Source: Raillietiella orientalis
Lineage: Eukaryota
Reading direction: 5' to 3'
DNA: 64,000 nt
Assembly (NCBI GenBank): GCA_036172245.1
Contig: JAYWIR010000007.1
Location: 3,906,001-3,970,000 of the forward strand
Shown: piece after piece, positions 1 to 64,000 of the stretch
How positions within the stretch are numbered: position 1 is the first letter of the stretch
Layout of the letters: the number at the start of each line of letters is the position of its first letter
The notes under the pieces: model-generated
The model's database searches: none
What the model saw: the letters and a program-made list of their open reading frames with translations, nothing else
What the model was told of the DNA's origin: nothing
Position numbers and translations under genes: made by a program

Positions 1-840
1 TGCCTTTCATGCTCCTGTGCGCAGTCTCTGAGAGCCAAAGTTGAACTGCTCTTTGATTTCTGGATGATTAATAAAGCTGCAAAGCAAAAGTCGAAATTCC
101 GATCCAACGAACTATTCAGCGGATCATGCACAGGAAGAAAATCGCCTATGTCTTCACCAAGCACAGCGTGAGAGTATTCTTCCCCTTTGCGGCATTTGGA
201 ACACGAGATGGTGGAAGAAAGAGCGCGTCGTGATTCCTGCAATTTCGCAAAGAGTCCCAGTCGAACTCGGGTCGGACTCTTCGCCGGGATGCCAACTACG
301 GTGATGCCCAAACCTACTGAACCCCATAACCTCACGTACCAGCGCAAACCGTTGATAGATGGGTGAACGATAGATTTCACTGCATCCATGTGCAGAAATC
401 CAAGTGCATGCGGCTCGAGCGAACAACGTTGACGTCTTCGTTCCGATCGAACAGCCCTCGAAATGGAGGCAACGGAGATGGGAACCTCCTGTTTGTCTTT
501 TGAATTTAGCGCAGGGAATACCGGAATGTTGAGGGGAGCTTCCTGCCTTGAACTCCGTCATGAATCCAAGGAGGCGCTGACCGTTGTGTGCAGCTTCATT
601 AGCATCGGGCAAGTTTCTATTCGTTCAAGGCCCCTCTGACAAAACGAAGGGCGTCTCACGATTCTTTCAAGGAAGCTGCAGACTGTTCCCTGTAGAGTGC
701 TTGTCGTTGCGCCAGAGGTTCGAAGACCTGTGCTAGAGGAGCCTTCATTTGAACTGCTCAGCTCCGACAACAGACATTTCTCTTGCAGAGGATAGAAGTG
801 GTGGACGTTCACATAAGCAGGAAGTGCGCGTGTGCACACT
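1..840 (-). mobile_element. Possible decayed LINE (L1/Tx1-like) ORF2 C-terminal fragment running off the window edge
   Basis: A minus frame open from ~557 to the window start (absent from the ORF track) reads ...LFAKLQESRRALSSTISCSKCRKGEEYSHAVL..., resembling the CxxC...E...H zf-RVT tail seen in the LINE relics at 33.4 kb and 36.6 kb. Weak similarity only. Confidence 0.3.
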
Positions 841-1467
841 TTGGGAAAGCATGGAGGAGAGAATTTTTAGTAAAGGGTCACGAAAATTTGCTGCTTTTCA
901 CTGAAGGAAGAAAGGAGTTACGGACGGTAAAGTATTCTATATGAGAAATGCACGCCTCGTGCAAGAGTGCAAGGTACAGTATTGCAGCGAAGGAGATTCT
1001 TTGTTTTCAAGCTGAGGTGCAGATAGCTGAAACAAAATGGCATGTATGTCACTTTCAGTGTCATCCCCCCAAACTATCATATTTGAATGTGTCGAGGAGT
1101 GATGGGCGATGTATGAGATTTCCGATATGGTAAGGACACCAAAGATGCAATGCAGCGCAGCAAATTCTTACGACAGCTGTGTTCTGTGCATGGGAGCTGA
1201 ATTGCGTTTTTGTCCTTCGTTGTCTTTTTGCTTCATGTTTTTATTTTTTTTGGTGAGGTTTCCTTTGCACCACCTGCTCTTTTCTCATTTCATCATCTTC
1301 AGGTTTTCGAATGACTTCTTGATTTTCTCTTTGACAAGTTTTTCGCATCCAGTGAGCCCACTTCCGTAAGTACATTTCTGGTTTCCACTTATCTCCTTAG
1401 ATCTGCCGGCATTTTCAAGATTGGCTGCTGCATCTCGTCCGTTGTTTGCGCATTCGGACCACTGCAG

Positions 1468-1760
1468 TTATTTTTTATGCTCGAGCTTTCGATACCCCGG
1501 TATTGTGCAGACATTCCGTGGATGGCTGCATTTGTTGCAGCGTGCAGCTGGACATGCATCCACTCGATGTCTGCAGTTGCTGCCTACAAGACAAAAGTGG
1601 GGACTGCTTGCTATGCAGGACTTGAAAGTCGTGCGAGTAGGTCTCCCGTTGGTAGTGGCGTATAGTTTGATCTTGACAAGCGCTTCACCCGAGGTGTTTC
1701 CGAGCAAGTCTCCCGTTTGCTTCGATTTCCACGCAAACGGAGGTGCTCTCAGACGGTGTT
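1468..1760 (-). mobile_element. Decayed gag-like (LINE ORF1) zinc-knuckle remnant
   Basis: ORF 1468-1707 contains HFCLVGSNCRHRVDACPAARCNKCSHPRNVC, resembling two adjacent degenerate CX2CX4HX4C knuckles of LINE ORF1 proteins. Confidence 0.4.
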
Positions 1761-2565
1761 TCGCTCCATCTCAGAGCTGAGGCCGAAAAAGTGGGCCGTC
1801 GTCGCATTTCCTTCATTCATTTTCTTCAACAAGCAACCGCTTAGGGAGATATCATCATCATTGACAGGACCATCGAGCATTCTATCCTATGATCACAGTC
1901 TGCGTAAATGGTGAGTTTACCTGCAAGAGGGAATATCGTTCCCCCATCCCCCTCAAATCCACATTTTCTTTATAATGGTATATATTTCTAGGTGGCGTGC
2001 CTTTGTCCTAACAACGCGACCGTTGACCGCATTTGGCGCAGTTATGGTCACAGTTTCGTAGAAGCTGCGTCCTGCTGCTGCAGGCGAGTTTACGTGCCTA
2101 ACCATATGGTATGAGGCTTTGGGTGGCTCATCTCTTTCGCGGGCTGTCTCACTCTGGGCGTGTGTCTGATGAAGCCCTCTGCATCGACAGGCACTGCCCA
2201 TTCTTCACTACATGGAAGGGTGGAAGATGTAAAGTTCACCGAGTTCTAGTGGCACAAACAGTAGAAAAACTGCCCTCAGATGCACTTTAGTAGTTTGCAC
2301 CTAACCAGTTTCAACCTAAACATTACGCTTCCCAGTAATGCGGTTTAGGGCCATCGCAGAGGTCAGCCTTTGGTGCAACAGCCGAGCATCACTCCGTCGT
2401 GATCAGGATCTCGAAACCAAGGTCGAGGGACCACAAGCTACAGAAGAATGCTCCAGAATACGGAATCTATAATGCGAATCTGTAAAACCTGCATAACGAA
2501 TCATGGAGAGGCTTATACTTAGTGCCCGAAATGAACAGTAGGAATCCTCGACTATCGATTCAATC

Positions 2566-2594
2566 GTGCACACAAAATACTAAACCGCGTGCAC
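2566..2594 (-). promoter_or_regulatory. Candidate decayed rolling-circle origin stem-loop
   Basis: Minus strand GTGCACGC-GGTTTAGTATTTT-GTGTGCAC: 8-bp stem (one G-T pair), 13-nt loop ending TAGTATTTT, a 7/9 match to the CRESS nonanucleotide TAGTATTAC. Confidence 0.4.
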
Positions 2595-2645
2595 AACCCA
2601 TGAATCCATTTCTTCATTCCCACTTTGTTTACAATTTGCGTGATT

Positions 2646-3417
2646 TCAGACCACCGTTCGGATGTTAATGAAATGATGAATAGTAGAGTGAATTACGTTT
2701 ACGGAGGCATACATTCGGGCTGTCGATGTAGCACCAGTCAGATGCAGCATCTCGTGCTGAATACGTGGTTCACGTACACACGTACAGTCCTGTTCTTAAA
2801 CTTACTAAACACAGGTGATCTGTTTTGCTGCCAAGTAAGCTGATTCCACATTCCTTCAGAATTACCATTTTTCATATTCCTAAAATCTTCCTCCTCTCCG
2901 GGATTCGTCGCAACAACATAGTTATTCTAAATATATAGTCTCCAGCTATTTCAGAATCCAACACAACCGACTCCTTTTGATCAGCAAAAGTGTCCGCAAG
3001 AGGTTCCAAAGTTATCCTCACACCATACAACTTTACATACTTCAACATACTGGACTTTCCAGTCAGATTCCACAGTCCCAGCAACGTGCCCATCGTGCGG
3101 TTACGGAGATCGGTATGATACACAAAGCAACCAACATAATAACCTTCACTGCCAACAAGCCTCAACTCTTGACTAACAGTATAAGCAGGCTTCGTAAAAT
3201 CAAAATCCCTAAACCTAATACGCGCACCGGAATGCAACACCTTCCCAATCCAAGAGGAAGCACGTCCTAAATTGAGACGATCATTAACACGCCTCCCAAT
3301 TGAATTACGCTTACGATAATTACCAACAGAATGCAATACACGACGTCTACGACGTTATTCACGTAAAGAAACATTCCTGAGATCAGCACGATGACGTGCA
3401 CGCGTAGCAACAGGCAT
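2646..3417 (-). pseudogene. cap: CRESS-virus capsid protein pseudogene
   Basis: From ATG 3417: MPVATRARHRADLRNVSLRE*RRRRRVLHSVGNYRKRNSIGRR (Arg-rich arm, one in-frame stop), in frame with ORF 2872-3336 (KYVKLYGVRITLEP). After frameshifts it continues ...FKNRTVRVYV(x)PRIQHEM..., strand-like segments reminiscent of circo-like jelly-roll capsids. Confidence 0.7.
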
Positions 3418-3537
3418 CCTCACACCGCAACCTCTTGTATCCTAATGCATTCCAAAATGAAGAGAACAAAGAGAATACGAACCCCCTGACCCCCTCACAT
3501 TCCGCCAATTTGACACCGACTACGCAAAAACCACTTG

Positions 3538-3587
3538 GAAAGTGCAGAGGGTGACCCGAACCTCGGCACTTTCAAAACCGTATAAAA
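3538..3587 (+). promoter_or_regulatory. Intergenic hairpin plus TATA box upstream of rep
   Basis: GAAAGTGC(A)GAGG 3538-3550 pairs with CCTC(G)GCACTTTC 3561-3573 (12/13 bp), loop GTGACCCGAA. TATAAAA at 3581-3587, 33 nt before the rep ATG, with a short (AC)n tract between. Confidence 0.6.
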
Positions 3588-3620
3588 CCAAAACACACAC
3601 ACACACCAAAGAGTTACAAC

Positions 3621-4510
3621 ATGCCGTACGCAAAGTGCACGCAGCGGTGCTTCACCTCCAACAACTGGACAACCGCAGAAGAAACAAGTACACAGGGAAG
3701 GTCACTTCGAAAAGAAAAACACGCAATCCTCGGTGAAGCAGGAAGCTCAACCGCTCATCTCCAGGGATGCTTCCAAACAGCAATACCTTCCACGATACCT
3801 CAGATAAAACGAATCCAACGTTTCTCAAGAGCTCCCGCCGAAACCGCCAAAGGAAATCCTCACCACAAAGAGACCAGCAACCATGCGAAAGAGGCAGACT
3901 AGCTCCTGCTATACAGATCAAGTACATCGATTACAAGGACAAATGAACACAATGCATTTCAGATCATCGCATACAGAAAAAAAGGAAAGAACAGAAAAAT
4001 ATTTACGGGAAAACCAACCACAACCATTCGAAAAACAGAAAGCCTTCAACATCGACAGCATAAGACTCGGAAAATCCTACTCTACAAACAATCCAATGAT
4101 CCTCAAAAGATTACAACTATGGCAAAAAAAAACCTACATAGGCCTCATGCAAAGAGAACCCGACCACCGAAATACACATTGGTACACCGACTACCAAGGA
4201 AGCTGGGGAAAAACCACAGCAGCTAAACATATCAAATGCGACGCACCGTACTTAACCAATCGCAAAAAGAGCGGCGCCGCCCACACGCGGAAGGGAGAAA
4301 AAATCATCATGCTGGACCTCCTCACACGACCACATCAACTACGGAATTATGGAAAGCCGATAAAACGGAATGCTGCGCTCCACTAAAACATCAATGTCAC
4401 CTTAAATTACACGATCCACCTCGCTTCATCATCTTCCTCAACATGGACCGCTACTACGAGAAAATGGCAAGCGACCGCTGCACCATCCCTTATTCCACTG
4501 AAGATTTATT
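3621..4510 (+). pseudogene. rep: CRESS-virus Rep (HUH endonuclease + SF3 helicase) pseudogene with nanovirus/alphasatellite-like helicase
   Basis: Motif I RCFTSNN, motif II HLQGC, decayed motif III ETAKG...NHAKE, then PDHRNTHWYTDYQGSWGKTTAAKH (Walker A), IIMLDL (Walker B), INYGIMES(R*)NGMLRSTK, FIIFLN (motif C), KMASDR (Arg finger), in canonical order across three frames with frameshifts and stops. Confidence 0.9.
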
Positions 4511-5210
4511 GGAACCAATGTCACCTGAGAATGGTATTTCACATGCCACTGCGCTGAGCATTTACGCGTTGAATCGAAACCACGCTGCCGAATAATTGTC
4601 CACGAAAATCTCCCAGAAATCTTCCATTCAGTCTTTCTAAACGAGATGCCGGTGAGGATGCTCCACGCTCCTGAAGCAATGTTCTGTTGCACCGTCTAAC
4701 TTTGAAGTAGCACAGCTGTTTCAACATGTTCCTGTCATCCACACCATCCACTTCATCCTTAGCTTTTGCAACATGGAAAAAAGGACAGATTGCACTGATG
4801 CGCAGCACACATCGGATGCACGCGCCTGAGCTGTTTTGTGCTTTGACAAGACACACGGATGCTCAAATATGCAGGTTGTCATCACTTTGGGACTGCAGGA
4901 AGTGTTTCTCATCTCAACAACAGTATTCCTGTAAAACCATGCAGTCAACTATTAGGGAGACCTTCAGACGAGCAGACCGTGAGCAGCAAGCATACTGACG
5001 TTTCCCATCCCAATGTCACGACACCATGCAGTTTTCTAAAGTTTTGTCGCAAGCTGACACTTGAATTCTTGTCAAACACCTTTTTCTTTGTGAATGTCAT
5101 CATGCATACGTAGATCAATCCCCATAAAAAATGAAAATGCTACCCATTTCAACTGTATCTCACTCTTCAATAAAAAACTTGGAAAGCCAAAATTGTTCGA
5201 AAGAATTTAT

Positions 5211-5593
5211 TCATCTTGCAGCATCTAGTAAACACAGCTTTTCATTGACCAACATTCCAGTTCTACACAATCGACACGGATAAATAACCATCAGCAAATC
5301 CAGATCAAAACACCATGAAGACGATTTCCTTTTCCTTTCCAGAACTTGACATTGGTGTTTAACATCTCCTCAAAATTCTTCTGGATTCATCTTAGGTACG
5401 GAAACGACGGGTTTCAAAAGCAATCTCCCAACTTTATTATCTGGCGTAGCATTTCCTCGAATATCTTTTTCCACGTAATTGAGCACTATGTCCAGCAGGA
5501 TTTCCAAAGATAATGTGACATGTGCAATGTGGGTCAACTCAGACTGGCATTTCGTGGTCCTTTCCAAAGAGCGTTTGCTTTTCTGCGCTTGAC
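5211..5593 (-). pseudogene. EIF3F: eIF3 subunit F C-terminal pseudogene fragment
   Basis: LLDIVLNYVEKDIRGNATPDNKVGRLLLKPVVSVPKMNPEEF(+1 frameshift)EEMLNTNVK, a ~44-nt decayed intron, then DLLMVIY...LVNEKL. Matches the eIF3f tail (VLQY...DNTVGRFL...VPK...FETMLNSNINDLLMVTYL...LNEKL). No MPN domain recognisable upstream. Confidence 0.8.
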
Positions 5594-5929
5594 CTGCGAA
5601 AAAAGGAAACCGAGACTAATCAATGTCTTTCAGTTCCTGGAAAGAAAATTTCAAACAACATGAAGTTCTGCAACAAAATGAAGTAAGTACGTTTGCGATG
5701 AATATAATTCCTTGAAAATACTCCCACTTACCACAAAACATGAGATTTTTGTTTTCTATCACAAAACCACATTTACAAGTATTTAAATGAAAATCAACTA
5801 AACTAAACATCAAGGCAATGAGACAAGCATCAGAAACAACTCACCACCAACAACTTCCAAGAATTTTCAGCAGCAGGTCCTTCAGAATCGATGCTCCATA
5901 TGTGCCAAAGCTCTTCTCCAGGAGTGATC

Positions 5930-6687
5930 CACAGTAAAAAAATCCTTCCCATGTTGATGGATCAAAAAAATCAAAAAAAAAAAGGGACGGGGAAGAGGGA
6001 CAAGGGAAAACAAAAACCAAGGGAGGGCACAGAGAATGAGAATGAGGAACAACAAAAACAATTCAGCAAAACCAAAAAAAAAAGTGTCAACAGCAGACAC
6101 GGGGACAGCCAAAACGTCACATGGGTAGGCATTCAGCCAACCATGCACAAGAAAAAAAAAAAACAGACGTAGCCATCAGATCACAACCACGTAATGCAGA
6201 AAGCTCACAGTCAGCCACCGAAACAACCAGGCTGAAGAGAAGACAAAATAAAAAAATCCCAAACACTTTGGAGAGCAATCAAAACAAAAATCACCAAAAA
6301 GGAGACCCAAAGGAAAACAAATCCAAATCCACAAAAACCATGAGAACATCACCAAACACACAAAAAATTCGGGTGAGCAAAACAAAAAAAAAAGCAAATC
6401 ACCCGAGAAAAGAGCATTGCATTCTGTGCTTAAGCACACAGACAAAACAACATCCAAAAACGAAATCCACAAGGACGAACTCAGGTAAAACCCGAGAAAA
6501 ACAGCACCCATGACACCACAGACACCACTGCAGAAAAATCAAGCGATCAGTCCAAAAAAAAAGCACAAATCAAAGCAAACAAACCAAAAACCAAAGCAGC
6601 AAAGAACTTCAAAGCATCGAAACAGGAAGGCAGGAACCCACAACGACCGCTGCCCCTTGGCAAAGAACGTGGTCGCCAAGATAAACG
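5930..6687. repeat. A-rich, T-poor low-complexity tract next to the gap
   Basis: Many A5-A11 runs and very few T on the plus strand. Loosely resembles the LINE 3' UTR-like tract at 36.0-36.25 kb (both have GAGGGACAAGGG followed by A runs). Confidence 0.5.
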
Positions 6688-6787
6688 NNNNNNNNNNNNN
6701 NNNNNNNNNNNNNNNNNNNNNNNNNNNNNNNNNNNNNNNNNNNNNNNNNNNNNNNNNNNNNNNNNNNNNNNNNNNNNNNNNNNNNNN
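6688..6787. other. Assembly gap (100 N)
   Basis: Run of exactly 100 N, a typical placeholder for a gap of unknown size. Confidence 0.99.
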
Positions 6788-9700
6788 CTGGCCGTGGCGG
6801 CCCACAGACGACCGGCGGAATCGCCGGGGCAACTCGACCGACCGGAACTACTTCCAGATGCACCAGAACGCTTTCACTTTCACGCTAACGAAGTGCGGAA
6901 TGGGAAGCAAGGGAAGTGGGAACTTGCAAGGAGGGGAAGTATCCTAGGACAGGGCTCGAGAAACAGGAAGGGAAAAGCTCGCCTTAGAGCAACAGGCCCG
7001 CTCGGCGGTAGCAGGCGCTGAGCTCAACCCGCTCCCGGGAAGAGGCGTGCCGGAAATTCGTAGACTCCATGGGGGAGCACCAACCTGGCAGCGGTGACTA
7101 ATGTTCCGATGGGGGATCGGGGACCAAGCTGCGCATCCAGAAACTGGGAATTCCAATGTTGGGTGGTCGATCGTAGTGACTTCGAAGCTCACTCCACTTG
7201 GCACGCCAAGTGAAACTCTGGAGAGGAGGAAAAAAGAAAAGCGCATCACGGACTTTCGTCGAGGAGCTTCCTCGGGGGGAAGGTTAGCTCCCGAGGGGTC
7301 GCCGTGCCTGCGAGGAGAGATTCGTCGAGACGTTCCTATAATGGTGTTTTGGCCAACTGAAGCGACTCTTCAAGGGAAACGTGGGAAGACACAAAGCGAA
7401 GCATGGAACGCGGAGAGCCCACTGGCCGTGGCGGCCCACAGACGACCGGCGGAATCGCCGGGGCAACTCGGCCGACCGGAACTACTTCCAGATGCACCAG
7501 AACGCTTGCACTTTCACGCTTCAGACAACGAAGTGCGGAATGGGAAGCAAGGGAAGTGGGAACTTGCAAGGAGGGGAAGTATCCTAGGATTGGGGCTCGA
7601 GAAACAGGAAGGAAAAGCTCGCCTTAGAGCAACAGGCCCGCTCGGCGGTAGCGAGCGCTGAGCTCAGCAGGACGCACGGAAGAGGCGTGCCGGGGGAAAC
7701 AGCGCCTCAACCGTCAAGGGGCGCGGCAACCTGGCAGCGGTATGTTCCGATGGGGGATCAGGGACCAAGCTGCGCATCCAGAAACTGGGTTCCAATGTTG
7801 GGTGGTCGATCGTAGTGACTTCGAAGCTCACTCCACTTGGCACGCCAAGTGCAACTCTGGAGGAGGGAAAAGGGAGAAAAGCGCATCACGGACTTTCGTC
7901 GAGGAGCTTCCTCGGGGGGACGGTTAGCTCCCGAGGGGTCGCCGTGCCTGCGAGGAGAGATTCGTCGAGATGTTCCTATAATGGTTTTGGCCAACTGAAG
8001 CGACTCTTCAAGGGAAACGTGTGACAACACAAAGCGAGGCATCGCACGCGCAAAGACCGTAGGCCAGGGCGGCCCACGGGCGACGGGCGGAATCGTCGGG
8101 GCAACTCGGCCGACCGCAACTACATCCACACATCCAGAACGCTTCCACTACCACGCTTCAGAGAACGAACAGTGGGGTGAGAGAGAAGGGAAGTGCGTCC
8201 CTCCAAGGAGGGGAAGTTTCCTCGCTGCGGAGCTCCAGAAGCAGGAAGGAAAAGCTCGCTTTAGAGCAACAGGCCCGCTCGGCGGTAGAGCGCGCTGAGC
8301 TCAACCGGACGCAGGAAAAGGGTTGCCGGGGGATGCAGCGCCTCAACCGCGAAGGGGAGAGTCACTTTGGCAGTGGCACGTGCCGAAGGATCGAGCAGCG
8401 CATCCAGAAACTGTGAATTTCATTGCTGGGTAGTCGAACGTACTGACGTCAGTAACCAGATCACTTGGCACGCCAAATGCAACTCGGGAGCGGGGAAAAG
8501 GTAGAAGAGCGCCTCACGGTCCTGCGTCCGGGAGCTCTCTCGGGGGGACAGGTGGCTCGCGGGGCGAGCGTCGTGCGTGCGAGATCTTCGTCGCGATGTT
8601 CCTACAAGATTTAGTTGGCCAACTGAAGCGACTCTTCAAGGGAAACGTGGGAAGACACAAAGCGAAGCATGGAACGCGGGGGAAGCCCGCTGGCCGTGGC
8701 GGCCCACAGACGACCGGCGGAATCGCCGGGGCAACTCGGCCGACCGGAACTACTTCCAGATGCACCAGAACGCTTGCACTTTCACGCTTCAGACAACGAA
8801 GTGCGAAATGGGAAGCAGGGAAGTGGCATGGGAACTTGCAAGGAGGAGAATCCTAGGATTGGGGCTCGAGAAACAGGAAGAAGAAAAGCTCGCCTTAGAG
8901 CAAGCAGGCCCGCTCGGCGGTAGCGAGCGCTGAGCTCAGCAGGACGCACGGAAGAGGCGTGCCGGGGGAAACAGCGCCTCAACCGTCAAGGGGAGCGGCA
9001 ACCTGGCAGCGGTATGTTCCGATGGGGGATCAGGGACCAAGCAGCGCATCCAGAAACTGGGAATTCCAATGTTGGGTGGTCGATCGTAGTGACTTCGAAG
9101 CTCACTCCACTTGGCACGCCAAGTGCAACTCTGGAGGAGGGAAAAGGGAGAAAAGCGCATCACGGACTTTCGTCGAGGAGCTTCCTCGGGGGGAAGGTTA
9201 GCTCCCGAGGGGTCGCCGTGCCTGCGAGGAGAGATTCGTCGAGATGTTCCTATAATGGTTTTTTGGCCAACTGAAGCGACTCTTCAAGGGAAACGTGGGA
9301 AGACACAAAGCGAAGCATGGAACGCGGAGAGCCCGCTGGCCGTGGCGGCCCACAGACGACCGGCGGAATCGCCGGGGCAACTCGGCCGACCGGAACTACT
9401 TCCAGATGCACCAGAACGCTTGCACTTTCACGCTTCAGACAACGAAGTGCGGAATGGGAAGCAAGGGAAGTGGGAACTTGCAAGGAGGGGAAGTATCCTA
9501 GGATTGGTGCTCGAGAAACAGGAAGGAAAAGCTCGCCTTAGAGCAACAGGCCCGCTCGGCGGTAGCGAGCGCTGAGCTCAGCAGGACGCACGGAAGAGGC
9601 GTGCCGGGGGAAACAGCGCCTCAACCGTCAAGGGCAGCGGCCTGGCAACGGCATGTTCCGATGGGGGATCAGGGACCAAACAGCGCATCCAAAACTGGGA

Positions 9701-12560
9701 ATTCCAATGTCGGGTGGTCGATCGTAGTGACTTCGAAGCTCACTCCCGCTTGGCACGCCAAGTGCAACTCTGGAAGGAGGAAAAGGGAGAAAAGCGCATC
9801 GGACTTTCGTCGAGGAGCTTCCTCGGGGGGAAGGTTAGCTCCGAGGGTCGCCGTGCCTGCGAGGAGAGATTCGTCGAGATGTTCCTATACTGGTTTGTTG
9901 GCCAACTGAAGAGACTCTTCAAGGGAAACGAGGGAAGGCACAAAGCGAAGCATGGAATGCGGAGAGACCGCTGGCCGTGGCGGCCCACAGACGACCGGGG
10001 GAATCGCCGGGGCAGCTCGGCCGACCGGAACTACTTCCAGATGCACCAGAACGCTTGCACTTTCACGCTTCAGACAACGAAGTGCGGAATGGGAAGCAAG
10101 AAGTGGGAACTTGCAAAGGGAGGGGAAGTATCCTAGGATTGGGGCTCGAGAAACAGGAAGGAAAAGCTCGCCTTAGAGCAACAGGCCCCGCTCGGCGGTA
10201 GCAGGCGCTGAGCTCAACAGGACGCACACGGAAGAAGAGCGTGCCGGGGGAAACAGCGCCTCAACCGTCAAGGGGAGCGGCAGCCTGGCAGCGGTATGTT
10301 CCGATGAGGGGATCAGGGACCAAGCAGCTCATCCAGAAACTGGGAATTCCAATGATGGGTGTTCGATCGCAGTGACTTCGAAGCTCACTCCACTTGGCAC
10401 GCCAAGTGCAACTCTAGAGGAGGGAAAAGGGAGAAAAGCGCATCACGGACTTTCGTCGAGGAGCTTCCTCGGGGGGAAGGTTAGCTCCCGATGGGTCGCC
10501 GTGCCTGCGAGGAGAGATTCGTCGAGATGTTCCTATAATGGTTTGTTGGCCAACTGAAGCGACTCTTCAAGGGAAACGTGAGAAGACACAAAGCGAAGCA
10601 TGGAACGCGGAGAGCCCGCTGGCCGTGGCGGCCCACAGACGACCGGCGGAATCGCCGGGGCAACTCGGCCGACCGGAACTACTTTCAGATGCACCACAAC
10701 GCATGCACTTTCACGCTCCAGACGACGAAGTGCGGAATGGGAAGCAAGGGAAGTGGGAACTTGCAAGGAGGAGAAGTATCCTAGGATTGGGTCTGGAGAA
10801 ACAGGAAGGAAAAGCTCGCCTTAGAGCAACAGGCCCGCTCGGCGGTAGCGAGCGCTGAGCTCAACAGGACGCACGGAAGAGGCGTGCCGGGGGAAACAGC
10901 GCCTCAACCGTCAAGGGCAGCAACCTGGCAGCGGCATGTTCCGAAGGGGGATCAGGGACCAAGCAGCGCACATCCCGAAACTGGAATTCAATGTTGGGTG
11001 GTCGATCAGTGACTTCGAAGCTCACGCCACTTGGCACGCCAAGTATGGCAGCTCTGGAGGAGGGAAAAGGGAGAAAGCGCATCACGGACTTTCGTCGAGG
11101 AGCTTCCTCGGGGGATTAGCTCGAGGGGTCGCCGTGCCTGCGAGGAGAGATTCGTCGAGATGTTCCTATAATGGTTTTTTGGCCAACTGAAGCGACTCTT
11201 CAAGGGAAACGTGGGAAGACACAAAGCGAAGCATGGAACGCGGAGAGCCCACTGGCCGTGGCGGCCCACAGACGACCGGCGGAATCGCCGGGGCAACTCG
11301 GCCGACCGGAACTACTTCCAGATGCACCAGAACGCTTGCACTTTCACGCTTCAGACAACGAAGTGCGGAATGGGAAGCAAGGGAAGTGGGAACTTGCAAG
11401 GAGGGGAAGTATCCTAGGATTGGGGCTCGAGAAACAGGAAGGAAAAGCTCGCCTTAGAGCAACAGGCCCGCTCGGCGGTAGCGAGCGCTGAGCTCAGCAG
11501 GACGCACGGAAGAGGCGTGCCGGGGGAAACAGCGCCTCAACCGTCAAGGGGAGCGGCAACCTGGCAGCGGCATGTTCCGATGGGGGATCAGGGACCAAGC
11601 AGCGCATCCAGAAACTGGGAATTCCAATGTTGGGTGGTCGATCGTAGTGACTTCGAAGCTCACTCCACTTGGCACGCCAAGTGCACCTCTGGAGGAGGGA
11701 AAAGGGAGAAAAGCGCATCACGGACTTTCGTCGAGGAGCTTCCTCGGGGGGAAGGTTAGCTCCCGAGGGGTCGCCGTGCCTGCGAGGAGAGATTCGTCGA
11801 GATGTTCCTATAATGGTTTTTTGGCCAACTGAAGCGACTCTTCAAGGGAAACGGGGGAAGACACAAAGCGAAGCATGGAACGCGGAGAGCCCGCTGGCCG
11901 TGGCGGCCCACAGACGACCGGCGGAATCGCCGGGGCAACTCGGCCGACCGGAACTACTTCCAGATGCACCAGAACGCTTGCACTTTCACGCTTCAGACAA
12001 CGAAGTGCGGACTGGGAAGCAAGGGAAGTGGGACCTTGCAAGGAGGGGAAGTATCCTAGGATTGGGGCTCGAGAAACAGGAAGGAAAAGCTCGCCTTAGA
12101 GCAACAGGCCCGCTCGGCGGTAGCGAGCGCTGAGCTCAGCAGGACGCACGGAAGAGGCGTGCCGGGGGAAACAGCGCCTCAACCGTCAAGGGGAGCGGCA
12201 ACCTGGCAGCGGTATGTTCCGATGGGGGATCAGGGACCAAGCAGCGCATCCAGAAACTGGGAATTCCAATGTTGGGTGGTCGATCGTAGTGACTTCGAAG
12301 CTCACTCCACTTGGCACGCCAAGTGCAACTCTGGAGGAGGGAAAAGGGAGAAAAGCGCATCACGGACTTTCGTCGAGGAGCTTCCTCGGGGGGAAGGTTA
12401 GCTCCCGAGGGGTTGCCGTGCCTGCGAGGACAGATTCGTCGAGATGTTCCTATAATGGTTTTTCGGCCAGCTGAAGCGACTCTTCAAGGGAACCGTGCGA
12501 AGACACAAAGCGATGCTTTGCTCGCGGAAGGTCCTCTGGCCCTGTCGGCCCTCAGACGAC
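6788..12560. repeat. Tandem array A: ~642-bp GC-rich monomer, ~9 copies, truncated on the left by the gap
   Basis: Marker CTGGCCGTGGCGGCCCACAGACG recurs at 6788, 7422, ~8080 (noisy), 8690, 9336, 9971, 10619, 11252, 11894 and ~12536 (noisy). The last clean copies are 642 bp apart and nearly identical. Confidence 0.97.
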
Positions 12561-12935
12561 GAAGGCAATCGCCCTTCTGGTCCAGATCGTCTGCTGGATA
12601 AGTTGGAACGACTTCACTGTCACGCTTGAAAGGAATCCAATTTAAGGCAATGCAAAAATCCTCTCTAGTGGAAGGGGCGTGTGGGTGGTTGTGGGTTGCC
12701 AAGAAGAGAAACGGATAGGTTGCTTGGAAGGGGTTGGCCCGCCAGTGGAAAGGGGCGCTTTTGTTGTGGAAGGATGCGGAAGCGATGCTATGTCTTCATG
12801 GGTGCGTCTGCGCACTCCATGAGGGAGAGCAGTGGAAGCAAAAGTAGGTTTGTCGTCAAGATCCAAAATTCGAGGGTTCATTCCCCATGAAAAAAGGGCT
12901 TTAAAAAAAAGGTGGGGATGTCTGTAATCGGTGGG

Positions 12936-13210
12936 TTTCTTTTTTTTTTCTTTCTTTCTGTTTTTTTCTTTTCTTTTTTTTTTCTTTTCTTTTTTTTTTC
13001 TTTTCTTTTTTTTTCTTTTGTTTCTTTTTTTTCTTTTCTTTTTTTTTTCATCGATTTTTTTTTCTTTTCGTATCTTTTTTTTCTTTTCTTTTAATTTTTT
13101 TTCTTTTTTTTGCTTTTCATTTTTTTTCGTTGCTTTTGATTTTTAATTCGTTTTTTTTTACGTTTCTATATTTTTTATTTCTAAGATTCATTTTTCCATT
13201 TTCTTTTGTT
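12936..13210. repeat. T-rich low-complexity tract in the noisy junction between the arrays
   Basis: About 270 nt of T runs broken mainly by single C; looks like an expanded or noisy version of the T tract inside the array B monomer. Confidence 0.85.
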
Positions 13211-13499
13211 TAAAAATTTATGTGACTAAGTTCCCGATAAAAATTCAAATCCCTACAGCAATGGTCAATTGGTGAGCGAGTTGCAGATTCAAGTTTTCAA
13301 CAACATGCCATTCCAACAGAATCAATATTTGCAAAAATCCCAAAAAAGGCGTTGCGAAATTGCAATAACTTTCAGATCCCCGTGAAAAAAGTGAAAAAAA
13401 GTGGGGAATTCCAGCAAAAATGGAGGGCCATGCCTAGGGGACAAAATTCAAGTGCACAACGAATAGGACACTTTGGGCAAATAAACCGGAAAAGAATTC

Positions 13500-16400
13500 C
13501 TGACATCGAAGAGGATGGGGAGAGAAGGGGAGGACATGGGGATGTTCATTTCAAATAGTCATGAACGGGGTGGACTGCTCCTGGAGGGAGCAGCGGGTGC
13601 GAAACCACGTGGTCGTGGTTGACAGATCGACGGGTGTGCTGGATGGATCCAGAAGTGAAGCGAACGAACCAACTGTTTCAAGTGGCCTACCTTCACGACC
13701 AATTGTCGTCTTGTGGCTGTCTCCAGGGATGGATGTATCCTGATACCGCAGCTTCCAGAGGTGGATGAGGCGTGTTTTTCTTTCTGTTGCTTTTTTTTTT
13801 TTTTTTTCTCCCTTTTCTTTTTTTTTTTTTTTTTTTCACCTGGAAATGTTGAGGTCACCCATGTAAAGAAAGGCACGCCAATCGTTCCCCAGACAACCGA
13901 TGCTGTGTGCAATTGGGAGGAGCACGAAGATCTCCCATATGCACAATCATTGTTTCAAGAAAATCCCCTTCCTTCGGAGAACCGATCGAAATCTTTACAA
14001 AAACATGAAATGACGTTGGTGACCGCTGGCTGGAATGCTTTCCAGGCCTTGGGATGCCGCGGGGGGAAAAGGAGGCAGAAACTGTGCAATATGATGCCTG
14101 AGGCATCGCAATGCCGCGTCCACAAAGTCGAACTTCATAAACAGAAGACAATTTGGGGAAATCGAAACGAAATAAATTCCGAACGTCCACGAGGATGGAG
14201 GGAGATGGGGAGGACTTGGGGATGTTCATTTCCGATGGTCATGGAGGGCAAGGATTGCTCCTGGAGGGAGTAGCGGAAGCGAAACCACGTGGTCGTGGTT
14301 GACAGATCGACGGGTGAGAAGGATGGATCCAGAAGTGAAGCGAACGAACCAACTGTTCCGAGTGGCCTACCTTCACGACCGGTTGTCGTCTTGTGGCTGT
14401 CCCCAGGGATGGATGTATCCTGATCCCGCAGCTTCCAGAGGTGGATGAGGCGTGTTTTTCCTTCTGTTGCTTTTTTTTTTTTTCTTCCTCTTTCTTTTTT
14501 TTTTTTTCTTCCTTTTCTTTTTTTTTTTTTTTTCCTGGAAATTTTGAAGGCACCGATGTAAAGAAACACCAACCAATCGTTCCCCAGAAAACCGTTCCTG
14601 TGTGCAATCGGGAGGAGCACGAAGATCTCCAAGATGCACAATCATTTTTTCAAGAAAATCCCCTTCCTTCGGAGAACCGATCGAAATCTTTACAAAACCA
14701 TGAAATGACTTTGGTGACCGCTGGCTGGAATGCTTTCCAGGCCTTGGGATGCCGCGGGGGAAAAAGAAGGCAGAAACTGTGGAATATGATGCCTGAGGCA
14801 TCGCAATGCCGCGTCCACAAAGTCGAACTTCATAACAAGAAGACAATTTGCGGAAATCGAAACGAAATAAATTCGGAACGTCCACGTGGATGGGGGGAGA
14901 TGGGGAGGACCTGGGGATGTTCATTACCGATGGTCATGGAGGACAAGGATTGCTCCTGGAGGGAGTAGCGGAAGCGAAACCGCGTGGTCGGGGTGGACAG
15001 ATCGACGGGTGTGGTGGATGGATCCAGAAGTGAAGCGAACGAACCAACTGTTCCGAGTGGCCTACCTTCACGACCGGTTGTCGTCTTGTGGCTGTCTCCA
15101 GGGATGGATGTATCCTGATCCCGCAGCTTCCAGAGGTGGATGAGGCGTGTTTTTCCTTCTGTTGCTTTTTTTTTTTTCTTCCTTTTCTTTTTTTTTTTTT
15201 TTTTTCCACCTGGAAATTTTGAAGGCACCGATGTAAAGAAACACCAACCAATCGTTCCCCAGACAACCGTTCCTGTGTGCAATCGGGAGGAGCACGAAGA
15301 TCTCCAAGATGCACAATCATTTTTTCAAGAAAATCCCCTTCCTTCGGAGAACCGATCGAAATCTTTACAAAACCATGAAATGACTTTGGTGACCGCTGGG
15401 TGGAATGCTTTCCAGGCCTTGGGATGCCGCGGGGGGAAAACGAGGCAGAAATTGTGGAATATGATGCCAGAGGCATCGCAATGCCGCGTCCACAAAGTCG
15501 AACTTCATAACAAGAAGACAATTTGCGGAAATCGAAACGAAATAAATTCCGAACGTCCACGAGGATGGAGGGAGATGGGGAGGACTTGGGGATGTTCATT
15601 TCCGATGGTCATGGAGGGCAAGGATTGCTCCTGGAGGGAGTAGCGGAAGCGAAACCACGTGGTCGTGGTTGACAGATCGACGGGTGAGAAGGATGGATCC
15701 AGAAGTGAAGCGAACGAACCAACTGTTCCGAGTGGCCTACCTTCACGACCGGTTGTCGTCTTGTGGCTGTCCCCAGGGATGGATGTATCCTGATCCCGCA
15801 GCTTCCAGAGGTGGATGAGGCGTGTTTTTCCTTCTGTTGCTTTTTTTTTTTTTTTTCTTCCTTTTCTTTTTTTTTTTTCTTCCTTTCTTTTTTTTTTTCC
15901 ACCTGAAATTTTGAAGGCACCGATGTAAAGAAACACCAACCAATCGTTCCCCAGACAACCGTTCCTGTGTGCAATCGGGAGGAGCACGAAGATCTCCAAG
16001 ATGCACAATCATTTTTTCAAGAAAATCCCCTTCCTTCGGAGAACCGATCGAAATCTTTACAAAACCATGAAATGACTTGGTGACCGCTGGCTGGAATGCT
16101 TTCCAGGCCTTGGGATGCCGCGGGGGGAAAACGAGGCAGAAATTGTGGAATATGATGCCAGAGGCATCGCAATGCCGCGTCCACAAAGTCGAACTTCATA
16201 ACAAGAAGACAATTTGCGGAAATCGAAACGAAATAAATTCGGAACGTCCACGTGGATGGGGGGAGATGGGGAGGACCTGGGGATGTTCATTTCCGATGGT
16301 CATGGAGGGCAAGGATTGCTCCTGGAGGGAGCAGCGGAAGCGAAACCGCGTGGTCGGGGTGGACAGATCGACGGGTGTGAAGGATGGATCCAGAAGTGAA

Positions 16401-19400
16401 GCGAACGAACCAACTGTTCCAAGTGGCCTACCTTCACGACCGGTTGTCGTCTTGTGGCTGTCTCCAGGGATGGATGTATCCTGATCCCGCAGCTTCCAGA
16501 GGTGGATGAGGCGTGTTTTTCCTTCTGTTGCTTTTTTTTTTTTTTTCTTCCTTTTTTTTTTTTTTTTTTCTTCCTTTTCTTTTTTTTTTCCACCTGGAAA
16601 TTTTGAAGGCACCGATGTAAAGAAACACCAACCAATCGTTCCCCAGACAACCGTTCCTGTGTGCAATCGGGAGGAGCACGAAGATCTCCAAGATGCACAA
16701 TCATTTTTTCAAGAAAATCCCCTTCCTTCGGAGAACCGATCGAAATCTTTACAAAACCATGAAATGACTTTGGTGACCGCTGGGTGGAATGCTTTCCAGG
16801 CCTTGGGATGCCGCGGGGGGAAAAGAGGCAGAAACTGTGGAATATGATGCCTGAGGCATCGCAATGCCGCGTCCACAAAGTCGAACTTCATAACAAGAAG
16901 ACAATTTGCGGAAATCGAAACGAAATAAATTCGGAACGTCCACGTGGATGGGGGGAGATGGGGAGGACCTGGGGATGTTCATTTCCGATGGTCATGGAGG
17001 GCAAGGATTGCTCCTGGAGGGAGTAGCGGAAGCGAAACCGCGTGGTCGGGGTGGACAGATCGACGGGTGTGGTGGATGGATCCAGAAGTGAAGCGAACGA
17101 ACCAACTGTTCCGAGTGGCCTACCTTCACGACCGGTTGTCGTCTTGTGGCTGTCTCCAGGGATGGATGTATCCTGATCCCGCAGCTTCCAGAGGTGGATG
17201 AGGCGTGTTTTTCCTTCTGTTGCTTTTTTTTTTTTTTCTTCCTTTTCTTTTTTTTTTTTCTTCCTTTTCTTTTTTTTTTTCCACCTGGAAATTTTGAAGG
17301 CACCGATGTAAAGAAACACCAACCAATCGTTCCCCAGACAACCGTTCCTGTGTGCAATCGGGAGGAGCACGAAGATCTCCAAGATGCACAATCATTTTTT
17401 CAAGAAAATCCCCTTCCTTCGGAGAACCGATCGAAATCTTTACAAAACCATGAAATGACTTTGGTGACCGCTGGGTGGAATGCTTTCCAGGCCTTGGGAT
17501 GCCGCGGGGGGAAAAGGAGGCAGAAACTGTGGAATATGATGCCTGAGGCATCGCAATGCCGCGTCCACAAAGTCGAACTTCATAACAAGAAGACAATTTG
17601 CGGAAATCGAAACGAAATAAATTCGGAACGTCCACGTGGATGGGGGGAGATGGGGAGGACCTGGGGATGTTCATTTCCGATGGTCATGGAGGGCAAGGAT
17701 TGCTCCTGGAGGGAGCAGCGGAAGCGAAACCGCGTGGTCGGGGTGGACAGATCGACGGGTGAGAAGGATGGATCCAGAAGTGAAGCGAACGAACCAACTG
17801 TTCCGAGTGGCCTACCTTCACGACCGGTTGTCGTCTTGTGGCTGTCTCCAGGGATGGATGTATCCTGATCCCGCAGCTTCCAGAGGTGGATGAGGCGTGT
17901 TTTTCCTTCTGTTGCTTTTTTTTTTTTTTTCTTCCTTTTCTTTTTTTTTTTCTTCCTTTTCTTTTTTTTTTTTTCCACCTGGAAATTTTGAAGGCACCGA
18001 TGTAAAGAAACACCAACCAATCGTTCCCCAGACAACCGTTCCTGTGTGCAATCGGGAGGAGCACGAAGATCTCCAAGATGCACAATCATTTTTTCAAGAA
18101 AATCCCCTTCCTTCGGAGAACCGATCGAAATCTTTACAAAACCATGAAATGACTTTGGTGACCGCTGGCTGGAATGCTTTCCAGGCCTTGGGATGCCGCG
18201 GGGGAAAAAGGAGGCAGAAACTGTGGAATATGATGCCTGAGGCATCGCAATGCCGCGTCCACAAAGTCGAACTTCATAACAAGAAGACAATTTGCGGAAA
18301 TCGAAATCCGCGAAATAAATTCGGAACGTCCACGTGGATGGGGGGAGATGGGGAGGACCTGGGGATGTTCATTTCCGATGGTCATGGAGGGCAAGGATTG
18401 CTCCTGGAGGGAGTAGCGGAAGCGAAACCGCGTGGTCGGGGTGGACAGATCGACGGGTGTGGTGGATGGATCCAGAAGTGAAGCGAACGAACCAACTGTT
18501 CCGAGTGGCCTACCTTCACGACCGGTTGTCGTCTTGTGGCTGTCTCCAGGGATGGATGTATCCTGATCCCGCAGCTTCCAGAGGTGGATGAGGCGTGTTT
18601 TTCCTTCTGTTGCTTTTTTTTTTTTTCTTCCTTTTCTTTTTTTTTTTTTTTCTTCCTTTCTTTTTTTTTTTTTTTTCCACCTGGAAATTTTGAAGGCACC
18701 GATGTAAAGAAACACCAACCAATCGTTCCCAGACAACCGTTCCTGTGTGCAATCGGGAGGAGCACGAAGACTCTGGGTGATAACAATCATTTTTTCAAGA
18801 AGATCCCCTCTTCCTTCGGAGAACCGATCGAAATCTTTACGAAACCATGAAATGACGTTGGCGACCGCTGGCTGGAATGCTTTCCAGGCCTTGGGATGCC
18901 GCGGGGGAAAAAGGAGGCAGAAACTGTGGAATATGATGCCAGAGGCATCGCAATGCCGCATCCACAAAATCGAACCTCATAACAAGAAGACAAACTGGGG
19001 AAATCGAAACGAAATAAATTCCGCACGTCCACGAGGATGGAGGGAGACGGGGAGGACCTGGGGATGTTCATTTCCGATGGTCATGGAGGCCAAGGATTGG
19101 TCCTGGAGGGAGCAGCGGAAGCGAAACCGCGTGGTCGGGGTGGACAGATCGACGGGTGTGAAGGATGGATCCAGAAGTGAAGCGAACGAACCAACTGTTC
19201 CGAGTGGCCTACCTTCACGACAGTTTGCCGTCTTGTGGCTGCCTCCATGGATGGATATATGCTGATCCCGCTGCTTCCAGAGGTGGATGAGGAGTGTTTT
19301 TCCTTCTGTTGCTTTTTTTTTTTTTTTTTTTTTTTCCTTTTTTTTTTTTTTTTTTTCTTCCTTTCTTTTTTTTTTTTTTTTTTTCCACCTGGAAATTTTG

Positions 19401-22400
19401 AAGGCACCGATGTAAAGAAACACCAACCAATCGTTCCCCAGACAACCGTTCCTGTGTGCAATCGGGAGGAGCACGAAGATCTCCAAGATGCACAATCATT
19501 TTTTCAAGAAAATCCCCTTCCTTCGGAGAACCGATCGAAATCTTTACAAAACCATGAAATGACTTTGGTGACCGCTGGCTGGAATGCTTTCCAGGCCTTG
19601 GGATGCCGCGGGGGGAAAAGGAGGCAGAAACTGTGGAATATGATGCCTGAGGCATCGCAATGCCGCGTCCACAAAGTCGAACTTCATAACAAGAAGACAA
19701 TTTGCGGAAATCGAAACGAAATAAATTCGGAACGTCCACGTGGATGGGGGGAGATGGGGAGGACCTGGGGATGTTCATTTCCGATGGTCATGGAGGGCAA
19801 GGATTGCTCCTGGAGGGAGCAGCGGAAGCGAAACCGCGTGGTCGGGGTGGACAGATCGACGGGTGAGAAGGATGGATCCAGAAGTGAAGCGAACGAACCA
19901 ACTGTTCCGAGTGGCCTACCTTCACGACCGGTTGTCGTCTTGTGGCTGTCTCCAGGGATGGATGTATCCTGATCCCGCAGCTTCCAGAGGTGGATGAGGC
20001 GTGTTTTTCCTTCTGTTGCTTTTTTTTTTTTTTTTTCTTCCTTTTTTTTTTTTTTTTTCTTCCTTTTTTTTTTTTTTTTCCACCTGGAAATTTTGAAGGC
20101 ACCGATGTAAAGAAACACCAACCAATCGTTCCCCAGACAACCGTTCCTGTGTGCAATCGGGAGGAGCACGAAGATCTCCAAGATGCACAATCATTTTTTC
20201 AAGAAAATCCCCTTCCTTCGGAGAACCGATCGAAATCTTTACAAAACCATGAAATGACTTTGGTGACCGCTGGGTGGAATGCTTTCCAGGCCTTGGGATG
20301 CCGCGGGGGAAAAGGAGGCAGAAACTGTGCAATATGATGCCTGAGGCATCGCAATGCCGCGTCCACAAAGTCGAACTTCATAACAAGAAGACAATTTGCG
20401 GAAATCGAAACGAAATAAATTCGGAACGTCCACGTGGATGGGGGGAGATGGGGAGGACCTGGGGATGTTCATTACCGATGGTCATGGAGGACAAGGATTG
20501 CTCCTGGAGGGAGTAGCGGAAGCGAAACCGCGTGGTCGGGGTGGACAGATCGACGGGTGTGGTGGATGGATCCAGAAGTGAAGCGAACGAACCAACTGTT
20601 CCGAGTGGCCTACCTTCACGACCGGTTGTCGTCTTGTGGCTGTCTCCAGGGATGGATGTATCCTGATCCCGCAGCTTCCAGAGGTGGATGAGGCGTGTTT
20701 TTCCTTCTGTTGCTTTTTTTTTTCTTCCTTTTCTTTTTTTTTTTTTTTTTTCTTCCTTTTCTTTTTTTTTTTTTTTTTTCCACCTGGAAATTTTGAAGGC
20801 ACCGATGTAAAGAAACACCAACCAATCGTTCCCCAGACAACCGTTCCTGTGTGCAATCGGGAGGAGCACGAAGATCTCCAAGATGCACAATCATTTTTTC
20901 AAGAAAATCCCCTTCCTTCGGAGAACCGATCGAAATCTTTACAAAACCATGAAATGACTTTGGTGACCGCTGGCTGGAATGCTTTCCAGGCCTTGGGATG
21001 CCGCGGGGGGAAAAGGAGGCAGAAACTGTGGAATATGATGCCTGAGGCATCGCAATGCCGCGTCCACAAAGTCGAACTTCATAACAAGAAGACAATTTGC
21101 GGAAATCGAAACGAAATAAATTCGGAACGTCCACGTGAATGGGGGGAGATGGGGAGGACCTGGGGATGTTCATTTCCGATGGTGATGGAGGGCAAGGATT
21201 GCTCCTGGAGGGAGCAGCGGAAGCGAAACCGCGTGGTCGGGGTGGACAGATCGACGGTTGAGAAGGATGGATCCAGAAGTGAAGCGAACGAACCAACGGT
21301 TCCGAGTGGCCTACCTTCACGACCGGTTGTCGTCTTGTGGCTGTCTCCAGGGATGGATGTATCCTGATCCCGCAGCTTCCAGAGGTGGATGAGGCGTGTT
21401 TTTCCTTCTGTTGCTTTTTTTTTTTTTTTTTCTTCCTTTTTTTTTTTTTTTTTCTTCCTTTTCTTTTTTTTTTTTTTTTTCCACCTGGAAATTTTGAAGG
21501 CACCGATGTAAAGAAACACCAACCAATCGTTCCCCAGACAACCCTTCCTGTGTGCAATCGGGAGGAGCACGAAGATCTCCAAGATGCACAATCATTTTTT
21601 CAAGAAAATCCCCTTCCTTCGGAGAACCGATCGAAATCTTTACAAAACCATGAAATGACTTTGGTGACCGCTGGCTGGAATGCTTTCCAGGCCTTGGGAT
21701 GCCGCGGGGGGAAAAGGAGGCAGAAACTGTGGAATATGATGCCTGAGGCATCGCAATGCCGCGTCCACAAAGTCGAACTTCATAACAAGAAGACAATTTG
21801 CGGAAATCGAAACGAAATAAATTCCGAACGTCCACGAGGATGGAGGGAGATGGGGAGGACTTGGGGATGTTCATTTCCGATGGTCATGGAGGGCAAGGAT
21901 TGCTCCTGGAGGGAGTAGCGGAAGCGAAACCACGTGGTCGTGGTTGACAGATCGACGGGTGAGAAGGATGGATCCAGAAGTGAAGCGAACGAACCAACTG
22001 TTCCGAGTGGCCTACCTTCACGACCGGTTGTCGTCTTGTGGCTGTCCCCAGGGATGGATGTATCCTGATCCCGCAGCTTCCAGAGGTGGATGAGGCGTGT
22101 TTTTCCTTCTGTTGCTTTTTTTTTTTTTTTTCTTCCTTTTCTTTTTTTTTTTTTTTTCTTCCTTTTCTTTTTTTTTTTTTTTTTTCCACCTGGAAATTTT
22201 GTAGGCACCGATGTAAAGAAACACCAACCAATCGTTCCCCAGACAACCGTTCCTGTGTGCAATCGGGAGGAGCACGAAGATCTCCAAGATGCACAATCAT
22301 TTTTTCAAGAAAATCCCCTTCCTTCGGAGAACCGATCGAAATCTTTACAAAACCATGAAATGACTTTGGTGACCGCTGGGTGGAATGCTTTCCAGGCCTT

Positions 22401-25400
22401 GGGATGCCGCGGGGGGAAAAGGAGGCAGAAACTGTGGAATATGATGCCTGAGGCATCGCAATGCCGCGTCCACAAAGTCGAACTTCATAACAAGAAGACA
22501 ATTTGCGGAAATCGAAACGAAATAAATTCGGAACGTCCACGTGGATGGGGGGAGATGGGGAGGACCTGGGGATGTTCATTTCCGATGGTCATGGAGGGCA
22601 AGGATTGCTCCTGGAGGGAGTAGCGGAAGCGAAACCGCGTGGTCGGGGTGGACAGATCGACGGGTGTGAAGGATGGATCCAGAAGTGAAGCGAACGAACC
22701 AACTGTTCCGAGTGGCCTACCTTCACGACCGGTTGTCGTCTTGTGGCTGTCTCCAGGGATGGATGTATCCTGATCCCGCAGCTTCCAGAGGTGGATGAGG
22801 CGTGTTTTTCCTTCTGTTGCTTTTTTTTTTTTTTTTCTTCCTTTTCTTTTTTTTTTTTTTTTTCTTCCTTTTCTTTTTTTTTTTTTTTTTTCCACCTGGA
22901 AATTTTGAAGGCACCGATGTAAAGAAACACCAACCAATCGTTCCCCAGACAACCGTTCCTGTGTGCAATCGGGAGGAGCACGAAGATCTCCAAGATGCAC
23001 AATCATTTTTTCAAGAAAATCCCCTTCCTTCGGAGAACCGATCGAAATCTTTACAAAACCATGAAATGACTTTGGTGACCGCTGGGTGGAATGCTTTCCA
23101 GGCCTTGGGATGCCGCGGGGGGAAAAGGAGGCAGAAACTGTGGAATATGATGCCTGAGGCATCGCAATGCCGCGTCCACAAAGTCGAACTTCATAACAAG
23201 AAGACAATTTGCGGAAATCGAAACGAAATAAATTCGGAACGTCCACGTGGATGGGGGGAGATGGGGAGGACCTGGGGATGTTCATTACCGATGGTCATGG
23301 AGGACAAGGATTGCTCCTGGAGGGAGTAGCGGAAGCGAAACCGCGTGGTCGGGGTGGACAGATCGACGGGTGTGGTGGATGGATCCAGAAGTGAAGCGAA
23401 CGAACCAACTGTTCCGAGTGGCCTACCTTCACGACCGGTTGTCGTCTTGTGGCTGTCTCCAGGGATGGATGTATCCTGATCCCGCAGCTTCCAGAGGTGG
23501 ATGAGGCGTGTTTTTCCTTCTGTTGCTTTTTTTTTTTTTTTTTTTCTTCCTTTTCTTTTTTTTTTTTTTCTTCCTTTTCTTTTTTTTTTTCCACCTGGAA
23601 ATTTTGAAGGCACCGATGTAAAGAAACACCAACCAATCGTTCCCCAGACAACCGTTCCTGTGTGCAATCGGGAGGAGCACGAAGATCTCCAAGATGCACA
23701 ATCATTTTTTCAAGAAAATCCCCTTCCTTCGGAGAACCGATCGAAATCTTTACAAAACCATGAAATGACTTTGGTGACCGCTGGGTGGAATGCTTTCCAG
23801 GCCTTGGGATGCCGCGGGGGGAAAAGGAGGCAGAAACTGTGCAATATGATGCCTGAGGCATCGCAATGCCGCGTCCACAAAGTCGAACTTCATAACAAGA
23901 AGACAATTTGCGGAAATCGAAACGAAATAAATTCGGAACGTCCACGTGAATGGGGGGAGATGGGGAGGACCTGGGGATGTTCATTTCCGATGGTGATGGA
24001 GGGCAAGGATTGCTCCTGGAGGGAGCAGCGGAAGCGAAACCGCGTGGTCGGGGTGGACAGATCGACGGTTGAGAAGGATGGATCCAGAAGTGAAGCGAAC
24101 GAACCAACGGTTCCGAGTGGCCTACCTTCACGACCGGTTGTCGTCTTGTGGCTGTCTCCAGGGATGGATGTATCCTGATCCCGCAGCTTCCAGAGGTGGA
24201 TGAGGCGTGTTTTTCCTTCTGTTGCTTTTTTTTTTTTTTTCTTCCTTTTCTTTTTTTTTTTTTCTTCCTTTTCTTTTTTTTTTTTTTTTTTCCACCTGGA
24301 AATTTTGAAGGCACCGATGTAAAGAAACACCAACCAATCGTTCCCCAGACAACCCTTCCTGTGTGCAATCGGGAGGAGCACGAAGATCTCCAAGATGCAC
24401 AATCATTTTTTCAAGAAAATCCCCTTCCTTCGGAGAACCGATCGAAATCTTTACAAAACCATGAAATGACTTTGGTGACCGCTGGCTGGAATGCTTTCCA
24501 GGCCTTGGGATGCCGCGGGGGGAAAAGGAGGCAGAAACTGTGGAATATGATGCCTGAGGCATCGCAATGCCGCGTCCACAAAGTCGAACTTCATAACAAG
24601 AAGACAATTTGCGGAAATCGAAACGAAATAAATTCCGAACGTCCACGAGGATGGAGGGAGATGGGGAGGACTTGGGGATGTTCATTTCCGATGGTCATGG
24701 AGGGCAAGGATTGCTCCTGGAGGGAGTAGCGGAAGCGAAACCACGTGGTCGTGGTTGACAGATCGACGGGTGAGAAGGATGGATCCAGAAGTGAAGCGAA
24801 CGAACCAACTGTTCCGAGTGGCCTACCTTCACGACCGGTTGTCGTCTTGTGGCTGTCCCCAGGGATGGATGTATCCTGATCCCGCAGCTTCCAGAGGTGG
24901 ATGAGGCGTGTTTTTCCTTCTGTTGCTTTTTTTTTTTTTTTTCTTCCTTTTCTTTTTTTTTTTTTTTTTCTTCCTTTTCTTTTTTTTTTTTTTCCACCTG
25001 GAAATTTTGTAGGCACCGATGTAAAGAAACACCAACCAATCGTTCCCCAGACAACCGTTCCTGTGTGCAATCGGGAGGAGCACGAAGATCTCCAAGATGC
25101 ACAATCATTTTTTCAAGAAAATCCCCTTCTTCGGAGAACCGATCGAAATCTTACAAAACCATGAAATGACTTTGGTGACCGCTGGGTGGAATGCTTTCCA
25201 GGCCTTGGGATGCCGCGGGGGGAAAAGGAGGCAGAAACTGTGGAATATGATGCCTGAGGCATCGCAATGCCGCGTCCACAAAGTCGAACTTCATAACAAG
25301 AAGACAATTTGCGGAAATCGAAACGAAATAAATTCGGAACGTCCACGTGAATGGGGGAGATGGGGAGGACCTGGGGATGTTCATTACCGATGGTCATGGA

Positions 25401-28400
25401 GGACAAGGATTGCTCCTGGAGGGAGTAGCGGAAGCGAAACCGCGTGGTCGGGGTGGACAGATCGACGGGTGTGGTGGATGGATCCAGAAGTGAAGCGAAC
25501 GAACCAACTGTTCCGAGTGGCCTACCTTCACGACCGGTTGTCGTCTTGTGGCTGTCTCCAGGGATGGATGTATCCTGATCCCGCAGCTTCCAGAGGTGGA
25601 TGAGGCGTGTTTTTCCTTCTGTTGCTTTTTTTTTTTTTTTTTTTTCTTCCTTTTCTTTTTTTTTTTTTTTTCTTCCTTTTTTTTTTTTTTTTTTTTTTTC
25701 CACCTGGAAATTTTGAAGGCACCGATGTAAAGAAACACCAACCAATCGTTCCCCAGACAACCGTTCCTGTGTGCAATCGGGAGGAGCACGAAGATCTCCA
25801 AGATGCACAATCATTTTTTCAAGAAAATCCCCTTCCTTCGGAGAACCGATCGAAATCTTTACAAAACCATGAAATGACTTTGGTGACCGCTGGCTGGAAT
25901 GCTTTCCAGGCCTTGGGATGCCGCGGGGGGAAAACGAGGCAGAAATTGTGGAATATGATGCCAGAGGCATCGCAATGCCGCGTCCACAAAGTCGAACTTC
26001 ATAACAAGAAGACAATTTGCGGAAATCGAAACGAAATAAATTCCGAACGTCCACGAGGATGGAGGGAGATGGGGAGGACTTGGGGATGTTCATTTCCGAT
26101 GGTCATGGAGGGCAAGGATTGCTCCTGGAGGGAGTAGCGGAAGCGAAACCACGTGGTCGTGGTTGACAGATCGACGGGTGAGAAGGATGGATCCAGAAGT
26201 GAAGCGAACGAACCAACTGTTCCGAGTGGCCTACCTTCACGACCGGTTGTCGTCTTGTGGCTGTCCCCAGGGATGGATGTATCCTGATCCCGCAGCTTCC
26301 AGAGGTGGATGAGGCGTGTTTTTCCTTCTGTTGCTTTTTTTTTTTTTTTTCTTCCTTTTCTTTTTTTTTTTTTTTCTTCCTTTTCTTTTTTTTTTTTTTT
26401 TTTCCACCTGGAAATTTTGAAGGCACCGATGTAAAGAAACACCAACCAATCGTTCCCCAGACAACCGTTCCTGTGTGCAATCGGGAGGAGCACGAAGATC
26501 TCCAAGATGCACAATCATTTTTTCAAGAAAATCCCCTTCCTTCGGAGAACCGATCGAAATCTTTACAAAACCATGAAATGACTTTGGTGACCGCTGGGTG
26601 GAATGCTTTCCAGGCCTTGGGATGCCGCGGGGGGAAAAGGAGGCAGAAACTGTGGAATATGATGCCTGAGGCATCGCAATGCCGCGTCCACAAAGTCGAA
26701 CTTCATAACAAGAAGACAATTTGCGGAAATCGAAACGAAATAAATTCGGAACGTCCACGTGGATGGGGGGAGATGGGGAGGACCTGGGGATGTTCATTTC
26801 CGATGGTCATGGAGGGCAAGGATTGCTCCTGGAGGGAGTAGCGGAAGCGAAACCGCGTGGTCGGGGTGGACAGATCGACGGGTGTGGTGGATGGATCCAG
26901 AAGTGAAGCGAACGAACCAACTGTTCCGAGTGGCCTACCTTCACGACCGGTTGTCGTCTTGTGGCTGTCTCCAGGGATGGATGTATCCTGATCCCGCAGC
27001 TTCCAGAGGTGGATGAGGCGTGTTTTTCCTTCTGTTGCTTTTTTTTTTTTTTTTCTTCCTTTTCTTTTTTTTTTTTTTTTTCTTCCTTTTCTTTTTTTTT
27101 TTTTTTTTTCCACCTGGAAATTTTGAAGGCACCGATGTAAAGAAACACCAACCAATCGTTCCCCAGACAACCGTTCCTGTGTGCAATCGGGAGGAGCACG
27201 AAGATCTCCAAGATGCACAATCATTTTTTCAAGAAAATCCCCTTCCTTCGGAGAACCGATCGAAATCTTTACAAAACCATGAAATGACTTTGGTGACCGC
27301 TGGGTGGAATGCTTTCCAGGCCTTGGGATGCCGCGGGGGGAAAAGGAGGCAGAAACTGTGGAATATGATGCCTGAGGCATCGCAATGCCGCGTCCACAAA
27401 GTCGAACTTCATAACAAGAAGACAATTTGCGGAAATCGAAACGAAATAAATTCGGAACGTCCACGTGGATGGGGGGAGATGGGGAGGACCTGGGGATGTT
27501 CATTTCCGATGGTCATGGAGGGCAAGGATTGCTCCTGGAGGGAGTAGCGGAAGCGAAACCGCGTGGTCGGGGTGGACAGATCGACGGGTGTGGTGGATGG
27601 ATCCAGAAGTGAAGCGAACGAACCAACTGTTCCGAGTGGCCTACCTTCACGACCGGTTGTCGTCTTGTGGCTGTCTCCAGGGATGGATGTATCCTGATCC
27701 CGCAGCTTCCAGAGGTGGATGAGGCGTGTTTTTCCTTCTGTTGCTTTTTTTTTTTTTTTTCCTTTTCTTTTTTTTTTTTTTCTTCCTTTTCTTTTTTTTT
27801 TTTTTTTTCCACCTGGAAATTTTGAAGGCACCGATGTAAAGAAACACCAACCAATCGTTCCCCAGACAACCGTTCCTGTGTGCAATCGGGAGGAGCACGA
27901 AGATCTCCAAGATGCACAATCATTTTTTCAAGAAAATCCCCTTCCTTCGGAGAACCGATCGAAATCTTTACAAAACCATGAAATGACTTTGGTGACCGCT
28001 GGGTGGAATGCTTTCCAGGCCTTGGGATGCCGCGGGGGGAAAAGGAGGCAGAAACTGTGGAATATGATGCCTGAGGCATCGCAATGCCGCGTCCACAAAG
28101 TCGAACTTCATAACAAGAAGACAATTTGCGGAAATCGAAACGAAATAAATTCGGAACGTCCACGTGAATGGGGGGAGATGGGGAGGACCTGGGGATGTTC
28201 ATTTCCGATGGTCATGGAGGGCAAGGATTGCTCCTGGAGGGAGCAGCGGAAGCGAAACCGCGTGGTCGGGGTGGACAGATCGACGGTTGAGAAGGATGGA
28301 TCCAGAAGTGAAGCGAACGAACCAACGGTTCCGAGTGGCCTACCTTCACGACCGGTTGTCGTCTTGTGGCTGTCTCCAGGGATGGATGTATCCTGATCCC

Positions 28401-29141
28401 GCAGCTTCCAGAGGTGGATGAGGCGTGTTTTTCCTTCTGTTGCTTTTTTTTTTTTTTTCTTCCTTTTCTTTTTTTTTTTCTTCCTTTTCTTTTTTTTTTT
28501 TTTTTCCACCTGGAAATTTTGAAGGCACCGATGTAAAGAAACACCAACCAATCGTTCCCCAGACAACCCTTCCTGTGTGCAATCGGGAGGAGCACGAAGA
28601 TCTCCAAGATGCACAATCATTTTTTCAAGAAAATCCCCTTCCTTCGGAGAACCGATCGAAATCTTTACAAAACCATGAAATGACTTTGGTGACCGCTGGC
28701 TGGAATGCTTTCCAGGCCTTGGGATGCCGCGGGGGGAAAAGGAGGCAGAAACTGTGGAATATGATGCCTGAGGCATCGCAATGCCGCGTCCACAAAGTCG
28801 AACTTCATAACAAGAAGACAATTTGCGGAAATCGAAACGAAATAAATTCCGAACGTCCACGAGGATGGAGGGAGATGGGGAGGACTTGGGGATGTTCATT
28901 TCCGATGGTCATGGAGGGCAAGGATTGCTCCTGGAGGGAGTAGCGGAAGCGAAACCGCGTGGTCGTGGTTGACAGATCGACGGGTGAGAAGGATGGATCC
29001 AGAAGTGAAGCGAACGAACCAACTGTTCCGAGTGGCCTACCTTCACGACCGGTTGTCGTCTTGTGGCTGTCCCCAGGGATGGATGTATCCTGATCCCGCA
29101 GCTTCCAGAGGTGGATGAGGCGTGTTTTTTTCCTTCTGTTG

Positions 29142-29174
<33 letters not shown>

Positions 29175-29224
29175 CTTCCTTTTTTTCTTTCTTTTTTTTT
29201 TTTTTTTTTTTTTTTTCTTCCTTT

Positions 29225-29265
<41 letters not shown>

Positions 29266-32200
29266 CCACCTGGAAATTTTTGTAGGCACCGATGTAGAAA
29301 AAACACCAAGCCAATCTCGTTCCCCAGACAACCGTTCCTGTGTGCAATCGGGAGGAGCACGAAGATCTTTTAAGATGCACAATCATTTTTTCAAGAAAAT
29401 CCCTTCCTTCGGAGAACCGATCGAAATCTTTACAAAACCATGAAATGACTTTGGTGACCGCTGGGTGGAATGCTTTCCAGGCCTTGGGATGCCGCGGGGG
29501 GAAAAGGAGGCAGAAACTGTGGAATATGATGCCTGAGGCATCGCAATGCCGCGTCCACAAAGTCGAACTTCATAACAAGAAGACAATTTGCGGAAATCGA
29601 AACGAAATAAATTCGGAACGTCCACGTGAATGGGGGGAGATGGGGAGGACCTGGGGATGTTCATTACCGATGGTCATGGAGGACAAGGATTGCTCCTGGA
29701 GGGAGTAGCGGAAGCGAAACCGCGTGGTCGGGGTGGACAGATCGACGGGTGTGGTGGATGGATCCAGAAGTGAAGCGAACGAACCAACTGTTCCGAGTGG
29801 CCTACCTTCACGACCGGTTGTCGTCTTGTGGCTGTCTCCAGGGATGGATGTATCCTGATCCCGCAGCTTCCAGAGGTGGATGAGGCGTGTTTTTCTTTCT
29901 GTTGCTTTTTTTTTTTTGTTTTCTCCCTTTTCTTTTTTTTTTTTTTTTTTCACCTGGAAATGTTGAGGGCACCCATGTAAAGAAAGGCACGCCAATCGTT
30001 CCCCAGACAACCGATGCTGTGTGCAATTGGGAGGAGCACGAAGATCTCCCATATGCACAATCATTGTTTCAAGAAAATCCCCTTCCTTCGGAGAACCGAT
30101 CGAAATCTTTACAAAACCATGAAATGACGTTGGTGACCGCTGGCTGGAATGCTTTCCAGGCCTTGGGATGCCGCGGGGGGAAAACGAGGCAGAAATTGTG
30201 GAATATGATGCCAGAGGCATCGCAATGCCGCGTCCACAAAGTCGAACTTCATAACAAGAAGACAATTTGCGGAAATCGAAACGAAATAAATTCGGAACGT
30301 CCACGTGAATGGGGGGAGATGGGGAGGACCTGGAGATGTTCATTTCCGATGGTCATGGAGGGCAAGGATTGCTCCTGGAGGGAGCAGCGGAAGCGAAACC
30401 GCGTGGTCGGGGTGGACAGATCGACGGGTGAGAACGATGGATCCAGAAGTGAAGCGAACGAACCAACGGTTCCGAGTGGCCTACCTTCACGACCGGTTGT
30501 CGTCTTGTGGCTGTCTCCAGGGATGGATGTATCCTGATCCCGCAGCTTCCAGAGGTGGATGAGGCGTGTTTTTCCTTCTGTTGCTTTTTTTTTTTCTTCC
30601 TTTTCTTTTTTTTTTTTTTTTTTCTTCCTTTTCTTTTTTTTTTTTTTTTTTTCCACCTGGAAATTTTGAAGGCACCGATGTAAAGAAACACCAACCAATC
30701 GTTCCCCAGACAACCGTTCCTGTGTGCAATCGGGAGGAGCACGAAGATCTCCAAGATGCACAATCATTTTTTCAAGAAAATCCCCTTCCTTCGGAGAACC
30801 GATCGAAATCTTTACAAAACCATGAAATGACTTTGGTGACCGCTGGGTGGAATGCTTTCCAGGCCTTGGGATGCCGCGGGGGGAAAAGGAGGCAGAAACT
30901 GTGGAATATGATGCCTGAGGCATCGCAATGCCGCGTCCACAAAGTCGAACTTCATAACAAGAAGACAATTTGCGGAAATCGAAACGAAATAAATTCGGAA
31001 CGTCCACGTGAATGGGGGGAGATGGGGAGGACCTGGGGATGTTCATTTCCGATGGTCATGGAGGGCAAGGATTGCTCCTGGAGGGAGCAGCGGAAGCGAA
31101 ACCGCGTGGTCGGGGTGGACAGATCGACGGGTGAGAAGGATGGATCCAGAAGTGAAGCGAACGAACCAACGGTTCCGAGTGGCCTACCTTCACGACCGGT
31201 TGTCGTCTTATGGCTGTCTCCAGGGATGGATGTATCCTGATCCCGCAGCTTCCAGAAGGTGGATGAGGCGTGTTTTCCTTCTGTTGCTTTTTTTTTTTTT
31301 TTTTTTCTTCCTTTTCTTTTTTTTTTTTTTCTTGCTTTTCTTTTTTTTTTTTCCACCTGGAAATTTTGAAGGCACCGATGTAAACACCAACCAATCGTTC
31401 CCCAGACAACGTTCCTGTGTGCAAGGAAATTTAGCATGAAGATCTCAAGATGTTACCGTCATTTCTTCAGAAAGTCCCCTTCCTTGAAGGCGGTCGAATC
31501 TTTAAATAACATAAAATGGCTGAATTATGGAAGCATTTCCCGGGTAGGATGCCGCGGGGGGAAAAAGGAGGCAGAAACTGTGGAATATGATGCCTGAGGC
31601 ATCGCAATGCCCGCGTCCACAAAGTCGAACTTCATAACAAGAAGACAATTTGCGGAAATCGAAACGAAATAAATTCGGAACGTCCACGTGAATGGGGGAG
31701 ATGGGGAGGACCTGGGGATGTTCATTTCCGATGGTCATGGAGGGCAAGGATTGCTCCTGGAGGGAGCAGCGGAAGCGAAACCGCGTGGTCGGGGTGGACA
31801 GATCGACGGGTGAGAAGGATGGATCCAGAAGTGAAGCGAACGAACCAACGGTTCGAGTGGCCTACCTTCACGACCGGTTGTCGTCTTGTGGCTGTCTCCA
31901 GGGATGGATGTATCCTGATCCCGCAGCTTCAGAGGTGGATGAGGCGTGTTTTCCCTTCTGTTGCTTTTTTTTTTTTTTTTTCTTCCTTTTTTTTTTTTTT
32001 TTTCTTCCTTTTCTTTTTTTTTTTTTTTTTTCCACCTGGAAATTTTGAAGGCACCGATGTAAAGAAACACTAACCAATCGTTCCCCAGACAACCGTTCCT
32101 GTGTGCAATCGGGAGGAGCACGAAGATCTCCAAGATGCACAATCATTTTTTCAAGAAAATCCCCTTCCTTCGGAGAACCCATCGAAATCTTTACAAAACC

Positions 32201-32572
32201 ATGAAATGACGTTGGTGACCGCTGGCTGGAATGCTTTCCAGGCCTTGGGATGCCGCGGGGGGAAAAGGAGGCAGAAACTGTGGAATATGATGCCAGAGGC
32301 ATCGCAATGCCGCGTCCACAAAGTCGAACTTCATAAACAGAAGACAATTTGGGAAAATCGAAACGAAATAAATTCCGAACGTCCACGAGGATGGAGGGAG
32401 ATGGGGAGGACCTGGGCATGTTCATTTCCGATGGTCATGGAGGACAAGGATTGCTCCTGGAGGGAGTAGCGGAAGCGAAACCGCGTGGTCGGGGTGGACA
32501 TATCGACGGGTGAGAAGGATGGATCCAGAAGTGAAGCGAACGAACCAACTGTTCCTTGTGGCCTACCTTCAC
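13500..32572. repeat. Tandem array B: ~700-bp monomer, ~27 copies, each with a Tn-CTTCCTTTTC-Tn-CTTCCTTTTC-Tn tract
   Basis: 27 poly-T tracts from ~13790 to ~31965 (mean spacing ~699 bp) with near-identical sequence between them. Sharp right edge at CCTTCAC|TTGG (~32572); the left edge fades into noisy sequence. Confidence 0.98.
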
Positions 32573-32999
32573 TTGGATTCGGTAGTTTCGCTGTAGTGGA
32601 TGGGAATGGGAGGTTGTTTTCTTTTTTGGTGACCTCGAATGTATGCTTCCCCAATGTGCGGACTGCTCTTCTGCTTCTGCGTTGCACTTTTGTGTTCACT
32701 ATTCAGCGCACTTGGTGTTCACACTGTTGAATGTTGTCGTTTAAAAATGAGTAGATAACTAATGGTGGGATATGTGGTTTCCATGGTTGTGGTTTTGTTG
32801 GGCGTTCTGTGGCGCATGATTCGCCCTTTATTCTGTTCATCCTCATATTGTGATTTTTTTTTTTTATCTGAAATTGTCATGGTTTCTGTCAACAGAGACG
32901 TTGATCATGCATATTTTCCGGGGCATTCCTTGTTGAAATTGAAAACACATGGGAATGCCACAATATGGTCGTTATTTGGTTTTCGTGGTTGCACAGTTG

Positions 33000-35900
33000 G
33001 TGCTGCTAGTTTCAGGAGAGTTGCCATGAACGAGTGCAGACACTGGTGATGTCCTCTCCTTCGCCTAAACGGAAGGGAGAACCGAAAGGAAAATAAACCA
33101 AAGGAATGGAAAATTGGGTTGAAGGGGTTGTTTCTTGGGGAATGGAGGTATGGGAGTGGACCACTGTTTGCCTGGATCGGACCTCGACATCCTGTTCAGG
33201 ATACTGACGATGGCTGCTTTGAAATTTCTCCTTTGTGGTGATGATTTTGACACGCTCTCGAAAAAGATCGTTGTCGAGTGCATTGCATCCCTGCTTTTTT
33301 GTCTTCTTTTTTGGCGTTCCACGTTTCCACTTTTCCGCGTCCACAGCAGAGATGTGCTAGAGACGCAGCGTAGGGCAGAGCATTACGTTTGAAGAGGGCG
33401 GTAAAATATTTTAAGGGCCGCCTGCTGGAAGATTCACAATGGACAAGAATCGATCGCAAAGTTCACGGAGAACGACGCAGTCGAATACGAGATGCGGGAA
33501 GGTTCCCCTTCCACCACACTCTGCATAACGGGCAGCCTCGCTCCCTACTATCCAGTGCGGGAGGCTTGCTCTGCATAGGATTCCCCCATGCAGGAATAGA
33601 AACGCCATCTTTTGCCACTCCATTAAAAGGGTGCTACTGTGCCAATATGCTGGGGGTCACTTCACCTCCTCCGGTTGTATTCGGAGCAGCTCTCCTCAGC
33701 GCATGTGTTCTTTAGACGCGATACTCGGGGTCGCAGCGTCCACTGCCTGCCATGTTGTCCATGCTTTCGTTAGTTTTTTCCTGCTTCCAATAAGGCAGGA
33801 CACTTCCCACGATGCTCGTTCGTTTCTGTCTCTGGCGTACCTGATTTAGAGCAGCACGGGAGCAAGGGGGATGGATTAAGGTCACAGGAATTTGCGTGGG
33901 TTGTTTATCATCTCCCGCAGGGGCTGTCGAGTGCAAGGGCCTCGTCGGAGGCAGGGGGTATCCGCCTCGCTCGAACCATCGACACCTGAAGCCAGGCAGT
34001 ACAGTTCGCAGGGAGGCAGGAGTTCCACGTGTTGTTCCTTATGAGAACTATCATGTGGTGCAGCTGATGGCCGCATTAACCCAGGCTGCGTTTGTATGTT
34101 ACCACGATCGAAGACTTGTCCTTACGGCGTTGTCCACAACTTCGCCGTAAGGACGAGTCTTGGAGATTGGAGCTGTCGCTCCATGCACCCCAGCGTAAGG
34201 AGATCCAATCCACAGTCCCGGCGTGGAGAGTACACGTCATTGAATCGGATGAGGTTCCTCGCTGTGCCCCACAGCCCAGTGGCGCAGCAGCTCGAAGAAA
34301 TCGTCGAGCTCTGATGCCGGGGTGGACCCGGGGAGCAGGAGCAGAAGGTCTTCGGCATAGGCCGACACGGCAGGCGTGCCGGGACACGAGCTCGGCAGGG
34401 TTGCCAAAGTTTCCCCGTATGCTCTCGGCACCAACTCAAAGCAGATGCTGAAGAACAGGCGGCTCAGGCTGTCACCCTGCCTTATGCCACGCCGAACCGG
34501 CACGCCGTACACGTGCCGGCCGCTGAAACGAATATGTATGAGCGCGAAGCGCCAGCAGGATCGCAGATAGGCCAGGAAGACGGTCGGAAATCCCATGCGT
34601 TCCAGGAGTTCCAGAATGAGTTCCTGGGGCTACCTGGAAGCTAGCAAAGACTGGCTCTATTTCACGGGCTGGGAGTTCCAGAAGGAGTTCCTGGTCGAAG
34701 CAATGGAATGCTTTACTCAAATCGACCGCGAATGCAAGGGCTCCGGACGCGGTTCTTCGTCCTTGGCCTTCCTTTCTCTGGTCAGAGGAAATTCGAGGAT
34801 CCTCTTGAGCTGTCTGACCTTCGCGCTGGAGCGACTGCCACCATGGTTCGTTCGGGAACAGCGTAGGTCTGGTCCGGACTGACCACGGATTCCACCAGCC
34901 GTCCAGGTCGCTCACCCCACAATTTGGCAAGCGAATTCGCGTCCACATTCAGTAGAGTGATGGGCCGCCAGTTGCCTATGTAGCGTAAGTCTCTTCCTTT
35001 CGGAAGAAGACGTACTTTAGCAGACCGGAACGAGTTGGGAACGTCCCCTCGTTCGCGGATCAGCATGCCTACTTTGAGAACCAGAGGGACCAGCTCTGCC
35101 GCGAAGCATTGGTAAAGCTCCGCCGGCAGGCCGTCTTCCCCTGGTGCCTTTATTTTTTTGAACTTTTCGATGGCAGAGATGATCGCCATCGAGAAAGGCT
35201 CCTGGAGGTGGTTCCTGTCCCCATCCCTCAACGCTGGGGTGCCCTCTGGCAGCAATCGCTGCGCAAAGGCGCGCTCGGGTGTTGCTCTCGCGTAAAGTGA
35301 GGAGTAAAAAAACACGCAAGATACGGCTTACCTGCGCTGGGACTTTGCATTCCCGGCCTTGGGCGTCCAGCAAGCTGGCCGACCCGGATTGTCAGGTCTG
35401 CCTTTCGGCCCCTGCTCTGCGTTCCGCCAGTCTTCGGCATTCCTGAAGTAGAGACGGAGCTGTAGTAGGCCTTCTGGTTCCTGAATCCTTCGCCAAAACC
35501 CGGAGGAAGACGGTTCAGAAGTATCTGGTCGTAGAGCTCTCGGACTCTTCATTTGAACTCTTCATTTCGTCCCAGTTCGAGATTGTCCACGGTTGGAATT
35601 CTCGCAGAAGCGCGCGGAGATCCTCCGCTGGTCCTGAGAGGCGCAACCAGTCCCCTGGCAGGCGCCACGTTCCAAAGGTGGACCTCTTCCGAGCGGGTAT
35701 ATCTCGAGCACAAGACGCGGGTGGTCGGACAGCTCTGATGGGAGTGCTCCACGATATCGCACCCGTGCTCACAGGTGGTCGTCGAGGAACATGGGATCAA
35801 TGCTGTAGGTCGCCTTGGCATCTCCGGCCAACAAATTGCGCGTGTGCATGGCTGCGCCCATCTCGGTGACCAGGCGCGCTCGTATATCGGGCGTATCTGC
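33000..35900 (-). mobile_element. Decayed L1/Tx1-clade LINE ORF2 (APE end, RT, zf-RVT), 5'-truncated
   Basis: In order on minus: ELSDHPRL (APE SDH), GTWRLP, FYSSLY, KAPGEDGLPAELY, LLPKGRDLRYIGNWRPITLLNVD, VDLSKAFH, RRGIRQGDSLS, SAYAEDL (YADD variant), ECGGRGTFPHLVFDC. Multiple frameshifts. Confidence 0.92.
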
Positions 35901-35939
35901 CAGCAGGCGGACGTTAAAGTTTTTCACTCGGTCACGCCG

Positions 35940-37900
35940 GGGAGTTTATTTTCATAAACCAATAGGGAAGAAAAGTTCCCAACCGCAGAATACTAGATGC
36001 AAAGGGCCTCCGCTTTGTCCGACCACCGACAGGCAGGCCGGGAAAACGAGATGTCCGGAACGGGTGAGGGACAAGGGGACAAAAAAAAACAAAAGAAATG
36101 ACATTGGGTTGGTTGTGGTAGGGATCTTGGGACTCGCTCCGCACACACCGGGAACCAGTCAAAGAAAGAAAAAATACCGGGAAATTTGCGGAGCGATCAG
36201 GCACAGGGAATGAAGAAAAAAAGGAATTCAATGAATAAGGGAAGGTAGGGGGCTAGGATCACCAGGATCCACCGTTCCTACTCACTTGAAAACCGGCAAT
36301 CTATGCCGGCGCTCTCCTCATTCGTTTTCTCGTTAAGCTGATGCCAGCTAGCAACTGCACCGATTTAGGTGGATGCCATCTCGGTGACATCCCTTCGCCG
36401 CCTGGTGGTCTCCAGCACATTTCCGTCTGTGACGATGGTGCGTATGCAACCTATGGATGCGATCACCGCGCCAGTCGTTTGTCCTTTCGGTGCGAAGAAC
36501 CTCCGCAGCACATCTCGAGCGGTGTCCTCCTGGTGCAGCAGTGCTTCTGCCAGCCTCCGCCATGTTTCATGAAGGACACCGCAGTCTAAAAGCAGGTGCG
36601 GGAACGACTCCAGCGACCCGCACCTGCCACAGTTTGGGGAAACCATCCCACGGGAAACACGATGCCGTCGCTCGTTGCAATCCCCAGTGCACGAACAGCA
36701 GCACGTCCTGTTTCCAACTAAGTGGAAACACTGATGTGTAAACACAGTTTGGCGCGATCAATAACACGTCCGGGGCAATGTCTAACAGTTCGCCCCACCG
36801 AACAAGCAGTTGTGCGCGGAGTAGCAGCATCGACCAACTGGCGCGTGTTCCAGCCACACAGGAGTTTTTCAGTTCCTGCTATAGTGTAGGGAATCTCCCA
36901 TCTCGCAGGTAGGCTTACTGTCTTCTCTTGCCCTGAGGGCAGACAGCGCTGCGGCAAGGGGGGTGGCGGCTATGGTGGACCACTTCGCGACGTCCCCGGT
37001 TATCAGGTGCGCCCTTCTCACGTCTGCCTCGTCCAGCCAATCTCGCTGCAGGCCTTCGAAGAACGCAGTGGGTACAGCGACGTACAGCCCCAAAGCGAGA
37101 GCGACCCTCGGCGATGGTTGCTTATTGACCGGGGCTGTTTCCCGTGTTCGGGCTGCTCGCCTGTCTCCCATTCATTGCCTGACTCGCGGTCTCGTACAAA
37201 TCCGGTGACCAGGAGCTTCCATTGCCTTGCTTGCCCGCTTTGGGAATGGGTGCTGCAGTCTGGCTGCCGCTTTTCCGTTCCAGGAAGCGGGAAACCGCGT
37301 CTTCCTGTACTCTGCCTTGCATGAATTCCGAGCACATTTCACGGAATCGTGGGGGCTGCCTTCCCTCGTACGCGTAATCATTCCTGTGTGAAGAGAAGCG
37401 CAGTTTCAGTTTCCATCCGCCACCAAGAACGTGCGCGCTCTTGGAACAGGAGGCACCGCTGCAGCTGGAATCGGTGACCCCGTTGGAAACGGAGCTCCGT
37501 CTTTCAGTTGCTCTTCCTGGTTTGCATCTGGCTGCCTTCCTCGTGCGAGATTCGTGTCCCGTGCATTTTCATTTTTTGCCATTTCGTTGCGTGCAGGTTG
37601 CTTCCTAAGAGGAATGTCCTTAGCGATGCGCATCTCTAGCAGTGCTCGTCACTTCCTGGACCTCTGTTGCACGAGCCCGAATTTTTTCCGATGTTTTCCC
37701 TTTCTTGCACACAGTGTTCGCCATGTTCCCTTTTGCGACACGCGAGCTTTTCGAACCGTGACACGCGCCCTCACCTCCGTTTGCGGATATGTTGCGGGAA
37801 TCCGGATGCTGGCAGCAAAGAAAGCATTTGCGGGAAGCGTTCAGGGAACCGCGCAACCGCTCCAATGCGTGCAGAGGTCAGGCGTGTTTTCGACGCCGGA
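35940..37900 (-). mobile_element. Second LINE relic: possible ORF1 knuckle remnant, ORF2 C-terminus and 3' UTR
   Basis: KCFLCCQH...ACHG...GNMANTVC (37.7-37.85 kb, degenerate knuckles); SPNCGRCGSLESFPHLLLDCGVLHETW (zf-RVT, ~36.56-36.65 kb); T-rich tail on minus with AATAAA near 35945-35950. Confidence 0.75.
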
Positions 37901-39201
37901 TGAACGAACGAAAATGCGAAACGAAGGTCGTGGGAGATGAGACAGGCGTCATCACGTCCTGCAACCCATCGACGTTCCGATCTGGCTGTTTCGGAGGATA
38001 TGTTCGTGGCTTCGTGCGAGCAGTCCCACCCCATCGTCTATCCCCCACACAGCAAGAAGAATTTCTACCATCAGTTCACCCACCATTATGTGATTCACGT
38101 GCTTAACTATCTACTCCTTGAAAACATCCTCAACGATGCGCTCCATGGAAGTTGAAAATCATCCAAATCGCATTTTGGATGACGATATCTCTTTCGCAAG
38201 AAGAAATTTTTCATTTTAATTAACAGGAAGTATCAATTGTGGCAATCGATCCGTGATTCACTTACCTATCAAGATAGCTTCATTGACCTCTCATTCTTGG
38301 CCAGTGACGTTACCATTTCATGTTTCATGTCTTCTTCAAAGAAAGATTCTGTTTCCTCCTCTTTCGGCTGTTGTATCAATTTCTACAGTCGTCGTTTTCG
38401 TTAGACCTACACTACTATTTCACTACAATACTTCGCTCCCTTCCCCTTTCGAATTTGAACTCGATCCCAAAATCAATGCACGCTTCCCATTTTTCTGTCC
38501 CATTCTCCTTCACCACTAAAGATTTCTTTATCTTTGATAGTGAACTGTGTGCTATCCTTCCTCTGCCTTGTTCACCCTTACCTTATTCGCTTCCCATGGA
38601 CATTGCACTGGCATCATTAGTCTTCCTTCTGATCCTGAGATCGGAAATTCAATTGTGTAACGGACCTATTCCATCAGAGTTCAGAGACATCGAGTGAGGA
38701 CGCAAATAATTGGCACTTCAGGTTCAACCTACGTCTTCCTCAACCAGCTCTGTATTTGAAATTTCAATCAGCAACAATCCAATAAAAAAAATTTTAGATG
38801 CGGAAGTAATGATTGCAGGCAAATAAACATCGAGATTTTTAATGAATGTTGAATTTATTCAATACTCACCGAAAAAGTGGAGTTTCACGAGGTGAAAATT
38901 CTGCTGCTACCCTAAATCATTCCGACAACACAGTAAACGGGTAGTGGGGTCACAGACATCACTTTCTTCAAGGCTAGTTGTCTCGAAAGAATCTGCAAAT
39001 TCCAGTCGTGGAAACACCAAAATGACAGTCCAAACTATAAATGCTCACCGAATCATCTCACAGCAAATATATTCTTATGGTTATGCGATTTTTCGTGAAT
39101 GTGAAAGCACACGCCAAGCCTGCTGCGGAATCTGCAACGTGTTGTGCTGGTAACCCTGAAAATCACCGAGTGAATTTCGGAAGAGCATCTTGAAGAGTAA
39201 A

Positions 39202-40350
39202 ATGGCTATAAGGAGTCAATTCGAAAACAGCTCAGAAGTTGGAGTTTTTTCTAAATTGACTTCCACGTACTGCCTGGTTGCAATAGCAGGATCTGAGCAC
39301 TATTTTAGGTACGTGTTTTTAGGTACTATTTAGGTACCGCTTTTTTCTTCCTCCTCAAAAAGCCTCTTTCAAGTGTAATGGCGTTGCTGTTTGTAGCACG
39401 TTGGAGGCCGAACTGGCAGATGTTATTCCTGTTATTCATGCGTCTATTGCAGGCTGCCGAATAATTGGGAGGCTGGCAGTTGGTAACTTTGATCCTATAT
39501 GAAGCAAAAGAATCACATTTCAGGTAATCGGCGTGGTTTGTTGGTACCCAATGGTACTACGGACCAAGAACTGCAACATCTTAGGAATTCACTTCCCGAT
39601 GACGTCAAAATTCAGCGAATTGAGGAAAGGTTATCGGCCCTAGGAAACGTAATCGCATGTAATGATTACGTAGCCTTGGTTCATCCCGATATCGACAGGG
39701 TACGCTTTTGTCAAGAGAAAACGGTTGAATTTGTTTTGCCTAACTTGCTATCGAATGCAGGAAACTGAAGAGATACTAACGGATACCCTCAGTGTGGAAG
39801 TGTTCCGTCATTCGCTTGCTGACCAAGTACTTGTGGGTTCATATTGTGCTTTGAGCAATCAAGGAGGATTACTGCACCCACGAACATCAGTTGAGGACCA
39901 AAATGAATTATCCGCTTTGTTGCAAATACCATTGATAGTAAGTATGAGAACCTTCGGTGTTTTCAGCCTGCCAGGGAGCAGCAGCATCGGATTAATGATG
40001 CCATGCTACTTACTGTTCTCTATCACTGTGCATTACATGTGTACTTTTGTTGTTTACATATTGGATTTTGCATAGTTTCTTTTTTGAAAAAAACCTGTGT
40101 GCATTCAGGCTGGAACAGTAAACAGAGGTTCCGAAGTGATTGGAGCAGGTATGATCGTTAACGATTGGTTTGCAGTTTGTGGTATTGATACTACTGCCAC
40201 CGAGATATCAGTCATTGAGAATGTATTTCGATTGAGTGAAAATCATCCCACAGCAATAACCACCAAAATGAGATCTTCTCTCGTTGAAAGGTAAAAAAGA
40301 AAAGCTGAAATTTCTACTCACACGTGCACTGGTTGCTTAGTCTTGCTTGA
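39202..40350 (+). CDS. EIF6: Eukaryotic translation initiation factor 6 (6 exons)
   Basis: Exons 39202-39308, 39397-39482, 39524-39699, 39761-39937, 40109-40290, 40341-40350 with GT-AG introns give [20 protein letters not shown]...GNRRGLLVP...[22 protein letters not shown]...[14 protein letters not shown]...RSSLVESLA*. Confidence 0.96.
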
Positions 40351-40515
40351 GCAACAAATGGAAGTTCCACTTTCATAAGGAAGTGTCTGTTAATGGAGTA
40401 CAGTGAGACTCCAGGTGATCATACTTAAAATGGCACCAAAGGATGGCAACTTTTATTCGGTAATCAATCATTCAAACTAAGAATAAAGTGCTTTCAAAGC
40501 ATACACGTAAAAATA

Positions 40516-41540
40516 TTAAGTGAAATTGAATGGAGAACGAGAAAAATGTTGAGAGCCAGCTGCACGTAACAAGGGGAAAGTGTGGACCACCTGAAAATTT
40601 GCTGTGGAAGGAGTTATTCCCTTTGCTGATGGAATTTGTTGATTGAAAGCAAGGGGAGAATGTTGGTTTGAGGTGGGAGGAGTTTTGATGAGAGTAATGC
40701 GCCCAGGAGTGAGAGCATCTGCATGGGTACTCTACAACAAGCATTACAGGAATTCTTCTTTCGAGACATCAACAGTTACCTGCATCTTCATTGCTGATTC
40801 AAAACTAGTGTGACAGGATAATGGTTTGGGAGAACTAGCTGGATGGCAAGGACTGATTTGGGAAGGTGAAATGTCTTGTTTCTCGAGAAGACCCTCAAGA
40901 TGCTTGGTGTAAGAAGTCAGTTTATCGAGTAGTTGCTTCATCTTTTGGTATTCTCTAAATTTGAGTGGTCAGCTGAAGTTGACAGTACTACTACTCTACC
41001 TTTCTAATTGCTGCTTTTCCTTCTGAATGCGCTCATAACTTTGCAGGATAACATCGAATTTTGATTTCTACAAAGACAGTCTGTGATTTGATAGAGGATC
41101 CTTGTAAATATTACTTGTTCTTGTTGACACTTCATGAGTTTATTTCTGTGTTGCTGCTGGAATTCCAGCACCTGCTGAATCTGTGGGAGATTGGATTTTA
41201 ACAAATCCAGTGGTGAAGTGAAGAAGGTTTTTACTTTAGGAAATTTCTTTTTGGGAGTGCGTGAAAAGGAGGAGCAGCGTTCTCAATACTCACAGTGAGA
41301 TTGTCTTTGTTAAGTACAATGAAAGTACATTTGGAATTACATGCTAAGCAGCTTTCCGATTTATTTGCTGATGGATGATGATAATCAACATATTAAAAAA
41401 AAGCATTCAATTTACGGCAATCACACACCTTTGCTTAAGCAACCTTCACAAAGTATGTGACCACAGCTGGAAAACGAATATGTCACCGGTTGCCCTCTTA
41501 AAGACTGGACACCACATTTATTACAGTGAACCCAATCCAT
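40516..41540 (-). CDS. RNF212: RNF212/Zip3/ZHP-3-family meiotic RING-finger protein (~6 exons)
   Basis: MDWVHCNKC...SFSSCGHILCEGC (41540-41429), CLACNSKCTFIVL (exon 2), KTFFTSPLDLL...QVLEFQQQHRNKL, coiled coil, S/P-rich tail with PGRITLIKTPP. GT-AG introns in consistent phase; one acceptor and the last exon are uncertain. Confidence 0.85.
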
Positions 41541-41772
41541 TTCAATGTGTCCACCAAACCGTTAGATTTCAAATGTACCTCTGTAAGGCATCAGCAAGTA
41601 AATAACACATGGATTAGGAAAAACACATGGATTTTGGGAAACTAGCTAACAAATGCATAACGTTCTCCGCTTTCAGAACATTTCCTTTGTAGATTTAGGA
41701 CACATGGCATTTGGGCAACACAAACTAAAAGGCAAAATGAAACTGGGCAATCGAAAATGCCAGTTTTATTTA

Positions 41773-42929
41773 TCATATCTCGGAAGGGCACTTACTGATA
41801 TACGAGGAATCAAAGAACACAATAGTGATTGTGATGTCATCTCGAAATGCTCTCACTAAATCTTCTGGAAAGCTTAGGAGTTGTGAAACTCTCGCATTGT
41901 CTAGTCCATAATCTGTGGAACTCAAAGCATGACGTATCAGATGTGTTGCTGCATTAGCATCAATTGGTTTTTTTTGTAAGGCTTCTTGTCTTTGCACCAA
42001 GAGTTGTTCCACTTGTTTCAGCGTCAAAGTTTTCTGAGGTAAGACTAGGGGGTTGAGAGCTGTTCTGCCACACATGTGTTCTCCAATCAGAGCCACCACT
42101 TCTGCAGGTGTGAGAAATTCCCAAAAACCATCTGTTCCCAATATGAGAAATTTATCTTTGGCAGTTAGTCGATGATAGGTAACTTCAGGTTGTGCACTCA
42201 GATAAGGAGGTGTGTGGTAATGTGGTGGTATGATGCTTGGACTGCACATTGGCACGAACAATTTATTTTGCAAATTCACATTCCACTTATATCGGAAATC
42301 ACCAAAGGCTCTCAGAGGACTCAACTGACCAAGTAATCTTCCATCATGAATGATTGTATGACTTTCTGATGCAGGATGTTCATGAAACAGGCGATGCATT
42401 TCTTTGGCATTTTCGTGATTATGCTCATTGGTTAATTTTTTTGCCACCCAGTGATTCGCATCAGTTTCCTGGCCAAGCACAGCTTGGCAATCACCCACAT
42501 TACCTACATGCAAGTGGGTACCATCAATGTGTGCTACACAACCAACACAACCAGACAAGGCCACAGCCATGGGAATCATCTGATTTGCTGCTTCTCTAGA
42601 GAGGTCATCATCCAATCTCAGAAATGCCTTCTCAAATGCATCCTGAGTGCTTACATTGCTGAACTTTGTTCTTAATTCTTTTAAATATGCATGAAAACTT
42701 TTTTTGTAAAGGTTTTCCAGATGTTTATCAGTGTTGTCCATGACATAAGATGTGTACACTTCCAATAGATTCAATTCTTCTACTGAATTGACTTGATCAA
42801 TTTTTCGAATGCATTCATCCAAAGCATCTTTGCAAAGCAGTGAGGTAGCAACATAGTGCATCAACCTTTTGGTAACCACTTCAACACAATTATTTCCACC
42901 ATGCCCATCAAAAACTCCAAAAAGCAAAC
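41773..42929 (-). CDS. PDP1: Pyruvate dehydrogenase phosphatase catalytic subunit (PP2C family), main exon; 5' exon(s) not located
   Basis: 384-aa open frame with LFGVFDGHGG, HVGNVGDCQAVLG, RLLGQLSPLRAFGDFRYKW, TPPYLSAQPEV, DKFLILGTDG, NAATHLIRHAL, RDDITITIVFF; preceded by a TTGCAG splice acceptor. Confidence 0.93.
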
Positions 42930-43649
42930 CTGCAATAAACCATAATCACCGAATCCCACAACAGATAGAACCTACTAAACAAGATCAAAGCTCGGTTTGC
43001 TACTATTCTTTAACTACAACTTTGAAATTCATTCATGCTGAGGGAGATAGTCATTTTTTTCAAGAATCCTGCTGAACTTGATTGTTCTTCAGTTTGTTTT
43101 GCAATGCACGCGTGTTAAGAGAACTAGAAAACTCACATGCACCACATGAAATGAAATGCAAAAGTACATCTGATGCATAAAGTATTGGGTTAGATTCTAG
43201 AAATGCATGGAAGCTCATTTTTCTCGGTGCTGATATCACTACAGAGCAATCAACCTGTAATACCTTTGCAATTGCACGAAAAAGCCAATCAATTGCAGAG
43301 ATTCCGTCAAGAATACGAGGAACCTGCTCGAAAATATCATTTTGTGAAGGAAGGTCGAAATACAGAAAAACAAAAAGTTACGTGCGACTGTGCAAATCTT
43401 GAAACTGAATTCTGCACTCTCAGGGAGTGCATGTTTTCATCACGCTCACTGACCAATGATGATTCTGCACATCATTCATCGGAAAAAGGAATGGACATTT
43501 CGAAATCAAATCAGAATACACAAAGTGGTGGTTGTGTGCCACTCGATTCGTGCACTGTGACGGTGCCCCGACTACTAGGAATTGTCATTGCACTTCATGC
43601 AGGAAGAAACGCGATGGAGGGAACCAACGAAATACGTTCTGTACCATTT

Positions 43650-44750
43650 GTGGCTCGTTCAAGGAAAACAAAATGCACATACACACCTGAACACACACGA
43701 GAAAACCTCCTTACCGGTGGTATACCGACAACGGGATTCTACATGTCGATCTTCTGGGGGAATGTTGGATGGAAGGAGGTTGCTTTCGAATGATTTCACC
43801 GACTCGCAATATAAATCTTTGCTGAATTCATTGGCTGCCAGTATGTCTGTCACCTGGGAAAAGGCTCCGCTTACTGCACATGCTTGGAAGGATCACGGAC
43901 AGTAAGAAACCCGATCGGGGCATACCTGACCAGGGGACAGCCTTGGTGTTGGGAATGCACGTCTGCACAAACACCTCGCACTGCCAAAGCTCATTCGAAG
44001 CCTCGCCATTCCTGAGAGACGACACTTTTCACGGACGCACCACGGCGACGGACACGATGCTGTGATGCTGGAAATTGTGGAAAAGGAAAGAGAAAACTTC
44101 ACGCTCTCGACCTTCCTTGTTGCGGGGGTCGCACGAGAAAGTGTTGACGGTGCACGTTTTCCCTCGCAAGTACGGACGCCTCCGTGTACATTCGAAGCAT
44201 CTCCCTGCTTTCCGTACTCAGCCACGTCTCTTTGCCTCCCCCGTGCAAACCACTCGAAGACGTTCGTCTCCAAAGCCCGCAGTTGCCGCGTCGGCAAAAA
44301 TTGCACCCGCGGTGAGGAATGATGGGAACCACCTGCATGCAGAATCCGGGTCCACCGGGATGTGCAGGGAAGCTGGAATTTGGGGGGGATAGGTCAGGTG
44401 GGAGCGCGGATTTTTCGTTCCTGGAGATCCCGCATTGCGAGAAAACCAAAGAGAAGCAAATGTAATCCTGGAGAAGAAAAGTCTTGGACAAAGATACGGC
44501 ACGGGAAGAATGCGATCGGATAAAGTACTGTGGAGAGCACATGAAAGACAGATGAAAGCAAGATGCAACCTGGGAAAGATTTTCCAGAGTCGCATTTTGA
44601 AATGGACGACCAATCCTTCATTCCAGTTATGGCGATGTCTGAATTTTCGTCGCAAGGGAGCTGAAGTGGAAGCAGACTCCTGCATGTCGAGGGATGCAGA
44701 AAAGAGCAGTTTGAGGAATTCTGCAAGACTGCGACTCAATCGTGACTCAG
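43650..44750 (-). mobile_element. Heavily decayed LINE RT fragment
   Basis: MKDWSSISKCD / WKIFPRL (domain 2-like, ~44.6 kb), NGEASNE and HQGCPL (domain 4-like, ~43.93-44.01 kb), in the expected order but in different frames. Confidence 0.55.
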
Positions 44751-46313
44751 AAGAAAAGAAAAAAGTGGTGGACCGAAATGCTTTCTTGTGCCCCTTGCAT
44801 CATGAGTTCGAAACCAAAGAGTGTGGTTGAAAGAAGTGCATGTATTCGATGCATTTGATTTGAATGTTTGGAAGAATGCATTTCATTACAGCTGATTGAG
44901 TTGCCGTGAGAACTATTTTAACTTTGAGATTCAACTGAGAAAAGCGACCGCGGGGAAGTTTGTATTGCCACTGTAAATTTTTCTGTAATTTTTCTTTTTC
45001 TACTTAAGCTTTTTGCAAGGTTTGATTTTGTGTCACCCTTGTACCAGTTTTGGAATCGAGAATTTTTTCCGAAACAATTGACTTTTAATGATTTGAAAAT
45101 ACAAAGCTTTGACGCTTTGTGAGGACTCCTCTTGGTTTCAGGTGCTACTGCTCATTTTATTTGAAAAATTATCAGTTTATGCTGTTTGCATTCTTCAATA
45201 TGTGATTTTTTATTTGTTTCTGGTAGAATAATGATCCATTCGTATTTTTCTGTGTTTGTCATCTCAACATTATTGTGATGCTCGTTCTTCTTTAGTGTTC
45301 ATGATTCTTTTTCTTCCTTATTATTCAAGTTGTGATTCTTCGATCAAAGGACATTTGTTTTTCTTGGCATATGTTGTAATTCTTGCAATCCATGGATTGT
45401 GCGCTTTAAAAACTTTGTTAGTTTTGATATGTATCGTGGATAGTGACTCTGTAGTACATTTCTAGGAAGATGGTTCGGTACTTTTGGATGCACATATACT
45501 CAAAACGTTCGTTTTCGATTCGCGATTATGGATTTCATTTTTAGGAAATATCCTCAAAGTAAACCATCAAATTTGCCACACGTATGTGAATGATGTGTAC
45601 CTCTTTAATGAACAAAACGATGGAACACAGAAACTAGCACCATTAAGAAGCCGACCAATCTGGAGACACATTTGTCATAAATGTAAGAACACTCTTCATA
45701 CTACGTTGCCCACTGGCACTACATGTACATATTTTGACCATCCGTGATACTATGAGCACCGAAACATAAGGCAAAAGGCACCCAGGATTACCGCTTCCCG
45801 TCCACTGGAAGTTCCCAAATGTATGGCGATCCTACGCATTCCTTGGTTGCGCAGCGAGATTCGCTCTTCGGAGAAACCAACGCAATGACCTACAGGATGA
45901 GCACCAACTTTGGAGCGCTCACCCTTCGAGTTGGAAATCTGGCTGACCCAGCAGAGGTTATTTTATAAGAATCGAACCACACTCATCGTGCGGAAAGAGT
46001 GCCCTAAAAAGGCGAGAAGGAACGATAGGATGAAAGAAAGCTGCTCACTTCTGTGACTGTTTCAGGGAACAGAAAGCAATTCAAGACTAGAAAAAAATGG
46101 TTTAAAGGGCACAAGAGTTTAGGTGCATCACAAGGACCGTGCACTCTGCCGGGTATACAAGGCATCGTCCAACATTATAAACTGATCACTGCAGAACGAA
46201 GTTGTCGATATGTGTGTTTCTTCGTGATGCACCACAAAAGTGAAATGATGGATATGAAGTCCGGCGCACTCTGAATAGGAAAACTCGAACGTTTAGCGTC
46301 TCACTACAGTGTC

Positions 46314-49300
46314 TCAGACGCGAAGGCTGTCTTCTACGAGCGCTTCCACGCTCATCTTCTTTAATATGATGTTATTAGCCGCTCCCTCGATCGTTTCGAA
46401 ATCAACATTTGGGAAGGTTTTCCAGAATCCTGTCTTCTGGGACCACAACCGATTGTGCGGGCTTCTGATACCGTGCAGAATTCTCGCCACGTCGAATCCC
46501 GACCACGTTTTGTCCTCCATGTGCCTGTCAAGGAATTGCTTCACAGCAAGTTCAAGTTCCTTTTCGACCTGAAAAACGCATTGAGAATCGGACTTCTTCT
46601 CTATCCGCTTGCAAACCTCGGGTTCATTTGCCCCGACGTCTCGAAGAACCGCGGCTCGAACATCTTGCTCGACGTACTGAGACGACAGGGCTTCCAAGTG
46701 GATGGCCGATGTCCTGAGGAACAGAAGTCGGTTTGCCAAGATCACCAGTCTCCGAACTCACTTGGAGCACGCCGCAAGGAAAAAGGATAGCAAGTGAAAT
46801 CTCAGACCCAACAGGTGCATCGCCGAGGCGTAAACGTCATCCAGCAGCGTATCCAATTCGCTTCCCCCCATCTGCTCTTCCACGTGCACGCAGAAGCTCC
46901 AGTCGGAGAAACGTACGTTAATGCGGTGCTGCTTTGACAATTTCCACAGGAGGTCACGAACCACGAACGGCTCGAACCCCATCACGTCGGCAACGCTTGC
47001 AACGCTGATGGACGCCTGCCTCCGGATCCTTTTATTCAAACGGAGAGTCCCACTCAGGAAAGAACTCTGGGTCATCGCTTTAGTGTCCGCACGAACCACG
47101 AGGCCACTTACGTTCTCCAGAATATCTCGGATATTTTTCGTCCCTGAGTAATCTGTCAGTATGCACGTGGCGTATAAACACCGCTGCAACGACACTTTTG
47201 AGGTCGGGTGCTGTGACAACAGCAGCAGTAACATTTCTATTGTTTCCTGGTTCAAATCCAACTTCTGCTGCAGCTCGCTGGCGGACAACGTTTTGTAATA
47301 ACCCTTTGATCCTGAGGTTGTAGAACGTTTGGGAGGCGAGAACACCGCCTCCAGCAATTTGCGAATCATGAGACGGGTAGTCCTGTGTGCGTTAATCTCC
47401 CTCTTCAGTTCGAAGACAGCATCATCCTGCAAACTTTCACTAAAAGCCTGGCAACTGATCTCATCTACCTGATCGGCGCACAACACGCAACACTCTGCTT
47501 GGCACTCCTTCGTATCGAGCATCGATATATGGGACACGAAACTATCGAATCCCAAAGGCATATCGTAAAACACCAGGTACCTCACCCCGTAGTAGCACAG
47601 ACCAACAGTGAAAGAGACACTTGCTACAAGGATGTGAATCTGCCCTAAAATTGCTCCAAGGATGCCGAAGCGCCTGCGGAAATGCAACCAAGGTTACCCT
47701 TCTGTAATCTGTCCTCCACCTGCCGGCGGTGATCCGACGACGATTGCTCATGGTACGTTTCCAGAATGGGCTTCTTCATCGACGCGTTGCAGCCCTGGAA
47801 GCAACGACAGCGTCGGCTCAAGTCAACAAAACTCGACTCGCACCTCCAGAAAAAAGTGGATCACAAGTGCCACTCGCTTACAGCTCTGGGACTGCGAACA
47901 GCAAATCAGCATGGGAAAAGAGACATTCTTTTGGATCAATTCAGTCAGTTTCTGAAATGGGAACCACTTCCAGGTGGTTTACTCCTCCGAAGCAACTTAC
48001 TTTTTCTTTCTCGGAAGTACGCACGGCATTCACCACGAGGCTGTTGTACTCTTCCTGATATTTCACCGTGGCAACATGCGAATCGGCATCGCCAGCGGCA
48101 ATGCTCTTCCGAATTTCGGCAACCCCCGACGACGTCACGCAGGCGCACAGCGCTAAGATCGGCACGCCCAAGGATTGCCGAACGAACTAGCGATGCAAAT
48201 CATTAACAAGACACATAGCGTACGTTCTGTCATGAACATGAATTCAAAGTTTAGAAATGACAGCCTCTTTCACACGTTCGATTCGCGGCACATTTCATAA
48301 AATGTGCCCCTATTCTCTTCCAAAGAGGAGGATTGATATCGACGGGTGTGATATCGATGAATGATTTTCGAAGCCTACTTATTTAAGGAGTCTGCGAAGA
48401 AATTTCCAGGCGTACAGATTATCGTTATTTTCTTTGATTTTATTCGCTGTAAATCGATGAACTTATCTCGTTACACAACCACATGCAAAAACCGAAATCT
48501 AGGGAAAGGAAATCGCCATTTCTCCAGCAAATATGGGTGAATTCACCCTTATTTGCTTTGCGCGGAAGCAAGCATGCAAGACTCCTGCAGTTGACCGGAG
48601 GCAACTGCGAGGCTCTTTGCAAAAGGGCCTCCCAGTTGTGTTTTTGAAGGAACCTTTTCGACCGAATGGAATCGGGTAGAAACATGCACTCCTTTCTTCC
48701 TAGTGATTACCTGCACAAAATGCCAGTAGATCGGATGGAAATTGAGAGAAGACATGGTCAAACACTGCGCTTCGGGAACGCACACGAAGGCTATTTTCTG
48801 ACCAATCTCCAGCAAATTGTTCACTTGGTGCAAAAAGGTCTTTGGAGTAATGTAGAGGATGGACGCACATCCTTTCTTGAGCATTTTTAGCATTCTATGT
48901 TGCTCACTCCATGTCATTTCTTCATGGAGGAATATGCCCTTTAGGAAGTTGGGTAATTCCCTCACCTAGAACGCATGGAAGTGATTTGGCAGGTGAAAAT
49001 TTCAACTTACCTCTTTTTCCATTTTGGAAATCAAGGAAGTGACAACAACAGTCAAGGCCTTGCATTTCTGGTAAAAAAGATGCGCACATGCTTGATAACA
49101 CAATTGCTGACTCCGAACACAATTATTGATCAAAAGTGTACTGGAACCACTCAGAATTCGATAAAGTACTTGTTCATGATGTGGACGAACACCAACACCA
49201 GAAGCTATTTCCATCATGGATAATGAACAATCAGCTGAAATGATTACAAATTTCAAGTTAGACACACAAGTCAGTCTGGTCCATTGCTGCACAAATTCAA

Positions 49301-51982
49301 TACGGGGTTAAGGGCACAAGTGTTCACATGTACCAAAAATAATTTATCTATTTGCAAACCGGCACCGTTCAATTATGAGACTGCAAACTTTCTGGTCCAT
49401 AAAGTTTTGCTGATGTTGGATTGATGCATTGGCATTTCGATTGCATGGAATATTTGTTTCTGACTGGTATAAATAGAATGATCAAATTACTCGAATTTGT
49501 GAGAAAGGAAAATGTGCCAGAGACATCCTGTGCATGTTTACTCAGAGATGAATATCTTTTTCTTCAATGAAAGAAAATGGCTGTTATGCACATCAAACCA
49601 AGTCATGTACGAGCATTGTTTAACGGACCCAAAGAGACTGGAATCTACAAATAATCCTACATGTTTCCACTATCAGTTTTCATATTGCAGTTTTTAATCA
49701 TAATTCAATGATGTTTAGATTCCACTAAAGTCTATAGGGCAGAACCAAGGCTCAATGCATCCTATGACTTTTGTTAGGACTGTGACATTCACATCGGAAA
49801 CATTCGATTCCAAAATGTCATCTTTAATAATGATAAAGGCGCACGAGTAATGTGCATTTTCTTTGCAATAGTCGTTAACAATCTTCGAGACGCTTCAATC
49901 CGGTAGTTGATTTTACTGACTCATCAAACAAAGCATGCCACACGCACCACTGTTGAAATTCTTTATCATACTGAAAACCACTTGCAGGAAAATTTTTGCT
50001 GCCTTTAATTAGAACAACTTTCATTCAGCTAATAAACGAACACCCATGTATACTTATGGCTATCATTTAGGGTTTCATTTATCCATCTTAAAGTAACAGT
50101 CCACATCAAAAATTCGTTAATCGGAACGTATTTCAAAACTTTCACAATACTCAAAAATAATTTCAATTCCTTTTACTTGTAACTTTAAAAGATTCAACAT
50201 TACCTTCCTCATTGATCTGTTCCTTGGAAAAATAAAATGGAAGTTTGGCATCTCCAAAGTCCTAAGAAAAAGAAGAAAACCATACATGAGGAGCATCCCA
50301 TTCAAATCTTGATGGCAGTAAACAGCAGTGCTAAAAATTATGAGTATGATATACTACTCCATGCATACATGTATTTTCGAGTTTATTATGCAAAAACTGT
50401 ACAGTGTAATAGTAAACATAAATAGGGATACCAATTGCATTCCAAAATGGATGCTGTGTATGATAATGAATTTATGTTGTGCAAAAATCAAAATAAAAAC
50501 ACAGTCAGTACAGCACAATTTTAGACAAAGAAATTATCCACAACAAGCTCAAGGATACATACAAGTTTTAATAGGCATTCATCAACTTGTTTCTTGGATG
50601 TTCTGCTTGTGTCCAAGCCATCTGATGCTTCCTTGAGATCAAGGTCTGTTTTACAGGAATCGACGTTTCCTGATGAAACTTCATCTGCAATACAGAAGTT
50701 AATACAAAAGCATGAAGGTTTCATCTCAACAATTACATATCACAATCAGCATGTTATGGGAAGTAGATTCAGATAATCTTTTTGCTTACATTTATGATAT
50801 TGTAATATATATATAACGATATCAAAAAGATGCACAACTTTCTTCAATGAAATAATTAAACAGTATTAATTTGAAAAATGTATGATCAGTTGCTTTTCAC
50901 TGAATTACAAACAATCAGAAAATATTTAATCTGTAGCAATAAGTTTGGCATTCTGAAATCACTGGCCAACATACTGCTGTTCTGACTGGTTGGTTTAGAA
51001 AAAAATTCAAAAATTATTTTGATCCAAAACTTTCGAGTAGATTATCTGCTAAGCAAAACATTCACAATGCTACCTGTACTTACTATTGGATTATCTAATA
51101 CAAACATATGTACAGTTCACAATGAACAGTTCTTTTAAAATACATAGTATTGCTTAAATTACATGCAATTTACTGTAAACACTGTTCTTTATGAACTCAT
51201 ATAGAGGTTATAAACAACAATCACATACCTGACACTTTTAGTTCATCTTTCTCTTGTAGTTTCCTCATTTTATATTTCCATTTTTCTCGCATAAATTTTT
51301 TACGTTTATTTGATTTATGTTTAACAAATGTTTTCTTCCTTAAATTCAGTTTACAAAAGTTGGGCTTATTGCACAGCTTAGTAGTTTTTCTCTTATTCAT
51401 TGACTTTGAAACAAGAGACTCTGGAAGTGCCTTTGAATCCATGGCATTTAATGTAGAGTTCAGCTCAGGATTTCCTTCTGCATGCAATAAATCCGTGTGT
51501 TTTATCAAGTCCGAATATTTCTTGCTTTTGATAGAAATGGCAAAAACATTTTCAGCTAAGTCCTTTGACTCCTTTGTTGACATATGACTAATTACACTAA
51601 CAGGTAGTAAATCTTTTTTTTTTGTACTAATAGATGTCATTTTACATTCTGGAGGTTGCACATCAAAATTACAGGCTTCATCACAGCAAGTTTTTCGCTT
51701 TTTACACCAATTACTGTCAGTTTGCTCATTTACATTATCAATTTTACACTGTGGAAACTTTTCCACTTCATCTGGGTTTATCCCATTAACAGTAGATTGT
51801 TCAACATAAGAATTGGCTTCTAATGGTTTCTTTTTAATTGTCACCAGTTTTAATTTGGAAAGTAACTTAGCATTGAACAGAGAACTTGATGGGACCTTCT
51901 TACACTTCTGACTACCTTTAGGCTTGCAGAGTTCAGCACCCCAAATTCTGCGTTTTGTTGAAGTTTCCTTTTCTTCAATCAT
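46314..51982 (-). CDS. RECQL4: RECQL4-like protein with degenerate helicase motifs (multi-exon; 5' end unresolved)
   Basis: N-terminal IWGAEL and NFCKLNLRKKTF...KWK; helicase-fold segments RILSGSSTLL, LTVVVTSLIS, IAFVCVPEAQC...NFHPIY, ETYHEQ, ILVASVSFTVGL...VRYLVFYDMP; RECQL4-type C-terminus SGFDVARILHGIRSP...FWK. About 11 exons joinable by phase-consistent GT-AG introns with no internal stop. Confidence 0.88.
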
Positions 51983-54659
51983 TATTTGTTTGTATTATAT
52001 GATTTCCATTATTTCCAATATACTCGTTCAGATGCTACTTTTATCCCTTGTTGTATGTTGCCTATCTGTATCCAACAAATGTCTCAGTGAATTCCAGGGA
52101 TTTCTGTTCGGACTATCACTCTTCCTTTCTACAAAAGATCATATTTTTTGTTAATGCAATTTGGCAGAAAATAAAGACTGTGCAAAGGTTTTATTATCTC
52201 TTTGGAGATCCTCTTTTGTTTGTAATTTTGAAATGTTGAAAGACCCCATTAAATTAGCAATTTTTTTTATGGTTGCAAAGCATTCTCGGCAATGACAATA
52301 GACAATCTCATTATTAATTATTGAAAAAAATACAACGATCGGAATGAAAAAAATAAACAACCACAGATTGGAGATGCAAAGACAGTTTCATATTGAAAAG
52401 AGGCAATATATTAATGTGGAATCCTAAGTGCCTGACCAAGCAAGGATCATAAAATGTCTAATTGTGCCACATTAATTTGGAATAATACTAGTGCAGTACA
52501 ATTTCTCATGTAATTCATAGGAAATTTACAAGTATTTCAGTTTGACAACAAAGTCCAAATTCTGCAAATAGAAAGGAATGTGTACCCTTTTCAATCCCTA
52601 CAACTTGAAGAATGAAAAAACACTGATTTGCGAAATTGCTTTCCAAAAGCGTTCACATACAGAATCCGGCAGCACTCATGATGTGCAGGATCTGGCAATT
52701 TAACATTATGCATGCATGAAAACTGCTGTGGATATACAGGAATCAGAACAAGCAATTTAAACCAAAATAACAGAAGAAGCCTTGTAAACCTGATCACTCA
52801 AAGTTCCAAAAATTACGTAAAGTAAAATTCAGAGGGAAAAAATTTTGGAGAAATTATGTAAGATAAAATTGAATTGGGTTGGAAAGCATTCATGTACATA
52901 TAGGGTTGAACTGCTGCTTTTACATTTGCAAGACATGCTTAACAAAGCCGTTTGTACAACACTCACTGAATAAAGAACGTTAAAGTTACATATGCAGGTA
53001 TAAGTTAATTTTCAAAAATAGTTGATATAACAGTCTAAACTACTGATGAAATAAGCCGTGTACATCTTGCAAAACAATCCACTTCATAGTATTTGATTAA
53101 AACTTTTCCTATACTGGTTTTTCAGTAAAGAGACCAAAGATCGAGGTTTAATTCAATTAAAGAAATGAGCAAAATATTACTATTGCTGAAAGTGAATAGG
53201 AATTTGGTAAAAAAATGAATAAATTCAAAAATGATTTATTAATCATAATTAATGGACAATGCATCGTAAGCAACAAGTAGTTTTCGGGAACACCGATCAT
53301 CCCTGAAAACTTCAAGAAAATAAACATCTGTTGATAATGTACAAAACCACTAACGTTTAGAATAAGGCTATCCGGTTTGTTGTACACAGGACCTCACAGA
53401 GCAATGAAATATTGAATCACCCGCCCAAGCAGTGTTGCACCCTAAGGTTTTATACTCATGACCATTCGACGCGAGGTTTTCGGATTCCATTGGATTCGGC
53501 AAGTTAGCCATTCCTACATTCCCTCATATTAAGGTTGACATTCCTTTTGCATGCATGTTCTTTTTCGTTGTTGCACACTCGATGATACATCTTGGGCTCA
53601 TTTCTTATCATAAGGCCAAGTGATATACTCGACGTACTATGAAGCTCCGTACTTTAATGGTCTTAAAATTCGATACTTTGATGTTTTTATGTATATGCTC
53701 TTTTAAATGCGCTAGCTTTTAATGAGTAGCACTTTTTAATAAGAGAAACATACGTCAGCAAAGAAAATAATGAAGAGAACTACTAATTAATCATGTAAGT
53801 TGGATCCTGATTATTTAAAGGAGAAATACTAATTAAAAAGAATTAACATTGCAAGGTTAAGGAGATACGTCATTTGAGTTGGCTTAAGAAATCGTGAAGG
53901 CACAGATGTGACAACTGGCTGAGACTGACCAGTTTACTTCGCATTAATCACGTCAGCCTGAAGAACGAATATGCCAACTCGAAACGTATTGCAGCACATC
54001 ACAAAAACCAAAACGGTTAGGAAAATAAAAACTGCATTCTCCCAAAGCATTTTTGAAGTATGAATGAAAATTAATCATTTTGGAAATATTCCAATTCTAT
54101 GATTACTTTAGCGAAAACATTTTGTTTCTTTAACAACTGAAAATAAAAAGAAACTCTATCATTTGAGACAGGATTGGAGACTTATTAATCTTATTATTCC
54201 AGCATTTGAAATGAGGCATGAGTTTCAGTTTAGACCAGATAGGAACCTAGTAAGATGTGTCATCTTCGTCTAATAACACACGTTTGTATACTAACTAATA
54301 CAGAAAAAATATTGAATATTTTGGAGAAATTGTGAGCTTTTTCTTGTTGTTAGTTAACTAAAGAATCATTAGTTAAGTGTGATTTCCCGTTTTCTTTATT
54401 TATCATGCCGATAACATGCAAAAAGAAAACCACAGTTTCCTTAACAGCACTGTAATCTATTGAGTACCCCTTCACAACTAGCCTTGCCAAGAATGCTACT
54501 ATACAATTTGCTAAAAAACAAAGTTTGCACATTCAGAATCGTTCTACCATTTTCCCCAATCCCAAAAGGGGTGTAGTGAATTTATTTTTTCATTCCTTCG
54601 CAAACATTACCTACTAGAATTTACTAAAGTTACCGCTGCACTAGCACGTTAAAAAGTCA

Positions 54660-55800
54660 CCGCACTTAGGTCTGCGCTAGGGAGAAACAGGAGTTGAATG
54701 TGCCTGGACCGTGTCCTCGATCCTTCTCAGGATATGACAGTACGTCCAGGCAGACACTTTTCCGCAGTTTCCTGTTCCTATTTCTTTCCAGATGAGTCCT
54801 CTGAGGATGGCCATGGGGCATGCAATTGTCCTGGCTGTCATCATCTTCCACCATCTTACAAGTATGGTGGTGATGAATAGGGCAATGGTGATCCTAACCT
54901 TCGTAATGTACAGTGGAACATTTCCGTTTCCCTTAAACATCCCGGCTAGGACTTCCATTTATGAGCTGTTTGGCAGTCCTACGACCCATTTCAGCGTCTG
55001 GCAACCTTGATGCATTGGGGGACAGGTCAGGACATAAAGTCTCGTGTACCTGTCATCACACGCCTTGCAATATGTATCTTCTCTTTTTCTAGAGAAGTTT
55101 TTCTTTCATTCTGGATCTACTGAGGATTCTTCCATGATGGAACTTCAGGAGGTCACCCTGGGTGTTGGGCGGTAAGTCACTCCTCCAGAGCGTCGTTCCG
55201 ATCGCCAACAGGTGAACTCTGTCGGCGCCGTGGAGGCTGGCTGGCTGGCTGTCTTCTTCGACTATTAGTCGGCGGAGGTTCTTCTTGTTCATCCTGAACC
55301 ATGCGAAGTTATCGTGGTTTTTCCACACTTCACGGGTCTTGCAGCTGAACCTTCCTTGTATTCTTTCGATATACCGGAGAACTCGGGAGGGATGAAGGTA
55401 CCATCCTCGTCTCCATTCTTGAATTTCCCGCAAGATGCTGGTTGATCCAGCTCCTCGTGTCATTAGGCACTGGAAGCATCCACGGGATCACCAGGATGGA
55501 TTCTTTCTTCCAGAGTTCCTTGCTCCTTGGAATGATCTTCAGTTGGTACTTTCGCATCAACTGTTGTTTTCTCTTCCATGTTGGGTCGATGGTAATCCAT
55601 TTCCCCGCTCGGCCGAGCAGCTCAGTCATCGGTCCTCTCGAGTTTTTTTTTAACAACGAGTAGGCCCTGTGCGCCGCATACGTCCAGTCGTCCCAATTTT
55701 CAGCGGTGTCCAGGATTTGTCGCGCGTCCACGGAGTTCACGGCGTGTCCTCACCAGGATTTTGTGTTCTTGAACCGTTCTACCGTATTTCTGCCTTCATT
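54660..55800 (-). mobile_element. 5'-truncated LINE relic (ORF2 C-terminus with zf-RVT)
   Basis: LWRSDLPPNTQGDLLKFHHGRIL, then after a frameshift YCKACDDRYTRLYVLTCP, then a hydrophobic helix and WWK, matching the layout of the relics at 33.5 and 36.6 kb. GC-richer island in AT-rich flanks. Confidence 0.65.
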
Positions 55801-57949
55801 GAAGATTTTTCGTATCTAATTTTGCGGCTTTCATATATAGATTCAGAGTCCTTTGCAGCTACTGCTCTACTATAAAATCATATGCACCAGCCACTGGCAC
55901 CTTTTATCTCAACTCACTGCATGTCCGTTTCAAATATGCTGCAGGTCACAATTTTGGACGAAACGTATGGCAATTCCTCACCCTGTACTAGTTTTTTTTT
56001 TTTTATATTTGATTTCTTTTTTTTTTTTTTTGCATATGTGCCCTTTAATTTCGCTGGTTTCCCACTATTAGGTTTGTTAGGTCTTTCGAGTTCAGTGCTA
56101 AGGATGGACTCAAACCGAATGAGTAGAAGTGATGGAAATACAGAACTTTCATTAAACAACGGTTACATTGATAGAACATGCAATCAAACGGTTATATGAG
56201 GAAGAGGAAAGATTAAAACGCTGATTGGCAGTAACCACCCTCTTGTTCAGTGGCACGTTTTCCATCCTTAGTACAGATTTATAAGGACCTAGTTACGAAA
56301 AAAAGAGGGAGTGCAACCCCAAAACATAGCTTTATCATAACCACCACATCCTTGAATCTCCAATTTCGCAGTGCTTAAAGATTAACCAAGACAGATAGGA
56401 ATCACCTGCGATATTGTGCACCAACAGTTTCTATGCTGTTGCATGCATACTGGAAAATCTGGAGGATTCCTACATCGTACCTATGGGAATTTTAGTTGGT
56501 TCCCCATTTTCCTAATACAGTTTCGTATTTTTGAATTCGTCGTCAGAAGGTGCGTGCATACATTGCTCTTAAGCAGAGAAAAAGGAGAGCGTCCCGGCAG
56601 TGCACATTTGCCAATGGTGTTTCCACAATTAATGGAATGTAACACAATTCCAGAGTGGGGACGCCGTTTCGATCCAACCCCCTCAATGAACGCAAAGAAT
56701 GCAGTCTTTTCTGTCTGTAGCAAGCATGCTTCCTTGACTTGTCCAGACTTGGACACTGGTTTTAGTATCCACCTTATCCATCCTCATCTTTTCATGGATA
56801 ACGCTCTTTCTCAAGAGAAATCGGATACTCTTAGCGGGCTGCTCTGTTTCATCAACGTGGCACATTTGCAAATGAACACTATTATATGTGTTTTCGACAT
56901 TCGTGTGACTGTTTCAGTGAATCCATTCAGACACACATCTTTTTCAGCAGCAACGCGCAGTGAAACAGCAGATGGCTTGTCTGCTGCATGTTTTGAATAA
57001 GCAAAACACTGATTTCGTTTCTGTTGTATTGGAAATTCGCACTGCTGTTCCTCGGAGATACATAAACTCGAAGGCGATTGAGAAACTCCAATGAAACGTG
57101 AGGAGCACACGGATTGCAAAAGGAGGAGTCGCTTTCGCACCTCTACTAGGAAAACATCAGAAAGTGGAAAAGGCAAAAACCGAATTCTGTTATTTTACAA
57201 GTTTCGCGCTCTCATGCAGGATTCAAGGCACATAACCGGAATCACCCACTATTCAAACTTGCTCAAGGGAGTGGGTGGCCAGTGGTCTCCTTGTCGAGCT
57301 TCTCGTTACAAAACTTGTCTATTCAACCAAATTATGTTACATGAAGCACGTGTTCAATGAAAAGTATTTACCACCGGAAGAATTCATTTTAGCATACAGA
57401 AAATGAAATTCGCCTTGTGCCATTCGATTGGCTAAAGTGTGAGGATAACCAATACGGAAAAGGCATCGAAACCCAGCAGTAAGAATTTCTGCTCTAACAA
57501 GTCAAACGAACAAATAGCCATTTGCACACATGGGAGGCAGGTCAAAGTTCAGCCATATGGAAAGTACTGCACTGTTATGCACATAAAAATATGCAACCGT
57601 AGAAAATGAAAACAAAACAAGACAACTTACTTTCTACGGCCATCTATCCAAATACAGAAACAGGAAGTATCAACAGTTAATAGGTTGCACAATGAACAAC
57701 GAACTAGGGTGTGCACTCAAGAGTGGGAACAGCGTCAGCTGAAAGAAATGAACACGGATAAAAGCAAGATGCAAGATGACCGAATCCTGCAGTCTCCAAA
57801 TGGAACAAGCTAACTTCAGAGAGTACACATGCTGATTGCAGACTGCGGGATATTACTAAAAGTATTCGAAGCACAAATACATTCAGCAGAATTGGACTGA
57901 AAAAACGATTCAAGATGCACATGGAAAATATTAAGATGCGTAAAAGTTC

Positions 57950-58950
57950 TGGGATCAGTCAGGGTGCTGGTCATGCAGGTCGCGTTCCGAACGGAGTGGA
58001 GCTGCGAAAGAATGGCACCGAATGCGAGGGACCGGGATCGGATTCTCCTACACGTGGAGCCGCATCCTTGCGAATGGCACGCAACACGTGGGCTGCAAGA
58101 TCATTCCTACCCTTCGACACGTTACTGATTAAGCAACTGTGTACCACGGTTATCATCTTAGCTCCAGAATTCCCACGTCTGTATGTCTTTCTAGGATTCT
58201 GCAAACCAAGTGTGGCCACGACGCGACAGCTCTTCTCTCGGTCGAGTGCTTACCACGAGACTCTCGGAAAAAGGAATGCAATGTCGTCCCTCATTTCACC
58301 TCTTGTTCGTGGGATTCAAATCAACTATTCGATTAAGATTGCTGCAGTTGAGCCAACAGAAAAACAAGAATCAGGTTTGTGTTCGTCAATGTGAAAAAAA
58401 AAAGATGTGGTTTTCCTCCAGCCGTCTATGCAAAGCACATTCTAAAAACCGTCGGCTCATTTCTCCTTCGAATTCTATCAATTTGCTACTCGTTCACCAT
58501 CACGGAAATCCCTTTTCATTCCATCCTACTTTCTTGAATAACACTGTGCATTCCTCACTAGAGTCCACGTAGGTCGGAGGAATGTGTGGAATTTTCGAGG
58601 AATAGAATATTTCCAAGTACAGAAGTCATTCCAACGAACCTATTCTTCAGGAGAATGCCTCTTCAATACCAAATGGAGTTGCTGCTGTCACGCGTCTTCC
58701 AGAGACTTCTAGTTGACAAACACAACAGATACAGAAAACGAAAAGCGTGCATTCATCTCATGGGAGGAATTGCAGAGAACGATTTTGTGACGCGAATCGA
58801 TTTTGTTCTGGATGGGAAACAAGCAACTGGTGCGAGCTTTGCTAAGCGAAGGATTTATCTCATTTGCAGGGACCGCTGAAACGCTGTACCACTCTAGGAA
58901 TGTCTTGGCGTGCCCCTCCAGTTTTGGTGCTCCGGGACGTTCGAAACCCT
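57950..58950 (+). mobile_element. Possible decayed LINE APE endonuclease fragment
   Basis: FVTRIDFVL (APE RID motif-like) followed by SWRAPPVL (WxLN-like); upstream TWAARSF...VIIL. Weak. Confidence 0.35.
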
Positions 58951-61900
58951 CGATGGAACGATTCCAAAGTCTTCTTGGAGTTCCCACCCCAAAACCATCA
59001 CGAAGAGGAGGTTGCTTTGTGTGCATCATCGGTGTACTGGCGTACGTCCCTTTCGTCTACGATTACATCCCTGATTCTAATCGTATCGAAGGCATTTGTG
59101 TGGATCCAGGATTCTGCACTATTTCTCCGTTTCCACTAAAAGTGGATATCCATCCGAGCATCTCTTTCTAAAACGTTCGAACATGTTACTGTAAACCTTT
59201 TATTAAATATCGGGTGTACGAAAGAAAAAAACATGCTTTATTTATTAACAATGCAAACAAAAATTTTTAATCTCCTGGAAATCTGTGTTAGAAACATGTA
59301 CTGAAGAATCATCCGAAATTGAAATGTAATGCACTGTGCTTTATTCAAATTAGCACAAATCAAAATGAAATTTTCAGAAGAAAATGTTTGAATCCACATC
59401 AGCCCTGCTGCTCACGAATTCCAAACTTTCCTTCAGTTTAATATATCCTCATTGATATTTAATGAAATTTAACCCACCTACTACTACTCGACAATTATCT
59501 CATGGAATGCATTTCAATTTCAATTCCTTGACTTATTCTCCTATTAATCTCATTCTCCTCCCTCATTATCCTGTATCTCCTATATAGCAACGAGTCCCCC
59601 TCCCTCACAGTCAATTCAATCTCAAACCAATGAATCTGACCATACGAATATTCAGACTTCAAAAAAACATCAAATTGGACTCACTTCTAATCCCTAATAG
59701 ATACAAACTACGCTTCCTTACTACAGATAATCACCCACTTATTCCGTATAACATCTTAACCCCCACAGTGATCGCACCCTCAGATTTTCTCCATTCATGA
59801 ATCCAATGAGTAAATGACTTCATTCGTGTTTTTAATAATGTCCTGTCTTTATTAAGTAAAGAGTCAATTCTGAAAAAAAAAATTCATGGCCGAAAAGTAT
59901 TATTCTGGCAATGAAGACCTTACAGTGCTTACTTATAGATCAAATAAGGGTTGCATCCATAATAAAGTCTACAGTCTGGAAAATTTTGTTACTCAGAATC
60001 CAATGCACGATTCCACTGAACTGATCAATGAATGAAAATCTTCTAGAAAAAAATTTAAATTCCAAGCCTGTGGTTACACTATATCATCACAACTATGTGG
60101 AACGTGTGATTAATTTCTGTTTCTCTCAAAGCAAACAGATGATGATTTGCTGTCTTGAAAAGCAAACAAAAAAAAAAAAAGGTGCGCTTTTTTTTTCGTT
60201 TCATTTTTAAGAGTCTCATTATTCATTGAATGGGATTCACTTTTTTCCCTAGAACCTTTTTCCTTAATCCATACTGCTCCCTTAGGTATTAAGATCATCA
60301 GAAAGTGAGGTGTATTTATCAAAGCTAGAGCTTCCAGTGACACCTAAGTTCAACTGCCACAAACTCTCCTTACGAATCAGAGTTGATTCATTAATTGTAG
60401 ACCCAAAATCGTCTGACCATTTTATGTAAAAGTGATTATTGCATTCTAACATATGTTAATCGGTTACAGTAGCATGAAGCTGTTCTTCTCTGACAAATTT
60501 TTCTATTTTTTGTGACCAGCCATTTATTTATTTGAGAATAAGCGAAGTTATGTACTGTGATGATAAACAAACATTCATACCTTGTATGGTTTATCTCATG
60601 ATAGAATCAGCATCATTTCACTTTTGTGAATTCTTCTGTCCTTGAGAACAAATGTTTTTCTATTTCCTTAGAAAACCTATCCTAAATATCCTTCCCATTG
60701 ATCCACCTTCGAATCTTTAGCTATTTGATAAGGTTTTCATGTTTTTTCAATGCACTTTTACCTGACACTTGTATTGACAGTTGATTGCAAAGAAGCTCTT
60801 GAGCAATTTTTTGAGCTTCGTATATAAGTTGTACTTTGGAGAACATGACTGTGAATGATATCTTTTACTGAGAAAACACATTTGCATGAAACACATAGCT
60901 TATTCTCAAGACGCAGGAAGGTTCGCGAAGACATAGATTCAACTTACAATACGTATTAGAGTAGTAATATACCAATCCTTGGTTATGATATGACTTTAAA
61001 ATTTCACACTAGATAGATCTTTCCTTTCAGTTCAGCGATCACGACAAGTCCTCGTTCTCTTCTCCAAGTGGTTAATGAAGATTTTTTTCTATCACATTAT
61101 TGAAACAAGGAGTTTTTACTCTTTTTAATATGATCACAATGGACTGCTCTTCAACTGATGTAGTAGCATTTGATGATGGTCAGTTTTGATATTACTATTC
61201 ATATGCTTCCAAATAATTTCACTTTTTAAACTGTGATTTGTTGGGATTCAATGAAGTAAATATCTATGATTTTTTAGCTGTTCCCTAAAAGTATTAAGGC
61301 GATTTGATTTTTCAGCTAGCTTGTCCTACAGAAAATTGTTTAAGAGAATTATTCTTAAGCAGATCTATGTCAAACTAAATTAACAAGTTAACAACATTAT
61401 TAACAAGTTTAATGTTAGTTTAGTGTTTGTTTTGCCTTTAGAATGCTGCATTATGAGTTAACACCTATTATGCTGCAAATCATCAGTTTACTTAATGAAG
61501 TCATTTTTCCGTGTAAGTGAAAAATATTGTGATCGTGAAATTTTCCGACATCTGTTGTGAAAAATGGAAATGAATGGTCTGATTTTAGAATAGATGGAAT
61601 CCTTATGGTAGGATGATTTGGCAGTTCTAAGTTTCGCGAGGTTTGGATCTTAATCGTAACCTCAAATTTCAAGTTTTCAATTATAATTGAAAAATTGAAA
61701 TAAAGATCATTAGTCTTGTGATTATTATCTATCAGGAAAGGCATGTTCTGCATTTCAAAGCATGATGTTGATTGTACTCTAAGAAAAAGTGGAGGCTAAT
61801 TCTGTTTCCCAAACTTGTGGTTACACTTGCCTCTAAGCGTGGTTATACGTAGAGGATGTATGCATCGCATTAACTTTTATAAGTGTGTTCTGTTGTGTGG

Positions 61901-62194
61901 GTAAATGCCAACAGACTTTTGAATGTTAAAATTTCCATGAACTGAGTTGTTCTATTCTTATATGAATACGTGCCGTTACTGTGTTTTCAACCGGCTGTGT
62001 TTCCAATTAGTCCTTTCACAGTACTTTGCCAAACATAACTAATTATTATTATTATCTTGATTTCATTGCATTTTTCATAAAAAAAAAAGAATGTGAAGAA
62101 AAAAACAAACATTCTGAGCCAATTATTAATCGAACAAATAATTCAAATGCTGATACAATAGTTCCTATTAGGTGCGCCTTGTTCCGTATTTTAA

Positions 62195-63231
<1,037 letters not shown>

Positions 63232-63274
63232 TATCTAATACAACAAATAAAATTATGATAAAGCACAAAAGTTT

Positions 63275-63684
63275 TTATTTTGTTCCTGAACTAGCTAAAG
63301 GATTACGGAGTACAAGAATGACTGAGTCACCTCTCAAAAACATTTTTGAAATATAGCGATCCTTATTAACGGGCTTGGCCTTCTTTCGGCCTCTACCTGT
63401 GCGAGGTAGTTCTGTCCACATCTCCTTAACATTCTCCAGTACCATATTACAGTGTCTATCAAATGCTTTTACTCTTCCCAGTAACTTTTTGTTGTTGCGA
63501 CTGTTGATGAGTACTTGCGTATTATTTTTGACTGATTGCGTGAGGACGGATAACGGACCAGTGCTAAACTCTTCTTCTTCCCTTTTCGAAAGTTCTTCCT
63601 GAGACATTTCGGATTTGGGTTTGTTGGTCAGTGAAGCCCTATGAAAGTCATATACATAATGAAAATCTAGACATACACTTACAT
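63275..63684 (-). CDS. SNRPD2: Small nuclear ribonucleoprotein Sm D2
   Basis: Start codon split AT (63684-63683) | 44-nt GTAAG...ATAG intron | G (63638); protein [12 protein letters not shown]...[19 protein letters not shown]...[20 protein letters not shown]...[17 protein letters not shown]. Confidence 0.97.
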
Positions 63685-64000
63685 AATAATTTAGAAATCC
63701 TCTAATTTCCAAATTCTCTTTTAAAGTTTGTCTCTGAAACATTCAAAAACATTAAGCTGAAAAAGCTACTAACAAATCGCGCAAGTCGTTTGTTGATTCA
63801 CTGATATACTGTATTTTAAATAAATACGAAGTAGAGAATTCCTTTAGTATAACCGCACTAAAATTACCGCATTTAAGTAAATTATTAAAAGCTTTGCCAA
63901 GGACACAACATTGCATTCAATTTCTCATCATAACATTGCATTCCGGATACACTCACGCTCACATGCACAGCGTCACACTTACCTCTCACTGATGAAGCTT

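Follow-up and report, generated by a model that had tools for sequence, protein, structure and literature searches.

The 64-kb stretch of DNA analysed here (hereafter, the window) very probably holds a dead endogenous viral element: a small ambisense CRESS-DNA virus (phylum Cressdnaviricota) of which an almost gene-complete copy was integrated into the germline. The element spans about 1.85 kb, from ~2741 to 4595 (Table 1), and its layout is of the ambisense type, with a rep gene and a cap-like frame diverging around an intergenic stem-loop. The original prediction of an ambisense fossil with a decayed CRESS rep and an intergenic hairpin was borne out, and all four of the items it had described were found close to where it had placed them. 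Its extent (2560..4510) has been revised: the locus itself stands, but the left end is better placed at ~2741-2800, and the rep frame continues past 4510 to its stop. Likewise, the wider claim of a near whole-genome insertion holds for rep, layout and hairpin, but the capsid identity of the minus-strand frame received no confirmation from sequence, profile or fold.

Regarding its history, the circular genome, in its double-stranded replicative form, would have been cut open within the short stretch separating the 3' ends of rep and cap before its integration into host DNA. The original order of cap (minus strand), origin-bearing intergenic region and rep (plus strand) would thereby have been retained; rep has since decayed in the absence of selection. 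The source virus would have carried a circovirus-like nuclease domain with the signature 'E.AKG', followed by a helicase of the type 'PDxRxxxWxxDxxGxxGKT ... NYxxxE ... SxDR'; the joint presence of an 'E.AKG' nuclease and a PDxRxxxWxxDxxGxxGKT-type helicase is common among unclassified CRESS viruses. Since rep and cap are both broken, no product can be made from them, and in all likelihood the element has no function now beyond marking a past infection of the host lineage.

Table 1. Features of the element and of its host flank, in window coordinates.
Feature	Position	Strand	Remarks
Putative cap remnant	2741..3417	-	ATG 3417-3415; Arg-rich N-terminus
Intergenic region between the two divergent genes	3418..3620	.	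203 nt
Tandem 8-mers ACCCCCTG ACCCCCTC	3481..3496	+	Read in the sequence
Hairpin	3538..3573	.	Stem 3538-3550/3561-3573; 10-nt loop GTGACCCGAA (3551-3560), read by eye
(CA)n microsatellite in rep leader	3593..3606	+	
rep HUH nuclease part, frame a	3621..3902	+	Ends at TAG stop 3900-3902
Motif I, CFTSNN	3648-3665	+	Agrees with RCR motif I (xFTxNN)
Motif II, HLQG	3756-3767	+	Agrees with RCR motif II (HxQ)
rep linker region, weakly alignable	3903..4080	+	Frame a open; switch to frame b near 4080-4100
rep SF3 helicase core, frame b	4081..4350	+	Holds LWQ and PDHRNTHWYTDYQGSWGKT
Walker A, GSWGKT	4198-4215	+	G44, G47, K48, T49 invariant
Walker B, KIIMLD	4300-4317	+	From alignment to CRESS Reps
Helicase segment INYGIMESR*NGMLRSTK, frame c	4319..4387	+	TAA stop 4361-4363
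rep C-terminal part, frame a again	4386..4595	+	Profile match ends at 4505; stop 4593-4595
PPRFIIFLNM with motif C Asn	Asn 4440-4442	+	FIIFLN aligned to 'hvivFAN'
KMASDR	4461-4478 (SDR 4470-4478)	+	In the rep C-terminal part
Host flank: exon-like fragment similar to the C-terminal region of eIF3 subunit F	5373..5615	-	PF13012, E 6.5e-9; PDB eIF3f chains, E 1e-4

The decayed rep gene

A plus-strand rep with HUH nuclease and SF3 helicase parts, as had been proposed, is present at 3621-4595, where it is read in three frames. Its damage comprises three frame changes, two premature stops (3900-3902 and 4361-4363) and the loss of the motif III tyrosine. Similarity to Cressdnaviricota Reps is significant and colinear across both domains by HMM, phmmer and tblastn. 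Searched over the six whole frames of the 64-kb window, an HMM of 52 IMG/VR Reps matched 3645-4091 (21.7 bits, E 1.7e-8) and 4105-4320 (9.8 bits) and nowhere else, the remaining four frames giving E 6. With an HMM of 94 Reps matched to the helicase type, the locus was again the sole match in the window, all six frames considered; 3931-4335 scored 39.5 bits (E 1.2e-13), and 4319-4387 and 4383-4505 were matched in other frames. The scores of the two HMMs are not comparable with one another, because each Rep set was selected by a motif in one domain. Four colinear segments in three frames were returned by tblastn, corresponding to Rep positions ~16-86, 176-252, 255-277 and 199-232. Taken piece by piece the rep signal is weak, since Pfam gave nothing relevant on eight frame pieces (no single piece matched at E<=1), and phmmer of three single pieces against the PDB was blank for the nuclease and the cap and yielded only chance matches to uS8 ribosomal proteins (E 0.67-1.7) for the helicase. 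No close relative came to light: the highest identities, kept down in part by the decay of rep, were 36-39% for the helicase and 40-45% for the nuclease.

In the nuclease part, residues N14, N15, H46, Q48 and G49 fall in invariant columns of an alignment with other Reps (A4). The motif III region (3876-3890) reads SNHAK, so that the catalytic Tyr of YxxK is absent from a column which is nearly invariant in the same alignment; its absence fits decay rather than an ancestor outside the CRESS Reps. A phmmer search of the 93-aa N-terminal rep piece against 1,835,955,588 proteins produced four matches at E<=1e-3. Among them P0003 (299 aa, E 2.3e-4, 41% identity) is a genuine CRESS Rep, the rest being three bacterial repeat proteins that were discarded as spurious. 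The 'E.AKG' signature is that of circovirus-like Reps, and the nuclease piece matched the Rep of bat associated cyclovirus 5 (L126) at E 4e-4 with 29% identity.

In the helicase part, Walker A, Walker B and motif C are all present, and the conserved columns W18, Q19, P31, D32, R34, W38, D41, G44, G47, K48 and T49 have been kept. The motif strings given for it in the original prediction were approximate: their overall wording stands, but the I of PDxRxI is a T here, 'KxSxDR' reads KMASDR, and the 'NYGxxExxKNG' string lies in the third frame with a stop in place of the expected K. The same prediction held the helicase to be unlike that of Circoviridae, and the comparison agrees, with E 13 against bat associated cyclovirus 5 and E 8e-15 against Reps of the PDxRxxxWxxDxxGxxGKT type; the latter value is the pairwise one for the Rep of L184, and uncultured Reps of this type share 36-39% identity with the element over 76-89 aa. 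Searched alone, the helicase piece brought up 27 candidates in a homologous-protein search and eight pattern matches in a related-locus search, with none confirmed in either. Scans of metagenomes (40 loci) and of IMG/VR (47 loci), with alignment A3, gave nothing above ~38% identity over the long segment, the identities of 42-49% found there extending only over 25-52 residues, and the clusters to which the nearest Reps belong bore no informative names. Domain chimerism of the Rep was also considered and dropped, as the HMM scores of the two Rep sets are not comparable and Reps with both the nuclease and the helicase wording exist (L025, L170 and L197).

Intergenic region and minus-strand frame

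The hairpin and the TATA box that had been pointed out between the two genes are both found. The hairpin folds at -11.5 kcal/mol (z -3.43), none of 200 shuffles folding as well, and its inverted-repeat arms are 16 nt long and 88% complementary; the sequence TATAAAA stands at 3581-3587 (+), 34 nt ahead of the rep start codon (3621). We regard the hairpin as a putative replication origin. By eye, no canonical NANTATTAC-like nonamer was seen in its loop or on either strand of 3418-3620; the canonical nonanucleotide may have been lost by decay, or that of the source virus may have been non-canonical. The tandem 8-mers are a possible iteron remnant.

On the minus strand, the arginine-rich frame previously noticed is present, with 16 Arg among its first 52 positions. 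It is broken by an in-frame stop at 3357-3355 and by at least one frame change near 2875-2926: beyond the stop, 160 codons stay open (3354 to 2875; stop 2874-2872), and a second frame overlaps them from 2926 to 2741 (stop 2740-2738). Judging from its position, its composition and its language-model features, this frame is probably a CRESS capsid gene. In Atlas, its language-model features scored 0.94 to a Cressdnaviricota cluster, and 0.92 and 0.91 to clusters in which 29-31% of the members carry Circo_capsid, with a recognition value of 2172, below the 2300 mark.

Searches for homologues of this putative capsid were uniformly negative. By blastp, phmmer, HMM and hhalign, nothing significant was obtained against up to 2204 ORFs of 333 CRESS-like loci; a homologous-protein search gave 22 candidates, none of them at E<=10; ten capsid-cluster HMMs scored only K-rich satellite frames; and Pfam gave no match to PF02443 (Circo_capsid). 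With hhalign, the comparison with seven cyclovirus capsids covered 18 columns at a probability of 2.1%, and the best of 11 capsid profiles reached 2.4%, little above the reversed control. The single-sequence AlphaFold2 model had a pLDDT of 33.8 and was unusable.

This absence of sequence, profile or fold support is what a rep-only element would lead one to expect, the minus-strand frame then being open by chance or belonging to unrelated host or transposon DNA, and a stop-free run of at least 160 codons was indeed reached in 16 of 1000 dinucleotide shuffles of 2560-3420. We nonetheless find that explanation distinctly unlikely. The frame begins 203 nt from rep and on the opposite strand, exactly where cap lies in ambisense CRESS genomes; at least 15 Arg in 52 positions occur at only four places in all six frames of the window, the N-terminus of the frame being one of them and the other three lying in 60%-GC DNA; a G-poor composition block passes through the frame from ~2800; and its Atlas neighbours are viral capsid clusters. 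Furthermore, capsids of different CRESS lineages are known to share no detectable similarity (Dennis et al., 2018, PMC6069186; Kinsella et al., 2020, PMC7493932).

Chromosomal setting and copies

The proposed insertion into an invertebrate chromosome is supported, given that the neighbouring genes look arthropod, that the element carries stops and frame changes, and that a host-like exon stands on the same gap-free stretch; the host flanks on the same contig, together with the decay, argue for a germline insertion. Among the Pfam domains of the window are PP2C, proteasome and LSM, and the Atlas clusters of the PP2C exon are commonest in Arthropoda. The eIF3f-like exon is outside the viral insert, 780 bp to its right and with no gap between them; a final eIF3f exon downstream of it was not found by regex search. 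Farther on, a gap of 100 N (6688-6787) separates the contig bearing the element from the well-annotated host genes of the window. A strand skew resembling that of the insert runs on to ~6.8 kb, and composition is therefore not a clean marker of the right end. At the element, neither terminal redundancy nor flanking inverted repeats were detected beyond chance-sized matches. The surroundings are repeat-rich DNA beside satellite arrays; TRF reported no array, and the satellite period is above the TRF limit.

Sequencing data with the element came from one low-coverage run only (X1), which may be the assembly's own sample, and no RNA data set with it was listed. Its contigs reproduce the cap stops 2874-2872 and 2740-2738 and the region 4319-4363 without any difference, and in the contig covering 4174-4375 the frame c helicase segment is identical. 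Another contig (2626-2776) crosses the likely left end, an end that is not firmly placed, in a run that may be the assembly's own. No contig of X1 was seen to bridge a firmly placed host-virus junction, and 2405-2525, 3252-3493 and 3615-4098 are without cover and so uninformative. Also present in the run are divergent versions of both the left flank and the cap region, together with at least one second copy, ~87% identical and with a 94-bp deletion, that shows skips of 94 bp and 97 bp.

These observations bear on whether an exogenous CRESS virus from the sample might have been misassembled into the host scaffold. CRESS viruses are common contaminants, the scaffold gap lies 2.1 kb to the right, and no independent junction-spanning read was found in the single run X1. 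Even so, contamination is very improbable: with both genes broken and the catalytic Tyr lost, a replicating virus would not be viable; the breaks recur in short-read-sized X1 contigs; non-viral DNA, including the eIF3f-like exon, continues on the contig for no less than 2.7 kb on the left and 2.1 kb on the right; and a second copy diverged to this degree and carrying a deletion is what genomic paralogues would be expected to provide.

Relationships and significance

The uncultured CRESS genomes of IMG/VR that compare best with the element (L171; L177, L184, L200 and L206; L170, L192 and L197) resemble it in the helicase wording of Walker A, Walker B, 'NY..E..KNG' and 'S.DR', most of them with 34-39% identity over 69-89 aa (82 aa for L197, 71 aa for L170), and none is close. 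The nuclease wording 'E.A[KR]G' is common to the element and to L170, L197 and L172, and L171, the closest of the 2.5-kb relatives, has the same ambisense layout with convergent 3' ends. On the other hand, the capsids of the IMG/VR relatives (246-471 aa) show no similarity to the minus-strand frame, and the nuclease of the 4.5-kb group (L177, L184, L200 and L206) is unlike that of the element, reading 'HFQGCFQ' and having its best solved match in PDB 6h8o/2hwt, which we take to be a nanovirus Rep. It is scarcely credible that the Rep derives from a non-viral replicon (a plasmid, a Helitron-like or another rolling-circle element), for although HUH Reps are common to plasmids and transposons (Kazlauskas, 2019), an HUH and SF3 fusion of ~300 aa, a divergent Arg-rich partner frame and a hairpin fit a CRESS virus, the nearest relatives are all on 2-5-kb IMG/VR viral contigs with capsid genes, and neither transposon ends nor long terminal inverted repeats turned up.

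Circoviridae (Cyclovirus, bat associated cyclovirus 5) are like the element in genome size class, ambisense layout, Arg-rich capsid N-terminus and nuclease wording. They are unlike it in the helicase, for which PCV2-type PDB helicase chains were also unmatched, and in the capsid, where neither Circo_capsid nor a cyclovirus profile was matched; on the helicase value (E 13), the absence of PF02443 and the hhalign result (2.1%), the element is not placed within this family. The helicase wording singled out in the original prediction would in turn be common to the element and to Nanoviridae and Alphasatellitidae; a nanovirus kinship of the helicase is only indirectly supported, through the 6h8o/2hwt match given by the nuclease domains of its nearest relatives. 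The nanovirus genome is divided among ~1-kb circles, each with a single gene, and Rep is all that alphasatellites encode. The element, unlike both, has rep and a cap-like frame on one molecule, 203 nt apart, and this one-molecule ambisense layout excludes membership in Nanoviridae.

A more far-reaching reading would make the element the fossil of an unsampled family-level CRESS lineage infecting arthropods, with a capsid lacking any detectable relative, endogenised or amplified more than once, and with copies possibly kept as antiviral memory in a piRNA locus; we consider this rather unlikely. Its component of repeated endogenisation or amplification is suggested by the ~87%-identical copy with the 94-bp deletion in X1.

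Returning to the dead, nearly gene-complete insertion, it had been presumed at the outset that most reported endogenous CRESS elements are rep-only. For invertebrates this premise agrees with the invertebrate CVe screen of Dennis et al. (2018, PMC6069186), in which all the newly found elements are rep-derived and many are intact; but insertions of whole genomes, or of rep with cap, had already been published. Such insertions, whole or rep+cap, were described from Entamoeba and Giardia (Kinsella et al., 2020, PMC7493932). Cyprinid fish carry full-length circovirus genomes in tandem, and vertebrates have furnished four cases of rep with cap (Dennis et al., 2019, PMC6372831); Hymenolepis microstoma has a cyclovirus Rep accompanied by part of a capsid (Rosario et al., 2018, PMC6186406). 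Like the invertebrate CVe, the element appears to be a Rep-derived germline fossil, left in an arthropod-like genome by a divergent, unclassified CRESS virus, and a marker of host association; unlike them, it is badly broken, but the intergenic region upstream, with its hairpin, and a probable remnant of cap have survived. With the whole-genome and rep+cap insertions it shares the two genes side by side and the preserved layout, its own capsid being putative; it differs from them in host group and virus lineage, in being a single unit in which no tandem redundancy was detected, and in having no known exogenous counterpart.

Arthropods commonly carry Rep-derived CRESS fossils, and insertions of whole CRESS genomes have been recorded in protists, fish and a tapeworm. 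The element is of an ordinary kind, a little unusual in having kept its gene layout and a probable capsid gene, and it leaves the understanding of how such elements arise unchanged. CRESS viruses have mostly come from metagenomes, with no host attached. A germline fossil shows directly that its lineage once replicated in the germ cells of an animal. The present one assigns to an arthropod-like host a Rep in which a circovirus-like nuclease is joined to a non-circovirus helicase, and confirmation of the minus-strand frame would give this lineage a capsid as well, of a kind that Rep-based screens miss.

Rep pieces, intergenic region and statistical support

In a direct reading of the region, with every stop-to-stop frame listed, the plus-strand rep gene appears as pieces in three frames (see table). 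Rolling-circle motifs I (CFTSNN) and II (HLQG) lie in its first frame, as does the "E.AKG" wording found ahead of motif III, whose tyrosine has been lost.

Features of the insert and its surroundings
Feature	Position	Strand	Sequence or remark
rep nuclease frame	ATG 3621, TAG stop 3900-3902	+	MPYAKCTQRCFTSNNW...HAILGEAGSSTAHLQGCFQ...RAPAETAKGNP...KEAD
rep helicase, second frame	3808-4386	+	LQLWQ...REPDHRNTHWYTDYQGSWGKTTAAKHI...KGEKIIMLDL; Walker A and Walker B
rep helicase, third frame (c)	4319-4387	+	INYGIMESR*NGMLRSTK
rep, first frame resumed	4386-4505, on to stop 4593-4595	+	PPRFIIFLNMDRYYEKMASDRC
rep break 1	TAG 3900-3902	+	stop
rep break 2	near 4080-4100	+	frame change
rep break 3	near 4320	+	second frame change
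rep break 4	TAA 4361-4363	+	stop
rep break 5	near 4386	+	third frame change
TATAAAA	3581-3587	+	intergenic
hairpin	stem 3538-3550/3561-3573		loop GTGACCCGAA; -11.5 kcal/mol
cap-like frame start	ATG 3417-3415, stop 3357-3355	-	MPVATRARHRADLRNVSLRE
cap-like open run, 160 codons	after stop 3357-3355, ends 2875	-	begins RRRRRVLHSVGNYRKRNSIGRR
second cap-like frame	overlaps 160-codon run, continues to 2741	-	frame listing
eIF3 subunit F exon-like fragment, C-terminal region	5373-5615	-	PF13012 E 6.5e-9; PDB eIF3f E 1e-4
scaffold gap, 100 N	6688-6787		divides the insert's contig from satellite arrays and annotated host genes
PP2C exon, 390 codons	41776-42945	-	Atlas neighbours mostly arthropod
proteasome-subunit exon	62523-63128	+	domain match
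LSM-domain (Sm-like) ORF, uninterrupted	63278-63742	-	domain match

Piece by piece, the signal of the element is weak: none of the eight frame pieces matched Pfam singly at E<=1, PDB sequence searches with single pieces found neither Rep nor capsid, and word-seeded protein searches with them were blank. Profiles were therefore built from the Reps of real CRESS genomes, drawn from IMG/VR by two short degenerate motif patterns. Run with all filters off across all six frames of the window at full length, a 52-Rep HMM had just two matches, at 3645-4091 (21.7 bits, E 1.7e-8) and at 4105-4320 (9.8 bits); the other frames gave E 6. The 94-Rep HMM of the second motif type reached 39.5 bits (E 1.2e-13) at 3931-4335, and its match carried on colinearly through 4319-4387 (frame c, profile 198-220) and 4383-4505 (profile 219-259). 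Single Reps used in tblastn returned four colinear segments across three frames; the Rep of the IMG/VR locus L197, for instance, aligned through residues 16-86 (3648-3854), 176-252 (4081-4320) and 255-277 (4319-4387). In a scan with the 93-aa nuclease piece, unbiased and covering 1.84 billion representative proteins, four matches reached E<=1e-3, including P0003, a CRESS Rep of 299 aa (E 2.3e-4; 41% identical over its match at residues 9-81). The other three (P0001, P0002, P0004) were rejected as spurious, being long bacterial repeat proteins in which a short "LQGCF"-like word occurs many times; with 4-7 matched stretches each, they ranked above the true Rep. With decayed queries, real homologues can be outranked by short repeated words.

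The two divergent ATGs are separated by 203 nt containing the hairpin, TATAAAA and a (CA)n run; the z-score of the hairpin (-3.43) was equalled by none of 200 shuffles. Because of the profile, tblastn, protein-scan and folding results, rep and hairpin are real, and the original prediction of a plus-strand rep with HUH and SF3 motifs, an intergenic hairpin and a TATA box is borne out.

Affinities of the Rep

The helicase had been placed outside Circoviridae, and the piece indeed shows no similarity (E 13) to the Rep of L126, an IMG/VR locus assigned to that family via its capsid (database name "bat associated cyclovirus 5"). Against Reps worded PDxRxxxWxxDxxGxxGKT it reaches 36-39% over 76-89 residues (E from 1e-11 to 3e-13 when a small database was searched, and 8e-15 in pairwise comparison), and their invariant columns are retained. 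The profile of these helicase relatives has its solved-structure matches confined to the nuclease part (best 6h8o/2hwt, which we take to be a nanovirus Rep) and none with PCV2-type helicase chains. The nuclease piece is 40-45% identical to Reps worded "WCFTLNNY ... E.AKG ... YCSK", the profile of which matches 7lar, presumably the PCV2 Rep, at E 6.5e-68; against the cyclovirus Rep of L126 the piece gives E 4e-4. Among the retrieved genomes, L170, L197, L172 and L025 hold both wordings within one Rep, so recombination is not required as an explanation. As the two Rep sets were each selected by a motif in a single domain, domain chimerism is not claimed here; 71% of unclassified CRESS Reps have been described as looking chimeric (Kazlauskas et al., 2018).

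When IMG/VR (47 loci) and JGI metagenomes (40 loci) were scanned under the guidance of an alignment, nothing came closer than ~38% over the long helicase segment. The proposed nanovirus/alphasatellite-like affinity is supported only as a resemblance in helicase wording. Here, rep and a cap-like frame share one molecule, which is not the architecture of Nanoviridae or Alphasatellitidae. Separately, six IMG/VR loci of 4.5-4.7 kb (L177, L184, L200, L206, L157, L168) form a coherent uncultured CRESS group, with Reps of 248-250 aa ("HFQGCFQ"; nuclease best match PDB 6h8o/2hwt) and capsids of 334-360 aa ending "...GELWVSYTV.LRKPKFF"; all 28 members of their Rep cluster are named just "hypothetical protein".

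The putative capsid frame

The minus-strand frame lies in the place of cap in ambisense CRESS genomes, and 16 of its first 52 positions are Arg; at least 15 Arg in 52 positions occur at only four places in all six window frames, the other three in 60%-GC DNA. When 2560-3420 was shuffled 1000 times with dinucleotides preserved, 16 of the shuffles produced a stop-free run of 160 codons. In the Atlas, a protein-language-model cluster resource, the cluster nearest to the 160-aa piece consists of Cressdnaviricota hypothetical proteins (0.94, 191/256 features in common), the next two have Circo_capsid on 29-31% of members, and the remaining neighbours are all viral coat clusters; the recognition value of the piece is 2172, below the 2300 mark. 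The prediction of an Arg-rich, capsid-like frame holds for composition and position, while all alignment-based homology tests were negative: no capsid homologue came up by blastp, phmmer or cluster HMMs among as many as 2204 ORFs from 333 CRESS-like loci, and hhalign against ten capsid clusters and one cyclovirus capsid alignment gave a best probability of 2.4% (reversed control, 0.5%). The AlphaFold2 single-sequence model has pLDDT 33.8, and one stretch of 18 residues, KYVKLYGVRITLEPLADT, is similar to a conserved strand in cyclovirus capsids, though not significantly (E 0.02). Dennis et al. (2018, PMC6069186) noted that divergent CRESS lineages of invertebrates may have capsids with no detectable similarity to known ones. 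From context and composition, we consider the frame a likely capsid remnant.

Probable integration, history and significance

The window neighbours of the insert are eukaryotic host genes. Satellite arrays and the 100-N gap lie between it and the PP2C, proteasome and LSM genes; the eIF3f-like fragment is 780 bp to its right, on the same gap-free stretch. Neither the upstream MPN part nor the downstream final exon of this fragment was found nearby, and it may be a pseudogene fragment. The host neighbours and the broken state of both viral genes speak for an endogenous element. X1, a public DNA run containing the sequence (low coverage, contigs only, possibly the assembly's own sample), has contigs of 151-202 nt identical to 2626-2776, 2860-3010 and 4174-4375; both lower cap stops recur in them, as do the breaks at 4319-4363. 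A further contig differs at 12 positions over 2787-2918 and at 26 over 3013-3160, skipping 94 bp (2918 to 3013); diverged copies of the left flank (1984-2302) and a diverged right-flank contig with a 97-bp skip (4525 to 4623) are also present. These diverged contigs, ~85-90% identical to parts of window positions 1800-5400, fit genomic paralogues, so that genome has one or more further copies of the element with its surroundings. No X1 contig was found to bridge a firmly placed host-virus junction.

The left end, predicted at 2560, is probably to be moved to near 2741-2800, because the second cap frame stops and a G-poor block begins there; the right end falls between 4505 and 4595. Neither terminal redundancy nor target duplication was detectable at the insert. 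The double-stranded replicative form would have been opened between the 3' ends of both genes, and the linearised form may then have entered germline DNA, either via non-homologous joining or in an event linked to Rep. The element decayed after insertion, leaving both viral genes dead and no function.

The plus strand at window positions 2800-6800 is G-poor and A-rich throughout, with a GC skew between about -0.2 and -0.35 and an AT skew reaching +0.7, and the insert skew on the Rep-sense strand (-0.26/+0.29) is beyond all 109 small CRESS genomes sampled. Since it extends well beyond the insert, the skew may belong to the region, linked to transcription or to repeats, and not to the virus. A GC-rich (~60%) repeat of ~2.5 kb occupies 7000-12200, with near-identical ORFs at 7098-7661, 9093-9575 and 11651-12133. 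At 13600-32500 lies a long satellite-like array (unit ~0.7 kb) with near-identical ORFs every ~690-705 nt on both strands, each having a poly-K/poly-F (A/T-run) tract; TRF gives no report on it, its period being >500.

Rep-derived CRESS fossils have been described in mites, spiders, beetles, flies, amphipods, copepods and others, and in the screen of Dennis et al. (2018, PMC6069186) all the new elements were rep-only. Whole integrated CRESS genomes are reported in Entamoeba and Giardia (Kinsella et al., 2020, PMC7493932), tandem full-length circovirus genomes in cyprinid fish and both genes in four vertebrate cases (Dennis et al., 2019, PMC6372831), and a cyclovirus Rep with partial capsid in Hymenolepis microstoma (Rosario et al., 2018, PMC6186406); arthropod rep and cap loci may already be in print, e.g., in supplementary tables of the Dennis, Kinsella or Rosario papers. 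A putative role as piRNA source in arthropods is possible. The element is a genuine yet ordinary viral fossil, to which the preserved layout and a possible capsid lend modest extra value.

Follow-up and report, generated by a model that had tools for sequence, protein, structure and literature searches.

An apparently intact RecQ4-family gene with replaced ATPase motifs: a probable natural pseudo-helicase

Introduction

Can a RecQ4 helicase lose its motor and still be retained as a gene? It is a standing question if RECQL4 depends on its helicase activity, and the reports from flies and from ATP-binding-deficient mice differ. The helicase domain is described as essential in flies in passages of PMC3926958 that cite Capp 2009, Xu 2009, and Crevel 2012. 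Mice with the Recql4 K525A allele are called "strikingly normal" by Castillo-Tandazo et al. (2019, PMC6636780), according to whom truncations resemble a null allele. The title of a 2026 article (PMC13076768) states that replication can be sustained by small amounts of a truncated, helicase-deficient protein.

The locus considered here lies on the minus strand (51982-46314) of a 64-kb window, i.e. the whole stretch of DNA that was analysed. An earlier note, made from the letters alone, had read it as an apparently intact RECQL4 gene with dead helicase motifs. Our main reading, to which we assign a probability of roughly 0.6, is that the locus is a real, intact, and highly diverged RecQ4/RECQL4-family gene whose product, judged from its sequence, has lost the ability to bind or hydrolyse ATP; helicase action would thus be impossible.

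Results

The locus belongs to the RecQ4 family

A HMMER search of 1.84 billion representatives (E-values up to 0.001; none from the source organism or a near relative) returned 67 matches, all of them RecQ4/RECQL4 proteins, with a best identity of 30% and a best E-value of 3.5e-14. The named nearest matches are all arthropod proteins annotated as "ATP-dependent DNA helicase Q4" (Limulus, Phyllotreta, Nymphon, and Coccinella). Pfam domains DEAD, Helicase_C, and zf-CCHC were present in all five homologues that were checked, and Drc1-Sld2 in four of them. When 36 long RecQ4 sequences were used as tblastn queries, they matched only this minus-strand locus in the window, with E-values down to about 6e-29.

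Exon 9 matches human RECQL4 (5lst) by sequence (E=1.9e-5). Its AlphaFold model has a pLDDT of 79.7 and a pTM of 0.74, and 5lst was the sole Foldseek match at E<0.001 (E=1.5e-14, with a query-normalised TM of 0.55). As the model relies on the alignment of canonical homologues, it cannot prove that the gene's own sequence folds. The proposed RECQL4 identity is therefore confirmed by sequence and by fold matches, both of which point to the RecQ4 family only.

The degree of divergence is high. The identity of the helicase core to the homologues is 0.28, compared with 0.58 among the homologues themselves. The neighbouring gene for pyruvate dehydrogenase phosphatase is 47-52% identical to its insect orthologues, and exons of the neighbouring proteasome alpha-6 gene align closely with the human protein.

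Ten exons form an open frame of 1028 codons

The gene model consists of 10 exons with a spliced length of 3087 nt, i.e. 1028 amino acids and a TGA. As the earlier note had claimed, the exons join in phase with no internal stop. Exon 1 (51229..51982) begins with a putative ATG at 51982, four codons downstream of an in-frame TAA, and encodes aa 1-251 of a lysine-rich N-terminal region, including the conserved WG block (51949-51929), the W..R block (51715-51692), and a basic/aromatic block, NFCKLNLRKK...KWKYK (51361-51269, aa 208-238). Exon 2 (50563..50684, aa 252-292) covers the place of the CCHC zinc knuckle, and exon 3 (50204..50261, aa 293-311) the linker ahead of the helicase core. The first helicase lobe starts in exon 4 (49011..49234) with motifs 0 and I, followed by motif II and the aromatic loop in exon 5 (48711..48965) and motif III in exon 6 (48001..48186). 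The second lobe starts with the motif IV region in exon 7 (47844..47951), and the YHAG position lies in exon 8 (47698..47794). Exon 9 (46762..47644) carries motifs V and VI, an R4ZBD-like domain, and bridging helices. It is separated by intron 9 (46714..46761, 48 nt, GTGAGT..CAG) from exon 10 (46314..46713), which encodes the C-terminal domain and ends with the TGA at 46316-46314.

All nine introns have GT..AG borders, the phases are consistent at all junctions, and most acceptors are pyrimidine-rich. Five of the nine introns are just 45-53 nt long. Within 700 nt of the stop codon, no AATAAA polyadenylation signal was found. Two large tandem-repeat arrays lie near the gene, in a repeat-rich neighbourhood.

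Hand-built eukaryotic exon models can dodge stops through the choice of introns, and the shortness of five introns might be taken as a sign that the model was over-fitted to skirt the stops of a dead locus, or that assembly or sequencing errors are involved. Such an artefact is very improbable. The motif changes described below are many multi-base substitutions without indels, and homology continues over every exon junction, with no block missing or extra in comparison with 31 homologues. The uniform intron borders and the pyrimidine-rich acceptors also argue against it, and one junction was seen independently in a related sample (run X1). One 151-nt X1 contig lacks exactly intron 9 and joins 46713 to 46763, with one letter changed, which corresponds to the predicted junction of exons 9 and 10 and shows that this intron is real.

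The ATPase and helicase motifs are replaced

The motif readings that had been claimed for the locus are all present as stated. In the first lobe, the homologue consensus SFRPGQE of motif 0 is replaced by GVRPHHE (49193-49173), STGSGKSL of motif I (Walker A) by NCVRSQQL (49124-49101), and IDEAHC of motif II by VPEAQC (48779-48762). The aromatic loop is degenerate and reads TMSSLNFHP (48758-48732), and LTATA of motif III has become LCACV (48150-48136). In the second lobe, the motif IV region is degenerate (LICCSQSQ, 47909-47886), YHAG reads YHEQ (47755-47744), and VATVAFGMGI of motif V is replaced by VASVSFTVGL (47627-47598). In motif VI (47537-47502), the consensus VQEIGRAGRDGL has changed to VSHISMLDTKEC, and the arginine finger is lost. 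The replaced residues thus include the Walker A lysine, the aspartate and histidine of DEAH, motif III, motif V, and the whole of motif VI. The motif VI pattern G[RK][AS]GR is present in 64 of the 67 matches, and the other three are C-terminal fragments that stop short of it. In an exon by exon search, neither DEAD nor Helicase_C (Pfam) was detected on any single exon ORF.

To quantify the losses, near-invariant columns were defined from the alignment to the 31 full-length homologues. The gene retains 6 of the 31 near-invariant ATPase-motif columns, i.e. 25 are replaced, versus 70 of the 136 near-invariant columns outside the motifs (Fisher p=0.0012); every full-length homologue retains at least 28 of the 31. 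The claimed concentration of the loss on catalytic residues is thereby substantiated, and the same holds true for the "hydrophobic scaffold", because 47 of 78 hydrophobic columns are kept, versus 29 of 89 columns with polar residues, Gly, or Pro. By region, the retained fractions are 26/46 for the C-terminal domain, 44/90 for the non-motif core, and 6/31 for the motifs. Such uneven retention between column classes is not predicted by uniform neutral decay.

Might ATPase or helicase activity nevertheless persist, with non-canonical residues taking over? In favour of this view, motif II still has its glutamate, and some residues of the framework are retained. However, SF2 helicases require the lysine of the P-loop and the arginine finger of motif VI. 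The Gly-Lys-Ser of Walker A is now Ser-Gln-Gln, the aspartate and histidine of motif II are lost, and motif VI keeps no arginine in place. For mouse Recql4, the K525A substitution alone is described as ATP-binding-deficient (PMC6636780). Residual activity is thus highly unlikely. The gene encodes an enzyme homologue that lacks its catalytic residues, a probable pseudo-helicase, and, as the catalytic ATP motifs are all replaced, the product is probably a binding scaffold and not a motor.

The C-terminal module is retained, but Sld2 region I and both zinc sites are not found

The C-terminal block that is ARIFHGIxSP in the homologues is retained as ARILHGIRSP (46487-46458), as the earlier note had stated, together with the WGR..FWR region. 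The RecQ4-specific R4ZBD fold and the bridging helices are predicted on the exon 9 model, subject to its reliance on the homologues' alignment.

The R4ZBD zinc site consists of three Cys and one His, as described in passages of PMC5490261. Among the 31 homologues, the ligand columns contain C in 26, C in 28, C in 27, and H in 28 cases. In the RecQ4-like gene, all four ligands are replaced, by P, R, S, and Y (47345-47295). Three or all four ligands are likewise missing from two displayed homologues whose ATPase motifs are intact (P0004 and P0010), showing that the zinc site is not universal. The CCHC zinc knuckle is absent, as had been noticed before; its place aligns to a gap.

The N-terminal region comprises 311 aa, versus a median of 635 aa for the homologues. 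It contains no S/T-P sites (CDK-type), while the homologues have a median of five and a minimum of one. Sld2 region I is essential in the organisms studied. A 65-position homologue profile was searched against six-frame pieces of at least 12 aa from the whole window, and the best E-value was 1.5; a regular-expression search found nothing. A Pfam search of 18 minus-strand ORFs reaching from the gene to position 56162, and of five ORFs further upstream, gave no Drc1-Sld2 match. A diverged or split exon with region I is possible. The basic/aromatic block of exon 1, the second Sld2-like region, aligns with the homologue consensus N-NFV-INLKKK...WK-K. It appears to match the conserved nucleic-acid-binding segment upstream of the RecQ4 zinc knuckle, a segment that strongly enhances nucleic-acid binding according to passages of PMC4757822.

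The idea that the gene is an intermediate between RECQL4 and stand-alone Sld2 was not upheld. It is weakened by the failure to find region I in the window, and the retained part, a helicase-shaped body, is the opposite of C. elegans SLD-2. In addition, the neighbouring genes and the best matches indicate that the host is an arthropod, and any link to the nematode loss would therefore be an independent event.

Selection on the reading frame

A further claim was that of a selected non-catalytic scaffold, and the evidence divides it into a past and a present part. We simulated neutral change of the gene. With 0.05 substitutions per site, one of 300 runs ended with an open frame, and with 0.1 or more none of 300 did. 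To alter about 60-70% of the residues, 0.4-0.7 substitutions per site are required. Had the motifs been erased by neutral decay, the frame would therefore have been closed, and we infer that selection kept it open during most of the period after the loss of catalysis. The simulations thus argue for a long-maintained non-catalytic protein and against a decaying young duplicate, in favour of the past part of the claim. The uneven retention between column classes and the intron-less junction in run X1 also count in favour of maintenance and expression.

The differences from run X1 count against the present part. In the contigs with 95-99% identity, all four visible coding differences are nonsynonymous. 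One contig of 84% identity has three nonsynonymous differences and one synonymous difference, and the other has 15 nonsynonymous and five synonymous single-base changes. In comparison with the gene, there are 12 coding differences in about 485 nt and seven non-coding differences in about 375 nt. This similarity of coding and non-coding divergence looks like weak or absent present-day constraint, although the contigs have a depth of 2-5, may contain errors or paralogues, and their differences are listed only in part.

The gene might thus be a recently silenced pseudogene, derived from a long-lived dead helicase or a fast-evolving paralogue, that now drifts and has not yet acquired a stop or a frameshift. 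Apart from the mainly nonsynonymous differences and a coding divergence that is not below the non-coding one, the missing canonical polyadenylation signal near the stop, the repeat-rich neighbourhood, and the joint loss of region I, both zinc sites, and the ATPase motifs would be in line with this explanation. In contrast, all nine pairs of splice sites and 1028 codons are intact, and, as the frame was closed in 299 of 300 simulations at just 0.05 neutral substitutions per site, any such drift would have to be very young. The X1 data are single low-depth contigs with partially listed differences, and one 84%-identity contig is still open over codons 86-115. We regard silencing as unlikely, but as a more serious alternative than an artefact or a residual ATPase.

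Discussion

A natural pseudo-helicase and its proposed role

The preferred reading of an intact gene for a RecQ4-like protein without ATPase leads to a proposal for its role. The protein probably acts as a non-catalytic scaffold for nucleic-acid binding and protein docking. Three parts would remain for such a role: the hydrophobic framework of the RecA-like lobes, the C-terminal module specific to RecQ4 (with the R4ZBD-like fold, the bridging helices, and the block ARI(L/F)HGIxSP), and the N-terminal basic/aromatic segment, which binds nucleic acid in vertebrate RecQ4.

Besides the ATPase, the gene is missing Sld2 region I, the zinc knuckle, and S/T-P sites of the CDK type. The odds are therefore about even between two cases. 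The gene may be the sole RecQ4 of its lineage, in which case a 5' exon has gone unrecognised or the replication role comes from elsewhere, or it may be an old paralogue that was repurposed and exists next to a canonical RecQ4. The paralogue version overlaps with our main reading and differs only in the status as sole orthologue. It assumes that a catalytically intact RecQ4 with region I, located elsewhere in the genome, performs replication and repair and leaves the present copy available for a different role, and it has a nearly even chance of being correct. The acceleration is gene-specific, as indicated by the difference in core identity and the well-conserved neighbours. The gene lacks region I, the knuckle, and the S/T-P sites, an essential helicase domain has been reported for flies (passages of PMC3926958), and the X1 contigs with just 84% identity over parts of exons might represent further copies. 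On the other hand, tblastn revealed no second RecQ4-like locus within the 64-kb window.

The stricter version, i.e. a sole arthropod-lineage RecQ4 that lacks the ATPase, both zinc sites, and a recognisable region I and is nevertheless under selection, is possible but doubtful. If it is true, the one function that RecQ4 has conserved would be performed by the helicase-shaped body and the C-terminal domain without catalysis, in contrast to Drosophila with its reportedly essential helicase domain. Replication in the lineage would then begin in the absence of a classical Sld2 module, unless the module has diverged beyond recognition.

A limited search of the open-access literature found no description of a natural pseudo-helicase RecQ4, which does not prove its absence. 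A natural, long-maintained RecQ4 with destroyed ATPase motifs and a conserved fold and C-terminal domain would, if true, be an evolutionary experiment that points to a scaffold function. It would also reveal which surfaces selection preserves after catalysis has been lost.

Comparison with known systems

After the N-terminus, the gene has the same domain order as the metazoan RecQ4/RECQL4 proteins (5LST; Limulus, Nymphon, Phyllotreta, and Coccinella), i.e. WG, W..R, and basic/aromatic blocks, two RecA-like lobes, R4ZBD-like module, bridging helices, and C-terminal ARIFHGIxSP domain. Unlike them, it has 25 of 31 motif columns and four of four R4ZBD ligands replaced, no CCHC knuckle, no detected Sld2 region I, and an N-terminal region of half the usual length without S/T-P sites; its core identity is 28%, versus 58% among canonical members.

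The mouse K525A protein, likewise a full-length RecQ4 without ATP binding, is a functional precedent for a scaffold-only RecQ4, as described in PMC6636780. However, it carries a single laboratory substitution, with the N-terminus and the zinc sites intact, whereas the present gene represents a natural loss of all motifs and of N-terminal features.

Several separations of the Sld2 and RecQ helicase parts have been reported, affecting fungi, nematodes, placozoa, and euglenozoa (passages of Gaggioli et al. 2014, PMC3926958). Stand-alone Sld2, e.g. yeast Sld2 and C. elegans SLD-2, and the RecQ4-like gene are both lineage-specific departures from the ancestral Sld2-RecQ fusion, in opposite directions. 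Stand-alone Sld2 keeps region I and has no helicase domain, a combination that the RecQ4-like gene does not have; it has instead kept the helicase-shaped body, without a detectable region I.

Gene model and family assignment

The RecQ4-like gene (window 51982–46314, minus strand) comprises ten exons with a total of 3087 nt, encoding 1028 residues followed by TGA, without an internal stop. The exon model, all on the minus strand, places exon 1 at 51982–51229, exon 2 at 50684–50563, exon 3 at 50261–50204, exon 4 at 49234–49011, exon 5 at 48965–48711, exon 6 at 48186–48001, exon 7 at 47951–47844, exon 8 at 47794–47698, exon 9 at 47644–46762, and exon 10 at 46713–46314. All nine introns have GT..AG borders, and the phases are consistent across all exons. 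Five introns are 45–53 nt long and four are 301–969 nt long, and the short ones (~48 nt) have TTTCAG acceptors. The ATG at 51982 is preceded, four codons upstream, by an in-frame TAA; the only polyadenylation signal 3′ of the gene, an ATTAAA 704 nt past the stop, is uninformative.

The composition shifts abruptly within the gene (46314–51982). Exons 1–4 have GC3 values of 0.29–0.37 and long, AT-rich introns (GC 0.28–0.35), while exons 5–10 have GC3 values of 0.58–0.78 and introns that are mostly 45–53 nt long, with a GC content of 0.49–0.55. The shift could be due to GC-biased conversion in this region or to a composite origin. At 48660–48710, translation past the exon 5 donor continues in frame over 54 codons, beginning with VITRKKGVHV. 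This peptide resembles the next conserved segment, and the tblastn matches therefore extend into the intron after exon 5. A relic duplicate of the exon 6 start was rejected, because nucleotide similarity to that start is absent, and the resemblance is probably due to chance.

A HMMER search of 1.84 billion representatives retrieved 67 proteins at E values up to 0.001, the best with E=3.5e-14 and 30% identity; the maximum identity among the 67 did not exceed 35%. They include proteins named “ATP-dependent DNA helicase Q4” of Limulus, Nymphon, and Coccinella, as well as an unnamed product of Phyllotreta. The five top full-length matches that were checked all contain DEAD, Helicase_C, and the CCHC knuckle, and four of the five contain Drc1-Sld2, the Pfam family of the N-terminal Sld2 region I. 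With 36 long matches as tblastn queries, the sole locus in the window was 51361–46335 on the minus strand (E down to ~6e-29). Exon 9 alone matched human RECQL4 (5lst) among the sequences of solved structures (E=1.9e-5). An AlphaFold model of exon 9 only, for which an alignment of 46 homologues was supplied, had a pLDDT of 79.7 and a pTM of 0.74, and 5lst was its sole Foldseek match in the PDB at E<0.001 (E=1.5e-14). The predicted model, which leans on canonical homologues, shows compatibility with the 5lst fold, not proof of folding. Pfam searches with single exon ORFs of the gene found no helicase families, a word-indexed protein search with exon 9 (length class “longer”) yielded 5228 candidates and none at E up to 0.001, and Rfam had no matches in the whole window.

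Degeneration of the ATPase motifs

The spliced product was aligned with 31 of the 67 matches, i.e. those with lengths of 1150–1700 aa. Columns with an identity of ≥90% across these 31 homologues were regarded as near-invariant; the helicase core and the C-terminal part together have 167 of them. Against the homologue consensus, the RecQ4-like gene has GVRPHHE for SFRPGQE in motif 0, NCVRSQQL for STGSGKSL in motif I, VPEAQC for IDEAHC in motif II, LCACV for LTATA in motif III, VASVSFTVGL for VATVAFGMGI in motif V, and VSHISMLDTKEC for VQEIGRAGRDGL in motif VI. Only 6/31 of the near-invariant motif columns are kept, compared to 70/136 of the others (Fisher p=0.0012), in agreement with the earlier note, which had described the catalytic motifs as dead. 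The same bias is seen in the helicase core alone (6/31 motif versus 44/90 non-motif columns, p=0.0055) and for polar, Gly, and Pro columns only (3/24 in motifs versus 26/65 elsewhere). In all 31 homologues, no fewer than 28 of the 31 motif columns are conserved, and a G[RK][AS]GR motif VI is present in 64 of the 67 matches, the other three being fragments that start downstream of motif VI. The core identity between the RecQ4-like gene and the homologues is 0.28, compared to 0.58 among the homologues; the identity of the C-terminal part fell less, i.e. to 0.24 versus 0.41.

In SF2 helicases, the P-loop lysine, the motif II residues, and the motif VI arginines serve ATP binding and hydrolysis. 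Because the P-loop lysine, the motif II aspartate and histidine, and the motif VI arginines are absent, ATP would be neither bound nor hydrolysed in the SF2 manner. The K525A exchange alone is described as ATP-binding-deficient for mouse Recql4 in the abstract of PMC6636780. Residual ATPase or helicase activity has a small probability. Since a helicase-shaped body, the C-terminal module specific to RecQ4, and a basic segment for nucleic-acid binding are left over, the product is probably a non-catalytic DNA/RNA-binding and docking protein, with fold and binding predicted from sequence features.

Evidence for and against selection on the reading frame

We regard a long-maintained pseudo-helicase gene as the most probable reading, with a probability of roughly 60%. 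Three lines argue that its frame was held open by selection. First, unconstrained substitution was simulated on the coding sequence (300 runs per level, substitutions only, without indels). At 0.05 substitutions per site, one of the 300 runs retained an open frame; at 0.1 or more, none of 300 did. A change of 56–73% of the residues requires 0.4–0.7 substitutions per site, which generated a mean of 31–40 stops, so that neutral change of the needed size closes the frame. Second, the retention of formerly invariant columns differs between the motifs (19%), the non-motif core (49%), and the C-terminal part (57%), while uniform neutral decay predicts no such difference. Over the long term, the “selected non-catalytic scaffold” that had been proposed from the sequence is supported.

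The third line comes from X1, which alone among public runs has sequence in common with the stretch (Logan contigs, labelled “DNA?”, 7% of sampled words); no RNA run is listed as sharing sequence with it. One 151-nt contig of X1 joins 46713 to 46763, with one letter changed and exactly the 48-nt intron 9 missing. Whether the contig derives from cDNA, from a retrocopy, or from an allele without the intron, splicing of intron 9 at the predicted sites, now or in the past, is implied. X1 is not pure mRNA, because intron 1 is also covered. Of 30 bins, 13 are covered by X1; exons 4–8, which bear the motifs, are not among the covered parts, so that the GKS and DEAH positions lie outside its coverage. 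An artefact has a small probability.

Comparison with X1 gives a warning, not a measurement, in that the differences speak against present-day constraint. In contigs with 95–99% identity, 4/4 listed coding differences are nonsynonymous. An 84%-identity contig over exon 9 has three nonsynonymous and one synonymous difference, and another over codons 86–115 has 15 nonsynonymous and five synonymous single-base changes, with the frame open. In coding contigs, 12 differences fall on ~485 positions, compared to 7 on ~375 in non-coding ones; all these figures stem from single contigs with a depth of 2–5, with the differences listed in part only, and paralogues may be the source of the 84% contigs. 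Very recent silencing of the gene, with which such differences would be compatible, is considered unlikely. Whether the long-maintained pseudo-helicase gene is the sole orthologue or an old paralogue is a separate question, with roughly even odds.

The two 84% contigs map to 51609–51759 (24 differences) and 46836–46931 (15 differences), while neighbouring contigs have 97–99% identity. Positions 51650–51690 hold 14 of the 20 differences listed for the former. The contigs could stem from a second copy or mark a patch of hypervariable sequence.

Zinc sites and N-terminal region

The N-terminal CCHC knuckle of the homologues aligns to a gap in the RecQ4-like gene. The zinc ligands of the human R4ZBD are three cysteines and one histidine, as given in a section of PMC5490261. 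In the homologues, the ligand columns contain C in 26/31, C in 28/31, C in 27/31, and H in 28/31 cases, whereas the RecQ4-like gene has P, R, S, and Y. Loss of three or all four ligands is also seen in two displayed homologues whose ATPase motifs are intact.

The region before the helicase core comprises 311 aa, compared to a homologue median of 635 (range 461–888). It has no S/T-P site (~1.9 expected from composition; homologue median 5, minimum 1). A 65-position homologue profile of Sld2 region I, searched against six-frame window pieces of at least 12 aa, had a best E value of 1.5, simple patterns (regex) for region I yielded nothing convincing, and Pfam Drc1-Sld2 was absent from 23 ORFs upstream of the gene. 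The predicted protein starts 13 residues ahead of the WG block, which in the homologues comes after region I. The WG and W..R blocks are kept, as is a basic/aromatic segment (NFCKLNLRKK...KWKYK, aa 208–238), the counterpart of the conserved stretch that precedes the knuckle. For the human and frog proteins, this stretch is stated to strongly enhance nucleic-acid binding in an excerpt of PMC4757822.

Other features of the window

A PP2C gene (pyruvate dehydrogenase phosphatase) is a single 390-codon ORF at 41773–42945 on the minus strand, 47–52% identical to mitochondrial pyruvate dehydrogenase phosphatases of many insect orders. Proteasome alpha-6 exons, which align closely to the human protein, are located at 62523–63131 on the plus strand, and an LSM-domain gene lies on the opposite, minus strand at 63275–63742. 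The phosphatase, as the main clue, the proteasome exons, and the RecQ4 matches suggest an arthropod source that has no close relative in the protein collections. A nematode source, to which the short introns and their TTTCAG acceptors had seemed to point, was rejected, since the phosphatase is nearest to insect proteins and the best RecQ4 matches are from arthropods. A tandem array with a ~700-bp unit extends over 13513–32572, with 28 consecutive blastn segments on the plus strand that are 90–98% identical to 20001–20700. It has long ORFs on both strands, for which Pfam gave low-complexity noise only, and represents a satellite or, alternatively, a gene of highly repetitive sequence. A second tandem array (~6000–12600) has a period of ~640 bp, a GC content of 0.59, and a strong A-over-T skew.

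Comparison with known Sld2/RecQ4 systems

In the open-access literature search, no description of a natural pseudo-helicase RecQ4 was found. According to parts of PMC3926958, the ancestral protein was an Sld2-RecQ helicase fusion, the parts of which were reportedly separated several times; flies are said to require the helicase domain, and nematodes have kept SLD-2 alone. The RecQ4-like gene is the reverse of nematode SLD-2, retaining a helicase-like body without a detectable region I. The idea of an intermediate towards a stand-alone Sld2, put forward in the earlier note, is therefore not supported.
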